Positions 1 to 64,000 of a DNA stretch of 64,000 bases are shown piece by piece. Each line of letters starts with the position of its first letter. Position 1 is the stretch's first letter. Where the stretch lies: the IMG/VR virus record IMGVR_UViG_3300049893_001984, positions 128,335-192,334 of that record; one strand, given 5' to 3'. The position numbers and the translations under genes were made by a program. The notes under the pieces are model-generated. The model was not told where the DNA came from. It did no database searches and worked only from the letters and a program-made list of their open reading frames with translations. The stretch is from a virus.

Positions 1-804
1 CAAATAGTAGTCGTCGTCATCGCTCACATAGTAGGGATGTGTGTTGGGGGTGGATCTGGTCACCCTTTTTTCTTTGTAATACGCACTGTCCGCCCATTTA
101 CTCGCATGTGCGCTGTATCCAGAGTAGCTCGAGTAGCCCGAGTAGCTCGTGGGTTCAATCGTATGCTTAGCTACAAGGGCGTCCCATTTTGGGTCATGAA
201 GAGCTCCGTATGCTCCTTCAACAACACCGGGCAATTCTGCGTCAAAGAATTTGCCGCCAAGTTGCCACCGACAGCTGTAGCTGTGATTCAACTTGTCCAG
301 GTTGCCCACAGTGATGTGCAGCCCGTCAAATTGCTTCTCGTCGTTGTCGTCCGTTCCTGAGTGGAACGCATTCATTGACGCATGACTGTGAATGGTCCCA
401 AACCGGAACCAGCCGTCTGGCGGATCCGCCAAGGTCGATATGTCGTACTTTGCAGAGGCTGCAGATACTGTCTGGACCGGTACCTGCGCATCCCATTGCT
501 TACTCGTGGGATTATAGATCAACACAACAACGGCCTCTGACTTGTGATCGATGTACACCTTCTCGAAGAAGGACTCGATCTGGCGAAATAACTGTAACGG
601 AAGTTTTACCACCTTGATTTCCACTGATTCAGCCAAGGTGGCCATCCCCGGAAGGGTGTCAACTTTCACCCTGACAGTGTAGAAGTCGTTGCTTATCTGT
701 TTGAAGATCCCGTTACTCCCAATCAGATAGCAAAACTTGTCCTCCGGGTAAGTAACCGCTTGTACTTCGTCCTTTTCAGTGGAAACCGGTGGGTTGCCCA
801 CCAT
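1..804 (-). CDS. JAB/MPN metalloprotease (Prok-JAB, PRTRC protein A-like); partial, runs off the left edge
   Basis: Not in ORF track (no stop in window). Manual translation from ATG 804: MVGNPPVSTEKDEV...KSEAVVVLIYN...FGTIHSHASMNAFHSGTDDNDE...DGLHITVG, with JAMM Glu, HxH and SxxD motif. SD-like AAGGTGG upstream. Confidence 0.88.
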   Translation of the reverse strand, partial: MVGNPPVSTEKDEVQAVTYPEDKFCYLIGSNGIFKQISNDFYTVRVKVDTLPGMATLAESVEIKVVKLPLQLFRQIESFFEKVYIDHKSEAVVVLIYNPTSKQWDAQVPVQTVSAASAKYDISTLADPPDGWFRFGTIHSHASMNAFHSGTDDNDEKQFDGLHITVGNLDKLNHSYSCRWQLGGKFFDAELPGVVEGAYGALHDPKWDALVAKHTIEPTSYSGYSSYSGYSAHASKWADSAYYKEKRVTRSTPNTHPYYVSDDDDYYL

Positions 805-928
805 AGTTACCACCTTTGAGACCTTCTTTTCTATCAGATGTATTGGAAGCCTTGGCACAGGTCTATTCCTTTCTTGTGCTAAGTGATTTTCGGTTAAACT
901 CGCATTGTGCGAATTTAAATTGTTTGGA

Positions 929-1459
929 CTACTGCGGGTCTGCGCCGCTGACAGTGCCTGCAACTTCGGCTGTTGCTTCGGCTGTTGTTGCCGCTGTTTC
1001 TGTTGATGCTTGAACGGGTTCCGTGACAGACGGGGCAGATGCTGGGGTGATTGCTGGCAGCGTCTCAAGTTGTGCAAGTTTGAGTGCTTCAGCTTCAGTC
1101 TCCTGCCTTTCAAGTATCGCTCTCTGTTCATTCAATTCCCTCAGCAACTGGCTTCTTCTTGCAGAAGCCTGCCTTGCCTTCGTCTTGTCGTAGTGTTCTG
1201 TCCGTGACAAAATTCTTTGTAGCTGGGCATACGTTCCAGATTCGTCAATTTGTGACTCTTTTATGCAAAACCTCAACCTAATAGAATGTACTGCGTGTGC
1301 CACTAGGCTTTGCATTGGGGTGCCAACAAAGTTTTCCAAATCCTCGATTGGGCACACTAAAAAAGGATGTAAAATATCCACGATGCTCAGTTTTTTCTGG
1401 GAAGGGATCGCGCTTAGTGAATTTTTGAGTTTTATAAATTCTTCTGACTCACGGGTCAT
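929..1459 (-). CDS. Hypothetical coiled-coil protein with Ala/Thr-rich tail, inside the Ubl cassette
   Basis: Track ORF 929..1492. ATG 1459 forms an ATGA overlap with the E2 stop. Confidence 0.7.
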   Translation of the reverse strand: MTRESEEFIKLKNSLSAIPSQKKLSIVDILHPFLVCPIEDLENFVGTPMQSLVAHAVHSIRLRFCIKESQIDESGTYAQLQRILSRTEHYDKTKARQASARRSQLLRELNEQRAILERQETEAEALKLAQLETLPAITPASAPSVTEPVQASTETAATTAEATAEVAGTVSGADPQ

Positions 1460-2178
1460 GAATTCTCCTCTCTGCCTAGTATGGCGCTGCAAAGACCGTC
1501 TAAGGTCTTTAGCTTGTGTCTCTTAAGTGATAACTTCTTGTAAAACTCCTTGTCGTTCTGGGTCTTGGCGTTCCAATCCTCTAGATTTAAGATGGCGCCA
1601 CCGCTGTCTTCTTCGTACCGGACCTCCAGGTCGTCATTCCACGTTGAATTATAGATGAGCTCCTGCGCCAACGTGTTAATGCGAACAACGCGGGGAAGTG
1701 AGGCGTCGACTCCTACCTCGCCAGTGCAAAAGTGCCCGTGCCCTTGCTCATGTACATTGGGCAAGCACAACGTATGGATCTGTGCACCAGTTCCCAGCAG
1801 GCACACATCATCCTTTACGCCTACTGCGTACACACTGGAGGGTATTTCTTCGGAGAAGTGAAAGAGCCAAAGTGTCCATCCGATGGACAGTTTGTAGTTG
1901 TATGACTTGTTCCGGTCCAGGCCAGGACCGCCACGTTTGTAATGCATACGTACAGGTAGTATCTGCGGCGGTTTCTGAATTACGTACAGCGATGATGGTC
2001 TACCTCCGCGCAGACCCGTCATGTACCGAACACAGTCCTTTGGCAAAGGTCCAGTGTCCGTACCGCGACCCTCTTGTGTTTGCTTCAAGTACTCCGTCAG
2101 GTTCACGTCGTGCATTATCATACGACGTATCTGGAGTACATGGTCACCGCGTATTTCAATCACATCCTCTTCTTCCAT
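1456..2178 (-). CDS. Prokaryotic E2-like protein (Prok-E2_D / PRTRC protein B-like)
   Basis: LPNVHEQGHGHFCTG matches the PNV..G..C.G active-site pattern, and STWNDDL matches the downstream F/W-N-D-L motif. Lies between Ubl and JAB. Confidence 0.8.
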   Translation of the reverse strand: MEEEDVIEIRGDHVLQIRRMIMHDVNLTEYLKQTQEGRGTDTGPLPKDCVRYMTGLRGGRPSSLYVIQKPPQILPVRMHYKRGGPGLDRNKSYNYKLSIGWTLWLFHFSEEIPSSVYAVGVKDDVCLLGTGAQIHTLCLPNVHEQGHGHFCTGEVGVDASLPRVVRINTLAQELIYNSTWNDDLEVRYEEDSGGAILNLEDWNAKTQNDKEFYKKLSLKRHKLKTLDGLCSAILGREENS

Positions 2179-2200
2179 TACTGCGCCTCCTTTTTAAAAG

Positions 2201-2237
2201 AAAAAGCCGAGGAGCGCGGCAGGTGCGCTCCTCGGCT
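2201..2237 (-). terminator. Intrinsic terminator between Ubl and E2
   Basis: 13-bp perfect stem AGCCGAGGAGCGC/GCGCTCCTCGGCT followed on the minus strand by TTTTCTTTT. Confidence 0.75.
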
Positions 2238-2272
2238 GGTGTTTATGCTACGACAAACTGCTTACGTAACGG

Positions 2273-2497
2273 CTAGCAGCCCTTCTCGGACGCCATCTTC
2301 ACGAACTCCAGGCGCTGACCGGCCTGGAGGCGGGTTTCGCCGCTGACGGGCATGCCGTCGATGCGGGCCTCGACGTTGCTCGGGAGGTTCAGAACATCCG
2401 TGTACTCATTCCGGATGTCGTTGACCGTGTGGCCAACGATGCTGTCGAGGGTCATCTGGTGCACATTGAACTTCAGCATTGCGGTTTCGCCGTTCAT
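2273..2497 (-). CDS. Ubiquitin-like (beta-grasp, ThiS/MoaD-like) protein
   Basis: 74 aa. TVNDIR...LNLP...ARIDG..V.GETRLQAGQRLEFVK pattern, C-terminus ASEKGC. Confidence 0.85.
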   Translation of the reverse strand: MNGETAMLKFNVHQMTLDSIVGHTVNDIRNEYTDVLNLPSNVEARIDGMPVSGETRLQAGQRLEFVKMASEKGC

Positions 2498-2648
2498 CTT
2501 TCTTTTCTCCTTTGACGCTTGGCGTCAGGGTTGTGTTTTGGTGTGTGTTCGCAGCAGTGTATTCCATAGCCACACCTTGTATGGATACCCTGCCAACTGC
2601 TGTGGGCGTGGCTGTGCCTGAAATCGCTCTTTCTAAGCACAGTATATG

Positions 2649-3011
2649 TCAATCAATGTCAAGCTCGGAGAATACTACCCGGTTAGTTGGCATTGATTTA
2701 TAAACAAGCGGTTTCACAGCTTCGGCAGTAACTACTGGCGATGCTTGTTTCTCCGCCTTTATTAGGGGCAACTCGAAGTCAAACCCACGGGGAGGGGATA
2801 GGGGCTTCACGGTTCCACTGTCCCAATCCGAGAGGCGTGTTACCACGCACTTGAACCCTTTATTGCCTGCTTTGTGTTCTGATGTAAGGTACAGGTGGGC
2901 GGACCTCCACCCGAGCTCCAAGGTGACGGGGAGTGATATTACCTCCCAGTCACCTTTCTCTTCCTTACCCAGAATAGCAAAGCGCTCCTTGCCCTCTGCT
3001 GTCTGTGCCAC
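2649..3011 (-). CDS. Hypothetical protein
   Basis: 120-aa ORF, co-oriented, good SD. Confidence 0.65.
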   Translation of the reverse strand: MAQTAEGKERFAILGKEEKGDWEVISLPVTLELGWRSAHLYLTSEHKAGNKGFKCVVTRLSDWDSGTVKPLSPPRGFDFELPLIKAEKQASPVVTAEAVKPLVYKSMPTNRVVFSELDID

Positions 3012-3016
3012 GTGCC

Positions 3017-3769
3017 TTATTCTCCTTCAAGTACGTTGAGGAGCTTTTCGGCTTTGTCACGGACGGTCCTGACTGTTGCGCGAAGATCTTTTACAACCAG
3101 CTTCAAGGTTTCGCGCTTAGCCTCATCGGGCATTTTGTTGACTTCACGCAAGGCTTCTACCACCTCGTCCAGCTTACGGGTAAGGCCGTCAGCCATAGAG
3201 GTTGTAGACCGGAAGACGACGGCAGGGGATATGCCCCCACGGTTGTCGACCTTGTGCCCACGCTTAACAGCTTCAACTTTCGTCTTCTTATTCAACTGCT
3301 TTACTGTCTCCTGCATGTCTTGTCTTGAAATCTCACCATTGACAAGATTTGTCAGGAGTTCCTTTCGCTTGGTGTGATCCTGGATGGAAAGTGTGTAATT
3401 GAGATCTCGCCAGGAGACTTTCATCTCAATGTAAGGATCCAGGCTCTTCACATCTGGAAATGCCTTGTACAGACGGTGGAATGCTCGTACAGATTCCACG
3501 TCGTACCCAATGCTCTGCCCGAAGTACTCGGCTGTGCTCTTACCGTACTTGTCCGGACTATCCAAGAGTTCGGCCACAAACTCACCTTTCTCCCAGTGAG
3601 ATGTGATAATGTCCTCGCGGATCTTCCTATCCTTCTTCGTGAAGTATTCAACCTTTTGGTTAAAACGCTCAACCAGTTTCTTGTCCTTGATTTCAAGTTT
3701 CAAGGTGTGGTTGATTGTCTTAACAGGTGCTGCACTCTTGGCCTCAGCCAGTTGTGACGACATGGCCAT
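3017..3769 (-). CDS. DUF1016 (YhcG) N-terminal-like helical DNA-binding protein with C-terminal coiled coil
   Basis: HWEKGEFV...KYGKSTAEYF...FHRLYKAFP...VSWRDLNYTLSIQD...ISRQDMQETVK follows the DUF1016_N pattern. Confidence 0.55.
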   Translation of the reverse strand: MAMSSQLAEAKSAAPVKTINHTLKLEIKDKKLVERFNQKVEYFTKKDRKIREDIITSHWEKGEFVAELLDSPDKYGKSTAEYFGQSIGYDVESVRAFHRLYKAFPDVKSLDPYIEMKVSWRDLNYTLSIQDHTKRKELLTNLVNGEISRQDMQETVKQLNKKTKVEAVKRGHKVDNRGGISPAVVFRSTTSMADGLTRKLDEVVEALREVNKMPDEAKRETLKLVVKDLRATVRTVRDKAEKLLNVLEGE

Positions 3770-4208
3770 CTCCTAGTAAATCGTGTAAAAGCGGCGGTTT
3801 TATGGATGATTCGGATTCAGCTGCAGCGGTTCTAAACGACTTAGAAAGCGACTTCAGCATGATCCATCTGTCGTAAAGGTTTAGGAGCCAGTGAGCCACC
3901 TCTAGCTGTTTCTCCGGAACCCCTACTAAATGCAGCTCAACTAGAGCTTTGTATTCTCTTTCGGAGAGCAGATCTTTTGGTACGTTTCGTATCTCGCGCA
4001 AGGCCATCTGACCGAGCACAACCCTCAGGTTTATTGCCAACCTGTGTGTTGGGTTGTATGTAGCGAGATTGAAGAAAACATTCGTAGTGCTCTTCGAAAC
4101 TTTTAATTCATTAAGTTTGTTGAAAAGCTCTCCAAGCTGCCTTCTGTCGCCAGGCGCCGAAGCTTTTACCCTTTTTAGTGATGCTGGTTCTACGGGTTCC
4201 ATATGCAA
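3744..4208 (-). CDS. Hypothetical protein
   Basis: 154-aa ORF overlapping neighbours in an operon. Confidence 0.6.
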   Translation of the reverse strand: MHMEPVEPASLKRVKASAPGDRRQLGELFNKLNELKVSKSTTNVFFNLATYNPTHRLAINLRVVLGQMALREIRNVPKDLLSEREYKALVELHLVGVPEKQLEVAHWLLNLYDRWIMLKSLSKSFRTAAAESESSIKPPLLHDLLGDGHVVTTG

Positions 4209-4657
4209 GCCAACCCTTCCAAAAAGTCACTCCATGTTTGTAAGTAACACAAACCCATGTCATGACTGCAAGCAAGCCTTACCTGGTCTTTTAGGTAGGG
4301 CATTGGCGTGAAATTGTGCAAAATCACAATGTTGGAAGGTCCAAGGGTGCACACAAGCCCCTTGTACTCTTTTCCTCCTTCAAGCATCTCTTCAAAATAT
4401 GCCCAGGCTTTTGTTGATTTTATGTTTAAAAGCGTCTTACCTGGATCGATCGAAACTCTTGCTGAAGCCAGGTATATTGGCATCCCACCGATCCTGCTTC
4501 TAAGCCAGTCAAAACCACGCTCAGAAGCTTGGCTGTCCTCGGTTGATATTTCGAACTTTTGAACAAACGCTTTAACCGCCCGCACAGCTAGAGTGCAGTT
4601 GCCTTTTGCGTTCCTTTCTTCTGCGTTTAACTGCATGTTTTCTAGAAACCCGCCCAT
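4190..4657 (-). CDS. Hypothetical protein
   Basis: 155-aa ORF with SD. Confidence 0.6.
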   Translation of the reverse strand: MGGFLENMQLNAEERNAKGNCTLAVRAVKAFVQKFEISTEDSQASERGFDWLRSRIGGMPIYLASARVSIDPGKTLLNIKSTKAWAYFEEMLEGGKEYKGLVCTLGPSNIVILHNFTPMPYLKDQVRLACSHDMGLCYLQTWSDFLEGLACIWNP

Positions 4658-4669
4658 TTCATCCCCTTA

Positions 4670-5215
4670 TTAGTCAGCTCTTCTGACAAGAGCCATGAAC
4701 TTGGCTATGTCTTTTAGAGTGGGTTTATCTTCTATGTTCATAAACAGAACAGAGGGGTGGATACTTAAAACTAGGGCAAGAGCTTTGACCTTTTCTTCGT
4801 CAGGAACGACATTATTACTCTCTATGTAAGAGATAACTGATTGAGGAGTCTTATGACCTATTCCTGACATCAGTTTTGAAATCTGAAGCTGCGACATGTT
4901 TCTTGCCTTACGCCACAGCTTAATGTTATGTCCGAAGGAAAACGACAAGTCGCCTGAGTAGGTCGGTAATTTTACCTGCTCCGGCTTTTCTTCTCTTTGT
5001 ACGTAATCTGCTGGGTTTTCACCGCCATTGAATTGGAGGTGACTGGGCTTTACCCAGTAAGGCTTGTGCTTGTTCCCGAAGAGGGTTGCCACACGCCCAA
5101 GGTTCTTCTTGTCGTGTGGTCTTACATCCTTGATAGCAAAGCCAACTTCTCCGCGCTTTGCTATCTTCATCCCCTTATCAGTCCTGATGCAACATCTAGC
5201 TGTTACGCTAGCCAT
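4670..5215 (-). CDS. XRE-family HTH transcriptional regulator with extra N-terminal domain
   Basis: FGHNIKLWRKARNMSQLQIS...QSVISYIESN..VPDEEKVKALALVLSIHPSVLF. Confidence 0.85.
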   Translation of the reverse strand: MASVTARCCIRTDKGMKIAKRGEVGFAIKDVRPHDKKNLGRVATLFGNKHKPYWVKPSHLQFNGGENPADYVQREEKPEQVKLPTYSGDLSFSFGHNIKLWRKARNMSQLQISKLMSGIGHKTPQSVISYIESNNVVPDEEKVKALALVLSIHPSVLFMNIEDKPTLKDIAKFMALVRRAD

Positions 5216-5223
5216 GAAAGTTC

Positions 5224-5259
5224 CTCCGCCCGTAATCCATGTGTACGATACGGGCGGAG
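5224..5259 (-). promoter_or_regulatory. Hairpin overlapping the SD of the XRE gene
   Basis: 11-bp stem CTCCGCCCGTA/TACGGGCGGAG. The 3' arm contains GGAG of the GGAGG SD upstream of ATG 5215. Confidence 0.55.
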
Positions 5260-5277
5260 TGAACTATGTCAAATGCA

Positions 5278-6546
5278 TTACAACTCTGCGTCTTCCGGCA
5301 AGGACTCAACCTTGCTGGCGTTCTCCAGTATGTTCAAGTCAACGTTATGTTTAGAACAAGCTGGCATTTCTCCGTCGTAGATCTTGTGGCGGATGATTCC
5401 AAGCGCCTTCTGTAAATCTACGAACAGGTTACGGTCTTCTCTGATCATACGACCAAGGTCTCGACCATGAGTACCACTGACCCCAAGCCGCTTACAGTCG
5501 TAGAAGTCAGACCCAACTGACCGGACAGCACAAATGTCCTTTAGCTGGTTACGCATGTTCTCGCCCAGGTAATCCGAAGAATTCTGGGCAAGGTCCAGGA
5601 ATCTGGCCGTTGACTCGTCCCAATCCCACAAGGCGCCACTGGTGTCGGTTTCAGGGTCCTTGTAGCTGATAAAGTCAAAGTTGAACTTACGGTCAGAAAC
5701 ACCCCAGCTAGACTTCTGACAATGGAACTGCACGGAGTGGATCTCGTGGTCAAGTTTTCGGACCTCTCCGTTTATGTAGAACTGTGCTCGTTCCTTCTTG
5801 CCTACGTTAGCCAGGTAGTAATACAAGGAGGCGAAGAACTTCTGTGCGACACCCCCAGGTGTGTGCTTGACTGCAGGTCTCCCAGGCATGGCACTTGGCT
5901 TTTCCTTCAGATGGTTAATTACCACAAGTGTTTGCGGGTAACCAACCAACAGCGGTATGAACACCTTGAAGTACTTGTCCCAGCCCAAGGCTGCTATGGC
6001 AAACGCCTTATCTGCAAACCCATCCTTCATGACCTTCTCAACCTGGGTAGCAGCGTCGACGCCTGTTAGGGAGTCAATAATCATGCACAAGGGCGTATCG
6101 GTAGCCTTTATCTTATGCGTGTATCTTATGCAGTCTGTGAGAATACTCATAACCTGCTGTGCGTCTGTCGCAGGATCTATGAGCATCTTCTTGTTTTCGT
6201 AATGACCCCGAAGCATGGCCTTAACCATACTGTGCGAGATCTTTTCACCTTCTGTGTCAACCAGTCTGGAGAAGCCTCCGATGTCAGCAAACCATCTTGC
6301 TATCTCGAAGCCCATCCCTGACTTGTGTGAAGCAGGAAACCCAGCAAACCCAACCATCTTGGATAGTGGCAGCACGTTTGAGTCGGATACCCACATTAGG
6401 GCCAGACTCGGGAACTCAATCCCTACGACACGGCTTTCGCCTGTTTCTGCGAAGTACGATCCAGAGGTCTTCGCTCCTATCATCTTTGAAAGAAAGTTGG
6501 GTTCCTGTTCCTTGTCTTCTGTTGAAACTTTATTTCTCTTAGCCAT
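5278..6546 (-). CDS. recA: RecA/UvsX-like recombinase
   Basis: Walker A GFPASHKS, LVDTE, Walker B IIDSL, VVINH, TPGG.AQKFFAS. Confidence 0.88.
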   Translation of the reverse strand: MAKRNKVSTEDKEQEPNFLSKMIGAKTSGSYFAETGESRVVGIEFPSLALMWVSDSNVLPLSKMVGFAGFPASHKSGMGFEIARWFADIGGFSRLVDTEGEKISHSMVKAMLRGHYENKKMLIDPATDAQQVMSILTDCIRYTHKIKATDTPLCMIIDSLTGVDAATQVEKVMKDGFADKAFAIAALGWDKYFKVFIPLLVGYPQTLVVINHLKEKPSAMPGRPAVKHTPGGVAQKFFASLYYYLANVGKKERAQFYINGEVRKLDHEIHSVQFHCQKSSWGVSDRKFNFDFISYKDPETDTSGALWDWDESTARFLDLAQNSSDYLGENMRNQLKDICAVRSVGSDFYDCKRLGVSGTHGRDLGRMIREDRNLFVDLQKALGIIRHKIYDGEMPACSKHNVDLNILENASKVESLPEDAEL

Positions 6547-6572
6547 GTACTACCTCGCCTACTACAAATTAC

Positions 6573-6601
6573 AAAAAGGTCAGTGCCCTTTACACTGACC
6601 T
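6573..6601 (-). terminator. Intrinsic terminator
   Basis: 9-bp stem AGGTCAGTG/CACTGACCT plus T-tract on the minus strand. Confidence 0.6.
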
Positions 6602-6624
6602 GTCAAAGGTATGTTGGCTAAGAT

Positions 6625-7986
6625 TTACTTGCCGTTCACCATAGGCAGCATTGACTGTTGCATCGTGCGCTTCATTTCAGCAACACGGGCAAGGTGCTGA
6701 GCCCTTGTGTCTATGATCGGTGTTGGAACCTTGGGTTCCTCGGCGGGTTCGGCAGCAGGGGTTGAAGCCCGCTCGCTGCCTCCCTCAAAAGGGATTTCAT
6801 TCTCCGGGATACCAAGGTACTCCTGTGAGCCCTGCGGGTTCGGCTTTACGTTGGGCTTTGCCTGGCTAAACGGATTGACAGGCGTTGCGGCATACGTAGG
6901 ACGAGCCCCAACAAAGGGAGATGGCGCGACAGACACAGGGGTCTGCGCTGCCATCTTTGGCTTACCAACAGCGGGAGCGTACTGATGCTCGGGCTGTGGA
7001 GCGGCAGGCTGGACAGATTGTGGTACTGATATCTGCACAGACTGCTGGTAAGGCGTTCGCGGAGGCGGATAATTGACAGTTGTCTGTCCCATCCGCTCAA
7101 ACGAACCATGAATTTCATTCGGAAGCATGCCGTAGAATTTGGTCTCACGAAGACCAATATCAACAGCTTCAACCGGATAGTGCTCAAGCAAGGTATTAAC
7201 CTGCTGTTCTGCTGTCATGTAGTACAGCAGTTTTTCCCATGGGACGTATTCCGCAGCGACAAACGAAAGGTCGAGCGGCATGGGTTCGGGGTCCAAGGTG
7301 ATTTCGTACCTCTGTACAGTTTTTCCAAGTACAGCCGGTATGTTTGTAACTATCAATGCCCGACCTTTTGTGGTGGAGCAAACATCGCTAGCAACGAACG
7401 ACCCATTAGTGTCACGAGCGTTACAAATCGCTTCCATAGACTGACGGCCAGACTCGCTCAAGCAAAGCACCATGGGGTGCGAAGGCTCGGGCTGCTTCTG
7501 GTCATTGAGTACTGGAAGACCGCCGAGGGTTATCAGGGCACCCTGAACCATCATAGCCTGCGCAACACGCGGAAGCTTGAGGAAGGAAGGCCCACCTTTT
7601 GGCATCGTTGCGCGGTACTTCGGCCAGGATTCCCAATCCTCAGGGAACCGGCGCGGGGTGTCCTTGAGTGCCTTTGACAAGTTAAACGTAAACTTATCCA
7701 GAGGACCCCATTCACCAACTGGTGCACCTTTCATTGCCGTAAGGCAGGTCAGGCGACCATCACGACCACCGTTGCGGATCATACGACGAGCGGTGACCCA
7801 ACCGGAGAAGTCAAAGTCGCTGGGGCTGTTGCGCCAAGGAACTTCAACTCCGTCCTTTACTTCCGGATAGGGCCTAAAAACAGTAACCCCTTTTGCATTT
7901 GGAAAGACCACTTTATGCGGATATTCGCCGTTCAGCATCAAAAAGTTGCCACCTGCACTCTTAGTCACATCCTCTTTGTACGACAT
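6625..7986 (-). CDS. Probable single-stranded DNA-binding protein with long Pro/Gln/Ala-rich C-terminal tail
   Basis: Position between polymerase and recA. TVFRPYP resembles the gp32-type IRFLP motif. Start reassigned to ATG 7986 (MSYKEDV), just after the polymerase stop. Confidence 0.5.
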   Translation of the reverse strand: MSYKEDVTKSAGGNFLMLNGEYPHKVVFPNAKGVTVFRPYPEVKDGVEVPWRNSPSDFDFSGWVTARRMIRNGGRDGRLTCLTAMKGAPVGEWGPLDKFTFNLSKALKDTPRRFPEDWESWPKYRATMPKGGPSFLKLPRVAQAMMVQGALITLGGLPVLNDQKQPEPSHPMVLCLSESGRQSMEAICNARDTNGSFVASDVCSTTKGRALIVTNIPAVLGKTVQRYEITLDPEPMPLDLSFVAAEYVPWEKLLYYMTAEQQVNTLLEHYPVEAVDIGLRETKFYGMLPNEIHGSFERMGQTTVNYPPPRTPYQQSVQISVPQSVQPAAPQPEHQYAPAVGKPKMAAQTPVSVAPSPFVGARPTYAATPVNPFSQAKPNVKPNPQGSQEYLGIPENEIPFEGGSERASTPAAEPAEEPKVPTPIIDTRAQHLARVAEMKRTMQQSMLPMVNGK

Positions 7987-7999
7987 GTTAACCTCTCTC

Positions 8000-10972
8000 T
8001 TAGCTCTTTTTCCTATTCTCAGCACTATATCTCTCAACGAAGCGCTCAGCCACACCAGCTGCGCGTAATTCCTCGCTGCTCGCGTGCGTTCCCCACCTTG
8101 TACTAACATCAACATCGATGTCGAGGGTGAAGCCGCATGGCGAGTACCAGACTCCCGGTATGTCCCATTCCGGGCAGACGGTAAGCTTTTTCATGCACAA
8201 TGGGAGGACCTCGTCCACCATTGTAGCTATATGTTCAGAAGGCACTTCCAGCAAAAGTGCGTCATGCACTGCCAGAAGTATCTTGAACTTCACCGGCTTT
8301 GAAACTTCATAGTCCCGTCTATGCAATCGCATGACGGCCATGTTCAGCATGTCAGCAACAGTTGACTGTATCGGGAAATTCACAAACTCCCGTTCCTGTG
8401 CTGCCAGTTTTGTCCTGTCTGTGTCTGTCGTGGCCCTCCTTCTTCTGCCCATGGGGTTCTCGATGTACCCCGGATTGTGAACCATATTCTTACTCATTTT
8501 CACGTATCCGTCAACTTCAGTATACGTGGAGTAGTAGTTGTTAATCAGGGCCTGGGCCTGGTCCTGGGAACAGTCAATCTTACCCTTCGTTTCCTTCTTG
8601 ATCTGACGGGCAACAGCTTTGGCTCCACGCTGGTAAGGAATGCCAAAGTTTATGGTTTTCGTAGCAACTCGCTCCGCCTTGTACGTTTGCAACCAGTCAT
8701 CAGGCGGAGGAAGGAAGCTGTCAAAGCCATCCCATTTTGGACACCCAAAGTAATTAACTGCTCCTCGTGCATGCAGGTCAGCCGCTGCGTCTCGTATGAG
8801 GTCAGGGCAGTTAGCAAGGTATCCCAGTGTAAAGATTTCTGCTGATTTAAAATCAGCTTCAATAATGACATTCCCAGGTCCAGCAATGAAACACGAGCGT
8901 ATCGTTTCGAACGATTCGCCCATTATTCTCTGCAACTCCTTGTCCTGCTTTTTAGGCAAATTCTGCAGGTTGGGGTTGCTTGACTTCCAACGCCCTGTCT
9001 CGCTCATCTGTGAAATGCTTGTACGTATACGCCCGTCAGGGTCGATCAGCCCCACTAGGCCATCTACGTACTGCTCTTCACCATATTCGTCTACCGTTTC
9101 AGCAGACCTCAAAAACGTCTTCGTAATCTGATCAATCAGCTTGAAATCACGAAGCTTACTGACAATGGGGTTGGTTGACTGTACAGCCAACTGCTCCAAT
9201 GTCTCTGAGTCTGTTGAAGGAGACACGCCCAACCTATTCTGCGCTGGCAGCCTTACTATATCCTCCCACATACGAGCGGGCTTCTCGGTTGTCTTGTAGG
9301 GGACGAGGTTCAGGTTTCCCTTCTCAACCGGACCGTAAAGGAACTCTCTGAGCTGTATTACTGAACGGGGGTTAAACTGTTCGTCCCCGTGCATTTCACG
9401 TATTTCCTTTAGCAGCTCACGCTTCTTGCCTTCATATATATGGACGAGCTCGATCATCTTCTCGCGGTCAACGAGGATGCCTGTATTTTCGATCTCATGT
9501 ATTGCTGCTGTTACCGGTAAAACAATGTCTGTGAAACAGCGCAGAGGTCCTTCGTTGCCCTCTGATATGAGCTCTTTAACCATAGACTCTGATATTCTGA
9601 ATGTTGCGTCAACGTCGCAAGCAGAGTAAGGAAGCAGGAGCTCGTCGGGAACATCTAAGTAGCCCCTTTCAGACAACTGCTTCTCATTTACTTTGTTATC
9701 CTTAAGCCACTTAGCCGTAGGGTAATCGTACCTGCCCATGTCGGTATGACGCAGCGTACACATTTCCAAACCATGCTCGGCATTCTCGTTTAGGATGTGG
9801 TCCGCGAGCATGGTGTCAAACACCATGTGTTTTACGACTGGGACGCCTAGGTCTTCTAGCCACAAGGCATCAGCACGAAGATTGTGTCCAATAACCCCCA
9901 TTCCATCGGCAGTTACAAGTCTTCTCAACTCATCGATCATAAGAGAACGAGCTTGCAACGATTGGAGATCAACGCCACCTGCGCCACGTAGGCACATTAC
10001 ACAAGCACTCATCGGTTTCCAGCTGAACTGGATATAACGAAGAAGGCCTGACTTAGGTCTGCCACCCCACTCACAGTCAATGGATATGCGCCTGTACCCG
10101 GCTTCTAGTATTTCATTAACTGTGCTTGTCATCTCTTCCGGCGTGCTTATGTACCTGTAGTCGCGCTCTTCTACGGGCGTGTAAGGTCTGCCGGTTAGAA
10201 CAATATTCTTAAACTGCTTGAGGTCAGAGACTATGCCATGTTTGGCCCCTGCCTCAGAAAGAAGTACGCTTGGGTGGTTAGTTGCAAACACCCGTATCAC
10301 ATCTTCATCGCCGTCAAAGACCTCGATCGGAGGTAAGGCAGTGCCAAGGCTCCTGACATTCTTAAGCCCAAAAACCTTGCCCCTAACCTTTTCCAAGGTT
10401 GTCTGTTGCTCAAACACTGCCTTAACTGCTTCTGACCCCAGACACAATATGCACTTAGGCTTCGTGAGTGCTATCTCCTGGGCCAGAAAGGGGTAACTGT
10501 CTTTCTTCCACTGTGACTTTATGGTCTTACCACCGTCAGGTGGTGGAAACCGTAACGTGTTAACACAATAGAATGAAGATAGCATTTCATGTTCAAAGCC
10601 AGCCTCCTGCAGCAGCGTTGAAAATATGCTACCGACCTTGCCCGACATGGTCCTGCCAAAATCGGTGTCGTCCTTGTTGGGCGCCTTACCGATTATCATG
10701 ACAGGATATTCTACTATGGGCCCCCTAGGTGTTCTGCCGTCAAGGCAGCTAGAGGGCACAAAGTTGGCGTTATGGGAAACGCCCGTGCGCATGTCAGTAA
10801 CCGCGATGACTGTTGGCTCGTAAAGCAGCCGCCTGGCCATCTCGTTACTTGTTATCCCCCATCTAGCGGCCTGCTCATCTACGCAGTCCGTGAATGGGAA
10901 CTGGTCAAGTATCTCCGCCAGTTGCTTATCACTTGGCAACGGCGGGAGATAGGGCTGACCTAACGCTCTCAT
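8000..10972 (-). CDS. polA: Family A DNA polymerase with N-terminal UDG(family 4)-like domain and 3'-5' exonuclease
   Basis: Exo I SIDCEW, Exo II GHNLRAD, Exo III YSACD. Motif A EADFKSAE, B RVATKTINFGIPY, C VHDAL. N-terminal IIGKAP...N...KPKCILCLG...TNHPS. Confidence 0.95.
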   Translation of the reverse strand: MRALGQPYLPPLPSDKQLAEILDQFPFTDCVDEQAARWGITSNEMARRLLYEPTVIAVTDMRTGVSHNANFVPSSCLDGRTPRGPIVEYPVMIIGKAPNKDDTDFGRTMSGKVGSIFSTLLQEAGFEHEMLSSFYCVNTLRFPPPDGGKTIKSQWKKDSYPFLAQEIALTKPKCILCLGSEAVKAVFEQQTTLEKVRGKVFGLKNVRSLGTALPPIEVFDGDEDVIRVFATNHPSVLLSEAGAKHGIVSDLKQFKNIVLTGRPYTPVEERDYRYISTPEEMTSTVNEILEAGYRRISIDCEWGGRPKSGLLRYIQFSWKPMSACVMCLRGAGGVDLQSLQARSLMIDELRRLVTADGMGVIGHNLRADALWLEDLGVPVVKHMVFDTMLADHILNENAEHGLEMCTLRHTDMGRYDYPTAKWLKDNKVNEKQLSERGYLDVPDELLLPYSACDVDATFRISESMVKELISEGNEGPLRCFTDIVLPVTAAIHEIENTGILVDREKMIELVHIYEGKKRELLKEIREMHGDEQFNPRSVIQLREFLYGPVEKGNLNLVPYKTTEKPARMWEDIVRLPAQNRLGVSPSTDSETLEQLAVQSTNPIVSKLRDFKLIDQITKTFLRSAETVDEYGEEQYVDGLVGLIDPDGRIRTSISQMSETGRWKSSNPNLQNLPKKQDKELQRIMGESFETIRSCFIAGPGNVIIEADFKSAEIFTLGYLANCPDLIRDAAADLHARGAVNYFGCPKWDGFDSFLPPPDDWLQTYKAERVATKTINFGIPYQRGAKAVARQIKKETKGKIDCSQDQAQALINNYYSTYTEVDGYVKMSKNMVHNPGYIENPMGRRRRATTDTDRTKLAAQEREFVNFPIQSTVADMLNMAVMRLHRRDYEVSKPVKFKILLAVHDALLLEVPSEHIATMVDEVLPLCMKKLTVCPEWDIPGVWYSPCGFTLDIDVDVSTRWGTHASSEELRAAGVAERFVERYSAENRKKS

Positions 10973-11975
10973 ATATTAACTCCCATAGTCCCTCTCTGGT
11001 CATGGTCGCTGGATCTTCGCCTTTTGGCAAAGTAACGCAGTTGACCAGGCCATTGAAAGACGATGCCCTTATGTTTGAGGCTATTTGTTGCATGTCCTTC
11101 TGGGCGTCATCGTCCAGTACGATGATTATTGTCTTTCCATTCCAGGCTTCGAGACAATGCCCTTGCTGCATGCATGACATTGACTTACCAAGTAGAGCCA
11201 CTGCACAGGGGCCTACCCGAAAGGCGTCAAACACGCCTTCTACAACAACCCCAACAGGGTAAGTCTTTGCCCGATCACCGTTGAACAACATCCGGCCTTT
11301 TGGCAATCCAGGCATAGTAAAGTATTTAGGCGTTGACCCCTCAGTAATGGCTCTAGCCTGCCAACCTACCTGCTTGCCTTGCCAGAAGGCTGGTACGACT
11401 ATTCGATTAGAAGCAAGCCCATGAGGCGGAGGTGCGCTTATACAAAACTGCACCTGCCATACGTTCCATAGCTCCTCAACTGAGAACTTGCGCGCCTCTA
11501 TGTACTTAACTGCAGGATGTGATGCATCCAAGTCAACTATAGGAACACATGTGCCCGGAAGAGGTGCTTCGTTGAATGATTGATAAGTTTCGGGAGATTC
11601 AATAATAATGCTCTCACCAAGACGAACGCCTCCTGAGGCGTACATCCTCAACTCATCCTCAAACCTAGACAGCTCCTGGCAGTTTTCATTGAAACAATGG
11701 ATAAGCCATTTACCAAATGGCTTACCCTGCTCGTCAACTGTGTTCCACCTATAGCTGATGTACAGCCTGTACCTTTTGTCCCCACAATACGGGCAGCATA
11801 CTCTGTACTGCTCTCCGTGTTGTGCTATCTGCTGTTTAGTCTTTCGCTCTCGCCCTACGGCGAAAGGGTCGTCAACGTTAGCTACGGTTAGTGCCTGCCC
11901 TTGGTTGGCGACCTTCACTTTCCCATTAAACCTACGGCTTAATGCTGAAAACAACTGTTGATTAAGTACGGCCAT
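10929..11975 (-). CDS. DnaG-type DNA primase
   Basis: Zn finger CPYC...HCFNENC, RIVVP, TOPRIM VVEGVFDA and LDDD. Confidence 0.9.
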   Translation of the reverse strand: MAVLNQQLFSALSRRFNGKVKVANQGQALTVANVDDPFAVGRERKTKQQIAQHGEQYRVCCPYCGDKRYRLYISYRWNTVDEQGKPFGKWLIHCFNENCQELSRFEDELRMYASGGVRLGESIIIESPETYQSFNEAPLPGTCVPIVDLDASHPAVKYIEARKFSVEELWNVWQVQFCISAPPPHGLASNRIVVPAFWQGKQVGWQARAITEGSTPKYFTMPGLPKGRMLFNGDRAKTYPVGVVVEGVFDAFRVGPCAVALLGKSMSCMQQGHCLEAWNGKTIIIVLDDDAQKDMQQIASNIRASSFNGLVNCVTLPKGEDPATMTREGLWELIYESVRSALSPAVAK

Positions 11976-11983
11976 TGAACCCC

Positions 11984-13441
11984 CTACGTTTTAACTGGTT
12001 TGGGGAACGATTTAACACTATACCCAACCGGCTCGTCCTTGATGAGCGGAGATATAGATGAGCCTGGTATGGCATTAGGTCTATTCTTAGGCACAAGGTC
12101 ACCAGTTCTCTTGTCCAGCGCGAGGTCCTCACTTGTGGCCTTGAATGTAGCTATAGCTCCATCAAGCTGAAGGACTTGCTTTACACCGCTTTCCATAGAC
12201 CGGCCTTTGGTCATCATCACCTCGCAAGTCTTCTTCTCAGGATTGACAGTGGAGGCATGGAAAGTGCAATCAAAGTACCAGGCAAAAGACTTAAACTCTG
12301 CTGAGTCTCCTTGTGTCTTTGCCCCCTTCTTTCCAGCGGCTGCGGGCGTCAGCTGATGTGTGACAAGCCCCCAAGTGTTGGTCCGCATAGCCACGCCTTT
12401 AAGCTCGTAGCATAGCGCCTGGTAATACAGCCGATCTTCCTTGATGTTCTTGTACTTAGCCCTGAATCTGCAGCGATTGGCCATGGGCAAGAACCAGTCA
12501 ACAGCAAAGCCGCTGACTTTCTTTCCTTCCTTAGCAAGCTGCACAATAAGGCTTTCTATTTCGTCAGCTCCGCCGTCACCTACTTTGGTGGTCCCGGAGC
12601 AGTCGATGAAAATCAGTCGATCGCCGATGTCCGCAATGGCTTTCTTAAGCTTTGCTGCATCGGCTGGTTTTAGTGAATCCATGTCGCCAGCCTTCTCAAT
12701 AGTGTTTCGAGTAAGGCCTGAGGCGCATGCATACACGGGTATCATGTACTCGTTGCTCGTGCTCTGTTCGTACGAGAAAACAACGAAGTACTTTTCAATC
12801 TTTGCTACGTTTATACCTATCTGGCAACACATGGTAGTCTTTCCACCGCCAGACGGTGCCACGTAACCGTAGAGCTCACCTGGTCTAGTTCCGCCCCCTA
12901 GAAAATGGTCGAAGAACATTGTTCCAGTTGTCTCCCTTGGCTTAACGCCTAACATCAACGCCGATGAGTTAAAAGGCGTTACAAGTGATGTAGGCGCTTG
13001 TTTTATTGGTTCTGCTGCCTTCGCCAGCTCTATCAGGCGCTGAGCAGTCAAGTCTTGTGCCAACTGTGGCACAATCATTCGCTGGTAAAGGAAATCCTCC
13101 AACAACGAAATGCCGTACTCTGGGTTTAGGGACTCCGTAGGGTAATTTGAAAAACAGTTGTGCAAAAGCCTGTAGGTGTCTTCGATCTGGGCTTTTGTCA
13201 ACGTAACACTGTTGTTGGTCCTGGCATCCAAATCAGTAATCAACAACGGAAGTTCTGGCATAGCCTTAAACTGGTCGTAGTAAGATTTTGTGCACAGCCA
13301 TGCGAGAATAAATGGTATTTCTGCAGGGGAGTAGAAAGCTGTTATTGTCAGCTTATCAACAGCCTGCTTAAGGACGGCTGGGCACCTCATCAAGTGCACC
13401 ATGAACGTTTCTAATTGTATTCGCGTGAACTGCTTCATCAC
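11984..13441 (-). CDS. DnaB-like replicative helicase
   Basis: GGTRPGEL, Walker A APSGGGKT, FSYE, AVD, THQL. Adjacent to primase. Confidence 0.85.
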   Translation of the reverse strand: MMKQFTRIQLETFMVHLMRCPAVLKQAVDKLTITAFYSPAEIPFILAWLCTKSYYDQFKAMPELPLLITDLDARTNNSVTLTKAQIEDTYRLLHNCFSNYPTESLNPEYGISLLEDFLYQRMIVPQLAQDLTAQRLIELAKAAEPIKQAPTSLVTPFNSSALMLGVKPRETTGTMFFDHFLGGGTRPGELYGYVAPSGGGKTTMCCQIGINVAKIEKYFVVFSYEQSTSNEYMIPVYACASGLTRNTIEKAGDMDSLKPADAAKLKKAIADIGDRLIFIDCSGTTKVGDGGADEIESLIVQLAKEGKKVSGFAVDWFLPMANRCRFRAKYKNIKEDRLYYQALCYELKGVAMRTNTWGLVTHQLTPAAAGKKGAKTQGDSAEFKSFAWYFDCTFHASTVNPEKKTCEVMMTKGRSMESGVKQVLQLDGAIATFKATSEDLALDKRTGDLVPKNRPNAIPGSSISPLIKDEPVGYSVKSFPKPVKT

Positions 13442-13989
13442 GGCTCCTTTGGAAGCATCTTTGCCAGATGCGTCCTGTACGCAGGCTCGAACATAAGCAT
13501 TCTTCGAGCCGCGCTTTCAAATGTTTTTGCAACTGCAGTTAGTCCGCCGTCGCTCGCTACTGCAAATCTAAATACAGCAGAAAGAGACGCGTCAGGATCC
13601 ATTAAAATTTCTTCTAGTTTCTCGCCCCTACGCATCCTTCTTAAAACTTCCTGTGACTGCAAGCTGCAGAGAAGCTCTATCTCTTTTTCTCTTTCTGGTC
13701 TAGCTGCTAGGTACCGAGCAACTGTACTTGGGCTTGTCACCATCTGCTCATAAACGTTGTCACAACTTTGACAGTAAAACTCAAAAGCGTACCTCATAAA
13801 ACACCCAGGTTCGATCATGTTCTCAGCCAAAGTTCTGCCCAAGTCCCACCACAGCCTCTCACACTTCTTACCAGGGCCTTTATACGAAGGCTCGTAGGTC
13901 TGCCTTAAGTATGTGTAGGCTGTTTGAGCCGCCGATACGTAAACGGCTATCGTGGAGTCGTCCACGGTCGTATCTGTTTTATCTCCCAT
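13438..13989 (-). CDS. Hypothetical protein (possible helicase accessory factor)
   Basis: 183-aa ORF translationally coupled to the helicase. Confidence 0.6.
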   Translation of the reverse strand: MGDKTDTTVDDSTIAVYVSAAQTAYTYLRQTYEPSYKGPGKKCERLWWDLGRTLAENMIEPGCFMRYAFEFYCQSCDNVYEQMVTSPSTVARYLAARPEREKEIELLCSLQSQEVLRRMRRGEKLEEILMDPDASLSAVFRFAVASDGGLTAVAKTFESAARRMLMFEPAYRTHLAKMLPKEP

Positions 13990-15389
13990 CCCTTTTTCCT
14001 GTAGAAGGCCATACGCTGTCTGGCTCTTCGCTCCAAGCCTTGATCGTGCTCGTCCAGGAAATCATACATGATTCCAATTGTTTTGCCTGGATAAGCGCGA
14101 CAGACACGCCCTGGTATCTGTGTGCAAGCTATAGGGTTCGTCTGCCCTCCTGCATTTATGAGTACCTGAAGTTGTGGAAAATCAACCCCGGTTGACCACA
14201 GTGAGGTGGCGATCGCTCGCCTCAGCTCACCACTCTGAAATGAGTCGTGTAGCTGTATCCGCCTTTTGGTTGTAATCGGATGAACACCGCGCTGTATGTA
14301 ACCCTTTCGCTCTGCGTTAATTCTGAGCGCTGGTTCCATGTTGCCGTAGACAAGTTCAAAATCCGGTAAGTGCTTTGCTATCTCTATGACGTGCTCAACT
14401 TTTTCCACCAAAATAAGTATCTGCACATCCTTACCAAACTCAGCCTTCGCTTCCGTAACAGCGTCAACAATCATCCCATTACGGTCTGTGTTTCTCCATA
14501 TGCCATTTCTCTTTATGGAGATTGGTGTTACGTTTTGAATCCTCTGCGCATCCCTCATGCTAAGCATTCGTACCTCAATAGGTACAATCGCCCCAGTTTC
14601 TTGCACCTCTGCGTATGACACCTCAACTAAACGAGGGCCAAACATGGCCATTATTTCTATGTCAGCCTTGTCTCCCCTTCCGAATGGCGAGGCGCTAAAC
14701 CCAAACCTTCTTGCTTTCTTTAGATAGGCCATTGCGTCTGCTGGCGTTCTAGACGCACTCCTGTGTACTTCGTCGTAGATGAATATGTCGCAGTTCTCAA
14801 GATCGCATTTCATCAACGACTTATCAACAGCGCACGTTATGCGCCTGCCTGTTTCGTTTTTCCCTCCGCCGACCATTCCAACAGCCTGGTTAGGGAAAAT
14901 CTCTGAAAGCTTATCGTAAAAATCCCTGACAATTTCGGTGCTGTAACATGTGATTATTATCTTGGCTTCTCGCCACATGTTACATATCTGCTTTATTATG
15001 AAAGACTTCCCGGCACCGGTGGGGGCCTCAAATACGCCGCCGAATTCAGCTGCGGCTATGTTTGCCACGAGCTCAATCTGATGTTCGTCACGAAGAACGT
15101 GCATCTGACTAAGATCAGGGTCAGAAAGTCTGTAGCTCCTGCAGTCAGTTTCAGTTACTACATTTCCTGCCGCTTGAAGTTCGTCTATGACGAGGTCTCT
15201 AAGTCCAGCAGGCACAACAAGATGTCCGTCTTCTTCGCGGAAGAGGCGAAAAGTTACGTACTCCACGTCCTGTTGCCTGCCTCCTGTTTGCACTCGCCTT
15301 TCGTATGTTAGCGTGTCCTTAAGTACGTCAAGACACGAAGGTTCAATGTGGATCAGGTGATGATCCACTCTTGAAACAATCACTTTCAT
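13947..15389 (-). CDS. Superfamily 2 (UvsW-like) helicase
   Basis: APTGAGKS, DEVH, FSAS, STGVDFP, QIPGRVCR. Confidence 0.92.
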   Translation of the reverse strand: MKVIVSRVDHHLIHIEPSCLDVLKDTLTYERRVQTGGRQQDVEYVTFRLFREEDGHLVVPAGLRDLVIDELQAAGNVVTETDCRSYRLSDPDLSQMHVLRDEHQIELVANIAAAEFGGVFEAPTGAGKSFIIKQICNMWREAKIIITCYSTEIVRDFYDKLSEIFPNQAVGMVGGGKNETGRRITCAVDKSLMKCDLENCDIFIYDEVHRSASRTPADAMAYLKKARRFGFSASPFGRGDKADIEIMAMFGPRLVEVSYAEVQETGAIVPIEVRMLSMRDAQRIQNVTPISIKRNGIWRNTDRNGMIVDAVTEAKAEFGKDVQILILVEKVEHVIEIAKHLPDFELVYGNMEPALRINAERKGYIQRGVHPITTKRRIQLHDSFQSGELRRAIATSLWSTGVDFPQLQVLINAGGQTNPIACTQIPGRVCRAYPGKTIGIMYDFLDEHDQGLERRARQRMAFYRKKGWEIKQIRPWTTPR

Positions 15390-15406
15390 TTTTCTACCTC
15401 TGCTAA

Positions 15407-15718
15407 TTAAACAAGTGCTGCCAAAATTATCCGCATCAAGAACTTAAAAGCTAACTCTTTAGTAAGCGCTATTGTGTCCAGTTTTCCTATTACAGCATTA
15501 CGCGCGCCAGATAGCACTTCATTCTCTAGTTTATCTCTTTCTTCCTGGGTCATGTGAACGTACATCAGCATGTCAATTCGCGGCCAATTCTTATTAAGGA
15601 AATGTTTTATGAAGCCCTCGAAAACATGCTGGGCAGCTCTGCCTAGAGCGGGCAAATAAGGCTTAACTGCCTCCAGTACGACCTTTTCACTCTCGTTAAG
15701 ACCTTTTATCTCTTTCAC
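15407..15718 (-). CDS. Hypothetical protein
   Basis: 103-aa ORF, GTG start with SD GGAG. Confidence 0.6.
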   Translation of the reverse strand: MKEIKGLNESEKVVLEAVKPYLPALGRAAQHVFEGFIKHFLNKNWPRIDMLMYVHMTQEERDKLENEVLSGARNAVIGKLDTIALTKELAFKFLMRIILAALV

Positions 15719-15735
15719 TATTCAACATCTCCAAT

Positions 15736-15812
15736 TGGTAGCGAGGGTGGGATTTGAACCCACGACTTCCAGGGTATGAACCTGGCGATCTACCAGACTG
15801 ATCTACCTCGCG
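15736..15812 (-). tRNA. tRNA-fMet-like (anticodon CAT), CCA encoded
   Basis: CGCGAGGTAGATCAGTCTGGTAGATCGCCAGGTTCATACCCTGGAAGTCGTGGGTTCAAATCCCACCCTCGCTACCA. C1xU72 mismatch and A11:U24 are initiator features. Confidence 0.92.
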
Positions 15813-15819
15813 CCATTGT

Positions 15820-15855
15820 TGGCCTGGCTACGCCGTCTCAGACGTAGCCAGGCCA
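15820..15855 (-). promoter_or_regulatory. 13-bp hairpin immediately 5' of tRNA-fMet (processing or stability element)
   Basis: TGGCCTGGCTACG/CGTAGCCAGGCCA, no U-tract. Confidence 0.45.
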
Positions 15856-15859
15856 TGCC

Positions 15860-16216
15860 TTATTCCATCGGGGGAGAGCCAGATACTTTGACACAACCTT
15901 GAGGCACATTTGGTTGTGTCGTCATATTGTACCCGGACATCTCCAGTTTCACACGGGCTTTTACCCCAGCGGACGGCTCTTGTCCAAACACATAATCAAC
16001 AGCCAGTTGTGTGAAACTCGGGGCGGTATTGAAATACCGTTCCGCAATTTCCACTTTTTCCGCATCGGTTTTGGCTGCCTTGAACTCGTCGGCGGCGGTT
16101 GTAGTTTTGACGTTGAAGAAGCTAACGGCTCTCTTCACGCGATCGTCAGTACATCCAGCCAGCCCCGCAACAACGAACATAACAACCAAAATACCCGTCG
16201 TCAACTTCTTCATCAT
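15860..16216 (-). CDS. Lipoprotein
   Basis: MKKLTTGILVVMFVVAG-LAGC lipobox. Confidence 0.75.
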   Translation of the reverse strand: MMKKLTTGILVVMFVVAGLAGCTDDRVKRAVSFFNVKTTTAADEFKAAKTDAEKVEIAERYFNTAPSFTQLAVDYVFGQEPSAGVKARVKLEMSGYNMTTQPNVPQGCVKVSGSPPME

Positions 16217-16231
16217 TTGCCCCTCTGTGGT

Positions 16232-18331
16232 TTAAAGCGTTATCACCTGGTCACAAACGGACGCCAACCTCGGCTCGTGTGTAACCACAATTAACTGCAG
16301 GCCAGCAGAACGGCTGTACCCCCTCACCGATTCCAGTACACCACACACATTTTCAACGTTGTCGTGATCTAGAAAAGTGGTTGGCTCATCCAGGACCATC
16401 AGACCAAAATGGCCAACAAACATCTGGTACACCGCGAAACGGAAGGCAAGACCAAGCATTACTTTCTGCCCTCCGCTTAACCTTTCTGCTGCTTCCTCAA
16501 AGCCACCCGGCAAAATACACTTTACGGAAAAGTCTTCCTGAAACGCAGCTACAAACGGCGATGAAAACTTTTCCAAGTAATGTGCCAGGTGCACATTTAA
16601 GGCTTTTATGTATGACTGTGAGACAAGTCTCGGCAACTGGTCTCTATGCAGAAGTGACTTGGCGCCTTCAAGAAGATTTCGATACCTCTTCTTGCTGTCT
16701 AGCGCCTGCTCTTCGTATTTTAATTTATCTATAGCCAGCTGGTACTGCTCAATCTGTTTCGTGAGCAGTTCGCACTTTCCCTCTAAGGATGAAATTATAG
16801 CCGAGAACTGCCCCCAGTCGGAAACAATTGCTTTGGCATTTTCAAACTCGGAGTGTGACATAACCTCTTTCTGGCTGGCTATTTGAGCTTTAAGATATTC
16901 TTGCGAGTCTTTTCTGTGCCCTTCGTGGAACTTGAGCTTATTGGTTGCCACCTCGAATGCGTTGGCAACCTTATTTCGTGTCTGCTCAAAGGTGTTGAAT
17001 GCCTCCAGTACGTTTTTGCACTGTTCAATCACCTCATTGCTGACTGGCATTACATCAGCCAGTTGCTCAAATTCCTCCATTATGTGAACGCAGTCTTTTT
17101 CTGCGTTCTTGCAGTCACTCTCCCACTTTGAATAAAGCCTAGTGTGCGAGGAGAGTTCAGATTCCATTCTATCCATCTCTGCCTTCATGGTAGTGCCCAT
17201 CGGCTCCAGAAGCTTCACTTCAGATAAGTGTTTATCAATGTGAAGTGGGCTCAGCTCCTGTTGACACGTTGGGCAAGTATGATCTTTTTCAGCGGCAGCC
17301 ATAACTTTTCTGCTTATGGCTAGGCGGCTGGAAATCTCCATATACTTATCTACCAATGCTGAGAGATCTTTCTTTGTCACGGAGCAGGTGGGGGGAGGGG
17401 TGCCGAGGACGCTCTCCGCAACCTGCAGACGTGCAAAGAGGTCTTCTTTGCGCTTATACTTTTTGTTTGTTTCTTCGGCCCGAGAAATTATGTTTCTAGC
17501 TTCTCCAGCTTTAAAGCAGAAGTCTTCCATTTCCAACTCGTAATCGGCCAGGGTGTTGCTTAGATCTTTCATTTCAGCTTTGATCTCAGCAATTGCCAAT
17601 TCATCTTTTCTTATGGACTCAGTCAAATTCTCGATGCTTGATCTCGTGGATTCGTTTTTAAGGTACTCTTGGATTTTCAGGTTAAGGTGTTCAATCTCTG
17701 TGTGGCTGCGCTTTGTCCCAAGTTTTGCCAGTGTGCTCTCGGCCTCTCTCAGACTCTCTTGTGCCTCTTTTTGCTGTTTTACCAGCGTCTCTATTGTTGC
17801 CGCCTGACTACCAATAATAATCGTGCTTATTTCTTCAGACAGTGCCTCACGTATACCCTCAGTACGGTCAAGTCCAAACAAAAGCTGCAATGCCTCTTTT
17901 CTGTCGGATGCTCTCTGGAAGATGATCTGCTCAATCGCTCCCTGTTGCACAAATATCTGCCGCTTAAGTGTATCCGGTGTGACTCCTATGAGTTCTGACA
18001 TGTGTTGCTCAATTTCCGTCGCAGTGTTCCACTCCTGTTCACCGTAGGTCATCTTACCTTTAGCGGATGCAAGCGACCTCCGTATGTACCCATCATGACC
18101 GTTACTGTGAAACCAGAGCTCAATGGTGCCTTTGGTCTCACCTCGGGTAAGATCGTCTTCCTTCTTACCGATATTACCTGTCTCACCTGTCAAAGCCCTA
18201 TAGATAGCCTTGGTCAGGTTGCTTTTGCCCTTGCCGTTAGCTCCTAGAATGCCGACGACGCCAGGGTTGAACTGGATGTCGAGATTCTTGTGCTGACAGA
18301 AGTTGTTGAGCTTTAAGGCTTTAATTCTCAC
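16232..18331 (-). CDS. sbcC: SbcC/Rad50-like SMC ATPase
   Basis: GANGKGKS, Zn hook CPTC, coiled coils, LSGGQK, LDEPT, VTHE. Confidence 0.95.
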   Translation of the reverse strand: MRIKALKLNNFCQHKNLDIQFNPGVVGILGANGKGKSNLTKAIYRALTGETGNIGKKEDDLTRGETKGTIELWFHSNGHDGYIRRSLASAKGKMTYGEQEWNTATEIEQHMSELIGVTPDTLKRQIFVQQGAIEQIIFQRASDRKEALQLLFGLDRTEGIREALSEEISTIIIGSQAATIETLVKQQKEAQESLREAESTLAKLGTKRSHTEIEHLNLKIQEYLKNESTRSSIENLTESIRKDELAIAEIKAEMKDLSNTLADYELEMEDFCFKAGEARNIISRAEETNKKYKRKEDLFARLQVAESVLGTPPPTCSVTKKDLSALVDKYMEISSRLAISRKVMAAAEKDHTCPTCQQELSPLHIDKHLSEVKLLEPMGTTMKAEMDRMESELSSHTRLYSKWESDCKNAEKDCVHIMEEFEQLADVMPVSNEVIEQCKNVLEAFNTFEQTRNKVANAFEVATNKLKFHEGHRKDSQEYLKAQIASQKEVMSHSEFENAKAIVSDWGQFSAIISSLEGKCELLTKQIEQYQLAIDKLKYEEQALDSKKRYRNLLEGAKSLLHRDQLPRLVSQSYIKALNVHLAHYLEKFSSPFVAAFQEDFSVKCILPGGFEEAAERLSGGQKVMLGLAFRFAVYQMFVGHFGLMVLDEPTTFLDHDNVENVCGVLESVRGYSRSAGLQLIVVTHEPRLASVCDQVITL

Positions 18332-19491
18332 AGCAGGGGCACCTCGATGACGTGTTGTTTCCTCACAGATTCGATCACGGATCTGGCGTGACCACCTTTC
18401 AACAAACTAAGGACAAAGGAATGAAGCGCTGGGTCTTTTTCCCTGGGTAGAAGTTGCCCCAAGCACTGTTCCATGGTCTGGTGGGAAACCTTGGCAATAG
18501 CACCCATGTCAGGAAGTTCGCTCTCCAGGACAGTGGGTTTAAACATGAAATGAAGATTCCCCCCTATTGCTTTAAATGCATCCTGCACCTTCTGTATCGT
18601 TGCTTTGAATTTAACGACGATCAAAGAGTGCGGAGGCATGTTCTTGGCTTCGGCAATTGCCTGCTCCAACTCTGCATCACTTTGGATATTGAACATCTTG
18701 AACGGGCGGGTGTTTAGCTTAACCCTTTCCAAGACTATCTTGCGGTTTTTAGCGTCCCCAGAGATGTCAATCACGACAAAGCTCTTATCTGGGACTTCGT
18801 CTACTGACTGCATGGCGATGGATCCGGTGTATTCAACAATGGTTGTCTCACCGTTATTATGCTTTACAGTCTTAGACCAAGGTGCGTGGTAATCACCAAG
18901 CATTACCAGCTTTACGTGTGAAGGAACCCAGGCTGGATCAAAGTCCCAGTTGCTGTGTCCTTCAATTTCCGGCACAGTGCCGCGAGCCATCTGGTGTAAG
19001 AACAAAATGCTCACGTCTTCGGGTATAGCTTTTATTCGTGCTTCGAGTTCGTCTGCCGGTAAGTTGTCAAAGCAGATAAACTTTAAAGCGTGATCATTGC
19101 TGTAATACATCTCCTGAATTTCGTTGTGAACCCATCCAACGCTGGGGGCTATGCTTGTCCAGGGAACAACGACAGGCCTAGGCTTACCCTTATCATCAGG
19201 AAGAAGTACTGATCGAACACGACCGTGCTGGCCTTGTATGGCCATTGTTCTGACGGATGCATCATCAAGCCGTTTCATCTCGTCAATATAAAACTTTGCG
19301 GCATCAGACGGTGGTTCTGCATCAAAAACATCACCGATTAACACCAAACAATCTACAGCGTTGGCCTTGTCAACGCAGTAGTCAACAATCTGTTTGGCTG
19401 AGCTGTATGCGTCACCGCAAACTTCGGGATATGATTTCCAGGCACATGTGGCTAAGTGCCAGTCTCCGGATACGGCTATCCGCAAAGACAT
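18328..19491 (-). CDS. sbcD: SbcD/Mre11-like nuclease
   Basis: SGDWH, IGDVFD, QGQHG, LHQ, GDYH, YTGS. Coupled to sbcC. Start at ATG 19491. Confidence 0.9.
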   Translation of the reverse strand: MSLRIAVSGDWHLATCAWKSYPEVCGDAYSSAKQIVDYCVDKANAVDCLVLIGDVFDAEPPSDAAKFYIDEMKRLDDASVRTMAIQGQHGRVRSVLLPDDKGKPRPVVVPWTSIAPSVGWVHNEIQEMYYSNDHALKFICFDNLPADELEARIKAIPEDVSILFLHQMARGTVPEIEGHSNWDFDPAWVPSHVKLVMLGDYHAPWSKTVKHNNGETTIVEYTGSIAMQSVDEVPDKSFVVIDISGDAKNRKIVLERVKLNTRPFKMFNIQSDAELEQAIAEAKNMPPHSLIVVKFKATIQKVQDAFKAIGGNLHFMFKPTVLESELPDMGAIAKVSHQTMEQCLGQLLPREKDPALHSFVLSLLKGGHARSVIESVRKQHVIEVPLL

Positions 19492-19492
19492 C

Positions 19493-20068
19493 TTACCTCC
19501 GTTTCGTCGCCCTCTTATTAACGGGCGAATGGTTTTCACGAGCCTCACGCCATCCCTGCAAGAACAGGTATGGTAACGGATCCATCACGGGTTGAGATGC
19601 ACACAGGTTTTCAGGTCCGCGCTCCATATAAGCGTCGGGCTCTGATGAGTCCAAATAGATCCATGTGTTGTTCGCATGGTTCCACCTTGACATTCCCGTT
19701 ATGTATATTGCTTGCCGACCGTACTGGTCGAGTTTCATGGGTTTCTGTGAGATGTCGATCACATACCCATCTTTAACTTCATTTACATTAGCGAGGATTG
19801 CCATGTAAATGAAATCTATCTCTGCGAGGTCCGAGTCTCCGAAGAACCGCTTGCCTACGGTTTTGGCTATAGACTCGCGGGCTGCCGTATCCTGGGTCTC
19901 CAGGCGTAGAAGTTTTATCTCAACTAGTTTGTCTTCTGCCTTTTTGTCACGGCCGAACACAAAGATAGTCGGTACAAAATCCTCCACCCCATTGTGGATA
20001 GCGGCTTCATACTGCTCCGTGAGGTGGAGTAGTATGTTGTCGAAACTGCTTTCCTCTTCTCGTGCCAT
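19493..20068 (-). CDS. Hypothetical protein
   Basis: 191-aa ORF. Confidence 0.6.
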   Translation of the reverse strand: MAREEESSFDNILLHLTEQYEAAIHNGVEDFVPTIFVFGRDKKAEDKLVEIKLLRLETQDTAARESIAKTVGKRFFGDSDLAEIDFIYMAILANVNEVKDGYVIDISQKPMKLDQYGRQAIYITGMSRWNHANNTWIYLDSSEPDAYMERGPENLCASQPVMDPLPYLFLQGWREARENHSPVNKRATKRR

Positions 20069-20208
20069 GGCGTTACCCTTGTCTTCCTTCTCGGAGCATA
20101 GACTTTACGTAACCTTCACGCTCCGTTAATTATATACACAAGAGCAAGAAGGCTGAGGTTATTCTGCCTCAGCCTTCTAAAATCGCCATTAAGTTAATAA
20201 AAATTTTA

Positions 20209-20448
20209 CTAATTGTCTTTCGCAGCCAGCTTCTCTTTCTTCTTGACGACAGCTTCCTGCTCCTCCTGCGTACGGTTTAAACGTGTGTTTAACTCCGTAA
20301 CGAGATTGGCCGCGATCTCAGCGCATTTGGCCGTAAGCTTGTCAACTGAATCAAGTGACACGTCTTTCAGGTCAACCTTCTGAACAAGTTCGATCTTTGT
20401 CATCGGGTTTACCTGGTGTGTCATCTTCAGTGTGATTGGTGCCATCAC
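20209..20448 (-). CDS. Hypothetical protein
   Basis: 79-aa ORF coupled to the upstream stop. Confidence 0.55.
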   Translation of the reverse strand: MMAPITLKMTHQVNPMTKIELVQKVDLKDVSLDSVDKLTAKCAEIAANLVTELNTRLNRTQEEQEAVVKKKEKLAAKDN

Positions 20449-21020
20449 GCTAGTTCCCCCTTCATTCTTCTAAGTGCTTCTTCTACCTCACGTTGAACCC
20501 ACTGAAGGCCAACATGTGCTGATGTATGAAGCACGTTCGAATGCGTGGGCACCTGAACAGCTACACCACCAGCTTTACGCCAAGCAGCTATCTGCTTATC
20601 GGAGTCGTCAATGAGAAGCCTGTTTGGCGCGGCTAGCTCATGTTTTTCCCTAATAAAGACAAATTTATTCTCCATGCCGTAAGGCAGGAAGTTCTCCAGC
20701 CATAACATCTTTCCGGCGACCCCAGCTATACCTTTGGGGGGCGAAGTGCAGATGTATGTGTCTCCCTGCGTTGTCAAGAAGTTGTAAAACTCCCTGGCAA
20801 ACGGTTTAAGCTCAAGTGTAGCCCAAAACTCTACGCTCAAGTTGTTCAGTACTTCAAAGAACCTTTCCTGCGGAAACCCGAGTGTGTAGGTGTTTCCATA
20901 GCTTGTTGGCGGTGGCTTGCTGAGAAACTCAGGCATAGATGTGCCCAGTAGGTTCAGCGCTGGTGATGTAAAATCAACCAATGTGTCATCTAGGTCTACG
21001 AATATCTTTACCTTACTCAT
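20445..21020 (-). CDS. 5'(3')-deoxyribonucleotidase (HAD)
   Basis: IFVDLDDTLVDF, CTSP, GKMLWL, LLIDDS. Confidence 0.88.
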   Translation of the reverse strand: MSKVKIFVDLDDTLVDFTSPALNLLGTSMPEFLSKPPPTSYGNTYTLGFPQERFFEVLNNLSVEFWATLELKPFAREFYNFLTTQGDTYICTSPPKGIAGVAGKMLWLENFLPYGMENKFVFIREKHELAAPNRLLIDDSDKQIAAWRKAGGVAVQVPTHSNVLHTSAHVGLQWVQREVEEALRRMKGELA

Positions 21021-21086
21021 GTCAACCTCAAGGTTTAAACCTGGGACGGTGCTAGAACACCGCCCCAGGTCCCGTCTAAACACAGG

Positions 21087-21965
21087 CTATACCGTTTCGA
21101 GCCACTCTCGGAACGGGCAATCCTTCAACAAAGATTCCCTATTTATCCAAGCTTTGTGCTCTCTGCTAAACGTTTTCCTGTAGGGGAGCCACCCTACGTA
21201 ACAGCCTGTGTCCAGCAGTTCCGGCTTTCTACTGTCAACCGCCTTAGCACAATGCTCAAACGGTGACCAATGCCCATCGTTTGCCAGATTGTCGTGCAGC
21301 TCAATATCCTTTTTGAAGTCTATCAAGCCCTCGTGGTTTAGATAAGATGTACGCGCACATCGTGCTGTACATATCTTTAACTTATCCTCCACGGAAATTC
21401 CTTCTTCCTTGATGGTGTCACTAAATGGCATGTGCCATTGCCCAAAATTAAGTATGGATGGGGTGCTCTCCACCATACGTTTAAGCATCAACCAGGCAAT
21501 CCTTTGCATCTCAGGTTGAGCTTCCTTTGAACACCTGAGGGAAAAGAAGTTGTCCCAGGCTGTGGCTGTTATAACAACGGTGATCGTGTTAAAGGGTTCG
21601 ATCACTCTGTTTAGCCACTGCTTGTGCACTCCTATCTCGAGGAGGCGCTCTCCCGCTGACACCGACTCTTGGGCAATTCTACTCCACTCCTGCTCAGCTG
21701 CGGTCGCTGCTGCTGCTTCCAGCGGGGAGTTTGACTCCATGCCCTTGTTATTCGCTCCCCACTCGATCGGTACAACTGGATTTTTCCTTACCCTGCTTAT
21801 CGTCTTTGCAGCAGGCATGGCCCTCGACGATTCGCTGTTTCTAGCAAACACCCGGTGTGTCATCATTTCCGAGTGTATAAACCGAGGGTAAGTGACCAAC
21901 ATTGTAGTTATTCTGTCCACTGAGGGGCTCAGGCTATCTGCTATTACTCGGGCTGAGTAGTGCAC
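21087..21965 (-). CDS. thyX: FAD-dependent thymidylate synthase ThyX
   Basis: TYPRFIHSEMMTHRVFARNSESSRA, ARCARTSY, HWSPFEH. GTG start at 21965 with GGAGG SD. Confidence 0.9.
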   Translation of the reverse strand: MHYSARVIADSLSPSVDRITTMLVTYPRFIHSEMMTHRVFARNSESSRAMPAAKTISRVRKNPVVPIEWGANNKGMESNSPLEAAAATAAEQEWSRIAQESVSAGERLLEIGVHKQWLNRVIEPFNTITVVITATAWDNFFSLRCSKEAQPEMQRIAWLMLKRMVESTPSILNFGQWHMPFSDTIKEEGISVEDKLKICTARCARTSYLNHEGLIDFKKDIELHDNLANDGHWSPFEHCAKAVDSRKPELLDTGCYVGWLPYRKTFSREHKAWINRESLLKDCPFREWLETV

Positions 21966-22281
21966 TTTTTGCCTCCAGGGTCTTGCGCTCTTTGACTGCA
22001 GTCGAGCTTGTTGATGTGGTTGCCGGTTTTGGCTCGGCATGTTGCTGGAGCCACTCCCAAAACATTGTGGCCTGTGCGCTGTGTAGCGTGTATTCAAGCT
22101 TGGGGTTGGAAAGGAAAGCGTACACCAAGTTCGGAAGCTTACTCAGTTCTTCTTGACTGTTAAGATCTTCGACAAGGTAGTTCAACTTGACAAAGGCAAG
22201 CTGGTCGGCCCTGATCAGGATTTCTTCTTCTTCATCACAAAAAGCCGGTATTCTGCACAATGTTGAGCTGTAAAGCGCCAT
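21934..22281 (-). CDS. Hypothetical protein
   Basis: 115-aa ORF with SD. Confidence 0.55.
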   Translation of the reverse strand: MALYSSTLCRIPAFCDEEEEILIRADQLAFVKLNYLVEDLNSQEELSKLPNLVYAFLSNPKLEYTLHSAQATMFWEWLQQHAEPKPATTSTSSTAVKERKTLEAKSALLSPSNSR

Positions 22282-22295
22282 CTTTCGTTCTCCTC

Positions 22296-22859
22296 TTAAA
22301 ATCTCAAATCCAAAAGAACCCCAAAAACGTGGTCAGTTTTGCTCAGTTGAAGCGGATCCCTCTTTCTGTTTTCCCGGTAGTCGTACACTCTGGCATCCAC
22401 TGTTGCGTCCGCAAGACTCCTTCCTTCAACAAAATTTAACAAGTTTCTAAGTTTGCTGGCATTCCACAAGGCATCTTTAAATGTTGTCTCGTGGCACATT
22501 TCCTGCCCTGCCTCAGCAAGCCCAGCCACACCACGACCTAGCCTGTACATAACCATGAACGTGTCGTCTATGTCTGGCACAGAATCAGCCTCTCCTAAAG
22601 ATAGGACAGCCTGTCTTATGTGCTGCCAGTACTGCAAAGCAGTATCTTTTTCATTCTTGAAAGCTGTACGTATTGTCTCCCGGAAAATATCTGTTCCACT
22701 CTGTAGACAGAAGTGTTTGTTTTCAAGCTCCGGTAGACATCCTTCTACGTATACATTCTGCCCGTGCAGTAAGGTATACGCCTGCAAGAATGAAAGAGCC
22801 TGACCTTTTGCAGCCTCAGCGTCCTCCGCATCAACTAGAACAACTGGGTGTGTCCGCAT
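22296..22859 (-). CDS. Hypothetical protein
   Basis: 187-aa ORF. Confidence 0.6.
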   Translation of the reverse strand: MRTHPVVLVDAEDAEAAKGQALSFLQAYTLLHGQNVYVEGCLPELENKHFCLQSGTDIFRETIRTAFKNEKDTALQYWQHIRQAVLSLGEADSVPDIDDTFMVMYRLGRGVAGLAEAGQEMCHETTFKDALWNASKLRNLLNFVEGRSLADATVDARVYDYRENRKRDPLQLSKTDHVFGVLLDLRF

Positions 22860-23451
22860 AGCGTATCTCCTTTGGATAAAACAACTTATCCGTAAGAGCG
22901 TACACCTTGCTCACCAGTTGTTCAATTGTTCCTTCGTTTGTAACTACTTCGTCCCATCCGTCCCAATCCTTAAGCTCAGAGTCGGCGTCGTCATCAAACA
23001 TTTGCTCACTACTACGTGTAACCTTTACAAAAGTAGTGGCTCCCGTTTTCGACAACTTCTCCACTTCGTTCAAGAACCTAAGGTCAGTGACAATTAAAAT
23101 GTCTGGGTTTGTCAACGTGATGCGGTGCATGAATGAGTTTATCCATACCTCATTGCACAGGGATTTCCGCATCAACTTCGTCGCAAATTCTATCATCAGC
23201 TCCCGAACCGTCATGCCCAGTGGTTCGAGGTAATCACTCTTACGCTCCGGATACACTTCATAAAAAGCAGGACTCTTTACACCAGCCCAGGCAAACAACC
23301 TAAACAGTGTGTCCTTTACATCAAAAGCAATTGAATCAGATACAATGTTACAAAGTTTTAGATCTTCTTTTGACTTCAAGTAGTTGCGCATAATAGAAGC
23401 ACACAGATTCTTACCTGTACGCCTTCTATGTCCAAATGCAATTATTCTCAT
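22831..23451 (-). CDS. Deoxynucleoside monophosphate kinase
   Basis: IIAFGHRRRTGKN P-loop, RELMIEFAT, IVTDLRFLNE, WDEVVTNEGT. Confidence 0.85.
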   Translation of the reverse strand: MRIIAFGHRRRTGKNLCASIMRNYLKSKEDLKLCNIVSDSIAFDVKDTLFRLFAWAGVKSPAFYEVYPERKSDYLEPLGMTVRELMIEFATKLMRKSLCNEVWINSFMHRITLTNPDILIVTDLRFLNEVEKLSKTGATTFVKVTRSSEQMFDDDADSELKDWDGWDEVVTNEGTIEQLVSKVYALTDKLFYPKEIRYADTPSCSS

Positions 23452-23470
23452 CGCCCCCTCCTAAAACTTC

Positions 23471-23530
23471 GGGCGGGAGTGTAACTTCTTTATTAAAAAC
23501 GTAAAGTAAAGATTTATTACACTCCCGCCC
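23471..23530. repeat. 14-bp inverted repeat with 32-nt AT-rich spacer
   Basis: GGGCGGGAGTGTAA ... TTACACTCCCGCCC. Confidence 0.8.
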
Positions 23531-23536
23531 TTAAAC

Positions 23537-25408
23537 CTACCGCACCCACGGATCAGGCATGGCCAGTTCACGTCGCAGCCGCTCGACATTTTCTGCTTGC
23601 TCTTTACGAGCCCTCTCGTCGGCCTCTTTCCTAATTTTGACAGAAAACTCTGCCATTTCGGTCAGACGTTTACGGCATGGAAAACACGAAAATCGTACAG
23701 CCCCGTTTCGACTGTTTAACTCGAAGTGGTTAAGGCTGTATATGATTTCGTCAGGCGTCAATTTCTTTTTATGTGAACGTGCTTCAAACTCTCTCCCCCT
23801 AGAGCACAGGGTAGATTCACAGCTGTAGGTACTTGTTAACTCTATAGCTGCTCTAGGCTTCTTTGCTGAGCAGTTAAAGCACAGCAAAGGGCGCACTTCT
23901 GTCTTGTAATAGTCACGCAACCAATTGGTATACGCTACGTTGAGCGTAGTGACTGGACCAGCACAGCTAGTGCATTTTTCGCCAGGCACTTCAAGGAATA
24001 ATGCGTTACGGAAGTTGAGACTGTCAACAAAACACATGTAACACTGCTTATACCCAGCAGAAGCGCCTCTTATTCTTAGGGCGCCATCGTGCAAGCCGAG
24101 CTCGTCTTGTATGTAATAGTTCCCAAACAGGTAATAATCCATAAGGTCAACGTGAGCGCATAATTTATAAATTTTTGTGTTTTGAATAAACTGGTTAATG
24201 CGGTTTGAAACATCCATATGCGTACGACTAACACACACGTGTGGAGATAGGGGTATTGGTTTTATAACTGTTGTGTGCCAACAATCCAAACACATGCGTT
24301 TATCCCCACAAAGTTCTCTTAACTCTCTAGTGTATATCGGCGGCCGCATATTTAGATATTCTAACTCGGACAAAGGTCTAGCACATTGAAGGCAATTATA
24401 GGCCGTTAAAGGTCCGGGTATGCATGGCCCGTCCGGTCTAGTATGAAGGCCGTCGATACATATAGGCCAATTTATTTCTAAGGCCAGTGGTGCGTTCGGG
24501 GAGGGGAAACTGTCAAACAGATCACCTGGTTTTTCTATTAGTTTCTTTTGGTAAAGACCGACAGGGTCTGGCGATCTTTGGATTTTAGGCTCTAAAGAAA
24601 GCGTAAATACAAATTTAGGGCCTGTTTCTTTTGAAGGCGAAACTGGTTTAGGGCTGTCTTCGCCTCTCAAATCAGCGGGAAGCTGGTCAAAACAACCGCC
24701 ACAATACTTATCTCCGTTTATGTCTCTATACAATACGCTTATGGGGTAGAAGTCCCCGCATTCCTCGCATTGTTCTTCTTCTTCTGGTTCTTCTTCTCTT
24801 GTTTCTTCGTCTTCTGTTTCTTCTTCTTCGTCTTCGTTTACGTTATTTACAGGTGGCGTCAACACCCGACCGATAGCTATGGGATTAGAAGACGGATCCG
24901 AACCGGCGAGGCGAATTTTTATCTGCTCGCTGGTTGTGACGTTCTTCACGCGCGCGAAGAGCGTTGAGCGTGGGTCTGGCTTGGTACTGTAGTGGTTAGG
25001 CAACAGAACCCTTCGTACGTAGCGCAGTGACGCGTCGTTGAATATCTGGTCCTCTCGGTGCGACACGTGTTGAAGCAAATGCATTACGACCGAGCCTGCC
25101 AGCTCTCCGTGGAGTAATCGGTCGGCGCACTCAATCGCTGTATGTGGTTTGCGGAATGTGACATTGAATATTATGTCTGATTCAATCTTTGCCGGATCGT
25201 GTTTATATATTTTTAGGTTGTAGTGGCATTGTCTATCCACTTGCACAATAAATGTTGACGTACGTTCATCGTCAGTAACGATATAAATTATCGTACCGGG
25301 TAAAGGCCTGTTTATTTTTGCACAAAGTTCATCGGACTTCTTATTCATATCAACGATTGTGTTGTACATCTCAATCTGTTCATCTTTTGTTAGTAGCTTT
25401 GTATCCAC
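23537..25408 (-). CDS. Large multi-zinc-finger protein with acidic linker
   Basis: CEEC, CGGC, CLQC, CLDC, CYMC, CTSC, CFNC, CFPC. Poly-E tract. GTG start with SD. Confidence 0.65.
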   Translation of the reverse strand: MDTKLLTKDEQIEMYNTIVDMNKKSDELCAKINRPLPGTIIYIVTDDERTSTFIVQVDRQCHYNLKIYKHDPAKIESDIIFNVTFRKPHTAIECADRLLHGELAGSVVMHLLQHVSHREDQIFNDASLRYVRRVLLPNHYSTKPDPRSTLFARVKNVTTSEQIKIRLAGSDPSSNPIAIGRVLTPPVNNVNEDEEEETEDEETREEEPEEEEQCEECGDFYPISVLYRDINGDKYCGGCFDQLPADLRGEDSPKPVSPSKETGPKFVFTLSLEPKIQRSPDPVGLYQKKLIEKPGDLFDSFPSPNAPLALEINWPICIDGLHTRPDGPCIPGPLTAYNCLQCARPLSELEYLNMRPPIYTRELRELCGDKRMCLDCWHTTVIKPIPLSPHVCVSRTHMDVSNRINQFIQNTKIYKLCAHVDLMDYYLFGNYYIQDELGLHDGALRIRGASAGYKQCYMCFVDSLNFRNALFLEVPGEKCTSCAGPVTTLNVAYTNWLRDYYKTEVRPLLCFNCSAKKPRAAIELTSTYSCESTLCSRGREFEARSHKKKLTPDEIIYSLNHFELNSRNGAVRFSCFPCRKRLTEMAEFSVKIRKEADERARKEQAENVERLRRELAMPDPWVR

Positions 25409-25427
25409 ACAGTTTCCTTTCTTTTGT

Positions 25428-25506
25428 GAAAGAGGGACTTCTAAAATCGGTCCAGTTTTTCGAAACTTAAGTGGAGAAAAATGGACGACTTTTAGGAGTC
25501 CCTTTC
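25428..25506. repeat. Long imperfect inverted repeat in divergent intergenic region
   Basis: GAAAGAGGGACTTCTAAAATCGGTCCAGTTTTTC vs GAAAAATGGACGACTTTTAGGAGTCCCTTTC, 14-nt loop. Confidence 0.7.
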
Positions 25507-25652
25507 TTCTTTAGAAGAAGCGGATGGTTTTCCGACAGTTTTCAGCAGAAGGTACCCCCCTTGAATCTGAAAACCGGATTTGCATTAGACAGATCAAGAA
25601 TCTCGATTATTCTAGCCTCTGTCAGTTTCACCCAACCAGCTTGGAGAACCGA

Positions 25653-26633
25653 ATGCCTCGCTCGTCCACTCTCACAATCCAGTCCTTGGCAGACGTATTC
25701 ACAGCCCATCACAAAGCTCCCGCCGTATGGGTAGCTTTAACCCTGTTAGCTGCTGATCGTGGTACGGTCTGCCTTTCCCTTAACCGTAAGGCCATCGCAC
25801 GTTACCTTAACGTTAAGACACAAAACGCTTTACGATGGATTGGCACGTGTATACGAGTGTTGGAGAAAGCAGGCTGGGTACGTACGGCAAAACACACTGT
25901 GCACACGGCGAAAGGTCCACGCACTGTGCGTCGGGTTTGGCTCTTATTCCATTGGCAGAACTCATCACCAAATCTTATGCACCCGTTAGTTGATGCAACC
26001 ATGCCGAAAGGCCGAAAGGCAACAGCAGGTAAATCTAAGAAGGGCAATAAGGCCGTTGCAGACGCAGCTGTCGAGCTTAAACCCGTTAAAGCGGTGGAAA
26101 CGCCTGTATCGCCCGAGGAGGCTCGTCAGAGCCTCGTAAACGAGCTCTGGAAGCGTGTCTCTTCTTCCTACACGCAACCGACCTACGCAGACTTCTGGTC
26201 AGCAATACAGGACCACATTGTGCGTCTTGACTGGAATCCAGATACTGCAACGGTGCATATTGTTCTCAATTCACCTTTGGCGCAGTTACATACCAGGGTG
26301 GCTGAGCGGCGTGGTGTACTGATTAACCCACAAGTCTTTTATGCAGCCGCTAATACACTTCAATGGGATTACGAACCTTGTGATATCAATGACGTGGTTA
26401 TGACAGGGGGCCCGCTAACAGACGGGCCCCCCAGGGTCGATACGGACGAATCTGAAACCAGCGGTCAGCCTGCGGTTTCAGTTGATGGCCTGTTAAAGAC
26501 TTGCGCGCTTAAGTCTCTAACTCACCACGGTAACGCACTAGCCGAGGAAGAAGTAGCGCCCCTCCTCTTCAGCGTTCCTCCGCCATCTCTTGGATCCCAT
26601 GGAGATGGCCTCGTTGATCCGCTTGTTGATTGA
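25653..26633 (+). CDS. Winged-helix DNA-binding protein
   Basis: LSLNRKAIARYLNV...WIGTCIRVLEKAGWVRT wHTH pattern. ATG 25653 has a GGAG SD (track start 25524). Confidence 0.6.
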   Translation: MPRSSTLTIQSLADVFTAHHKAPAVWVALTLLAADRGTVCLSLNRKAIARYLNVKTQNALRWIGTCIRVLEKAGWVRTAKHTVHTAKGPRTVRRVWLLFHWQNSSPNLMHPLVDATMPKGRKATAGKSKKGNKAVADAAVELKPVKAVETPVSPEEARQSLVNELWKRVSSSYTQPTYADFWSAIQDHIVRLDWNPDTATVHIVLNSPLAQLHTRVAERRGVLINPQVFYAAANTLQWDYEPCDINDVVMTGGPLTDGPPRVDTDESETSGQPAVSVDGLLKTCALKSLTHHGNALAEEEVAPLLFSVPPPSLGSHGDGLVDPLVD

Positions 26634-27134
26634 TTTACACATACGCTCAACTGAGCGGGCCTTCTTACGATTGGAGGAGTAGCCCCACCGGTACAAGCAC
26701 TTTCCAATGCTTGTGTAGTGGAGCTCCGTTGCGCCAAGGTGCCTGTAAATAGCAGCCGCCGCCTCAAGCATGTCCAGCCCTGCAAGAGACGGAAGTTTCG
26801 ACCGGAGTTCGTAGCTCTCAACGACGGTCGTGTCATCGGTTATTGCGGTTGAGTTTGCAGGGCTTACAACAGGCGCAGCCTTAACCTGGGCTCTACGCCG
26901 CATTGTACGTGCAACTGATTCCCGAGAGTCCTCTGTTACCATCGAAGTCAAAAACTGTATCTGTGTCTGAACCTTGTCCAAGTTGACTTCGACATCATGC
27001 TTCAGCTTTTCCACCTCAGACCGGGTAGTAAGCAGATCTGCTTCCTTCGACATCAAATCAACCAGTGTTGGCTTCAAGTCAACCTGGATGACTTCCGAGT
27101 TATTGCTCTTCTCTGCAATTGTTGCAATTTCCAT
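26538..27134 (-). CDS. Coiled-coil plus HARE-HTH-like winged-helix protein
   Basis: MLEAAAAIYRHLGATELHYTSIGKCL...GRYFFL resembles HARE-HTH. Confidence 0.5.
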   Translation of the reverse strand: MEIATIAEKSNNSEVIQVDLKPTLVDLMSKEADLLTTRSEVEKLKHDVEVNLDKVQTQIQFLTSMVTEDSRESVARTMRRRAQVKAAPVVSPANSTAITDDTTVVESYELRSKLPSLAGLDMLEAAAAIYRHLGATELHYTSIGKCLYRWGYSSNRKKARSVERMCKSINKRINEAISMGSKRWRRNAEEEGRYFFLG

Positions 27135-27143
27135 CGTCTACTC

Positions 27144-28541
27144 CTACTTTACAGTAGCCTTGGTGGCCTTGACTGCCTTAGCGGGTGTGCTTGCTTCAAC
27201 CAGAGGCTTGAGCTCCATACCATAGGCCCTTGCCATTGCCAGAAGGAAGCTTTTCAACCCGGTAGACAGAATGGTCACGATCTTCACGCCATTAGATTCG
27301 GCAACAGACCGGATCCGGCTCCAGTCATTCCCGCAATGGCGTTTTAAAGCAATAATTCCGGTGGTTCCGCCTGTCCGAATGCTTTCCACCAACTTGGAAC
27401 TCTCGCCACCAGCACGCGAGGCAGAGTACCACTTGTGCACTTTTGCGCCGATCACCTTCTCCAGCGCAGTTGTCATGTTACCTGCATCCCTGGACAATGC
27501 CTCACTACCGTAGAAAGACCAGGTACGACTTGTGATGGCCTTAATCACAGCGGGGTTTCTGGTAATCTGCTGCAGTAGGTAGTGCACTTCCGGGTCCTTG
27601 CCTTTCACCGCCTCCATCTTTCTGGAAGCTTCTTTCACGTCCGACTCCACGAGAACCTTACAAATTTCCACGTCAGTAAGTTCCGGAGCCGTTATTGCCT
27701 CTTCCTGGGCGAGGATTTTATCCTCCACGTCCTGAAGAGCCTTGATCCAGCCCACTGGCGGTTGTGCAAACGACGAAGACCAGTAACACGGATCTTCAAG
27801 CTTGTGGGCCGCCGCTACACTCTTGTAAATCTCAGTGCAGTTGTTGAACAGCACAGTTTCGTACACGCAAAGACTTTCAGTGGGGCACTCAACTTCTAAC
27901 AGCGCCTGCCTCATACGTATTTCCTGCCGAGCGAGATAGTAATCAGCAAGGGGTCTAATCCCATTAACAGCCCTGATCTCTGAATCCAGGGTCAACGCCG
28001 CTGCATACACATCTCGAACGCACTCACGACTTCCGGCGATCGCAACCTCCGCCGAAATCTTGTTCATCGGTATCGCATACTTCTGTATTACATGCAGGGG
28101 ATTCCTTTCAAACTCTTCCCTCTGGCCTATCAGGAAATTCATCTTATCCCACGTCTGATTCATCTCAACCATAAGACGCTCAGACTCACTAATGTATTTG
28201 TCCCGCTTCACAATGGCTTCGGCAAGTCTTGCCCTTGAGCCGTTTATTCCCTGCTCAACCATTGTGATCTGATCTTTCGTTGACGCATACGGCTTTATAG
28301 CTCGGAAGTCGTCGAGCATTGTCGTAAAGGTTGCCACCTCTTTTCGGTGGACAGCCACACTGTTCTCCGCTGAATTGCGCTGCTCAGTCATTTTCACTGC
28401 GCTTGCTCGCAACTCTTCAATTTCTCTAGACAAAGACGTCAGCTTGGGGATGTCTTTGACTTTGTTGAGAAGCAGTGATAATGCTTCGAAGTTCAACTCC
28501 GAGCCAGGTAATGGCTCTTGGTTAAGGACAACGTTATCCAC
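27144..28541 (-). CDS. Coiled-coil protein, C-terminal alpha/beta domain (DUF2325-like?)
   Basis: Heptad-rich N-half. C-terminal GIIALKRHCG..W..IRSVAESNGVKIV...GLKSFL. Confidence 0.6.
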   Translation of the reverse strand: MDNVVLNQEPLPGSELNFEALSLLLNKVKDIPKLTSLSREIEELRASAVKMTEQRNSAENSVAVHRKEVATFTTMLDDFRAIKPYASTKDQITMVEQGINGSRARLAEAIVKRDKYISESERLMVEMNQTWDKMNFLIGQREEFERNPLHVIQKYAIPMNKISAEVAIAGSRECVRDVYAAALTLDSEIRAVNGIRPLADYYLARQEIRMRQALLEVECPTESLCVYETVLFNNCTEIYKSVAAAHKLEDPCYWSSSFAQPPVGWIKALQDVEDKILAQEEAITAPELTDVEICKVLVESDVKEASRKMEAVKGKDPEVHYLLQQITRNPAVIKAITSRTWSFYGSEALSRDAGNMTTALEKVIGAKVHKWYSASRAGGESSKLVESIRTGGTTGIIALKRHCGNDWSRIRSVAESNGVKIVTILSTGLKSFLLAMARAYGMELKPLVEASTPAKAVKATKATVK

Positions 28542-28543
28542 GT

Positions 28544-28930
28544 CTAATTCCCTCCCTTTTTTAACTCATTTAACCAAAACCCGCTTGCACTTGTCTTCAC
28601 ATTTACTGGCGTAACCAGTATCAGGCGAAGTAGATCTCGTTTATAGTTTGAGAAATTTCCACTGAAGCTGAAGACTAACCTTTCCGTTGGTTTCATCCAC
28701 TTTGAAACCCTCGTGTAGAAAAACTCCTCAAGGTCAGGAGGAGGGCTGTCCCAGAACTGTAGGACGATATTTCCAGCGGACAGCAAGTCGCCGTTTTCCA
28801 GCTTTATTACCTCGATGTCCTTACTGCTTGCGGCCAACTCGCTAAACTCCTCGACGATTGGTCGCCAGTTTTCCACAAAGGTGCTCTCCACTAATTGGAG
28901 AACGCCTGTTAAACATCCATCGACCGCCAT
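28544..28930 (-). CDS. Hypothetical protein
   Basis: 128-aa ORF. Confidence 0.55.
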   Translation of the reverse strand: MAVDGCLTGVLQLVESTFVENWRPIVEEFSELAASSKDIEVIKLENGDLLSAGNIVLQFWDSPPPDLEEFFYTRVSKWMKPTERLVFSFSGNFSNYKRDLLRLILVTPVNVKTSASGFWLNELKKGGN

Positions 28931-28953
28931 CCTTGCATCCCCCCTTTTTTGCT

Positions 28954-29451
28954 TTACGGCACAAACTCCTCGTTAACCTGCGCTATTCTTTTTGTTGTCG
29001 AAAAGGTTTGGTCATACGGAGAGAAGAGAATCCTCCCGCCATGCCGCAGCACTGCGCACTCTTCTGGCAGTTGCTTACCTTCATACTCCGAACCCTTAAC
29101 GTAAAGACGTGGCTTATATAGCTCTATTGCTGTTTCCGGTGTGTCATCTGTGTCGCCAAGGATAAAGACCTCGTCAACACACCAAAGACTGTACAACATC
29201 TCTCGTCTTACGGAGGCAGGCCATCTTGGTCTGTCTACCCCTTTCAATCTCCTTACGCTTGCATCTGAGTTTATTACTGCAATTAAAGAAATATTGTTTT
29301 GAGCTCCAAACACATCTATTCCTTTTGATTTCGCCCATTTTAGTGTTCTGACATGCCCTGGATGTAGTAGATCAAAACACCCAGCGCACATCACACTTAT
29401 GTCCTGACTAAGCATCAGTGCCGCTCTCCTTCTCTTCTGGTTTAAAGTCAA
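28954..29451 (-). CDS. HldC/RfaE2-like nucleotidyltransferase (heptose-1-phosphate adenylyltransferase family)
   Basis: GCFDLLHPGH, INSDASVRRLKG..RP, YVKGSEY, FSTT. Alternative start 29415. Ends EEFVP. Confidence 0.88.
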   Translation of the reverse strand: MTLNQKRRRAALMLSQDISVMCAGCFDLLHPGHVRTLKWAKSKGIDVFGAQNNISLIAVINSDASVRRLKGVDRPRWPASVRREMLYSLWCVDEVFILGDTDDTPETAIELYKPRLYVKGSEYEGKQLPEECAVLRHGGRILFSPYDQTFSTTKRIAQVNEEFVP

Positions 29452-29755
29452 ACGCTATATCCTTTTGAATCCTGTTTTTAGAGTGGAACAGGTCGTGCAG
29501 CAGCTGTGACACTCTGATAGCCGAGAGCACATAGGCGGGAGTATTTATGTCATATAAGTGTAGGACGACCAACAGCAGACCAGTCCAGTGGCTAAGACAA
29601 AACGCGCACAGGAGCAGGTCTGAAATAAAACCGCCCCGCGCTTCTAACCATGCGCGGGGCTTTTCAAATATTGAACCGTGTTTGAATGTCTCAACAGCTT
29701 GCCAGTTTGCCAGAGCTATTATCAGCAAACTGGGCAGGTAGCTACCGCTGGACAA
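29408..29755 (-). CDS. DUF1360-like membrane protein
   Basis: LANWQAVE...IFEKPRAW...LLLCAFCLSHW. Confidence 0.7.
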   Translation of the reverse strand: MSSGSYLPSLLIIALANWQAVETFKHGSIFEKPRAWLEARGGFISDLLLCAFCLSHWTGLLLVVLHLYDINTPAYVLSAIRVSQLLHDLFHSKNRIQKDIAFDFKPEEKESGTDA

Positions 29756-29961
29756 GGTATGTCTCCCTTGTGTGGCACACGATCTTTCTCCTCAATCGTG
29801 TACACTCTGTTACCGGGCTTATCCGGTGGTATCAACGCAGGCAGAGGCACAACTGGACGAAGCTGTACATGACTGTTGTTGACGGCGTAACGGGGCACGT
29901 GACGCTCGGATAAGAATATGCGCTGGCGCTGGAGGAAGGCCATTGACCCTTGTGAAAGCAT
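29722..29961 (-). CDS. Hypothetical protein
   Basis: Start reassigned to ATG 29961 (MLSQGS) to avoid overlap with terminase. Confidence 0.5.
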   Translation of the reverse strand: MLSQGSMAFLQRQRIFLSERHVPRYAVNNSHVQLRPVVPLPALIPPDKPGNRVYTIEEKDRVPHKGDIPCPAVATCPVC

Positions 29962-30011
29962 GGTTTTTCTCCTATGGTATGCTGCCGTAATGATAAGGAG
30001 AATAAAACCGT

Positions 30012-31823
30012 ATGTCCACACAAACCATGGCAAGCACCAGAGATCTAATTCTTTCTGGTAGCTCAAAGCCATCTGATATTTTGAAGGCTATGAGTGAACT
30101 GCTGCACAAGCAGCCCCACACGCTGGTACCTCTTCTAGGTCTTCTGTCTATTCGTGGTAAACCGTACACGCTAAACAGACATTTCAGCATGGAGCCCTTG
30201 TATAAGCTAGCACTCCCCAAACAGTCGTTATGGAAGTGCGGCCGTCAGGTTGGTAAATCAGCGTCATTGGCCAGCTCGGGTATTCTTAGGGCAGCTGGCA
30301 CGTCAGATATCAACATGCTCTACTGCACCCCCCGGTATGAACAGATACGACGTCTGTCTACCAACTATGTGCGCCCATTTATTAACAACTCCCTTGTCAA
30401 ACACCTTCTAGTGGACGAGAGCTGTACTCAGCACGTCTTACAGCGGTCTTTCCTCAACCGCTCGACGTTGTACTTCTCTTTTGCCTTCCTGGACGCCGAT
30501 CGTATCCGTGGACTTTTCACAGATATTAACAACATCGACGAAACCCAGGATATGGACTTTGAATTCTTGCCGATCATCCAGGAGTGTATGTCGGCAAGTG
30601 ATTACGCTATAACTATTTACTCGGGCACGCCAAAAACGCTCGACAACACCATTGAAGCACTTTGGCAGGACTCCACAAAGGCCGAATGGGTTGTCCCTTG
30701 CCAGGCCTGTGGTTACTGGTCCATGGCAAGTATCCACGCCGATCTTATGAAGATGATAGGCAAGGATGGGGTTGTATGCGGACGCTGTTCAAAGCTGATT
30801 AACCCAGCTATTGGCCATTGGCACCATACGGACAAGTCCAAGACTGACTTCCATGGATTCCATGTGCCACAGATTATCCTACCTGTGCACTACTCTAACC
30901 CAGAGAAGTGGTACGAGCTGCTTTCCAAGCGTGATGGGAAAAAGAACTACTCATCCAGCAAGTTTTTGAACGAGGTGCTGGGAGAATCCGCCGACTCCGG
31001 TGTGAAACTCATTACAGTAACGGACATTAAGGAGGCTTCTGACCTTGGCGTCAACGAGTTTAACGGAGCCATGCTTGATAGGTTCAGGGAGCGTTGTCCG
31101 TATCGTGTTATGGGCGTAGACTGGGGCGGTGGCGGCAAAGACCAGGTGTCGTTCACAACAATTGCACTTGTAGGCATGACAGCCACAGGCAAGATCGAGT
31201 GTCACTATTGTTTCAGGTTTCACTCGGGCTATGCCCATGACGACGAGGCCAGGTCAATCCTGAAAATGTTCAGGGAATCTGGTTGCCAGTTCCTTGCTCA
31301 TGACTTTGGTGGGTCTGGATCTGTACGTGAAACCCTGCTCATACAGTCTGGGCTGCCCATGGATCGTATTATGAACTTTATGTACGTCCGGGCATCTGCC
31401 AGAAACATGGTGCATTGGCATCCGCCCCCGGAAGGCGAAATCCGTGGATACTATGCGCTGGACAAGGCGAGAAGCCTCGTGCTACAGGCCACGGCCATGA
31501 AGTCCAAAATTATCAGGCTACCTGAATATGAGTCGAGCCGGAATGTAACATCTGACCTCTTGGCCTTGATGGAAGATAAGCACGAGATGCCAGGCGGCGC
31601 CGACGTTTACCTTGTGCGCAAACAACCAAAGCTTTCTGACGACTTTGCGCATGCCCTTAACTATGCCTGTATATGTCTGTGGCACACGAACGATGCTTAC
31701 CCAGACTTGTCACAGATCGTTGGTATGAAGCTTTCGCAAGAACAGCTTCAGTTTTCAAATCCGCCTAACGCATTTAGGTCAGATGATTATGAACCAACCA
31801 CGAGAGACAGGTACGCGGACTAG
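30012..31823 (+). CDS. Terminase large subunit
   Basis: Walker A KCGRQVGKS, Walker B NIDETQD, SGTPK, RNase-H MGVDWG, DDFAHA. Confidence 0.9.
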   Translation: MSTQTMASTRDLILSGSSKPSDILKAMSELLHKQPHTLVPLLGLLSIRGKPYTLNRHFSMEPLYKLALPKQSLWKCGRQVGKSASLASSGILRAAGTSDINMLYCTPRYEQIRRLSTNYVRPFINNSLVKHLLVDESCTQHVLQRSFLNRSTLYFSFAFLDADRIRGLFTDINNIDETQDMDFEFLPIIQECMSASDYAITIYSGTPKTLDNTIEALWQDSTKAEWVVPCQACGYWSMASIHADLMKMIGKDGVVCGRCSKLINPAIGHWHHTDKSKTDFHGFHVPQIILPVHYSNPEKWYELLSKRDGKKNYSSSKFLNEVLGESADSGVKLITVTDIKEASDLGVNEFNGAMLDRFRERCPYRVMGVDWGGGGKDQVSFTTIALVGMTATGKIECHYCFRFHSGYAHDDEARSILKMFRESGCQFLAHDFGGSGSVRETLLIQSGLPMDRIMNFMYVRASARNMVHWHPPPEGEIRGYYALDKARSLVLQATAMKSKIIRLPEYESSRNVTSDLLALMEDKHEMPGGADVYLVRKQPKLSDDFAHALNYACICLWHTNDAYPDLSQIVGMKLSQEQLQFSNPPNAFRSDDYEPTTRDRYAD

Positions 31824-31831
31824 CTGATAGT

Positions 31832-31868
31832 AAAAGAAAAAGCACACGCCTTTTAGGGCGTGCGCTTT
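31832..31868 (-). terminator. Intrinsic terminator at convergence with terminase
   Basis: Minus strand GCGCACGCC/GGCGTGTGC (one G-U) followed by TTTTTCTTTT. Confidence 0.7.
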
Positions 31869-31894
31869 AACCTGCAGGGGAAACTTCCCCCTGC

Positions 31895-32254
31895 TCAACT
31901 CTTTGCCCGCGTGAAATGGTCGGCGGGCGCCGACATGGGAGGAATTACTGCGTCGTCTTTCGGAGTCCGAAGGCCCTGCGCCTTCTTCATCCGTTCGACG
32001 TGCTCCGCGTGTTCCTCCGAACGACGCTGAGCTTCGTGCTGCATGCGTTGCGAGTGCTCGTCACTGAGCTCCTGCGAACGCTTCAACACTGCTGAGGCGA
32101 GCAACGGCACAACCGCCGTTGCCATATCTTTAACTCCAGAAAGTACTGCCAGCTGCAGTTCTTTCTGTCCCTTGACTTGCTCGGCAAGGGCACCGATTGC
32201 GTTGCTCATTGTCTTTTGCGAGACAACGAGCCCTTCTTTTCTTTTCTTTCCCAC
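31895..32254 (-). CDS. Hypothetical protein
   Basis: 119-aa ORF. Confidence 0.6.
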   Translation of the reverse strand: MGKKRKEGLVVSQKTMSNAIGALAEQVKGQKELQLAVLSGVKDMATAVVPLLASAVLKRSQELSDEHSQRMQHEAQRRSEEHAEHVERMKKAQGLRTPKDDAVIPPMSAPADHFTRAKS

Positions 32255-32263
32255 ATTCCCTCC

Positions 32264-32476
32264 TCAGTATGGGCGCGTGCCCCGGATTAACTCTGAGGCG
32301 GCGTTTGCAAACGCCCGCCTTTGTTTCTGTGTTTTGAGAAGGAGCATAATTAAAGACTCCACTCCTAGCTCAAAACACCCGGCGATGACAATCCCAAGGA
32401 CGATGCCATGGGTTGCCATCATGTAACCTGTCACGGCCGCTTCCACGACCGCAACGACAAACGTAAATACGGCCAT
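32264..32476 (-). CDS. Small membrane protein
   Basis: Two hydrophobic segments, GGAGG SD. Confidence 0.55.
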   Translation of the reverse strand: MAVFTFVVAVVEAAVTGYMMATHGIVLGIVIAGCFELGVESLIMLLLKTQKQRRAFANAASELIRGTRPY

Positions 32477-32506
32477 TTTAGCGACCTCCTTGGGCCAAAA
32501 GTTTAA

Positions 32507-32594
32507 CCCCCCGGTGTGGGTTTATTGGTCTCTCTCGAGGGCCCTTTCGAGGAGTTTTTGGTGGTGTGTGGTTTACAGGCCGCACACCGGGGGG
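32507..32594 (-). other. Structured element downstream of tRNA-Ile2
   Basis: 12-bp stem CCCCCCGGTGTG/CACACCGGGGGG enclosing an inner CTCGA/TCGAG hairpin. Confidence 0.5.
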
Positions 32595-32647
32595 TATCTC
32601 TTACTACACATAGGCGTGGCAGGATTCGAACCTGCGACCTGGGGATT

Positions 32648-33356
32648 CCCGTTTGTGTGTGTTTCCACACTCCGTGGACTATATCATCGCCATACACTTT
32701 TCAGTGTTTAGGCGTCGGGAGCTTATGCGGTTATTAAGAGGACTTAACCTCTCCGCTAGTCTCTGCACCTTCCGCCGGTGTACCGGCGGCTCGGCTCAGT
32801 GTTGCCGTGTTTAAACCATACTTACGTGCCCATTTGCGAACAGCGTTGTCTGATACGCCAAAAAGCTTTCCAACAGAAACGACCGAGTTTTCACTCAGCA
32901 GCCTCTGCAAGCGTTCTTTTGATGGCCATTCAACCTTTCGCTGTTTGTTTCTGTAACACCCTTCAGAACAAAACTGCTTCTGCTTGTTCTGTAAGGTGTG
33001 ACCGCAAATACCGCACAGTTTTGGTTGTTTAAACGACGGGTTCACTGAATTCACCCGATTCATCCTATAGCTTTCGCATATAGGCGCACCAGAATTCATC
33101 CAAGCGTGGATCTTTGAGTGCTGGTCTGCGCTAACCACAAGGAGATTCTCTATCCTGTTGTTAGCTCTATCCCCATCTAAATGGTGCACAATCTCATCAT
33201 CACGGATAGACCGGCCTAGGTCTTTTTCCATGATAAAGATGTGTTCATAAACATAACCAAGCCAGTTGGCAGACTTCATTGCCTTTGGGTGGTCTGGTTT
33301 ATAAACAAGTCTGTACCCATTTAGAAACCTCACGCTTTTACTGAATTCTTTCATTG
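32648..33356 (-). mobile_element. Group I self-splicing intron (IC3, Azoarcus tRNA-Ile type), 709 nt
   Basis: P1 CTCAT/GTGAG with U-G at the splice site, P3 TCGGG/CCCGA, P4 TCAGTG/CACTGA, P7 GACTA/TAGTC, P8 GCGG/CCGC, P9 GTGTG-GAAA-CACAC, terminal G before AATCC. Confidence 0.93.
32734..33354 (-). CDS. Intron-encoded HNH homing endonuclease (HNH + Zn finger + HTH)
   Basis: YEH...VHHLDGDRANNRIENL...H..IH, CGIC..CSEGC, SVGKLFGVSDNAVRKWARK. ATG 33354 is 2 nt into the intron. Confidence 0.9.
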   Translation of the reverse strand: MKEFSKSVRFLNGYRLVYKPDHPKAMKSANWLGYVYEHIFIMEKDLGRSIRDDEIVHHLDGDRANNRIENLLVVSADQHSKIHAWMNSGAPICESYRMNRVNSVNPSFKQPKLCGICGHTLQNKQKQFCSEGCYRNKQRKVEWPSKERLQRLLSENSVVSVGKLFGVSDNAVRKWARKYGLNTATLSRAAGTPAEGAETSGEVKSS

Positions 33357-33400
33357 ATGAGTCCCTCGCTCTCACCGCTGAGCTACACGCCCCCTAAACA

Positions 33401-33464
33401 AGCTCGGCATGGGATTCAAACCCATCTGCACACGTTGTTACACGTGGCGTTTCTGAAGCCGAGC
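33401..33464 (-). ncRNA. tRNA-like element lacking a D-stem
   Basis: Acceptor GCTCGGC/GCCGAGC, CACGT/ACGTG arm with 6-nt loop, T-arm ATGGG-TTTGAAT-CCCAT. Confidence 0.55.
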
Positions 33465-33473
33465 GACCTCCGT

Positions 33474-33644
33474 CTACTTCTTCGCCTCCATAATGGCACG
33501 GCGAAGCAGTAACACCTTACCCGACCAGCTTTCGATCGAGTAGGTGATTTGCTCCCGTTGGAATCCAACCGCAGATCCGGCCGCCTTCTTCAGCTTGCCG
33601 AGTTTTGTCTCGGCGTCATACAACTCCCGCTCAACATTCGTCAT
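33474..33644 (-). CDS. Hypothetical 56-aa protein
   Basis: GGAGG SD before ATG 33644 (MTNVERE). Confidence 0.6.
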   Translation of the reverse strand: MTNVERELYDAETKLGKLKKAAGSAVGFQREQITYSIESWSGKVLLLRRAIMEAKK

Positions 33645-33670
33645 GTCTCCTCCAGGCCTTTTATCGTCCT

Positions 33671-33947
33671 GCCTAGGACACAAATTTCCTAAACAGCTTT
33701 TGGGGTGGCATGCTTCAGCGCCGTTAGGCTCCACATGCCACCCCTGGCAGCCAACCACCAGGTACGCCTGGGCGCCTAGTTTTCCGGGAGCTACCCCGGT
33801 TCAATCGTCGGTTAGGATCCGACTAGGGGGGCAGCCGACCCCCCGTGTTTCATGGCTCGTGGATGTTTTTGATCCCGTTAGCTTGTTTGCTCGGCGCTGC
33901 GGGATAGAAAATCAGGCTCAGCTTTGGATTTAATCGTTATCCTAGGC
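33671..33947 (-). ncRNA. Unassigned ~277-nt multi-stem structured RNA
   Basis: Closing stem GCCTAGGA/TCCTAGGC and six internal helices (see findings). Confidence 0.65.
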
Positions 33948-34025
33948 TCCTTTTGCCTTATTTTCCAGCGCCTCGGTCTTGTCTAGCGTTTTCATCCTTC
34001 TCTCCTTTTGCCTTTTCATCGTTTT

Positions 34026-34060
34026 GCCCCTTAAACTCGCCTTTTCGGAGTTTAAGGGGC
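34026..34060. promoter_or_regulatory. 13-bp perfect hairpin upstream of the RNA cluster
   Basis: GCCCCTTAAACTC/GAGTTTAAGGGGC, no U-tract on either strand. Confidence 0.55.
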
Positions 34061-34065
34061 CCAGC

Positions 34066-34581
34066 CTACAATCTGTCCACGTCGATGTGAGCGACGTAAC
34101 TGTCATTGTCGCTCACTTTGAACCTCGGCTCCTGAGCGCCGAAACCATCCGGCTGCTCGTCGGGGGAGCAACTCATTTCTTGCAGTGCCCCCTCCCTGGG
34201 ATAGAGCCCACCGTACGGCTCCGCCACCTTTTCAATATGCCTGAGAAAGGCGACGGCGGCTCTTCGGGATTGGAAATTCATATTCCAGTCATACTTCGAG
34301 TCTATGTTTGTGGTTGCCGAGACCACAAACCGACCCTTTTTGTCTTCGATGTCCAGGGCCTGTTCGTGGGCCTCTGACTCTTCCTTGTCTGCGTTATTAC
34401 ACGCAGAGCAAAGGTGTATCGTTTCGAATCCAAAGGAATCAGTTTCCCCCTGGACAACCAGCTCCGCTGGTTTATCGCAGAACTCGCACTGCTGCGGCTC
34501 CACTGTCTCTTTGATTCCACCCCCCCAATGGATTACTTTTCCATTGTCTTGAGGTATTCGGGCCAGTACTTTTCCTCTCAT
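34066..34581 (-). CDS. Hypothetical zinc-ribbon protein
   Basis: CEFC...CSAC, GGAGG SD. Confidence 0.6.
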   Translation of the reverse strand: MRGKVLARIPQDNGKVIHWGGGIKETVEPQQCEFCDKPAELVVQGETDSFGFETIHLCSACNNADKEESEAHEQALDIEDKKGRFVVSATTNIDSKYDWNMNFQSRRAAVAFLRHIEKVAEPYGGLYPREGALQEMSCSPDEQPDGFGAQEPRFKVSDNDSYVAHIDVDRL

Positions 34582-34609
34582 TTTACATTTCCTCCACCCA
34601 AAAAACGCC

Positions 34610-34670
34610 TTGCGAACAGTTAACCAAAGGTTAACCTCAACAAGTAATAATAACGCATTTTTGCGTTTAT
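34610..34670 (+). promoter_or_regulatory. Putative sigma70-like promoter overlapped by a palindromic operator
   Basis: TTGCGA-16-TAACCT, palindrome GTTAACC-AAA-GGTTAAC (34619-34635), second imperfect IR ATAACGCA/TGCGTTTAT. Confidence 0.4.
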
Positions 34671-34686
34671 TTTAGGTGGGCCAAAC

Positions 34687-35457
34687 ATGTCAAAATTGAC
34701 CAAAATAGCCATTTTTTGCCTATTTTTGACTACTTTTTCGGGTTGCCAGCTGGCTGGGAGCCAATCCAGGAGTAATCAGAACAATACAGTCAACCAAAGC
34801 CTGCCAGGCGTGGTTCCGGGCACTAGAAATGAGCCTGTACCCCCTGATGTTGTGACTCCTTTGAAGAGTGAGATCCTTCAATCCGCTAACAACACACAGA
34901 ACCAACTTTCGGGCCTTTTGAACGCATCTGTGTCAAAATTGTCTGAAAAGTTGACTGGTGTGGAAGCAAATCTTTCCGAGCTGGTTAAGGTGACTGCAAA
35001 TACCAATATTTCGTCGAATTTAGAGCTGAAAAACCAGATTTCAGCGGCTGTAACCGCTGTGGCTGACCTGAAGGTCGAAATTAAGGCAACCGCCACCTTT
35101 ACGAACGAAATGACCGCCCACATAGCCCGTTTGGAGGCTATTATGACAAATAATGTCAACGGGCAGGCTGGCGTCTACAATAAGTTGGATTCCATGCAAC
35201 AGGAGTTCAAATCAGCTGCTGGAAGGGACATCCAGAACAATTACCTGCCGAAAGAAGCTGTCAAGATCATAGAGTCCAGCAATTGGATGCTTCTTGGCAT
35301 AATTTCTACATTTTGCGGCCTTGGGCTCAGTGTTTTGACAATCGCTTACCGAAACGCACGCCACCGTGAGAATTTGAACTCAAAACTGCTGATGGCGTGC
35401 CTTGCCTCTATGGAGCCTGAAAAAGCCGAGGCCATTCAGAAATCAATAAGTCTCTAG
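34687..35457 (+). CDS. Lipoprotein with coiled-coil body and C-terminal TM helix (u-spanin-like topology)
   Basis: Lipobox FSGC at residue 20, heptad-rich middle, TM WMLLGIISTFCGLGLSVLTIAY. Confidence 0.6.
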   Translation: MSKLTKIAIFCLFLTTFSGCQLAGSQSRSNQNNTVNQSLPGVVPGTRNEPVPPDVVTPLKSEILQSANNTQNQLSGLLNASVSKLSEKLTGVEANLSELVKVTANTNISSNLELKNQISAAVTAVADLKVEIKATATFTNEMTAHIARLEAIMTNNVNGQAGVYNKLDSMQQEFKSAAGRDIQNNYLPKEAVKIIESSNWMLLGIISTFCGLGLSVLTIAYRNARHRENLNSKLLMACLASMEPEKAEAIQKSISL

Positions 35458-38130
35458 GGTGTTGTAATCCGGGGGAACGTCTCCGCGTATTACCATGTCC
35501 CAGCATTCCTTCTTGATTACCCACCCATTGAAGTCTGGAGTGTCTATGCTCCAGCCTTTCGAGATGAACGTCTCTGTAGCGTTGTTGAAGTCCGGTACTG
35601 GGTACTTATTGGACGACAACGCAGTCTGAATGACGCCACGGTCGATCGCAACCAGGTTATTCTTAATATCAATACAGAATGCGAACTTGTTGTTAGTACC
35701 ATTCAGAATTGACGCTAAGAAGTACTTAACCTCGTTGTTAGTCACCATGACCTTACCAAGGCGCCGCAGGTTCTGACACATCTCCAGCAGAGAGAACCCA
35801 TAGCAGACCGGCACACGAAGCATCTTCTTGGCCGGTTCGTACAGCTCCATCATGTCTTTCTTTATGTAGCTGCTATACCAGGTGATGAAGTCCTTAAGGA
35901 TCAGCTGGACGGGGTGAGAACCTGGGTCCTGCTTTGGCCATCCTTTTTTCTGGTGGTGTGCCAGGTAGAACGCAATGTCGTCAAAACCAGGCAGCGGTTG
36001 AGTGCAAACCCTTGGCTGTGGAGCACTTACAATAAGCCAAGGTGAACCAACGGCCAAAGGCATGGCTTCCCACGTTTCACACCCAAGGAACACGTAGGGG
36101 GCGTTTGAGGCGTCGAACTGTCCCAGGAGGAACCCGCTCTGCGTGCTAAGGTAGATGGGGTACGTGTGCTTATTCAGCTTAGCATGTACCGCGCTCATCT
36201 CTGCCACGTGCCCACTTTTAAGAATTACACAATCCATCCCAGATGTTTTGGCTAGATGGTTAACCGCAACACGTGCACAGGAGCCATAACTGCCCGCAGC
36301 AGCTACTGGTATGTTAGGCATATCACGCAGGGGGGCCAATAGGTTGTAGATATAGCAAGCCGCCAAGGCAGCCCAGGCAGACCTTACAGGGCTGACTATA
36401 TCTGATGGTCTTACTCCGCGCTTCTCGGGGATAGGGACCGTGGATGTCGGTACTCCTATATTGCACACATACTGGTTAGGCACTATCTCACCTTCCTGAA
36501 TTGTGAATTTCTGGAAGTGAATGACCCCGTCAGGCGTGGCGCCTATCGAGGATGTCGTGGTCATAACCTGGGGCGTGGAGAAGCTCTTGGCCAAGTAAGC
36601 AAACGATCCGCGCCACTTTGACATCGTTATAGGCATGCCAAGGCCAGCCTCAGATATCTTACGCCGTAGAAACGCCTCCGGGTCAGCTTCAATCTCTGTA
36701 ACAGGTGCGGTAAAAGGAATCTTGTTACGCTTGAAGTGAATTTCGCCTTCCCAGTGGGTTACCAGCTGGGCTGTGTCGTTTATTTCCTTGTGGATCTTTA
36801 TCACTGCATCGGACAACAGCTCCTCGGCGTTTGACTCCTTGGACATGAAATACCAGGCATTATCACGTTCAAGTACGACACCCCGCCCGTACGACATGGA
36901 CTTAACGGCACGTGAGTCGCAGAGGAAATGTTCTACTCTCTCCCGTAGAGAACGAGGGCAGGCTGCACGTATATCTTCCTTTTCCTGGGGGGTAAATGCC
37001 AGGTTGGCAACCGCCTCCTTTATCTCCGACTCAGACAGCCTCCCGTCCGTGAGCCATTCACACAGGACAATCCGCCAATCCTGGGCATGCTTCTGCATGA
37101 TGTCAGTGAGATAGTTCAGCGAAACGGACGCCATGTATCTCTGAGGATTTTCGGCATCTGCATACTGATTCGGCTTTGTTGTTATCTTCGACCGGGGTAC
37201 ACGTCTTGCTTGGTCAAACGTCTTCCAGCTAAGTCCCCTGTTCCAAAATATAACATTGTCGGCATTAACTGATTGCCAGGCCAAAGCCGTATCATCAGTG
37301 TAAAGCACCAAAGGAAGGGGCTCATCCTCCTCGTAGAACCTCTTGCGGTGCATCAACATTGCCAAGGTAGGGTCGCTCGTGGCGTATACGTATTCTTGAT
37401 GAGGACGTATACAGTCCAGCATAGCAAGACCACCTTCGCCTCCCTTACCGGCTCCAACTTCGCCAAGCTTGTGCATAATCATGGGCTCGTCACCGTTGTT
37501 GAACAGTCCAAATCCAACACTACGGCCTGGCACATCTTGAAAGTTCAAAACAAGGGCTGCACCCCAGGATTGCGGCAGTAAAGCCTTGTCTTTAAACCGC
37601 TTACATATAGGATTACGTAAATCGCCGCCGACAATCTTGGTGAGCAGGTTTTGCCGACCTATGCGCCAGCCTGACCACAAGTGGTTGTCCTGTATGAGTT
37701 TAAGTAAGGCGGCTGAGGGTTTTTCTAGGATTGCATTTTGTAGAGCTTTCCAGTGCCCCTTAGCAAAGTTACGAGGATCTACAAAGTTTTTGATGTACCG
37801 CTGAATATTATCAGAACTTAGCTCTTCTGCCGGGAAAGACACCAACGACAAGGCAGAAGCACGTTCTATTGCTTCAGGTATGGAAACATTACACATCTTG
37901 GCATATAGTTCACATGTATCGCCTGACCAGTCGCAGGCGAAACAGGTGAGCCAGCGGTTAAACCTGTTGGTGGTTGTGATAACGGGATCCATATAGATTG
38001 AGAAGCTTTCCTTGCCACAAAAAGGGCACGTGGTAAGTTCAGGCGTCCAACCTTTGATCTCAATATTAGCCGTCGCTAGGATACGAGCTACGTTAAAGTG
38101 CCTGGACAAATCTCTTGGAGAATGACTCAT
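35443..38130 (-). CDS. Large primase/helicase-like protein with N-terminal zinc-binding domain; catalytic motifs not recognisable
   Basis: CPFC...LTCFAC..SGD..ELYA...SIPEAIE is a DnaG-type Zn-binding domain. The remainder has no intact TOPRIM or Walker A that I can see. Confidence 0.55.
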   Translation of the reverse strand: MSHSPRDLSRHFNVARILATANIEIKGWTPELTTCPFCGKESFSIYMDPVITTTNRFNRWLTCFACDWSGDTCELYAKMCNVSIPEAIERASALSLVSFPAEELSSDNIQRYIKNFVDPRNFAKGHWKALQNAILEKPSAALLKLIQDNHLWSGWRIGRQNLLTKIVGGDLRNPICKRFKDKALLPQSWGAALVLNFQDVPGRSVGFGLFNNGDEPMIMHKLGEVGAGKGGEGGLAMLDCIRPHQEYVYATSDPTLAMLMHRKRFYEEDEPLPLVLYTDDTALAWQSVNADNVIFWNRGLSWKTFDQARRVPRSKITTKPNQYADAENPQRYMASVSLNYLTDIMQKHAQDWRIVLCEWLTDGRLSESEIKEAVANLAFTPQEKEDIRAACPRSLRERVEHFLCDSRAVKSMSYGRGVVLERDNAWYFMSKESNAEELLSDAVIKIHKEINDTAQLVTHWEGEIHFKRNKIPFTAPVTEIEADPEAFLRRKISEAGLGMPITMSKWRGSFAYLAKSFSTPQVMTTTSSIGATPDGVIHFQKFTIQEGEIVPNQYVCNIGVPTSTVPIPEKRGVRPSDIVSPVRSAWAALAACYIYNLLAPLRDMPNIPVAAAGSYGSCARVAVNHLAKTSGMDCVILKSGHVAEMSAVHAKLNKHTYPIYLSTQSGFLLGQFDASNAPYVFLGCETWEAMPLAVGSPWLIVSAPQPRVCTQPLPGFDDIAFYLAHHQKKGWPKQDPGSHPVQLILKDFITWYSSYIKKDMMELYEPAKKMLRVPVCYGFSLLEMCQNLRRLGKVMVTNNEVKYFLASILNGTNNKFAFCIDIKNNLVAIDRGVIQTALSSNKYPVPDFNNATETFISKGWSIDTPDFNGWVIKKECWDMVIRGDVPPDYNTLETY

Positions 38131-39426
38131 ATGTCCGAACCTATTGACTTCCTATCGGACTCCAACCAACAGCAGATGTACATGCTGGACAGGCTCTACG
38201 GTCTGCCGGAGTTCGTCAAGAATGCCGCTTTCGAAAGTACCGACGCGCTGACCGGTTTACCGGATTCTTCGTTTGCTGACCCACGGCGCCGTAAATTCCC
38301 GTGTCACACAAAAGCAGCCACGTGGCTGGCCAACGCGTACTTCCAGCAATCACGCGGTGCGTATCCTAAGGATGAAGCAACTTTCGTGCAAGGTCGGATC
38401 ACTAAGTACGCATCCCACTGGAAGATCCAGAGCCTTGTCAACGCTTTCAACACAGTACATGCAAAACTAGCCTCGGCAAACTCACCGGACCTTCAGGATA
38501 AGGACTATGCCTTGGTGGCAGTTACTGAAGATGGGCAAAAGGTTAGACGTATGCCCATTAACAACCCGGTGAACATTAAACACGCTGGAGAGTTCTTGTA
38601 CGCCAATAGGGAGAAATACCCGTACAGCTGGCGTAAAACGGCTGCCCGTAACATTCTCAAAGCCGCCAGTGAGTGGGGTCATAAGGCCGCTGAAAACGAC
38701 ATCAGTGCGCAGTCTGAACTCATGTTCACTCGGTTTAATGATGATACGGCTGATTATCTGGAAAGGGCGTCTGGGTTTGGCATTACACATCCCCGTCGTG
38801 CAGCCGAGAAAATTGCATCAAGAGTTATGATGCTCGGCTCTAACCACAAAGATATCCAAACCAAGCTTGCGCACATTGCGACCACGCTTAAGGACATGGA
38901 TATCGTAAAACCGGAACAGTTACAGAAACTGGCCGAGATTGTGGACCGCGTGGACATCCAGACCGGACTTAACCACCACTATACCGATGGGGTGGACATG
39001 CCCGAAGACATTTTCTTCAGTGTCCTCGAGAAGGAAGCTGCAATGGCAGACCTTCAGCATGTTGTGCTTACTACGGGAACGGTCATTGACTTGATGGATC
39101 TGGCTGGTCTTCCTCTTAACAAGGTCGCCGAGATTATGGGCGATGAGTTTAAGGAAGCCGTTCAGTCTGAATCCGGCATGTACGTCGACCTTGAAAAGTT
39201 TGCAGAAGTTATCCCGACACTCCCGCGCTGTGACGCTGTTCTTCTTGAGAAGGCTCTTAAGGATGTGTCCGAAGAGCGTGAGGCTAACCATGGGATCAAA
39301 CAGGCATTTAACCTTGACCTGTTGACTAAGGAAGCCATCACCGATTATCTTAAGAAGAAAGGTCATAATGTCTTTGAGACCGACTATCAGCTCAACGTCC
39401 GCATGGAGACCAACCAACGTGCTTAA
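38131..39426 (+). CDS. Probable virion/head-associated protein with two DUF6582-like repeats
   Basis: KFPCHTKAATWLANAYF and RMPINNPVNIKHAGEFL...RKTAARNILKAA. First gene of a plus-strand operon. GGAG SD before ATG 38131. Confidence 0.55.
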   Translation: MSEPIDFLSDSNQQQMYMLDRLYGLPEFVKNAAFESTDALTGLPDSSFADPRRRKFPCHTKAATWLANAYFQQSRGAYPKDEATFVQGRITKYASHWKIQSLVNAFNTVHAKLASANSPDLQDKDYALVAVTEDGQKVRRMPINNPVNIKHAGEFLYANREKYPYSWRKTAARNILKAASEWGHKAAENDISAQSELMFTRFNDDTADYLERASGFGITHPRRAAEKIASRVMMLGSNHKDIQTKLAHIATTLKDMDIVKPEQLQKLAEIVDRVDIQTGLNHHYTDGVDMPEDIFFSVLEKEAAMADLQHVVLTTGTVIDLMDLAGLPLNKVAEIMGDEFKEAVQSESGMYVDLEKFAEVIPTLPRCDAVLLEKALKDVSEEREANHGIKQAFNLDLLTKEAITDYLKKKGHNVFETDYQLNVRMETNQRA

Positions 39427-40033
39427 ATCCGCTAGCCTGATAGGGTTCGAGATGGCGGTTATGCAGTCTGAGCTTCCTGACGAGGATAAAGAGAATATCC
39501 TCGTCAAACGAGCTAACATACTGTATGACGCAGCTGAATCGCTAGGAAAGAAGGTTCAAACCGGTCTTGGCGATACTTTTTTGGCAAACTTAACAGGAAT
39601 GCGTTCAAAGCTGGACGCAGTTGACCCAAACTGGGCTACGAACAAAGCACCGTCCGCAGCTCTTAAAACCCTTTTAGACTCGCACCATAGACGACTAGGC
39701 GGAGGGGCTGCCGGTCTAGCCGCAGCGGCTACAGCCGGGATTGCTGCACTAGTACTTTCAGGGCATGGCAATGTTGGTGACCAGGAAGATTTTTACCCGA
39801 GCGGTGGTCCCGAAGGAAAGGGTAAGGCTGATACCGCGCAACAACCCTCTGCGCCCGCTATGCAGCAGATGAACCCGATGATGATGAATCCCATGATGAA
39901 CCCCATGATGAACCCCATGATGGGGCAGGGGATGAACCCCATGATGGGTGGAATGCCTAGACCCCTTCCTCTGGGGATGGGTACACCATATATTGGGTCT
40001 GACGGACGAGTTCACCACCACAGGTACTTCTAA
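39368..40033 (+). CDS. Hypothetical protein with Gly/Ala hydrophobic segment and Met-rich tail
   Basis: GGGAAGLAAAATAGIAALVLSG, (NPMM)n. Start uncertain (39368 or 39452). Confidence 0.65.
   Translation: MSLRPTISSTSAWRPTNVLKSASLIGFEMAVMQSELPDEDKENILVKRANILYDAAESLGKKVQTGLGDTFLANLTGMRSKLDAVDPNWATNKAPSAALKTLLDSHHRRLGGGAAGLAAAATAGIAALVLSGHGNVGDQEDFYPSGGPEGKGKADTAQQPSAPAMQQMNPMMMNPMMNPMMNPMMGQGMNPMMGGMPRPLPLGMGTPYIGSDGRVHHHRYF
39869..39946 (+). repeat. 12-bp coding tandem repeat ATGAACCCCATG
   Basis: About 5 copies encoding MNPM. Confidence 0.85.
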
Positions 40034-40785
40034 TGCGTCAAGAGAACATTGCCGTAGGTAAGGTGCTAAGCGACCCATCCACATTTGGGTCTGCTATTGT
40101 TGTTGCCATGTGTGACGCCTGGGGCACTGAATGGTTTGACTGGGAAGGTCAAACCATTCGTATGGAGGCGCATGCCACGTGGGGGTCCGAAATACCTGAA
40201 GTTAACATGAACAAGGTACACGCGCTCCTTGCTGTGCTAACTACAAATCAGTTTCAGCGCAACCTTCACTGTTTCGTCCATGTTTGTAACGCCCTTAACG
40301 GGCATGGAAACAACTTCGATACGGTTGACCGTGTGAACACATCGGAGATATGCTGGGCTATAGCGGAAGTAGCACTCATCGACCCTGATGCGGTTGCCAA
40401 GAACAAGTTCGATCATGACATAGTTACTTACATAAAGCAGACGATGACTGAAGATGGGTTTCACAAGTCTCCCCGTATCCTCTCTCCATATATTAATATA
40501 GAGGAGGATACCGAGGGACTTGAGCAGAGCCTTAGTGCAGACGGTATAGACTTCTCCGCCTTCTGGCGTGATCAAGAAGAAAAGCGGATGGAGGTTGACA
40601 GTTACGTTAGAGACAACCTTAACCTTCTGTTTCAGCAGGTTGCTTCTCTTCCTCTGCACAACGCTGTCGAAGGGTTCGAGCAAGATTTGCCTTCGAAACT
40701 TCAAAGAGCTTTGGCAGATTCACGGCGAGCGACAGAAGCGGATTCGGAGGGAGCTCCGAAGAAACCATTTCAAGGATATCGATAA
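40033..40785 (+). CDS. Hypothetical protein
   Basis: 250 aa, TAATG coupling to the upstream gene. Confidence 0.7.
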   Translation: MRQENIAVGKVLSDPSTFGSAIVVAMCDAWGTEWFDWEGQTIRMEAHATWGSEIPEVNMNKVHALLAVLTTNQFQRNLHCFVHVCNALNGHGNNFDTVDRVNTSEICWAIAEVALIDPDAVAKNKFDHDIVTYIKQTMTEDGFHKSPRILSPYINIEEDTEGLEQSLSADGIDFSAFWRDQEEKRMEVDSYVRDNLNLLFQQVASLPLHNAVEGFEQDLPSKLQRALADSRRATEADSEGAPKKPFQGYR

Positions 40786-41101
40786 CACATTCATGCTCAG
40801 GCATGATTGTTACATACCTATTATCCAGGATTTGGAGAGAAGCCCCCCTTACGGGGCTTCTCTTTTTGTAAGCCTCCTCGTACTCACTTGAGAGCTTTTT
40901 GATAGGTTTCCACTGCATAAACAAAGCGAATGTAACCTTTGATTCACTGAATCCGACATCACGAAGTATTTTCATGATGCAGGCCAGCAAAAGATCACAG
41001 TCGTTGAACTCAGTTGGTACGACACCGCTGCAAAACCTGAGTAAGGTCCGTATGTCCTTGGGTTCGACACCCGAAGCCTTACTCAGGGTGGTTATGTCCA
41101 T
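40619..41101 (-). CDS. HTH (MerR-like) protein
   Basis: MDITTLSKASGVEPKDIRTLL...DLLLACIMKILRDVGFS. Start follows the upstream TAG. Confidence 0.5.
   Translation of the reverse strand: MDITTLSKASGVEPKDIRTLLRFCSGVVPTEFNDCDLLLACIMKILRDVGFSESKVTFALFMQWKPIKKLSSEYEEAYKKRSPVRGASLQILDNRYVTIMPEHECVIDILEMVSSELPPNPLLSLAVNLPKLFEVSKANLARTLRQRCAEEEKQPAETEG
40837..40867 (+). terminator. Intrinsic terminator of the plus-strand operon, embedded in the opposite-strand CDS
   Basis: GAGAAGCCCC/GGGGCTTCTC plus TTTTT. Confidence 0.75.
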
Positions 41102-41102
41102 A

Positions 41103-41390
41103 CTAAATTCCTTTCGTAAGCCGGAAGGTGTTCCGGTATGCAGTGACCGACTCTTTCTTACTATTCCCATCTTTAATCAACTTTTCCTCGCTGACCTGTT
41201 CCCCGTCTTTACCAACTGGGTAAGGTCCGCCGTATGTCTCAACACCAGCCGAGTGCATGTTGTGCTCCACACGAGCAGCATATGCCAACTTTCTTGCTGC
41301 GTATGACATGACCTCAGGCAATGTGTCCCCTTCCACGGTAATCAACATCTCCCTATCAAGGGGTTCTGCTTTTACAACTCTTAGTGCCAT
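41103..41390 (-). CDS. Hypothetical protein
   Basis: 95-aa ORF with SD. Confidence 0.65.
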   Translation of the reverse strand: MALRVVKAEPLDREMLITVEGDTLPEVMSYAARKLAYAARVEHNMHSAGVETYGGPYPVGKDGEQVSEEKLIKDGNSKKESVTAYRNTFRLTKGI

Positions 41391-41566
41391 TCTTCTTCTC
41401 CTATAGAGCCTGGCGGTAGTTTATACGTAGAAGTTTGTAGTGCAACAGCACTAAAACAAGCTGAACCCACCATAGAAGAGGATACGGTAGGCGCATGCTG
41501 CGAAAAACAAACCAAGGCCTATCCAAACACAACCTAAAAACTCGTTATCACCAGTTTGCTTCACAT

Positions 41567-41917
41567 TCACTCCTTTTTAATCGGTGGGGTTAATCTCCTA
41601 CCTGTGTTACGCTCGACGGTTACAGCTCTGTCGTCCCAAAGCTCCACCATGTCATAATCCTTGCAGGAGGTCACCTCCAGCTCCTTACCGATATGTTTCG
41701 TGCACCACTGCCGTATGTTATACTGCTCCGTGTGCCATTGCTTACTGGAGAGGCGCGCAGTAAAAATACGCACCTCTATGCCCCTGGACAACCACATCTT
41801 AACGCGGTCGACCATTTCTTTCACAGGTGGCCCTATCCCGAACTCCTCTTCCTTTGTGTCGTCTGCCAACGTCCCATCCAAGTCAACTCCAACCCATCCC
41901 ATGATCACCTCCGTCAC
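41567..41917 (-). CDS. HAD-family phosphatase (PNKP phosphatase-like)
   Basis: VGVDLDGTLA, IFTAR, KD..M.ELWDDRA. Confidence 0.8.
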   Translation of the reverse strand: MTEVIMGWVGVDLDGTLADDTKEEEFGIGPPVKEMVDRVKMWLSRGIEVRIFTARLSSKQWHTEQYNIRQWCTKHIGKELEVTSCKDYDMVELWDDRAVTVERNTGRRLTPPIKKE

Positions 41918-42258
41918 GGTACTAACTCTTGAATGACACCAGGCATTACATCCAACCTCAGCGTTACACTGGACCTGTAATACAGGTACGCATCATTACG
42001 AGACAACTCTTGAGCCAAAAAAGATCCGTCCAGCAATTGGTACATCCCCCAGAATTTGTAGCTTTTTGGCAAATCATTTGTAGCGGGTACAGATGAAAAC
42101 CAAATTGGGTATTGTATAAACAACTCTGGGCTGACTTCACACTCTTCAGGCTTCCGGATTCGTCCGAGTGTGTAAACTTTCTCACCGGCGCTAGGTAGTA
42201 ATCGACGCGAGTTCCACCTAACGATTGGTGCTGTAAACGATCTTTTCGCTCGTGCCAT
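41914..42258 (-). CDS. Hypothetical protein, ends QELVP
   Basis: 114-aa ORF. Confidence 0.6.
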   Translation of the reverse strand: MARAKRSFTAPIVRWNSRRLLPSAGEKVYTLGRIRKPEECEVSPELFIQYPIWFSSVPATNDLPKSYKFWGMYQLLDGSFLAQELSRNDAYLYYRSSVTLRLDVMPGVIQELVP

Positions 42259-42316
42259 TTATTTTTCCCTGTGTTGGTTTTACGAACTACGATTGTTAAC
42301 ACCCTAGGCTAATGAC

Positions 42317-42811
42317 CTAGCCATGAATACGCGCATACATATCGTCATCAGCTCCTCGTCCCAGCTTATTTAAAAGATCACCGATCCTGTAATGCAGTAA
42401 ACGTATGCAGGTTTCCTTGTACATATGTGACTTCCCTTTAATCTTTTCGTTCATGCTAATAATTGCGGGGTACCCACAAAAAGTACAACAAACAATAAAC
42501 TCATAGTCTGCTATGTTAGCCTGAGTAGAGGGGCGCTCTGTAAAAACTAAGCACCTCTCGTACTCGCGGTTTGACTCTTTACGGATACGAAGCTCATTTC
42601 GGAGTTCTTCTGCATACGACGAATTTCCATCACTTTCAAAACTCTTGCTGGTGATGGCCGCATGTACAGCAACCTTTTTCAAGTCGATATATATTGAGTC
42701 GGAACAGGCCTCTGGAATATCTTCATTTGGTTTTTCACATTTTTCACAAAGAACTGGATCTTTGGTACATTCAGAGTCTCCTTCGCACCATGACACGCCA
42801 TTTTTGCACAT
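42317..42811 (-). CDS. Hypothetical Cys-rich protein
   Basis: 164-aa ORF, CEKC, CTFC. Confidence 0.55.
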   Translation of the reverse strand: MCKNGVSWCEGDSECTKDPVLCEKCEKPNEDIPEACSDSIYIDLKKVAVHAAITSKSFESDGNSSYAEELRNELRIRKESNREYERCLVFTERPSTQANIADYEFIVCCTFCGYPAIISMNEKIKGKSHMYKETCIRLLHYRIGDLLNKLGRGADDDMYARIHG

Positions 42812-42821
42812 TAGACACTCC

Positions 42822-43043
42822 TTAAAAAACGTGCTGCACTATCCAAATAACAACACGTATGAAGAGCCAAAACAGTGCGCATGCACCCACACACGCAAGA
42901 AGGAACATTATAATTAAATCTCTGAGACACCCCTGAGCGTCTTTTTCTGTAAAAGGGACCATATTAACTCCCAAGCCAGCTGAGAACGCAGCAGACAAAA
43001 ATGCCGACAGCAAACCCGCACCAAAAGTAGAATGCTGGTTCAA
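42822..43043 (-). CDS. Small membrane protein
   Basis: Two hydrophobic segments. Confidence 0.5.
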   Translation of the reverse strand: MNQHSTFGAGLLSAFLSAAFSAGLGVNMVPFTEKDAQGCLRDLIIMFLLACVGACALFWLFIRVVIWIVQHVF

Positions 43044-43371
43044 GCTTTTGCATGTTTAAAGCAGCTTTCAAGTGCTTGTCGTGAATGCGGTTAAGATCTT
43101 CAAGAGACCGAATCCACCTGTTGTTGCAATCCTCATACTCCTTAAGGAGAAGCTCAAACGATTTCTTTAACTGTTTTTTCTCCTCATCGTCGTCGTCGTT
43201 ATTTGCTTTTTGTATCTCAAACACGCCATTTCCTCCCTTAAGCCAAAGACAATTTCCAAACCCAAGGATCCTCATCCCACTGCATCCACTCAATCTTTGT
43301 TTTGAGGTCCCACATGGCAGCGAACTGACAGATACGTTGACCAGGCCCACTACAACCCTCTGCGAACGCAT
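42964..43371 (-). CDS. Hypothetical coiled-coil protein with C-terminal TM; true start likely further downstream
   Basis: Acidic run, coiled coil, FYFWCGFAVGIFVCCVLSW. Confidence 0.45.
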   Translation of the reverse strand: MRSQRVVVGLVNVSVSSLPCGTSKQRLSGCSGMRILGFGNCLWLKGGNGVFEIQKANNDDDDEEKKQLKKSFELLLKEYEDCNNRWIRSLEDLNRIHDKHLKAALNMQKLEPAFYFWCGFAVGIFVCCVLSWLGS

Positions 43372-43846
43372 CCTCCTCCGTAATACTCTGGAGGCGTTCG
43401 ACAGCTATTGCTACAACGGTTGTATGTGGCATGTAAGGGATAAAGTCATTTGGAATGGTCTTTCCGTTCCTTATTCTCCCCGCCCAGTCAGGAGGTAAGC
43501 TTGACTGACCGGCATGCCATATTTTCGAACCAATCTCAGCGATGCGCAGGCCTGAATCTGATATCTTGTCAAAAGATTTGTCAACCGCCCAAGCCGTTCG
43601 GATCAGTAGTTTTCTGTTCAACCTGTACGGGCACACTGCTGTGTGCCAGTTTTTACTGGCATCAGGAGACCCTATCCGATCTAGGTCCCCGACTGTTGAC
43701 CAATGTAAAACCCCGCCGATCGGGTCAAATGTGTAAGACCCCTTCGGATCTACTTTGGGTATTATTACGCGCCGAAGCTGTGTCTTTTCGCCGTTTGAAA
43801 TCGCCAGCGCCTCTGACCTGCTTGCAAAAATTGAATTTAAAGCCAT
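43238..43846 (-). CDS. ASCH/PUA-like phage protein
   Basis: AISNGEKTQLRR, CPY, VERLQSITEEDAFAEG, F..MW...W..DPWVW. GGAGG SD before ATG 43846. Confidence 0.75.
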   Translation of the reverse strand: MALNSIFASRSEALAISNGEKTQLRRVIIPKVDPKGSYTFDPIGGVLHWSTVGDLDRIGSPDASKNWHTAVCPYRLNRKLLIRTAWAVDKSFDKISDSGLRIAEIGSKIWHAGQSSLPPDWAGRIRNGKTIPNDFIPYMPHTTVVAIAVERLQSITEEDAFAEGCSGPGQRICQFAAMWDLKTKIEWMQWDEDPWVWKLSLA

Positions 43847-43859
43847 CCTATTTCCTCCA

Positions 43860-44237
43860 TCAAGGAACAAAGTTTTCACTGACTAGAACTTCAAAAAGTT
43901 CTCTGAGCTTTTCCGGCGGCAGAAGTGCATCCGAGGGACTTAAAAAAACAAGCTTCCCATTTCCAAACAAGAAATATACTCTTTTAGAGTAGTTAAAACT
44001 GGCCATAAACAACTGCACTTTGTCCTGCGGGTGTATAAGTACGCTTAAAGATCCACCTGGGCTCAATGAGCTCTTTGGTTCACAATCACCCACCTTAGTT
44101 AATATTGGGTCGCAGTACGCGTTGAACTTATTGACCATCCCCACGCTTATTTGTACTGCAGCGTTGCTACTATTACTGAAGGCAACGATACAGTTAAGCT
44201 TTGCCGTCAGGTACACCGACAATTCGCTGCTAGCCAT
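43860..44237 (-). CDS. Hypothetical protein, ends ENFVP
   Basis: 125-aa ORF. Confidence 0.6.
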   Translation of the reverse strand: MASSELSVYLTAKLNCIVAFSNSSNAAVQISVGMVNKFNAYCDPILTKVGDCEPKSSLSPGGSLSVLIHPQDKVQLFMASFNYSKRVYFLFGNGKLVFLSPSDALLPPEKLRELFEVLVSENFVP

Positions 44238-44246
44238 ATCCCTCCT

Positions 44247-44492
44247 TCAACATCCTCGCATGGGCCGAGCCGTTACGTAGGCTGTGCCAGTCCTCGGTCT
44301 TTCTTTGGGTGCTTTTGCGTTGTACTGTACCTCTCCAACCTTTATTCCAGACCTGGCAGTGATATCCTTGTACGGGCACCAGCGATACCAGCCCGTGTGG
44401 TATAAAACCCATTCATTGGGTTTACCTAGTAGGGTCACAAGCAATGACGAGCAAAGTTTTATGTTGTTCGTTCCGACTTCTAAGGCTATCAA
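44247..44492 (-). CDS. Hypothetical protein
   Basis: TTG start behind AAGGAGG. Confidence 0.55.
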   Translation of the reverse strand: MIALEVGTNNIKLCSSLLVTLLGKPNEWVLYHTGWYRWCPYKDITARSGIKVGEVQYNAKAPKERPRTGTAYVTARPMRGC

Positions 44493-44506
44493 ATTTCCTC
44501 CTTTGC

Positions 44507-44536
44507 AAAAAAGGCGCACTCGAAGTGCGCCTTTTT
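44507..44536. terminator. Bidirectional intrinsic terminator
   Basis: AAAAAGGCGCACT/AGTGCGCCTTTTT. Confidence 0.75.
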
Positions 44537-44811
44537 GCTAACCTACCTTTCCTATTTAGCCCTGGACGCCCAGTGCTTTGTGGCCTCGTCTATCCTTCTC
44601 GGAGGCCAGTTTGTGACCACCTTCAGCCTATCCTTCAGCTTCTTTACAGCGTCTTCGAGTGTGTCACCAACGCCCTCAACAATTTCTTGCTTTCGGGGGT
44701 TTTTGAAACGTAAACCCAGACTCTAACCACGCTATTTACTCCTATGACACGAAAACACAGCGGCAGGAGCTCTGCGCTTGATTGAGCATCGTGCTGCGAT
44801 ATTTTCTTATG

Positions 44812-45258
44812 CTATTCTGATTTGATTTTTGAAAGACTGTTGACGTCTTTGGGACTTACGACCATGCACGTGGCTTTACTCATGTCTACGCTTGATTGGA
44901 GCATAGAGTCAGCAAACTGTTCAAACTTGCTAAGCAAGTCAGAATTTGGATCATCAATCCTGTCCAGGTAGTTTAAAGCCAACTGCAATGCCAGCTTAAC
45001 CGACTTCAAATCAACATCCTTAACCTCACTACCTTCAGCGGATGTTAATATAGTCAAGGCATATGTGATCTGATTCCTGGCTGCATCTGTGGCTAATTCC
45101 GGGTTGCCGACAAGAGATACACGCATTTCATTTCTGATTGTTCTGCATAAAATTTCAGCCAACTTCTCCATCTTCTTTTTCTTCACGCTACCTCCCGTTT
45201 CTGCTGTCAAAAAAGTCATCTCGTTTGCCACAATCACTACAAAAGCCGCCAGGACCAT
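44812..45258 (-). CDS. Hypothetical protein
   Basis: 148-aa ORF, start uncertain. Confidence 0.55.
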   Translation of the reverse strand: MVLAAFVVIVANEMTFLTAETGGSVKKKKMEKLAEILCRTIRNEMRVSLVGNPELATDAARNQITYALTILTSAEGSEVKDVDLKSVKLALQLALNYLDRIDDPNSDLLSKFEQFADSMLQSSVDMSKATCMVVSPKDVNSLSKIKSE

Positions 45259-45373
45259 GCTCTCTCCAGTCGTGGCAACCTATACGGCAATACCATTTTT
45301 TGGGCATAAAGATAAAAGAAAACAGAACCAAGAGAATTATAGCTGGCACCATTTATTGCTCTCCAACATGTGC

Positions 45374-45748
45374 TTATGCTTTGGCTTTTAGATACTTCAT
45401 CGCCTCAAGGGCCGCTCTGCATACAGCATGCGGCAAGGACTTGGGGTCCAAAGCTGTGCACTCCTTTTCCCTGTTTTTAAGGATGAATGTTGCTCTCACC
45501 CCTGTCTTACTGTTCGTCATCCTGACCAGCCAGCCCATCTCCTTCATGGTGTCAATAACCTGCAAGAACTTCGACCCATCGGGGTTGGCAAAATCAGGTA
45601 TGCACTCTTTGTAACCAGCTCCAGGCGCAGACAGTATGGGCCACTTATAGCTATCCCATATGTCCTTCTGGATAAAACCTGGTCTTTCCAATCGCCGCCA
45701 TCCCATGACGGAAATAGCGACGGCTTCATTTAGCGCTTCGTCTGTCAT
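45374..45748 (-). CDS. Phage ABA-sandwich (Phage_ABA_S-like) protein, paralog 1
   Basis: LNEAVAISVMGW...LPHAVCRAALEA. Confidence 0.7.
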   Translation of the reverse strand: MTDEALNEAVAISVMGWRRLERPGFIQKDIWDSYKWPILSAPGAGYKECIPDFANPDGSKFLQVIDTMKEMGWLVRMTNSKTGVRATFILKNREKECTALDPKSLPHAVCRAALEAMKYLKAKA

Positions 45749-45797
45749 GGTGTCCTCCCAGTAATGGTTTTTAAAAATGCTAACAAATCACTAACTG

Positions 45798-46046
45798 TTA
45801 CTCAATAGGCTCCTCTTCTATCCAGTAATTTCGCCCATTGGTCATTCCTGAGAGCTCCAGCTTTGAAAGTTCCTCCTCGGCGGCAGCTTTTGTTTTTCGA
45901 GCAACCTCAAACCGGACAACATCGCTGTCCGGATAGCACGAGAAGATAAGGAAAACAGTCGCCTTCTTCTCTGCTTTCGGCGCTCGGCGGATGACAATGC
46001 TGTCTGACTCATCCTGGCTGTGGATCACGGTCTTCGTCTTCGGCAT
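45798..46046 (-). CDS. Hypothetical protein
   Basis: 82-aa ORF with SD. Confidence 0.6.
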   Translation of the reverse strand: MPKTKTVIHSQDESDSIVIRRAPKAEKKATVFLIFSCYPDSDVVRFEVARKTKAAAEEELSKLELSGMTNGRNYWIEEEPIE

Positions 46047-46070
46047 TCTGCCCTCCTGTTGTGTCCCCGA

Positions 46071-46592
46071 TCAGTTGTCGTACCCGACCTTACGCAGATC
46101 CTCTTCATGCCACTCCTCTGCCACCACATCGCCAGCTATCTCACGTAAGACGATCCAGGTTTTTTCACGCGGACCCTTCTCACTTACCTTTCCTGTTGCG
46201 TACTCGTTTTTCTCCTCGTCCAGGAGGAAAACGATATCGTTCACACTGATTGGGCACTCTGGCAACCTGAACACAAAGCTTATACCGTTATTCTTCGGTA
46301 TGATGTCGTCAGGAGCTCCGGACGCCCTCAGCTCTTCAAAGAACTTATTCCTGGCCTTTACAAACTGGATCGGATCCCACCGCAGAGATTTCATGAAGAC
46401 ATATCCGCATACCTCAAGATAAGTCAGAAGATCCAGTATGTTTGAGAAAGGCAGAATACTGCGCACCCTTATAAACTCTTTTGGGAGGATTATTTGCCCT
46501 GACCCCTCTGTGTTAATGCAGATATTAAAATTGCTGTCAGAAACAGAACGCTGCGTAGAAATAAGCAGCTCAATTCCACCGTTGCACTTCAT
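46071..46592 (-). CDS. Hypothetical protein with SH3-like C-terminus
   Basis: ISVNDIVFL...TGKV...WIVL...EWHEEDLRKV. Confidence 0.5.
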   Translation of the reverse strand: MKCNGGIELLISTQRSVSDSNFNICINTEGSGQIILPKEFIRVRSILPFSNILDLLTYLEVCGYVFMKSLRWDPIQFVKARNKFFEELRASGAPDDIIPKNNGISFVFRLPECPISVNDIVFLLDEEKNEYATGKVSEKGPREKTWIVLREIAGDVVAEEWHEEDLRKVGYDN

Positions 46593-46614
46593 CTCTTTCT
46601 CCTTTAGTAAAACC

Positions 46615-47214
46615 TCACCACTCCACCCCGGCTAACCTGTATACATCCAGCTCGCCCAAACATACAAACTGGCATACGCCAATATGATATGTCTGCAGGT
46701 TATGATGGTGACCGAAGAACCAGTACTCTGGTTTGTGCACTTCAAACATAGCCTGAAGTGCTTCACTGGTTCTTGTCTTAATCATTCGTGGCTTGCCCAT
46801 CATTACACTGACAATATGGCTTGGACCCTCGTGGCTTATCATGATACGAGGCTTTACCTTACTGTACTTATCCAAAGCCTTGCCCAGGGTTTCGTAGGTC
46901 AGCTCCTCGTCGTCCCAAATGGATATTCCCGGTATACGTGACTTCCAGTCGATGGACCAAGCACCACTAACAAAGAATATGCTTGGCTTCTCTGCAAATC
47001 CGTAATCCCCGAGATAACCAGCTGTTCCTCTGCAGATGGCTGGTGAATCATGGTTACCGCGAACAAACCTGCGGTTACCGCCCAGTTTTGGAACAATTTT
47101 ATTGTGGTCAAAGAACCCAAATCCAAAGTCTCCGAGCTGCGCAGTATGCTCTTCATTCTGCACAATCTCGTTGTATTCGCGCACCCTACCGTGCACATCG
47201 CCGATGAACAACAT
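46615..47214 (-). CDS. Calcineurin-like metallophosphoesterase
   Basis: IGDVHG, LGDFG, RGNHD, SHEGP, FGHHH. Confidence 0.9.
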   Translation of the reverse strand: MLFIGDVHGRVREYNEIVQNEEHTAQLGDFGFGFFDHNKIVPKLGGNRRFVRGNHDSPAICRGTAGYLGDYGFAEKPSIFFVSGAWSIDWKSRIPGISIWDDEELTYETLGKALDKYSKVKPRIMISHEGPSHIVSVMMGKPRMIKTRTSEALQAMFEVHKPEYWFFGHHHNLQTYHIGVCQFVCLGELDVYRLAGVEW

Positions 47215-47269
47215 TCATACACTCCTTGTAGAATGGAAGGGGGCCTTTAATGGGCCCCCTTTACCGTGG

Positions 47270-47776
47270 TTAGCCTTGGGTGTTTTCGGCGGCGATGAGT
47301 ATTTTCTTGAGGCGGTCAATCTCCCCTAACCGGCTTTTTGCCATGTTAAGTTCGTGTTTTGTTGAATCGAACTTGAGGCTCAACTCCTTCTCCCGCTCCT
47401 CGGCATTTTTGCGGCGTAGGCGTTCCTGCGCCAACTCTCGGGCGACTGACTCTGACTTCTTATCTGCCGCATCCATCTTTTCATGCGCCGCTTTCGTTGC
47501 CTCTTCAGCTTTTTTCGTTGCGACCCTTACAGCTTCACGGATTTCAATCTCGTGCTCCGAAACCTTTTGTTCACGCTGCTGTAGCTCCTCCTCCTTCTTT
47601 TTCAGCTCATTTCCACGTTCGACGATTGCGTTGTACTCAGCGTTCAACCAGTTTGACACCCGAATCAAGGCTGGCAACTGCTTGCCAGTGATATCGGCAA
47701 TAACCGGTGCTATTCCCCTTACCAGAAGGAGATCCTCGTTTGACGGCACGCAGACCTCATTACCCTGGTTGCTCAT
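47270..47776 (-). CDS. Coiled-coil hypothetical protein
   Basis: 168 aa, E/K-rich heptads. Confidence 0.65.
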   Translation of the reverse strand: MSNQGNEVCVPSNEDLLLVRGIAPVIADITGKQLPALIRVSNWLNAEYNAIVERGNELKKKEEELQQREQKVSEHEIEIREAVRVATKKAEEATKAAHEKMDAADKKSESVARELAQERLRRKNAEEREKELSLKFDSTKHELNMAKSRLGEIDRLKKILIAAENTQG

Positions 47777-47825
47777 ATTAAAAACTCCCTGCTATGCCCA
47801 GTTGGGCGGCTCACAACGCATGCAA

Positions 47826-48155
47826 TCAGGACACAGTTGCCTGAATTTGCACCCTATCCAGATCCTGACAGACCCTCTTCCAATCATTTCTCGCCGCAGC
47901 CGACTCTGCTCTCTGTTCAGCTGTGCTTTTCGAATTTCTTACCCTGGTTATGTTCTCCATGTTCCACCAATTGTAGCAACGCAGTGCAACTGACAACTGC
48001 TGCTGCCACGTCAAGATGTCCCACGGTAAGAAAGCTTGAACGTTTTCCGGGAAGGAAAACCTCGGTGTTCTAGCGCCTTTTTTGAACCAATCCCCCTCGG
48101 TAGGCAAAAAGCAATTTTTGTACAAGTGAACTCTCACTGTAGCTCCTTGGATCAC
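47826..48155 (-). CDS. Hypothetical protein
   Basis: 109-aa ORF. Confidence 0.5.
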   Translation of the reverse strand: MIQGATVRVHLYKNCFLPTEGDWFKKGARTPRFSFPENVQAFLPWDILTWQQQLSVALRCYNWWNMENITRVRNSKSTAEQRAESAAARNDWKRVCQDLDRVQIQATVS

Positions 48156-48285
48156 AATGTTTAGGTTGGGGTCGGCAGTTAACAGAATTTATTTCAGCGC
48201 GCAAAGCTTCTGTGTCTTTAATAGAAAATCACCCTGGTCGGTGCTCCTTATGCCTTCCAGGGTGTTTTATTCACAACTTACACTG

Positions 48286-48483
48286 TCATTCAGCGGGTTT
48301 GAAGTCTGTTTTCTTGCGCCATGTACCAGCAGGGAGGTACTCATAACCCTGCTTATACATCTCGATGTCCTTCTCGCGGCTTTTATTTGATACGTAAGAA
48401 GCCACAAGAATGATGGACACAACAAAAAGCCCAACGCTCCCGATAAATACCAACATTTTGGCAACTTCAGACCAACTATCCAT
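48286..48483 (-). CDS. Small single-pass membrane protein (related to 63376..63570)
   Basis: TM followed by GYEYLPAGTWRK. Confidence 0.6.
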   Translation of the reverse strand: MDSWSEVAKMLVFIGSVGLFVVSIILVASYVSNKSREKDIEMYKQGYEYLPAGTWRKKTDFKPAE

Positions 48484-48502
48484 TATTGTCTCCTAGCCAA
48501 AC

Positions 48503-48574
48503 TAGACCCAGGGGGAATCGAACCCCCATCTGCCGATTAGAAGTCGGCGGCTTTATCCGTTAAGCTATGGGTCA
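48503..48574 (-). tRNA. tRNA-Arg (TCT), CCA not encoded
   Basis: TGACCCATAGCTTAACGGATAAAGCCGCCGACTTCTAATCGGCAGATGGGGGTTCGATTCCCCCTGGGTCTA. Confidence 0.88.
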
Positions 48575-48581
48575 GTGTGGC

Positions 48582-48896
48582 CTATTCCTTACTCACTTCC
48601 TCACTTTTTTGGTGAAGGGAACAAATCCCTTCACGCACTACTTGGTGGTTTTTCTGCCACAAGAGCAGCTGCTCGTTAGCAGCCACCATCTCGTGCCATT
48701 CCTTGGAGTACGGACTTAAAAGTCCAAGCGGTGTACCGTCCCCTGAGATGTCTGGCGCTAGAACCGCATACCATGGTTGTTCCTTGCGCGGATCAAAGAC
48801 TTCACAGTACATGTCAGGTCCCGCGTCATGACTCCAGTGGTGGTAGAAGCAATGCGCGCAGTTGTGGCACCCGTCCTGTACTTTGTAGTCCTTCAT
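48582..48896 (-). CDS. CxNC four-cysteine family protein, paralog 1
   Basis: YKVQDGCHNC...YC...GIC..H. Confidence 0.65.
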   Translation of the reverse strand: MKDYKVQDGCHNCAHCFYHHWSHDAGPDMYCEVFDPRKEQPWYAVLAPDISGDGTPLGLLSPYSKEWHEMVAANEQLLLWQKNHQVVREGICSLHQKSEEVSKE

Positions 48897-49324
48897 TTCT
48901 TTTTACCCTTTACCACTCCGGTGCTTTTCTTTGTCGTTGTCGCCGGAGCATTCGCGTTTCTGCCGGGACGCCAGTTATAGGACATGGTTGCGTACTTTCT
49001 GGCATGGGCCAGCTCCGACAAGTACTTTCCAATAATCTTTGACGTTTTCTTCGCCTTTGGCAATTTCACGAAGGCGTCCTTGGCACGCGAAGCTTCGTCA
49101 ACCCAAGCCCGGAAGGCGCACGACTGAACCACCCAGACCTCCTGCGCGGACAGCTTTTCTGTGAGCGATGCCTGCGCAACTTTTCCGAAGTCGAAGTGCG
49201 CGGTCTTGACGATCGGTAAACCGTTTACAATCTTTACCCCGGTGTCTGCCAAGATGATCGGGGCCTTCTTGCTGACAGCCTTCTTAGCGGGGGCCAATGT
49301 CGCGGGTTTGATGCTGTTGCTCAC
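48893..49324 (-). CDS. Lys/Ala-rich basic protein
   Basis: GTG start behind AAGGAG. AKKAVSKKAP and TKKSTGVVKGKK. Confidence 0.6.
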   Translation of the reverse strand: MSNSIKPATLAPAKKAVSKKAPIILADTGVKIVNGLPIVKTAHFDFGKVAQASLTEKLSAQEVWVVQSCAFRAWVDEASRAKDAFVKLPKAKKTSKIIGKYLSELAHARKYATMSYNWRPGRNANAPATTTKKSTGVVKGKKK

Positions 49325-49502
49325 GGTACTCTCCTTTTTCGTGATTGTCACAAATCCCCTGCAGCACAATGCGCGGGGCGATTTCTGTCGATGGCCTGGG
49401 GTGAATACAAATGTCCCAGTCCATCCATTCTTCAAGGCCGTAAATTGTCTTGCGGTACTTGCAGTTCCAACACCCGTCTTGAACCCTGTAGTTATTACAC
49501 AT
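49284..49502 (-). CDS. CxNC family, paralog 2
   Basis: YRVQDGCWNC...IC...GICDNH. Confidence 0.6.
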   Translation of the reverse strand: MCNNYRVQDGCWNCKYRKTIYGLEEWMDWDICIHPRPSTEIAPRIVLQGICDNHEKGEYREQQHQTRDIGPR

Positions 49503-49509
49503 GGGAGGC

Positions 49510-49728
49510 CTAGCCTATCGGGTAATCGTTCTCCGTCAAAGCACGTTCAAACGCGCTCTTTACGGCCTCATCTCGGGTGTTTCCCACGCCCGTGGTAAAT
49601 TTTCCAACCACACTACCGTCTGACTTAACATCGTTCCAACCCAACGAACAACACCAGGCGCCTAGACTTGGGTCATAAATCACGCTCTTAGGACCCTTGT
49701 GCTTTCCGTACAACGATTCCAAAGCCAT
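49510..49728 (-). CDS. Hypothetical protein
   Basis: 72 aa with SD. Confidence 0.6.
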   Translation of the reverse strand: MALESLYGKHKGPKSVIYDPSLGAWCCSLGWNDVKSDGSVVGKFTTGVGNTRDEAVKSAFERALTENDYPIG

Positions 49729-49772
49729 ACATTTCCCTCCTTATGGGCCAAAGATTTTTACACAGCCTACAC

Positions 49773-50081
49773 TCAAAGCCTTTTCACGACCTTTGGGTCA
49801 ATTTCCTCCTGTATCTGTTGCACTAGTTTTTCCCAGCAGGCGATCGATCGTTTAAATTCGCCATTGGGTTCTGAAAGGTTGGTAAGTGCGCGCCAGCACC
49901 AAATAGCCAGTTCCAGTTTGTCTGGCAGCAAAAGGTCGTCCCAGTGCACTTTTTCAAGATGTTTGTAACGGTCACGACCCCGGCTTGAAAGCACACAGCA
50001 GACGCGATCGGCAGGGCACCAGTTTGGCAAGGTACAGCCAGGGGGCAGCTCTTTTTTCCAGTTCGGCCATGTTCCGTACAT
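49773..50081 (-). CDS. LPxGCxLP family protein
   Basis: WKKELPPGCTLPNWC. Confidence 0.6.
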   Translation of the reverse strand: MYGTWPNWKKELPPGCTLPNWCPADRVCCVLSSRGRDRYKHLEKVHWDDLLLPDKLELAIWCWRALTNLSEPNGEFKRSIACWEKLVQQIQEEIDPKVVKRL

Positions 50082-50362
50082 CAGCCCTCCTGTTTATTCT
50101 TCTCAATGAGGCGCCGTATCTGGCTAGCCAGGCACCTGCTGGAATGAGGCCCTTCCAGCAGGTTCAAGGCAGCAGATATCTCTTGCTCACACCGTTCCAG
50201 TTTTTTCTCCAGCTCTTCAACTTTTGCAAACAGATGTGGCTCGCAGGAACCAACACAGTGCTGCCAATCACCCGGTGTTGATGACCCATCCGGGTTAAAC
50301 TTCAGTCGCTGCCACCCGTCTAATTTTGTTACCTCTCCTCCGCACATATGGCACTTATTCAC
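50081..50362 (-). CDS. Zinc-ribbon plus coiled-coil hypothetical protein
   Basis: GTG start at 50362 (GTGA overlap), CHMC...HC..SC. Confidence 0.55.
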   Translation of the reverse strand: MNKCHMCGGEVTKLDGWQRLKFNPDGSSTPGDWQHCVGSCEPHLFAKVEELEKKLERCEQEISAALNLLEGPHSSRCLASQIRRLIEKNKQEG

Positions 50363-50787
50363 GGTACAAACTCCGTAGTTACGTTCGTAAGCGTTGTAGG
50401 ACTCCAATCTTTCCACAGTCTCACATATTCAGCTGCCCTGGCGTGAACATGCGAAAACGCGTTTCTCCGGTACTGCAGGTAGAGGGAGCTAAGTCCTCCG
50501 ACCCTTGCCATTTCTGCCTCTACTTTCTCTATGTTTTTTAACGCCAACATTTCGTCCTCTTCCCAGCATTCGATGCAGGCGTTTTTCAACTCCAGCATCT
50601 GCTCGGGGCTTGCTGTATTCACGCAGATAGGTTTTTCACCTTCTTTTTTAAATTCAACAAGCCCATTGATTACATCAAAGCTAAACTGTGCATCCCCCAG
50701 CGGTACAGGGAGGTCATTAATAAATACGCACGCACGCCCAATAACAGCGATGGGATTAGACGGATCGAAAGCCATGTTCTCGCTCAT
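50359..50787 (-). CDS. Hypothetical protein, ends TEFVP
   Basis: 142-aa ORF. Confidence 0.65.
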   Translation of the reverse strand: MSENMAFDPSNPIAVIGRACVFINDLPVPLGDAQFSFDVINGLVEFKKEGEKPICVNTASPEQMLELKNACIECWEEDEMLALKNIEKVEAEMARVGGLSSLYLQYRRNAFSHVHARAAEYVRLWKDWSPTTLTNVTTEFVP

Positions 50788-51191
50788 GGTACAAATTCCT
50801 CCTGAGGCGAAACCTGGGCGGGTGCCTGTCTATAAGCTGGATCTGGTGGCTGCCATTGGAGGCAAACCTGGGCATACTGTGCAGCCCTTGAAATGTTTAA
50901 CGCCAATGTACCCTGCGCCCTGTCATTGCGTGGATCGGCCAACTCTCCTGCGATCATCTGCTGCGTCAGCTCACGATGCAGGTCCATCCATACTCTGTAA
51001 CCAACGCTAGAACCTATATATGGAATGTTTCTAATAAACCCTTGCCCCACTAAGTAGACACGAAGAGAACCATCGCCCATTCTAAGCACCTCAAACATAC
51101 GATCCAGCACATCGCCGGGGTAATGGTTGTTTACCGGAATTGGAAAACCCTCAACAATTTGGGGTGCTATTACTTGTTCCGCGTAATTCAT
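50784..51191 (-). CDS. Hypothetical protein, ends EEFVP
   Basis: 135-aa ORF. Confidence 0.65.
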   Translation of the reverse strand: MNYAEQVIAPQIVEGFPIPVNNHYPGDVLDRMFEVLRMGDGSLRVYLVGQGFIRNIPYIGSSVGYRVWMDLHRELTQQMIAGELADPRNDRAQGTLALNISRAAQYAQVCLQWQPPDPAYRQAPAQVSPQEEFVP

Positions 51192-51203
51192 GCGTACTCC
51201 TTG

Positions 51204-51527
51204 TTAGGGGACAAGCTCAGCTTCAACGAAAGAATTTGACCTCTCCTTTTCTAAAATCAAATCCAGCATTCTTTTCCACGACGCGTTATTGTGAAACTCC
51301 TTAATCAGGCGGGTGGCTATAATCCTCTTCTCCGCAAGACTAAGGTCTTTCCATAAAACGATAAGGTTTTTACCCAGCTGTCCTACCTTTGGATAAAACC
51401 TACGCTGTTCCAGTGGGCCAAGCAGCCAATGCATTTTGTAGGGTAGACACCAAAAGGGTAAGACACAGGTTGGCGGCAATTCCTTCTCCCATTTCTCCCA
51501 TTCCTTCTCGTCCGCAGTATTGCTCAT
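51204..51527 (-). CDS. LPxGCxLP family protein, ends AELVP
   Basis: WEKELPPTCVLPFWC. Confidence 0.65.
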   Translation of the reverse strand: MSNTADEKEWEKWEKELPPTCVLPFWCLPYKMHWLLGPLEQRRFYPKVGQLGKNLIVLWKDLSLAEKRIIATRLIKEFHNNASWKRMLDLILEKERSNSFVEAELVP

Positions 51528-51568
51528 GTGTCACTCCTTGAGTTTGTAACTCCTTTGTGCCAAAAGTG

Positions 51569-52735
51569 TTAGAAGGCTACCTTACGTATTGCATCGATCT
51601 TTGCCTGCAGTGCGCGAACATCTTTCTCCAGTGTATTGATATATCCTGTTTTTTGGTAACAGGGCTGACAGTACTTTTGACTCCCATCGCACTTTTCGTA
51701 TTGGGCTGGCACCAGTTTGAGAGTCTCAATATGCTCTCGGCACTCCCTTAACTGACGTTGGGCGCCAATAAGATCCTCACGCATTCGCTTCAACTCCTTT
51801 GCCAGGTCCTCGCTGACCTTCCGCTCCTCTTTCAGGTCATGCTCCAGCACGTGACTGTTCGCCTTCTCCCTCTCCAAGTCTTCACTGCACCTGTGCAGAG
51901 TTTTCAACTGCTCTTTCAGGTTCTGCTCCAGCGTGTGGCTCTTAGCCTTCTCCTTCTCCAAGTCTTCACCGCGCCTGTTCAGGGCTGTCAACTGTTCTTT
52001 GCATTCGAAAGTAGAAATTTCCAATTTTGCCCGCAGCCTCTCATTCTCATCAGCCAGGACGTGGCTATTGCGCATCAACTCATCAATGGATTTGTTCCTG
52101 CTGTCCATGAGTTCCCGCGTCTTCTTTAGCTCATCCTTGAGCGCTAAGATCTGCTGTTCGGCTGTGTTTTGCTTGTACTCCTCCCAGGCCAGCCCAGGTT
52201 CAACTTCCTTTTTCTGGCTCACCTCGGGGTCGTTCTGCGTCTTGCCCTTGTAATACTCCACGGTCGACTCCAGCTTTTTCACACGGTCATCCAGTTTTTC
52301 GTTCTCCAGGATCAAGTTGCGCAACCCCGCTAGACTGGACTTCAACCTTTCCAGGGTTTTGGGCGACGTGTCCGTGCTGATCCTTTTCCGGAGCTCGTCC
52401 AGCATGATCTGCAGCCCTTCGTTGGGGGCGACGAGCAGTACACCCTGGGCATCAGCGGCTTCGAAGAACTTCCACAGCGCGGTGGCCCAGGCTGAGACCT
52501 CGGTGTTCTCCGACCTGGCTTCGCCTTTTACCCCCGTATAGGAGTCCGAGATCGTCACTTTCCATGACTGGTGGGGTATTGCCTGGTACTCGGCGTAAAT
52601 ACTCAGGTTCAGGTTGACCAGCCTTTCCCTGACCCGAGTGACCCAGTCGGGTGGGGTGGTGTTGGCTGCGAAAGGGCGTTTCACGGGTTCGGGCCAGAGC
52701 CTGCACAAAACTTTTTCAACTTTGATGGTTTCCAT
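51569..52735 (-). CDS. Long coiled-coil protein with 28-aa internal duplication
   Basis: 84-bp tandem copies at 51827-51910 and 51911-51994. C-terminal CEKC...CQPC. Confidence 0.75.
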   Translation of the reverse strand: METIKVEKVLCRLWPEPVKRPFAANTTPPDWVTRVRERLVNLNLSIYAEYQAIPHQSWKVTISDSYTGVKGEARSENTEVSAWATALWKFFEAADAQGVLLVAPNEGLQIMLDELRKRISTDTSPKTLERLKSSLAGLRNLILENEKLDDRVKKLESTVEYYKGKTQNDPEVSQKKEVEPGLAWEEYKQNTAEQQILALKDELKKTRELMDSRNKSIDELMRNSHVLADENERLRAKLEISTFECKEQLTALNRRGEDLEKEKAKSHTLEQNLKEQLKTLHRCSEDLEREKANSHVLEHDLKEERKVSEDLAKELKRMREDLIGAQRQLRECREHIETLKLVPAQYEKCDGSQKYCQPCYQKTGYINTLEKDVRALQAKIDAIRKVAF

Positions 52736-52761
52736 CGTGTAACTCCTTTATTGGATTAGGG

Positions 52762-53046
52762 TTAGGGAACAAGTTCCACGGTTGTGGAAACCTGGGGTTT
52801 CGGTTCGTGATGGTTGTAAATCAGGGAATCTTCGCAAGCATTAATTGCCTCGGAGAAGGTGGGGTAGCAAGGGCTGACTTCCTTTGATTCCGTCAACCCC
52901 CACTTTATCCAGACCCACCCGTGTTGCCTTAAAACAATATCCGCGATGGGTTCGCCTTTCTTTAGGAGAATTGCACCACCTCCGGAAATTCTCCAAGCGT
53001 AATGCTCAACCCTGTCAAGAGTTGATTGTCTAACCAGCACTTCCAT
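52762..53046 (-). CDS. Hypothetical protein, tandem paralog, ends VELVP
   Basis: VEHYAWRIS...YPTFSEAINACED...KPQVSTTVELVP. Confidence 0.7.
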   Translation of the reverse strand: MEVLVRQSTLDRVEHYAWRISGGGAILLKKGEPIADIVLRQHGWVWIKWGLTESKEVSPCYPTFSEAINACEDSLIYNHHEPKPQVSTTVELVP

Positions 53047-53078
53047 CGTGTAAGTCCTTTGTGGGGTTGGTGTTAGTG

Positions 53079-53396
53079 TTAAGGTACAAGTTCCACGGGG
53101 GTGGAAACCGGGGGTTTAAAGTCTCGAGACTTGTTGGGTCCCATGGCGCAGACATTGCCGTAGATCATGGCGTCTTCACAGGCGTCCATGGCTTTGACTA
53201 TGGTTGGGTAAGAGTCAATGCATACAGCTCCGTAGTGAGGTTCCACCCAACTTATCCAAGTCCACAATCTGTTTATTATCAAAACTTCCGCTATGTTGTT
53301 TCCATTCCTTTGCAGCTTGGCACCACTTGGGGACATCTTCCATATATAATGCTCGATCTCATTCAGGTTCATGGAGGGTTTAACTACCTCGCTCAT
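53079..53396 (-). CDS. Hypothetical protein, tandem paralog, ends VELVP
   Basis: IEHYIWKMS...YPTIVKAMDACED...KPPVSTPVELVP. ATG 53396 with GGAGG SD. Confidence 0.7.
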   Translation of the reverse strand: MSEVVKPSMNLNEIEHYIWKMSPSGAKLQRNGNNIAEVLIINRLWTWISWVEPHYGAVCIDSYPTIVKAMDACEDAMIYGNVCAMGPNKSRDFKPPVSTPVELVP

Positions 53397-53407
53397 CTTG
53401 CCTCCTT

Positions 53408-53653
53408 TTATGGGATTAACTCGAGAGCCGCTGCAGGGTAGAATTTGTCTTTTACAACCGCCATGCAGTTTGCTTTGACATCCTCTACGTCCTTTGACAT
53501 AAATGGCTGGTATACACCTTTGAATGGGTAGTAGTACCATTTCCAATAAAGATCAGATCCTCTGACTACAACAGCTATATAGTTGTCACCTTCGTATAAG
53601 AAAAACGTTTGGTTCGACAAACCTAGATAAGCGGATCTCCATGTTAACTCCAC
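53408..53653 (-). CDS. Hypothetical protein, ends LELIP
   Basis: GTG start behind AAGGAG. Confidence 0.65.
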   Translation of the reverse strand: MELTWRSAYLGLSNQTFFLYEGDNYIAVVVRGSDLYWKWYYYPFKGVYQPFMSKDVEDVKANCMAVVKDKFYPAAALELIP

Positions 53654-53799
53654 TTTTTACTCCTTTCTTGTAACTTGTTTAATGTGAAAAACAGACGCCT
53701 CCTTCAAAGTGAAATCCAAGGATCACCTCCTCTCTAGTAATCTGTTTATTGTGCTTATGCGTGAGGGTATACTCCACGCAACTTTGGAGATGACAGATT

Positions 53800-54774
53800 A
53801 TGTACCTAAAGTACCTTATTACACAGGCTGTACAGGGGTCCAACCTCACCAAGGTTGCTGCAAACGTTTCAACACTGGCCCAGGTTGCCAAAGCCAATAA
53901 CGTCCCTCTCGTTGGTGATTGGCGTTATGCAGCACGCCTTATGGCCAAGAAAACAAGAGCTACACCAGAAGGACAGGCTCACTACGACAAAGTGCTGGGG
54001 TTCTCTACGCCTGAACAGCGGGCGACTATTGACCAACTGAGGAAGCAATCGCTCACACCAAAAGGACGGCTTGAAAACTGGAAAGCAACGATAGGTGACG
54101 CCTCTGAGGCAAATTTAGCCCTGGAAGCAGCCACCCCGAGAATTCACCGTAATAAACAGCGTGAATTTGGTATTGTAAAGAACACCGGAGCGCCTGAGCT
54201 TGGGGTTATAGGGGTTAGAGGACGTGTGGCTATGCCTATCCACGGCGAAACCGGTAATCTTGGCAGCAATGAACTCGGACCTCTATTACACGTAGAGAGG
54301 ACACTCCACACTCATCCAGATATTTTAACGGACCGGCGTATCCGACAGGCTATGGAAAGTGCCTCACCCTTCCGCAAGGGCGAACTGGGGGTAGGTTTTC
54401 CGTCTGGACCGCTTGATTTCCCAGGTGTAGCGAAGTCACCGGAATACTTAAGACGTGAAAAATTCCTTCAACAAAAAATGGACGCCGGTGAACACGATCA
54501 TGCTATTGAATTTTTCAATTTGAAATCCAACCCCCAATACGATTTACCAGTAGCTAAAACACCAGACCAAGCTATTGACACATATAAAAAGATGCGGATA
54601 GGACCTAACACACAAGGTGGCGGCGATATGGCCATGCTAAACTCGCCATTCATGGCTACGCACACAGTTGTAACGCCTCACACAAACCAAGAGACTGTGT
54701 TCAAGGGAAGCCAAGGCCAACTTCGCCGGATGTACTTCCAAAAACAAAACCCAGGTCAGCCTATCGGCACTTAG
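53800..54774 (+). CDS. Solitary plus-strand protein with JAB/MPN-like C-terminal domain
   Basis: QREFG ... LHTHP ... FPSG ... GDM, GGAG SD. Confidence 0.5.
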   Translation: MYLKYLITQAVQGSNLTKVAANVSTLAQVAKANNVPLVGDWRYAARLMAKKTRATPEGQAHYDKVLGFSTPEQRATIDQLRKQSLTPKGRLENWKATIGDASEANLALEAATPRIHRNKQREFGIVKNTGAPELGVIGVRGRVAMPIHGETGNLGSNELGPLLHVERTLHTHPDILTDRRIRQAMESASPFRKGELGVGFPSGPLDFPGVAKSPEYLRREKFLQQKMDAGEHDHAIEFFNLKSNPQYDLPVAKTPDQAIDTYKKMRIGPNTQGGGDMAMLNSPFMATHTVVTPHTNQETVFKGSQGQLRRMYFQKQNPGQPIGT

Positions 54775-55189
54775 CGCATGTGTACTGCACATCATGTATG
54801 CCTGCGCACATACAAATATTGTCGCGCTGCTCCTCAAGGGCAGCTAGCGCTGCTCGGCATACGGTACGCGGCATTGTTTCGTCGTGCTCGTATCGTGTTC
54901 CACTTAACTTTTCGTGCATAAAACCAGCAGCCCATTTATATTTAGGATCAGTCATGCCGGTCATGCGTAGGGCAGGCTTAAATCCTAAGGCCTCCATACG
55001 TTCAACAACCGGACGAACGCAATCCCAATTTTTATCATTAATGAAGTCGCCATGCTCTTCATCAAGAAACCCCATCTTGTCGTACCAACCAGCTGGAAGG
55101 TCATCGGGCTCTTGGTAAGACCAGCCCATGACCTTCTCTGCTACCTCTTTGTTGAGCTCTTCGTCAGTCATGTCTTTTAAGTATTTCAT
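54761..55189 (-). CDS. Phage_ABA_S-like protein, paralog 2
   Basis: LNKEVAEKVMGW...MPRTVCRAALAAL. Confidence 0.7.
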   Translation of the reverse strand: MKYLKDMTDEELNKEVAEKVMGWSYQEPDDLPAGWYDKMGFLDEEHGDFINDKNWDCVRPVVERMEALGFKPALRMTGMTDPKYKWAAGFMHEKLSGTRYEHDETMPRTVCRAALAALEEQRDNICMCAGIHDVQYTCAKCR

Positions 55190-55319
55190 TTTACCCACCC
55201 CGCAACCCAGGATATGATCAAGGTGGCACCGCACCCGAAGACATACCCAGCCATCCCAGGTAGCCCGAGCAAGCCCCAGGCTACCCCCGTAGTTACAAAC
55301 AACGTCATGACCATCTTGC

Positions 55320-55544
55320 TTAAATCGCTAGTTCGCTCCAAGAACTGTCACCTTTCTGCCGCTGCTCTGGTGTAACTTGATTTGCACTGCACTTGGCACC
55401 GTTTCGTTGCTCGAAGTGCCCCTTGCCTCCACAACAAGGGCAGATCGTCTCGGTGGTAACCACAAAGTGCTTACACTTATGGTTACTACATTCGACGGTG
55501 CTGAATCCTACGTATGCCTCGTCGCCACAGTCTGGACATTTCAA
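55320..55544 (-). CDS. Zinc-ribbon protein
   Basis: CPDC..CSNHKC, CPCC. Confidence 0.6.
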   Translation of the reverse strand: MKCPDCGDEAYVGFSTVECSNHKCKHFVVTTETICPCCGGKGHFEQRNGAKCSANQVTPEQRQKGDSSWSELAI

Positions 55545-55565
55545 CAGTCACCTCCCTTTAAATGC

Positions 55566-56021
55566 CTATCTACGAAGCACTGCCAGGCCACGTGCTGTGT
55601 TGACAGTGCTTACACGCCAACCCCTGTCGCCCATTAACTTTATGGATTCTTTCTCACCTCCCCTGTGTGCATCATGCATCACAATCAGCTTTGTTAGGTT
55701 CTCCACAAATAACAAAGACTCAATACGACTTAGCCTTTCCTGACCTCGAGGGCCGTCAACAAATGTCATGCCATAACTTGGCAGAAGCCCTGTAGGTGGT
55801 TTGTCTTTCAGGAGATCACAGAGGTAGGTGTTAACCCCAGGTAGAGCCTTGAGTTCTTTGTAATACTCAGGGTCTGCCTCTATTGTGTCAATTTGACTAA
55901 CTAGTTTGACCAAGTGCGTGGTCGATCTGCCAGGACCAAATTCGATGATCGTTTTTACATTGTGCACCAAGACCAAATGGGAAAGCACGTCCAGATCATC
56001 GTCGTCTACAGCGTAGCTCAT
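55566..56021 (-). CDS. Class I SAM-dependent methyltransferase
   Basis: IIEFGPGRST, TIEAD, TFVDGP, VMHDA. Confidence 0.75.
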   Translation of the reverse strand: MSYAVDDDDLDVLSHLVLVHNVKTIIEFGPGRSTTHLVKLVSQIDTIEADPEYYKELKALPGVNTYLCDLLKDKPPTGLLPSYGMTFVDGPRGQERLSRIESLLFVENLTKLIVMHDAHRGGEKESIKLMGDRGWRVSTVNTARGLAVLRR

Positions 56022-56266
56022 TACTCCTCAACCTTCTTTGGCTCAACAGGCTTTTCCGGTTTGGCTTCCTCTTTCTTGATGTCTGTTACCCAGGTAAATA
56101 CAGGATCGCCTTCTGGATTTGTAACATACTTTGCCAAACCACGCTTACAGGCCTCCCTTTGTACTGATTCCTTACCCCTGTCCCTGCCGGTGCAGCCACC
56201 TATGGGGAAGAAAAGGATAAGCCCTAAAAATGTACCAAGCACAAAAGCTGGTGTGTCACTGTCCAT
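56021..56266 (-). CDS. Small membrane protein (paralog of 57056..57292)
   Basis: TM followed by SVQREAC...KYV...G...FTW. Confidence 0.6.
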   Translation of the reverse strand: MDSDTPAFVLGTFLGLILFFPIGGCTGRDRGKESVQREACKRGLAKYVTNPEGDPVFTWVTDIKKEEAKPEKPVEPKKVEE

Positions 56267-56278
56267 TGTTGTAACTCC

Positions 56279-56695
56279 TTAGGGGACAATTTCTTCTGAA
56301 CTTTCAACCCGTACTGGCTGTTCCTGGCTGTCACTTTCTGGTGCCTGCTGGTGGTAGGCATTTAAAACAAACCTTTCGTGATCGTGCCAGAACGTTTTCC
56401 AATTACGGTACTGTTCGCCTATCCGGTAGTTTTGCCCAGCGTGCGTAAGTGTTTCTAATGGTAGTTCCAACCACCAAAGCGCACAGCGAGCAATACAACC
56501 GGACCTTTCAAACGGTGATAGATTGGCCCAAGGTATCTTCAACGTAGTTATCCCACACATAAACCAAACTTGGCCACCTTCATTACCACACCAGAAGACC
56601 CCCGGAGGAAGAACACACCCGTCGGGGATCTGCACATTTGTGTAGTTTACCATCCCTACGAACCTAGACGCCTCAGACCTCTGCTCTTCATCCAT
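56279..56695 (-). CDS. LPxGCxLP family protein, ends EEIVP
   Basis: IPDGCVLPPGVFWC...WFMCG...GCIARCALWW. Confidence 0.65.
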   Translation of the reverse strand: MDEEQRSEASRFVGMVNYTNVQIPDGCVLPPGVFWCGNEGGQVWFMCGITTLKIPWANLSPFERSGCIARCALWWLELPLETLTHAGQNYRIGEQYRNWKTFWHDHERFVLNAYHQQAPESDSQEQPVRVESSEEIVP

Positions 56696-56705
56696 TGTTG
56701 TGCCC

Positions 56706-57059
56706 TCAAGGTACTATCTCGCCGACGACCTTCCCAGGTGCTGTGTAACATTTTGCCAGTTCCCTATCAACTTGTATGGAAAGCCAACTATGCAGAGCTG
56801 CCCAGTTCTTATGAATTTCATTAACTTCAGTGTAGTTATGCTTTGTCATATCCTTCTCAGCAAACATACCATACTCATAGACCTGCCTATTCCACCATAG
56901 AGTACAGCGCGCAACGCACCCAATCTGCTGGTGTTTTGACATTGTAGAATAAGCTACTTTAAAGTTGTTTTCCCCACAAACAAACCAGGCATCCTCTTCG
57001 TCTTGACTACACCACAACTCCCCTATAGGCAGCACACACCCAACTGGAAGCTTGTTCAT
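56706..57059 (-). CDS. LPxGCxLP family protein, ends GEIVP
   Basis: LPVGCVLPIGELWC...WFVCG...GCVARCTLWW. Confidence 0.65.
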   Translation of the reverse strand: MNKLPVGCVLPIGELWCSQDEEDAWFVCGENNFKVAYSTMSKHQQIGCVARCTLWWNRQVYEYGMFAEKDMTKHNYTEVNEIHKNWAALHSWLSIQVDRELAKCYTAPGKVVGEIVP

Positions 57060-57292
57060 TCTTTTCGCCTCTCTTTCACAGACTCTTTTTCGGGATTATC
57101 CGAGTTCCAGACAAATGTGCTGTTGCCGTACTCGTCTGCAACATACCGGCCAGCTTTGTGCTCGCAGGCCTCCCTTCTGATCGATCGTCTTCCGTCGCTA
57201 TTACCTGCCACATAGGAAAGAATTATGAACAGGCCTGATACCACAGCAACAAGTATAAAGAGTGTCATGTCGTCCTTGTCACTTTCCCGCAT
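57056..57292 (-). CDS. Small membrane protein (paralog of 56021..56266)
   Basis: TM followed by SIRREAC...RYV...G...FVW. Start reassigned to 57292. Confidence 0.6.
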   Translation of the reverse strand: MRESDKDDMTLFILVAVVSGLFIILSYVAGNSDGRRSIRREACEHKAGRYVADEYGNSTFVWNSDNPEKESVKERRKE

Positions 57293-57563
57293 TGCTATCC
57301 TCCGACAAGTAATTGTTGCAGGTGCCTTGCGCTGAGACCATGCGCGGCTTAGCCCAGTCATCCCAGGCTTTCTCAATTGCATTTACCTCTTCGTCAGGGG
57401 TGTCCATCCGGATGAAGAAACCTTCACCCATCAACACCGATCCTGACTTCGGTCTTGGCGGTGCGTTGAAACCGCAGAACAGCACGGTCTCACAATCGTA
57501 CTCAGCTATACGTACGCAATGCTTACAGTTATGGCACCCGTCCTGCATCTTGTATCCGTCCAT
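57279..57563 (-). CDS. CxNC family, paralog 3
   Basis: YKMQDGCHNC...FC...W...GTCNNY. Confidence 0.65.
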   Translation of the reverse strand: MDGYKMQDGCHNCKHCVRIAEYDCETVLFCGFNAPPRPKSGSVLMGEGFFIRMDTPDEEVNAIEKAWDDWAKPRMVSAQGTCNNYLSEDSNAGK

Positions 57564-57569
57564 CGCAGT

Positions 57570-57932
57570 TTACTCCTTCTCAGGGAAGTCAAACTTCAAG
57601 CCGTTGTCCTCTGCATATTTCCACAAACAATCTCTCCACTCCGAGACCATCCCTCTGTCGTGTATATTCTGTAAGCCAGCCAGAAAATCCCAGTCTTCTT
57701 CCGTGACTACGTCCAAGGCTTTTGAAAGGGGAGAATTAGTGATCAGCAGGTCAGTTATACCCCAGCCTTCCATTTCCTCCTTGTATAGCTCATCAGGGAT
57801 CAAACATCCGATCGCGCAGCGCCTACCTGTGTCAGGATCCCGGTAGGCACACCTATTATCAACTCCAATGCACCTTACATTCTGGGTGAGTAGGTGCTCT
57901 GCGACTTTGTTAAAGACAGCCTGCTTGTCCAT
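57570..57932 (-). CDS. Hypothetical phage protein (CAIG.LIPDELY family), paralog 1
   Basis: DKQAVFNKVAEHLLTQ...CAYR...CAIGCLIPDELY. Confidence 0.7.
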   Translation of the reverse strand: MDKQAVFNKVAEHLLTQNVRCIGVDNRCAYRDPDTGRRCAIGCLIPDELYKEEMEGWGITDLLITNSPLSKALDVVTEEDWDFLAGLQNIHDRGMVSEWRDCLWKYAEDNGLKFDFPEKE

Positions 57933-57969
57933 TCTTGTAAGTCCTTATGCCTACAAGGCGTTATGTGAT

Positions 57970-58164
57970 TCAACCATCATAAACGCCCAATTGACGCCAG
58001 CCACGTCGGCCGCGCACCATGTGGCATTTCTCCGTAATGTGATCCGGATGACGCTCACCACATTCCGGACAAACGTCTATGTCTTTCCATTTTTCACCAG
58101 GAACCGTGTTACCTATGCACTTGGGCGATGACCGTAGTACAAAATCCTCAAACGGCTGGTGCAT
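57970..58164 (-). CDS. Small zinc-ribbon protein
   Basis: CPEC...H...C. Confidence 0.5.
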   Translation of the reverse strand: MHQPFEDFVLRSSPKCIGNTVPGEKWKDIDVCPECGERHPDHITEKCHMVRGRRGWRQLGVYDG

Positions 58165-58519
58165 AGTGTTTTCCCTTGCCCTTTAAACCTTTGCCGGTTT
58201 TCAGCCTACGCCAGATGCGTAGCTCTTCTCTTACAAAAGCCAGAGTCTTACGCCGTAATAAGGAACGTGAGTGCAGTCGACCTGAGTCGTCGTACATAAA
58301 CAAAATACAGTCGCTTGTACCGCATCCATCCTTCAGCGGACCTGTTTGTACAAGGAAACAAGACAGCTGATGCGCCAGTGTCTCCTTTGCTAAAATACGG
58401 GCAGTTTCATTTTCTATGTCCTCTGCCCACTCGTAGCCGTACTCAATTAGAGTCAGGACTTTTTCCAACTCCCGTTTGAACCTATCACCGATAGGCATTA
58501 TTGAACCTCCTCTGCCCAC
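58148..58519 (-). CDS. Hypothetical protein
   Basis: 123-aa ORF. Confidence 0.55.
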   Translation of the reverse strand: MGRGGSIMPIGDRFKRELEKVLTLIEYGYEWAEDIENETARILAKETLAHQLSCFLVQTGPLKDGCGTSDCILFMYDDSGRLHSRSLLRRKTLAFVREELRIWRRLKTGKGLKGKGKHYAPAV

Positions 58520-58878
58520 TGTGCCGGGAAAACCAGCTTGTGCCTGTCGGCCAACAACTTCAACTCGTACACCCAGGTTACAGGGTCTTTCTCGTCATGA
58601 AGCTGTTGAAGCTCCATCAGGAAATTCGTGTCATCGAAAAAATTCTTTATCTCCAGATGGGCATACAGCTTCGGGTTAGTCTGTATTAAAACAGTGGCCT
58701 GCTTGCCTTCCATGCTCGGGGTGTACAACTCGTCTGGGATCAAAACTCCAATTGCACACTTCAACCCATCATCGCCCCTGTAAACACAGCTGGCGATGAA
58801 CGCCTCTTCAGTGACACTTCGCTTGCCTTGCTTCAACAGGTGATTTGCCACTGTTGTAAACACAGCTTGTTTATCCAC
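58498..58878 (-). CDS. CAIG.LIPDELY family, paralog 2
   Basis: DKQAVFTTVANHLLKQ...CVYR...CAIGVLIPDELY, GTG start. Confidence 0.7.
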   Translation of the reverse strand: MDKQAVFTTVANHLLKQGKRSVTEEAFIASCVYRGDDGLKCAIGVLIPDELYTPSMEGKQATVLIQTNPKLYAHLEIKNFFDDTNFLMELQQLHDEKDPVTWVYELKLLADRHKLVFPAQWAEEVQ

Positions 58879-58944
58879 GTAGTTACCCCTTGCATTTAGT
58901 AACGTGAACGTTAAACTTGGCGAAGTTCCCACCTTCGCCAAGCA

Positions 58945-59112
58945 TCAATCTTCCAGCGTGTACGTCACCTTGTACTTCCTGCCGCCAAAGCCAAGGCTGT
59001 TTGCCCCTCCACGTGTACTCCTGCGCAGCTCAGCCAGGCGGCGCTGTAGCCTCTTTCGATCGCCTTCAGCAATCAACTCCTTCTTGCCGTTGGCCATCCT
59101 GTATAGCTTCAT
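58945..59112 (-). CDS. Small basic 55-aa protein (not in ORF track)
   Basis: MKLYRMANGKKELIAEGDRKRLQRRLAELRR...YTLED, starts at the repeat cassette ATG. Confidence 0.6.
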   Translation of the reverse strand: MKLYRMANGKKELIAEGDRKRLQRRLAELRRSTRGGANSLGFGGRKYKVTYTLED

Positions 59113-59140
59113 TCTCGTAACTCCTTACGCCGCAAAGGCG

Positions 59141-59506
59141 TTATAGGAAATGTTCGATTATGTCGGCGATCTGACTGAAGGTAAAACCATTGTCATTCAG
59201 AAATGCCAACGAAATCTGTTGATTGTACTTGTCTTTCAACCCCGGAATTGCCCCCATGGGATTAAGACCGGTCTTTATGCATAAGTCGAGGGGCAGGACA
59301 TCGTACTCGTCTATGTAATACGTGTTTCCATCTTTCTCGCCAAGATGCCACTTGATCGGGTCGTTCAGGTCGCAAAGAACACCCAAACAGCAATACTCAC
59401 TTTCGTAGTTCTTCAGCAACCCTTTGCCCTGAGGGTACTGTCCAGATCGCAGCGCTTCGACCCATCTCTGTTTGAGTTCCGGACTTAACTTCACCTCGTT
59501 AACCAT
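59141..59506 (-). CDS. Hypothetical phage protein
   Basis: WVEALRSGQYPQG...CCLGVLCDL...NDNGFTFSQIADII. Confidence 0.7.
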   Translation of the reverse strand: MVNEVKLSPELKQRWVEALRSGQYPQGKGLLKNYESEYCCLGVLCDLNDPIKWHLGEKDGNTYYIDEYDVLPLDLCIKTGLNPMGAIPGLKDKYNQQISLAFLNDNGFTFSQIADIIEHFL

Positions 59507-59539
59507 TCACGTAACTCCTTACGCCACAAAGGCGTTATG

Positions 59540-60073
59540 TTACTCCCTGTCAGGCTTCCTGCAGTATCGCTCCCGCTTGAGCGCCTCCAACTCATCGAGC
59601 GTATGCAACAACCATTCCTCATTACGCCAGCACCTGTCTTTGGACCAGGCTTGTGCGGCTAACACAACAAGCCCAGTAATGCGCTCTTCCAACGATGACC
59701 GCCTTACACTGCGTCGTATGGCAGCCCTTGACATTGATTTATACTTCTTCTGGTTAAGGTGCCACTTGGCGTAATCAACTTCTTCGCCGATATCCGGATG
59801 GTGTGGTTTATCTTTAACCTCAACCGGACGCTTATCCTGCGTGCCACTGCAATCGCGTTCTGGCTGCGTTACAGCGGCTTTAACCTCAAGAGGCTGACTT
59901 ACTAGGGCTAAGCTGTCAGAGCTCTCCACAGGCTTACGGAGCGGGGTATTCCGGTTTTCTGTAAAAAGCCCCGCGACGAGACTCCGCATTACTGCCCTAA
60001 TCTCGGCATGACGCTCTTCAAGCGTTGGGCCTCCTGCTGGGCTACTATTTACTTCCATGGTTATGACCTCCAA
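59540..60073 (-). CDS. Hypothetical protein
   Basis: 177-aa ORF, GGAGG SD. Confidence 0.55.
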   Translation of the reverse strand: MEVITMEVNSSPAGGPTLEERHAEIRAVMRSLVAGLFTENRNTPLRKPVESSDSLALVSQPLEVKAAVTQPERDCSGTQDKRPVEVKDKPHHPDIGEEVDYAKWHLNQKKYKSMSRAAIRRSVRRSSLEERITGLVVLAAQAWSKDRCWRNEEWLLHTLDELEALKRERYCRKPDRE

Positions 60074-60087
60074 ATTTGAATTTCACG

Positions 60088-60113
60088 TAACTCCTTGATG
60101 CATCAAGGAGTTA
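60088..60113. repeat. 26-bp perfect palindrome
   Basis: TAACTCCTTGATGCATCAAGGAGTTA. Confidence 0.9.
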
Positions 60114-60342
60114 TGGAACATTTGCTTGGCCTTTTGGCGTGAGCTGCGTCAGCAGCCATGGTTAGCAGCATGCGTATATTCACCAGCTGCCCAACAGAGT
60201 GGCTTTCGGCAACAGCTTCACCTATCTCTTTCAGCTGGTCGATGGTCAGCTGCTTTTCATCACCATTTTCACAGAACGCTGAGTCAGCCGCACACACGGC
60301 CGCTTTCAACGCCTGTACGATGCAGTATTGCGCTCTTGTCAT
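60103..60342 (-). CDS. Hypothetical protein
   Basis: 79-aa ORF. Confidence 0.55.
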   Translation of the reverse strand: MTRAQYCIVQALKAAVCAADSAFCENGDEKQLTIDQLKEIGEAVAESHSVGQLVNIRMLLTMAADAAHAKRPSKCSITP

Positions 60343-60372
60343 TTCTCACCTTTCTCATAACTCCTTATGGCA

Positions 60373-60678
60373 TCAAGGAATTATGTCATCTGATTTGCTT
60401 TCGTTGCCAATGCTTAGCAGCCCGCGCCGCAGCTCTGGTGGCAACTCTATAACTTCGCGTGCTACGACATTTGCTGCCTTTTCGTAGTGATTACAGACGA
60501 AATGAAGGGCAACATCTCTGTCCTTCGCCCATTCCTCGAATGACAGGGCATTCCAGTATGCAGGCATGGGCGGCGCCTCGTACCTGCAGTACAGCTTGGA
60601 ATCATCAGGCTCATCAGAACGGCATGAGTGTCTGCAATTGAAACAGCAGGGTTGCTCCCTGAATCCCTCTGGCGGCAT
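60373..60678 (-). CDS. CxNC family, paralog 4, ends DDIIP
   Basis: FREQPCCFNC...YC...W...VCNHY. Start 60678 (or 60813). Confidence 0.6.
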   Translation of the reverse strand: MPPEGFREQPCCFNCRHSCRSDEPDDSKLYCRYEAPPMPAYWNALSFEEWAKDRDVALHFVCNHYEKAANVVAREVIELPPELRRGLLSIGNESKSDDIIP

Positions 60679-60706
60679 TACGTATCTCCTGTTAGTGACG
60701 GGTCGA

Positions 60707-60880
60707 TTAAATGCATCCGCCCTCCATGCACTCCAAGTTGCACTCCAATCGTTCACGCGAGCAACCACGCAACCAGGCAATGATCTGCCGTTCAGTATCT
60801 CCAACCTTGCCATCTAGGACAAAATCACGATCCGGTCGCACCAATTGTGCCCAGTCAGCCGCCACCTGTTCAGCTGTCAT
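60707..60880 (-). CDS. Small hypothetical protein
   Basis: ATG 60880 behind AGGAG, overlapping the upstream TAA. Confidence 0.45.
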   Translation of the reverse strand: MTAEQVAADWAQLVRPDRDFVLDGKVGDTERQIIAWLRGCSRERLECNLECMEGGCI

Positions 60881-61119
60881 TACGTATCTCCTGTTAGCGG
60901 CGGGTTGCACCGCGTGCTTGGCGTGTGCTCATCGCAAACGCCCGTCTCTGTCACCATACGCCCCTCGGCCCACTCTAGAAAGAGGATTGGACTGCTGTAA
61001 GGCGGCATTGGGTTCGCATTGTGCGTACAGTACAGTACACGGAAGTCGACTCCCTCAGGCTCAACTGCCTTCTTACAGTTCCAGCAGCCTGATCTCTGTC
61101 TGTAGCTTGTGGGACGCAT
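60880..61119 (-). CDS. CxNC family, paralog 5
   Basis: YRQRSGCWNC...YC...W...GVCDEH. Confidence 0.65.
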   Translation of the reverse strand: MRPTSYRQRSGCWNCKKAVEPEGVDFRVLYCTHNANPMPPYSSPILFLEWAEGRMVTETGVCDEHTPSTRCNPPLTGDT

Positions 61120-61146
61120 TTACACTCCTCCTGTTCACATAACTCC

Positions 61147-61416
61147 TTATGGCATCTCCTTTTCCAGTCGTTCGAGGGTGTCAACTGTTCCCATCAGCTC
61201 TATCAGGAGTTTGGTTGACTTACTACGATTCTGATTCTGAAACCACGCTTTCGCCGCCTCCACGACGGCATCACGGGCGGCGGCATAGGTACGCTCGCCA
61301 ATCATCGGCCATGCAATTTTGTTCTTTCCAAATCTAAACCACGGCATTCCGTATCTATCAACTCCGCACCACTCCACCCCCACCGGCAGAATGCAATCCT
61401 TCGGAAGTTCGGTCAT
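61147..61416 (-). CDS. LPxGCxLP family protein
   Basis: MTELPKDCILPVGVEWC, ATGA coupling. Confidence 0.65.
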   Translation of the reverse strand: MTELPKDCILPVGVEWCGVDRYGMPWFRFGKNKIAWPMIGERTYAAARDAVVEAAKAWFQNQNRSKSTKLLIELMGTVDTLERLEKEMP

Positions 61417-61655
61417 GGTTTCGTCTCCGGTTTCGTTTCCACGATATGAAAATCGCACCCCTGACCACAAAGGCAATCGTTAACCTTGTATCCAGCCTTG
61501 CAATCAAAACGAACGTTTCCGCACGGCGCAAGGTCGTCAATCTCGCAGGCGCACTCAGACCACGAATTGAAAAGCCCGTCGTATCCTCCCGCCTTGAGCC
61601 ACGTTTTCAGAATGTCGCCAACGGTATTGTCGTCGTGAGTCATCCCTTCCCCCAT
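61413..61655 (-). CDS. Small Cys-rich phage protein
   Basis: GYDGL...ECACEIDDLAPC...CKAGY...C.C...CDF. Confidence 0.65.
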   Translation of the reverse strand: MGEGMTHDDNTVGDILKTWLKAGGYDGLFNSWSECACEIDDLAPCGNVRFDCKAGYKVNDCLCGQGCDFHIVETKPETKP

Positions 61656-62019
61656 CCTTTAGATTCCAAACCAGATACGCGCTGCTGCACTTAGCATTAA
61701 AACTCCAGCAGAAAACAGAAAGAATTTAATTGCGTGTTCAAGTTCGTCAGTCATCCCTTCCCCCATTCTTTCATTGTGATTTTGATTTTCATTTCCGCCT
61801 CCCAAAGAACAGCCGCCACGCTTTCACCCACCATCGCACTTTAGGACAATCCCAGCATCGACGGCGCGGGCAACCGCGACAGCTCACGCTTTCACCCTCC
61901 AAAAGAAATGTGCGTGTACAACCACCACACCCCGTAGATTATCCCCGCCACAGAAGCGAGGATGCCAATCAATGCAAACACTGCAATAGATAACCAAACG
62001 CCGTCGCTGGGTCCGTACA

Positions 62020-62121
62020 TTATTTCACCCCCTCCAATTCGCGCCAGAGTTTGCGCCAAATTTCGCATTCATACCAGTCCACCCCCACCGGCAGCACGCG
62101 CTCTTTCGGAAGTTCATTCAT
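62020..62121 (-). CDS. 33-aa truncated LPxGCxLP-family peptide (not in ORF track)
   Basis: MNELPKERVLPVGVDWYECEIWRKLWRELEGVK, coupled to both neighbours. Confidence 0.5.
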   Translation of the reverse strand: MNELPKERVLPVGVDWYECEIWRKLWRELEGVK

Positions 62122-62555
62122 CCCTTCCCCTCCTTCCCGCCGTCGAGGGCGGCGCGTGCGTAATCTTTAGCGGCCTCTTTAGCAGTGAGAAAACCCTGAC
62201 GGAATCCGTCTGACCACCTATCAACATCGTATGGATGATTTGCGGAGTGGAGTTTACGGCGGTCGATAAATTCGCCGATGGATTCAGGCTCCAGCGCCTT
62301 CCGCAGCCGGTCATTCTCCGCCCGGAGGCGCGCTTTCTCAAAATCCTGTGTTAGTTGGTACGCTCGCAACTCCGTATTCTCCGCCCGGAGGCGGTCGCGG
62401 TCGGCCTTCAAATGCGTCATACAACCCGACGCTTCGCAATGTACCCAATATGGCCCAATCGGTTTTCCGCTGGCGTTAAATAGCGTCCGCCCGAGGCCGT
62501 CGTTTTTTGCAATCGCACCACCGCACTCGTCACAAATCCTTACCCCGTCATTCAT
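62118..62555 (-). CDS. Zinc-ribbon plus coiled-coil hypothetical protein
   Basis: CDEC...HCEASGC, DRDRLRAEN. Confidence 0.6.
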   Translation of the reverse strand: MNDGVRICDECGGAIAKNDGLGRTLFNASGKPIGPYWVHCEASGCMTHLKADRDRLRAENTELRAYQLTQDFEKARLRAENDRLRKALEPESIGEFIDRRKLHSANHPYDVDRWSDGFRQGFLTAKEAAKDYARAALDGGKEGKG

Positions 62556-62980
62556 TTCTTCACCTCCCCTTTCGTCGCCTCGTCGGCGCGGGCGATCATT
62601 TCGTAAGCCTTTGCGCGCCATGACATTTTCTCATCTGTCATCCGCAACCAGTTTGAGCCGCTCAACTCAATCAATGCGTCCGAGTGAACTATACCCTCCG
62701 AAAGCAGCAGCACCGCCTCCTCCAACGCCTTCCGCAGCTGCTCGTTTTTCGCCTCAGCCTTTTGAATCCTGACGGCGAACGCCGTGCGTAGTTCATCGCC
62801 CTTTTTCGCCCACGACTCTTCAGAGGTAAGCTTTTGCCTCAGTTCGTCGTTTTCCGTCTGGAGTCGGTCTCTGTCGGTCCGGATTTCCTCGCAGCTCTCA
62901 CTCAGCACAAGGTCGCCAAACTCACACTGGCATGTGCCTTTCTTTTGCCCGCAAATGCAATTATCGGCCTTCACGCTCAT
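62552..62980 (-). CDS. Coiled-coil hypothetical protein
   Basis: CICG..C.C, DRDRLQTEN. Confidence 0.6.
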   Translation of the reverse strand: MSVKADNCICGQKKGTCQCEFGDLVLSESCEEIRTDRDRLQTENDELRQKLTSEESWAKKGDELRTAFAVRIQKAEAKNEQLRKALEEAVLLLSEGIVHSDALIELSGSNWLRMTDEKMSWRAKAYEMIARADEATKGEVKK

Positions 62981-63348
62981 TCCCCACCTCCCAACGCCTT
63001 GAGCGCCGCGAGACAGACGGCGCGGGGTGCGGAGTCAGAAAACTCCTGAGTGCCCTTACTGATTCCGACACGGTAAAACTGTGAATAAATACCGCTGTCG
63101 TAAACATCTATGGTGCACAGCCACCCTATCTCCCGCATCCTCTCCACCACCAACCAAGCGTCTGCAATACGCTCAGCAGGTCTAAAGTCTGCAACGGCTT
63201 GCCGCATGCCCAACATCGGTTGTGAGACTTCCTCTGCCTTCACGTAGAACACTTTGTGCTGGGTATGCTTTTTCCACCCCATGACTTTCTCGGCCACGGA
63301 GGCGTTTAGTTCGTCAGTACTTAGATCGCTAGTCATGCCGTCCCTCAT
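62977..63348 (-). CDS. Phage_ABA_S-like protein, paralog 3
   Basis: LNASVAEKVMGW...IADAWLVVERM...APRAVCLAALKAL. Confidence 0.75.
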   Translation of the reverse strand: MRDGMTSDLSTDELNASVAEKVMGWKKHTQHKVFYVKAEEVSQPMLGMRQAVADFRPAERIADAWLVVERMREIGWLCTIDVYDSGIYSQFYRVGISKGTQEFSDSAPRAVCLAALKALGGGE

Positions 63349-63375
63349 AATTTGAAAGCCATGCTGTTTCTCGGC

Positions 63376-63570
63376 CTACTCGTTTGGCTCCTGTGTCTTT
63401 TGCCACTGTCCGTTTTTGTTCGGAATAAACTTGTATCCAGCATCAATAAACTGCTGGTTGTTCATCCGGTTTACCCAGCCCACTGTGAAAATAGCAACAC
63501 ACACCACGATTGTAACTGCGGTTGTGATGAGCAACGCTGTCTTTACTTCTTCATCGACACGGTAGTTCAT
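63376..63570 (-). CDS. Small single-pass membrane protein
   Basis: TM followed by GYKFIPNKNGQWQK. Confidence 0.6.
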   Translation of the reverse strand: MNYRVDEEVKTALLITTAVTIVVCVAIFTVGWVNRMNNQQFIDAGYKFIPNKNGQWQKTQEPNE

Positions 63571-63620
63571 TTGATCTCCCTTTTGTGAACAGAGTGCATC
63601 CGACGTCGGAACAACATTGC

Positions 63621-63971
63621 TTATTCTTTGGCCCGCTCGTAGGCATCAACAGCCTTTTCGAGGTTCTCCACTGCCTGTATGCCCTCGGACATGCAAGCGT
63701 CTGTATGGCGCCATTTAATCGCCGCCTCTAGGAGGACATCGCGGGCGGCGTTGAGTTTCTCAGCCTGCAGCTTTCTGTCTGTTGCCGCAGTGTTATCGAC
63801 CTCAGCAACGATATCCAGCTCCGGGTCTAAAACAGTCAGCACAGCGGTTGGCAAATTGTCATCCGCTTTAATCGTGACATCGACACGAGTGATATGGTCG
63901 ATTGGCTTGCCTGTATCAACGTCTATCACGCTAACGTTGCTACCACTGCCTTTGATGTGCACTTTAGCCAT
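63621..63971 (-). CDS. Hypothetical protein
   Basis: 116-aa ORF with SD. Confidence 0.65.
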   Translation of the reverse strand: MAKVHIKGSGSNVSVIDVDTGKPIDHITRVDVTIKADDNLPTAVLTVLDPELDIVAEVDNTAATDRKLQAEKLNAARDVLLEAAIKWRHTDACMSEGIQAVENLEKAVDAYERAKE

Positions 63972-64000
63972 GAGCTTATCCTTTCCGGAGTAACACCTTT

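Follow-up and report, generated by a model that had tools for sequence, protein, structure and literature searches.

In the genome of a large tailed phage, we found a hairpin-rich element of 277 nt that is non-coding on both strands, folds better as minus-strand RNA than as its plus-strand complement and belongs to no described RNA family. It lies within an accessory island that is missing in the closest relatives of the phage. As a kind, i.e., a structured non-coding element of a phage positioned beside tRNA genes, it is not new. Our preferred reading, which we offer tentatively and as a possibility rather than a probability, is that it is a structured intercistronic leader or spacer of an accessory operon, co-transcribed with its neighbors and acting in cis; here, we infer transcription, operon structure, processing and any function.

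The window, by which we mean the whole 64-kb stretch of DNA that was analyzed, comprises bases 128335-192334 of an IMG/VR record of 192,334 bp with a CheckV completeness of 92%. Phage hallmarks detected in Pfam and PHROG scans, including the terminase and an HNH protein, confirm that it derives from a large tailed phage. The terminase has hundreds of homologues, the best of which is 63% identical, indicating that no close relative of this phage is present among 5.8 billion protein clusters. Among public sequencing runs, the sequence occurs in one DNA run, from a metagenome of freshwater sediment and probably the source sample itself, and in no RNA run listed; the contigs of that DNA run gave almost no cover and no variants. 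The minus strand carries both the majority of genes in this region and the element. The island spans 2.9 kb and contains a 171-aa gene, the RNA element, an orphan 56-aa gene, a D-armless tRNA-like element, an intron-split tRNA(CAU) with its HNH gene, and a 119-aa gene; the flanking genes and the tRNA-like genes are all on the same strand as the element. In tblastn searches, the closest relatives were seen to keep the terminase, a 256-aa plus-strand gene, an 895-aa gene and a 442-aa gene, and the 171-aa, 56-aa and 119-aa genes were absent from them. The terminase and the 256-aa-gene homologue are separated by ~0.9-1.2 kb in three related loci (L008-L010), as against 2.9 kb here. This short gap, together with the missing genes, indicates that the element is part of a lineage-specific accessory island. 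The 56-aa ORF has 0 relatives among 1.84 billion representatives and none in IMG/VR either.

The initial annotation had placed the element in a tRNA cluster. This holds for the immediate surroundings, where the D-armless tRNA-like element lies ~200 nt downstream and the split tRNA 8 nt further; the tRNAs reported by default scans (ARAGORN, Rfam) are only two in the window, both distant, at 15.7 and 48.5 kb. The intron placement of ARAGORN yields a CGG anticodon for the split tRNA. With the junctions set by group I rules (the 5' exon ends in U and the intron in G), we read it from the sequence as a probable tRNA-Met/Ile2(CAU). Around these genes, the signals point to a single transcription unit, which would run from ~34690 to ~32520 with the element as an intercistronic segment. 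Its putative promoter, upstream of the 171-aa gene, adjoins, in a back-to-back arrangement, a promoter/operator cassette of early type that is seen again at the left end of the genome, and a consensus promoter scan gave no promoter-like site within 32300-34700. A scan for intrinsic terminators found none after the element. Past the tRNA, a long GC hairpin and, after it, a stretch rich in U resemble a terminator (near 32590-32520).

Each helix given in the initial annotation can be located on the minus strand, within 33947-33671, and is canonical. They can be collected into a model of 59 pairs, all canonical, with 55 Watson-Crick and 4 G-U pairs, set in a non-coding gap of ~420 nt (Table 1). 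Two of them proved longer than first described: the hairpin given as 11 bp extends to 12 bp (Pf), and the closing helix P1, GCCUAGGA/UCCUAGGC, is extendable to 10 bp with one G-U pair.

Table 1. Positions of the element, its component helices and neighboring features in the window
Feature	Position	Strand	Remarks
Hairpin-rich non-coding element, 277 nt	33671..33947	-	Bounds set by closing helix
P1 5' strand, GCCUAGGAUA	33938..33947	-	Partner 33671-33680; contains UAG stop of 17-codon upstream ORF
P1 3' strand, UGUCCUAGGC	33671..33680	-	AUG of 56-aa ORF 26 nt further downstream
Hairpin Pa, AUCCCG/CGGGAU	33872..33905	-	22-nt loop with GCCGA; pair probability ~0.5
Hairpin Pb, GGGGGG/CCCCCC	33826..33844	-	Loop UCGGCUG; probability at least 0.79
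Hairpin Pc, GUCGG/CCGAC	33807..33823	-	7-nt loop AUCCUAA; probability 0.97
Hairpin Pd, CCGGGG/UCCCGG	33784..33799	-	Probability 0.91
Hairpin Pe, CCAGG/CCUGG	33758..33771	-	Loop CGUA; not robust, not among the high-probability helices
Hairpin Pf, 12-bp stem	33702..33744	-	11 Watson-Crick pairs and one U-G; inner GCC/GGC stem; probability 0.97
13-nt direct repeat, AAGGCAAAAGGAG	33947..33959 and 34002-34014	-	One copy abuts P1, the other precedes the start of the upstream ORF
17-codon upstream ORF, MKTLDKTEALENKAKGA	33942..33995	-	AAGGAG-type ribosome-binding site; stop inside P1 5' strand
171-aa gene	34066..34581	-	CxxC motifs; upstream of element; homologues of ~50% identity elsewhere
56-aa ORF	33474..33644	-	GGAGGAG ribosome-binding site; downstream of element; orphan; codon score 0.268 per codon
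D-armless tRNA-like element	33401..33464	-	7-bp acceptor stem and T-arm; read from sequence; default ARAGORN does not call it
tRNA(CAU) split by 709-nt group I intron with HNH endonuclease ORF	32611..33392	-	Intron_gpI 65.3 bits; HNH_3; phrog_15471; ARAGORN intron mode
Sigma-70-like promoter TTGACA-N16-AATAA	34667..34693	-	Sole match of the window to TTGACA-N(15-18)-WATAA
Strong hairpin with no U-tail	34026..34060	-	Just past the 171-aa stop; in MFE and centroid structures; not called an intrinsic terminator

The helices differ in their robustness to sequence context. P1 has a pair probability of only ~0.5 or more when the element is folded in isolation; once the flanks are included, it competes with other CUAGG pairings and its 5' strand is unpaired with a probability of 0.19-0.34. 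When this 5' strand is blocked, the 3' strand still remains paired (probability of being unpaired, 0.02), which indicates that it has alternative partners. Likewise, with the 3' flank included, the strands of Pe re-pair with a GGCCUGG segment beside the downstream Shine-Dalgarno site. Pf overlaps a possible N-terminal extension of the 56-aa ORF, and the inverted repeat of Pb is listed on the plus strand as a terminator-like site. Two further contacts involve loops. The complementarity between UCGGC in the loop of Pb and GCCGA in that of Pa, which the initial annotation had taken for a possible pseudoknot, is real and worth -9.1 kcal/mol, although 6% of shuffled loops do equally well; in addition, UUAGGA in the 3' tail can pair with the loop of Pc at -5.9 kcal/mol, a value equaled by 2.5% of shuffles. 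GNRA or UNCG tetraloops are not seen in the element.

We assessed coding potential by codon-usage log-odds trained on the long ORFs of the phage itself. In-frame chunks of the long ORFs average 0.23 per codon, and the two genes flanking the element score similarly (0.25 for the 171-aa gene and 0.27 for the 56-aa ORF). All three minus-strand frames across 33947-33760 are negative or near zero. On the plus strand, a 129-aa ORF that spans the element can be rejected as a gene on account of its score of -0.11 per codon, its implausible composition and its nonsense-like protein. The 17-codon upstream ORF scores 0.49 per codon, but in a purine-rich region. A public gene caller proposes an 86-aa form of the downstream ORF that starts inside Pf and a 54-aa ORF whose stop is the UAG within P1; both extensions are ambiguous, at ~0.09 per codon, and the strictly uncalled gap by that caller is ~208 nt.

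The initial annotation had called the region highly structured. As measured against dinucleotide shuffles, this is borne out: RNAfold gives the minus strand an MFE of -115.2 kcal/mol (z -4.45, with 0/200 shuffles as stable), as against a weaker z of -2.69 for the plus strand. It is less exceptional against the genome in which it resides. For comparison, 45 random 277-nt minus-strand segments of the same phage, evaluated with the same kind of shuffles, have a mean z of -1.11 (sd 1.42), with a value of -4.3 or below in two cases. When MFE was regressed on GC over 280-nt windows of the whole genome, the element lay ~2 sd below expectation, as we calculated from the coefficients of the fit. The closest of the fixed windows has a z of -1.37, and both the group I intron and the terminator cassettes of the early region are more extreme. 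The element thus falls in roughly the top 2-5% of this genome without being an extreme outlier. Its boundaries were chosen to fit the closing helix, and a scan of 64 kb on two strands would be expected to yield several comparable windows.

These comparisons bear on the reading under which the stretch has no selected function and is fast-evolving intergenic filler with chance GC-rich inverted repeats, picked by eye from 64 kb. Both the native segments and the GC regression are consistent with it, as is the fact that the element and the adjacent 56-aa ORF are both orphans in an island missing in the closest relatives. Further, one relative (L004) has a comparable 370-nt GC-rich non-coding gap between the terminase and the 256-aa-gene homologue that is not significantly structured (z -0.93). 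We nevertheless regard this explanation as somewhat unlikely: a gap that is clearly non-coding packs seven helices into 277 nt, the inverted repeat that closes the element runs four pairs past its CCTAGG palindrome, and the minus strand outfolds the plus strand.

The evidence for the strand is itself weak: Watson-Crick pairs make up 93% of the total, and the plus-strand mirror of the structure comes close to it in energy (-92.0 versus -94.1 kcal/mol). The helices would thus exist as DNA inverted repeats too, which raises the alternative of a site that works at the DNA level through its palindromes, as dsDNA or as extruded hairpins; it might be an origin for replication or priming, a site used in packaging or an array bound by proteins. 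Beyond the nearly strand-symmetric structure, the clustering of palindromic hexamers (CCTAGG twice, GGATCC, GGCGCC and GCATGC) and the terminase gene just 2 kb off would suit such a site. Against this, the element contains no iterons and no AT-rich unwinding region, the GC skew does not turn here, and the element is missing in relatives that have both the terminase and the 895-aa gene, all of which render this interpretation highly improbable.

We next consider known RNA families. The window was compared by cmscan with the 4227 families of Rfam 15 at the gathering score, and queries of 1001 nt and 301 nt around the element were run with E-values up to 10, the shorter one with the laxest filters. 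As a positive control, the group I intron, which lies 600 nt downstream, matched RF00028 at 65.3 bits. The element matched no family even at E-values up to 10, the only returns being archaeal C/D-box and miRNA noise far below the thresholds; its original label of unassigned is thus upheld. The initial annotation had also noted that it lacks the signatures of tmRNA, RNase P and SRP RNA, and the dedicated searches agree: no tmRNA was found by ARAGORN in the window or genome, or by Rfam; RNase P RNA gave no Rfam match at E-values up to 10, and its P4 consensus (GAGGAAAGUCC / ACAGAA) is absent by eye; and SRP RNA likewise gave no match at E-values up to 10. The raiA motif, for which Rfam has a model and to which the initial annotation had likened two segments, finds no match at the gathering score or at E-values up to 10, and we discard that resemblance. 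GOLLD and ROOL, invoked there as analogues, also give no Rfam match, and the 277 nt of the element compare with 500-800 nt in these RNAs; the analogy survives solely in genomic context. HEARO, OLE, 6S and Y RNA, riboswitches, group II introns and small ribozymes, as far as they are represented in Rfam, are without a match.

Intervening elements were similarly rejected. RF00028 gives nothing on the element at E-values up to 10. The hexamer CCTAGG occurs 16 times in the genome, once at each end of the element, and the two copies are 269 nt apart; as this spacing is no multiple of three, removal of the intervening segment would leave the flanking ORFs out of frame. The 17-codon upstream ORF and the 56-aa ORF share a frame. 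An intron, translational bypass and recoding were nevertheless rejected in view of the 269-nt spacing, a TAA soon after the TAG and the lack of a group I core. The 10-bp end-to-end inverted repeat is a trait reminiscent of the a1/a2 repeats of retrons. However, there is no RVT_1 domain (PF00078) in the whole 192-kb record, although control genomes match, and Pfam and PHROG scans reveal no reverse transcriptase domain in the neighboring ORFs. As the phage is devoid of reverse transcriptase, retron, diversity-generating retroelement (DGR) and group II readings are all rejected.

Searches for homologues of the element recovered just the element itself. Within its own genome, DNA and covariance-model searches found a single copy, and "distant" blastn found no match in GenBank phages or PLSDB plasmids. 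A single-sequence covariance model of the 59 pairs (R1) was run against 80 terminase-related IMG/VR loci, further related loci (L002-L005), the loci of homologues of the 171-aa gene and five full related phage records of 41-211 kb, and its best scores reached 11.8 bits on trivial hairpins; the loci of the 171-aa-gene homologues thus carry no such RNA by this search. A run of R1 on the syntenic slot of L008 with the filters disabled returned only hairpin noise, at less than 8 bits. Pattern scans of viral contigs gave 3 matches to a junction 18-mer and 0 each to a Pf-loop 20-mer and a 5'-end 18-mer, and those with a loop/junction descriptor and a two-loop descriptor gave 10 matches in metagenome contigs and 4 in genome contigs, respectively. 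Such matches occur at the number expected by chance, and R1 backed none save a trivial 5.9-bit hairpin elsewhere in one locus (L090). The four genome-contig matches are all from Burkholderia/Caballeronia, and the one examined adjoins the start of a reverse-strand ORF. The collection of homologues called for by the initial annotation thus came back empty from the phage's own genome, related viral loci and records, GenBank phages, PLSDB and the contig pattern scans. With no relative in any collection searched, the element does not yet constitute a family.

The ends of the element invite comparison with miniature inverted-repeat transposable elements (MITEs). Like bacterial MITEs such as Correia and ERIC, which are 100-300 bp long, it is intergenic, has terminal inverted repeats with a short flanking direct repeat, and would fold strongly if transcribed. 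Specifically, AGGA directly abuts both ends of the 10-bp inverted repeat GCCTAGGATA...TGTCCTAGGC in the manner of a 4-bp target-site duplication, and nowhere else in the genome do two CCTAGG sites fall within 277 nt of sequence. A non-autonomous mobile DNA element of this type would also be of typical size. Unlike the multicopy MITEs, there is one copy in the phage and none in GenBank phages, PLSDB plasmids or IMG/VR (searched with the end sequence), and its interior is a string of separate hairpins and no single long foldback. Moreover, a flank match of 4 nt arises by chance once in 256 cases, and the AGGA flanks, like the CCTAGG, CTAG (four copies in the element) and GAGCC motifs, were picked post hoc. 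We therefore consider a mobile origin very unlikely. A further repeat is the 13-mer of Table 1, which has exactly two copies in 64 kb (0.02 expected), 55 nt apart; beyond the 13-mer itself, the similarity around the two copies is not significant.

The arrangement of the short ORFs suggested a cis translational regulator, in which ribosomes translating the 17-codon upstream ORF would rearrange the fold and alter access to the ribosome-binding site of the 56-aa ORF. The components for such a switch are in place: an upstream ORF with a good ribosome-binding site and a stop inside the 5' strand of P1, a 3' strand close to the AUG (26 nt), and four CCWGG-type segments that permit alternative pairing beside the ribosome-binding site. 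However, in silico, forcing the 5' strand of P1 open leaves the accessibility of the site essentially unchanged at ~0.6. Specifically, with that strand free versus open, it is 0.59 and 0.59 in a read-through transcript and 0.65 and 0.59 in one starting at P1, and it is 0.72 when the element is removed. This invariance does not support a ribosome-coupled switch, and both the 56-aa ORF and its leader are without homologues. Such regulation accordingly has very little to commend it as the role of the element and would be most surprising.

An unlikely option is a discrete trans-acting structured non-coding RNA of ~280 nt that would found a new family: its many hairpins would form a closed domain, with contacts between loops, that is released from a tRNA-type operon. 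It would account for the union of the 5' and 3' ends by a 10-bp helix, for the two loop complementarities (-9.1 and -5.9 kcal/mol) and for the position of the element adjoining a tRNA-like element and a tRNA. A weak promoter-like sequence discerned by eye, TAGACA-N17-AATAAG, would start transcription at the first base of P1, and GAGCC is found four times in the element, a count that no 277-nt window of the genome exceeds. There are also precedents for large phage non-coding RNAs near tRNAs, namely GOLLD, ROOL and the rnaC and rnaD of T4. These points are offset by the lack of a relative in any collection searched, by the 2.5-6% of shuffles that equal the loop contacts and the post hoc nature of the GAGCC count, by a closing helix that is not robust in longer transcripts and by the lack of a terminator after the element. 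A discrete RNA of this kind would work with its tRNA-like neighbors, e.g., by providing a decoy or scaffold to thwart host defenses that target tRNAs. In its most specific form, for which the likelihood is lower still and which we deem distinctly doubtful, the element would be the founding and single member of a class of ~280-nt closed multi-hairpin phage non-coding RNAs with kissing loops and four GAGCC motifs, expressed from a host-polymerase-driven operon along with the D-armless tRNA mimic and the intron-bearing tRNA, and serving in trans as a decoy or scaffold against host tRNA- or RNA-directed defenses.

We return to the leader or spacer that we tentatively prefer. Three lines of evidence favor it. 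First, the helices are canonical, the minus strand folds with a z of -4.45 as against -2.69 for the plus strand, and Pb, Pc, Pd and Pf form with probabilities of 0.79-0.97. Second, a non-coding stretch lies between ORFs that score as coding, with all neighbors on the same strand. Third, the window's sole match to TTGACA-N(15-18)-WATAA is found upstream of the 171-aa gene, with none by the consensus scan in 32300-34700. Under this reading, a transcript initiated at the promoter at ~34693-34667 would traverse, in order, the 171-aa gene, the hairpin past its stop, the element, the 56-aa ORF, the D-armless tRNA-like element and the tRNA(CAU) with its intron and HNH gene, and would end at the terminator-like hairpin at ~32590-32520. 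The element, once transcribed, would form the local hairpins Pb, Pc, Pd and Pf, all four of them robust, which could be enclosed by the 10-bp end-to-end helix. tRNAs within a transcript imply processing by RNase P and RNase Z, and the downstream tRNAs suggest that this transcript would be so processed. In that process, the element may protect or delimit the downstream part with the 56-aa ORF and the tRNAs, and it may persist as a stable by-product in the manner of T4 rnaC and rnaD. Several observations weigh against this reading as well. As no homologue was found, there is neither covariation nor a sign of selection on the structure; ~4% of native segments reach a similar z, and the boundaries were fitted to the helix; the strand evidence is weak and GNRA or UNCG loops are wanting; and the closest relatives can dispense with the island and hence with the element.

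The closest parallels are provided by RNAs that are already known. T4 rnaC and rnaD ("species 1 and 2") are RNAs of ~120-140 nt that were observed experimentally, map to the distal end of the tRNA cluster and are of unknown function; their paired 5' and 3' ends result in a processing-resistant product. The present element is likewise phage-encoded and non-coding, lies in a region with tRNA genes and a homing endonuclease gene, and would be co-transcribed with them. In contrast, it is ~277 nt long and known from sequence alone, and we found no sequence or structural relation between the two. The raiA motif, a multi-stem RNA of ~200 nt, is encoded in the chromosomes of Bacillota and Actinomycetota and not in phages; the element has a similar order of size and a multi-stem fold, but no match to the Rfam model. 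GOLLD and ROOL are 500-800 nt in length and widespread, display strong covariation and have solved multimeric structures. The element shares with them a phage genome, tRNA neighbors and a multi-hairpin architecture, and differs in being half their size or less, an orphan and without an Rfam match. GOLLD (RF01998) and ROOL (RF03087) are multi-hairpin RNAs of phages and prophages that are often found beside tRNA genes and have no known function (10.1101/2024.12.08.627333). More generally, Fremin et al. 2023 (PMC10690425) reported intergenic phage RNA candidates from IMG/VR, many of them tRNA-like or upstream of genes, that were defined by recurrence and covariation across contigs. Unlike these candidates, the element does not recur in IMG/VR searches and would thus not be findable by an approach of this type.

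At present, the element amounts to a single sequence of an uncultured phage, from one metagenome of freshwater sediment, with only moderate statistical support. If it is a real discrete RNA, it would be a compact addition to the few large phage non-coding RNAs that travel with tRNA genes, i.e., GOLLD, ROOL and T4 rnaC and rnaD. Its residence in an island with a tRNA mimic and a tRNA interrupted by a homing intron hints at RNA-based counter-defense.

The 277-nt hairpin-rich element lies on the minus strand of a 2.9-kb lineage-specific island, and the corresponding slot in the closest relatives spans only 0.9-1.2 kb. None of three genes in this island (encoding proteins of 119, 56, and 171 aa) had a tblastn match across about 85 related loci, and a different island occupies the slot in three related phages (L004, L005, and L007). 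In L004, this slot contains a GC-rich gap with two copies of the CCAACCACGGA motif; the gap shows no significant structure (z -0.93), and its sequence is unrelated to that of the 277-nt element. A homologue of the 171-aa gene is borne by L088, a contig of 184,855 bp (NCBI GCA_034680565.1), in which neither a tRNA nor an Rfam match was found. Gene calls on this contig are very sparse, leaving gaps of 0.8-3.2 kb, which could stem from inaccurate gene calling or from the use of a non-standard genetic code.

Features of the variable slot and of the left end of the phage genome (L006, bases 1-9000 of the same genome; L003 and L004, related phages)
Feature	Location	Strand	Remarks
Lineage-specific island, 2.9 kb	window 31824-34686		between terminase gene and 256-aa plus-strand gene
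tRNA interrupted by 709-nt group I intron	window 32611-33392	-	Rfam 65.3 bits
D-armless tRNA-like element	window 33401-33464	-	perfect 7-bp acceptor stem and T-arm
Exact 13-nt direct repeat AAGGCAAAAGGAG	window 33947-33959 and 34002-34014	-	
GC-rich gap without called gene, 370 nt	L004 12606-12974	-	between homologues of terminase and 256-aa genes
Acceptor-plus-T-arm minihelix	L003 about 16020-16065	-	different from the window's tRNA-like element
Tandem array, 11-nt and 33-nt periodicity	L006 911-1141		near left end of record
Repeated cassettes	L006 1523-5374 and 2309-5763		~55-nt cassette and ATAATAACGCA...TATTTAAGG

Immediately beside the element is a direct repeat that occurs only twice in the 64 kb, against an expectation of 0.02. 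One copy serves the upstream ORF of 17 codons as its ribosome-binding region, and the other adjoins the first base of the closing helix (P1).

Repeats of other kinds are concentrated at the left end of the genome. A terminator-like cassette, comprising TAACTGATAGCAAAAGAAAACGC and a hairpin, is present there in eight copies, alongside four to five copies of ATAATAACGCA...TATTTAAGG, which resembles an early promoter combined with an operator; a copy of this second cassette is also found upstream of the 256-aa gene (window 34648-34657, plus strand). Windows containing these cassettes fold the most stably genome-wide. The nearby tandem array consists of CAGCTCCTGCC-type units, with 13 overlapping copies matching a 66-nt reference, and falls within overlapping ORFs on both strands.

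The island further carries a split tRNA, whose intron encodes an HNH homing endonuclease and which was undetected by both the default mode of ARAGORN and the Rfam tRNA model. The intron mode of ARAGORN assigned it the anticodon CGG, whereas the U/omega-G splice rules give CAU, which would make it a tRNA-Met or Ile2. Just 8 nt 5' of it sits the D-armless tRNA-like element, and in L003 a minihelix lies between the homologues of the terminase and 895-aa genes. The variable slot of these phages may be a site of recurrent tRNA mimics.
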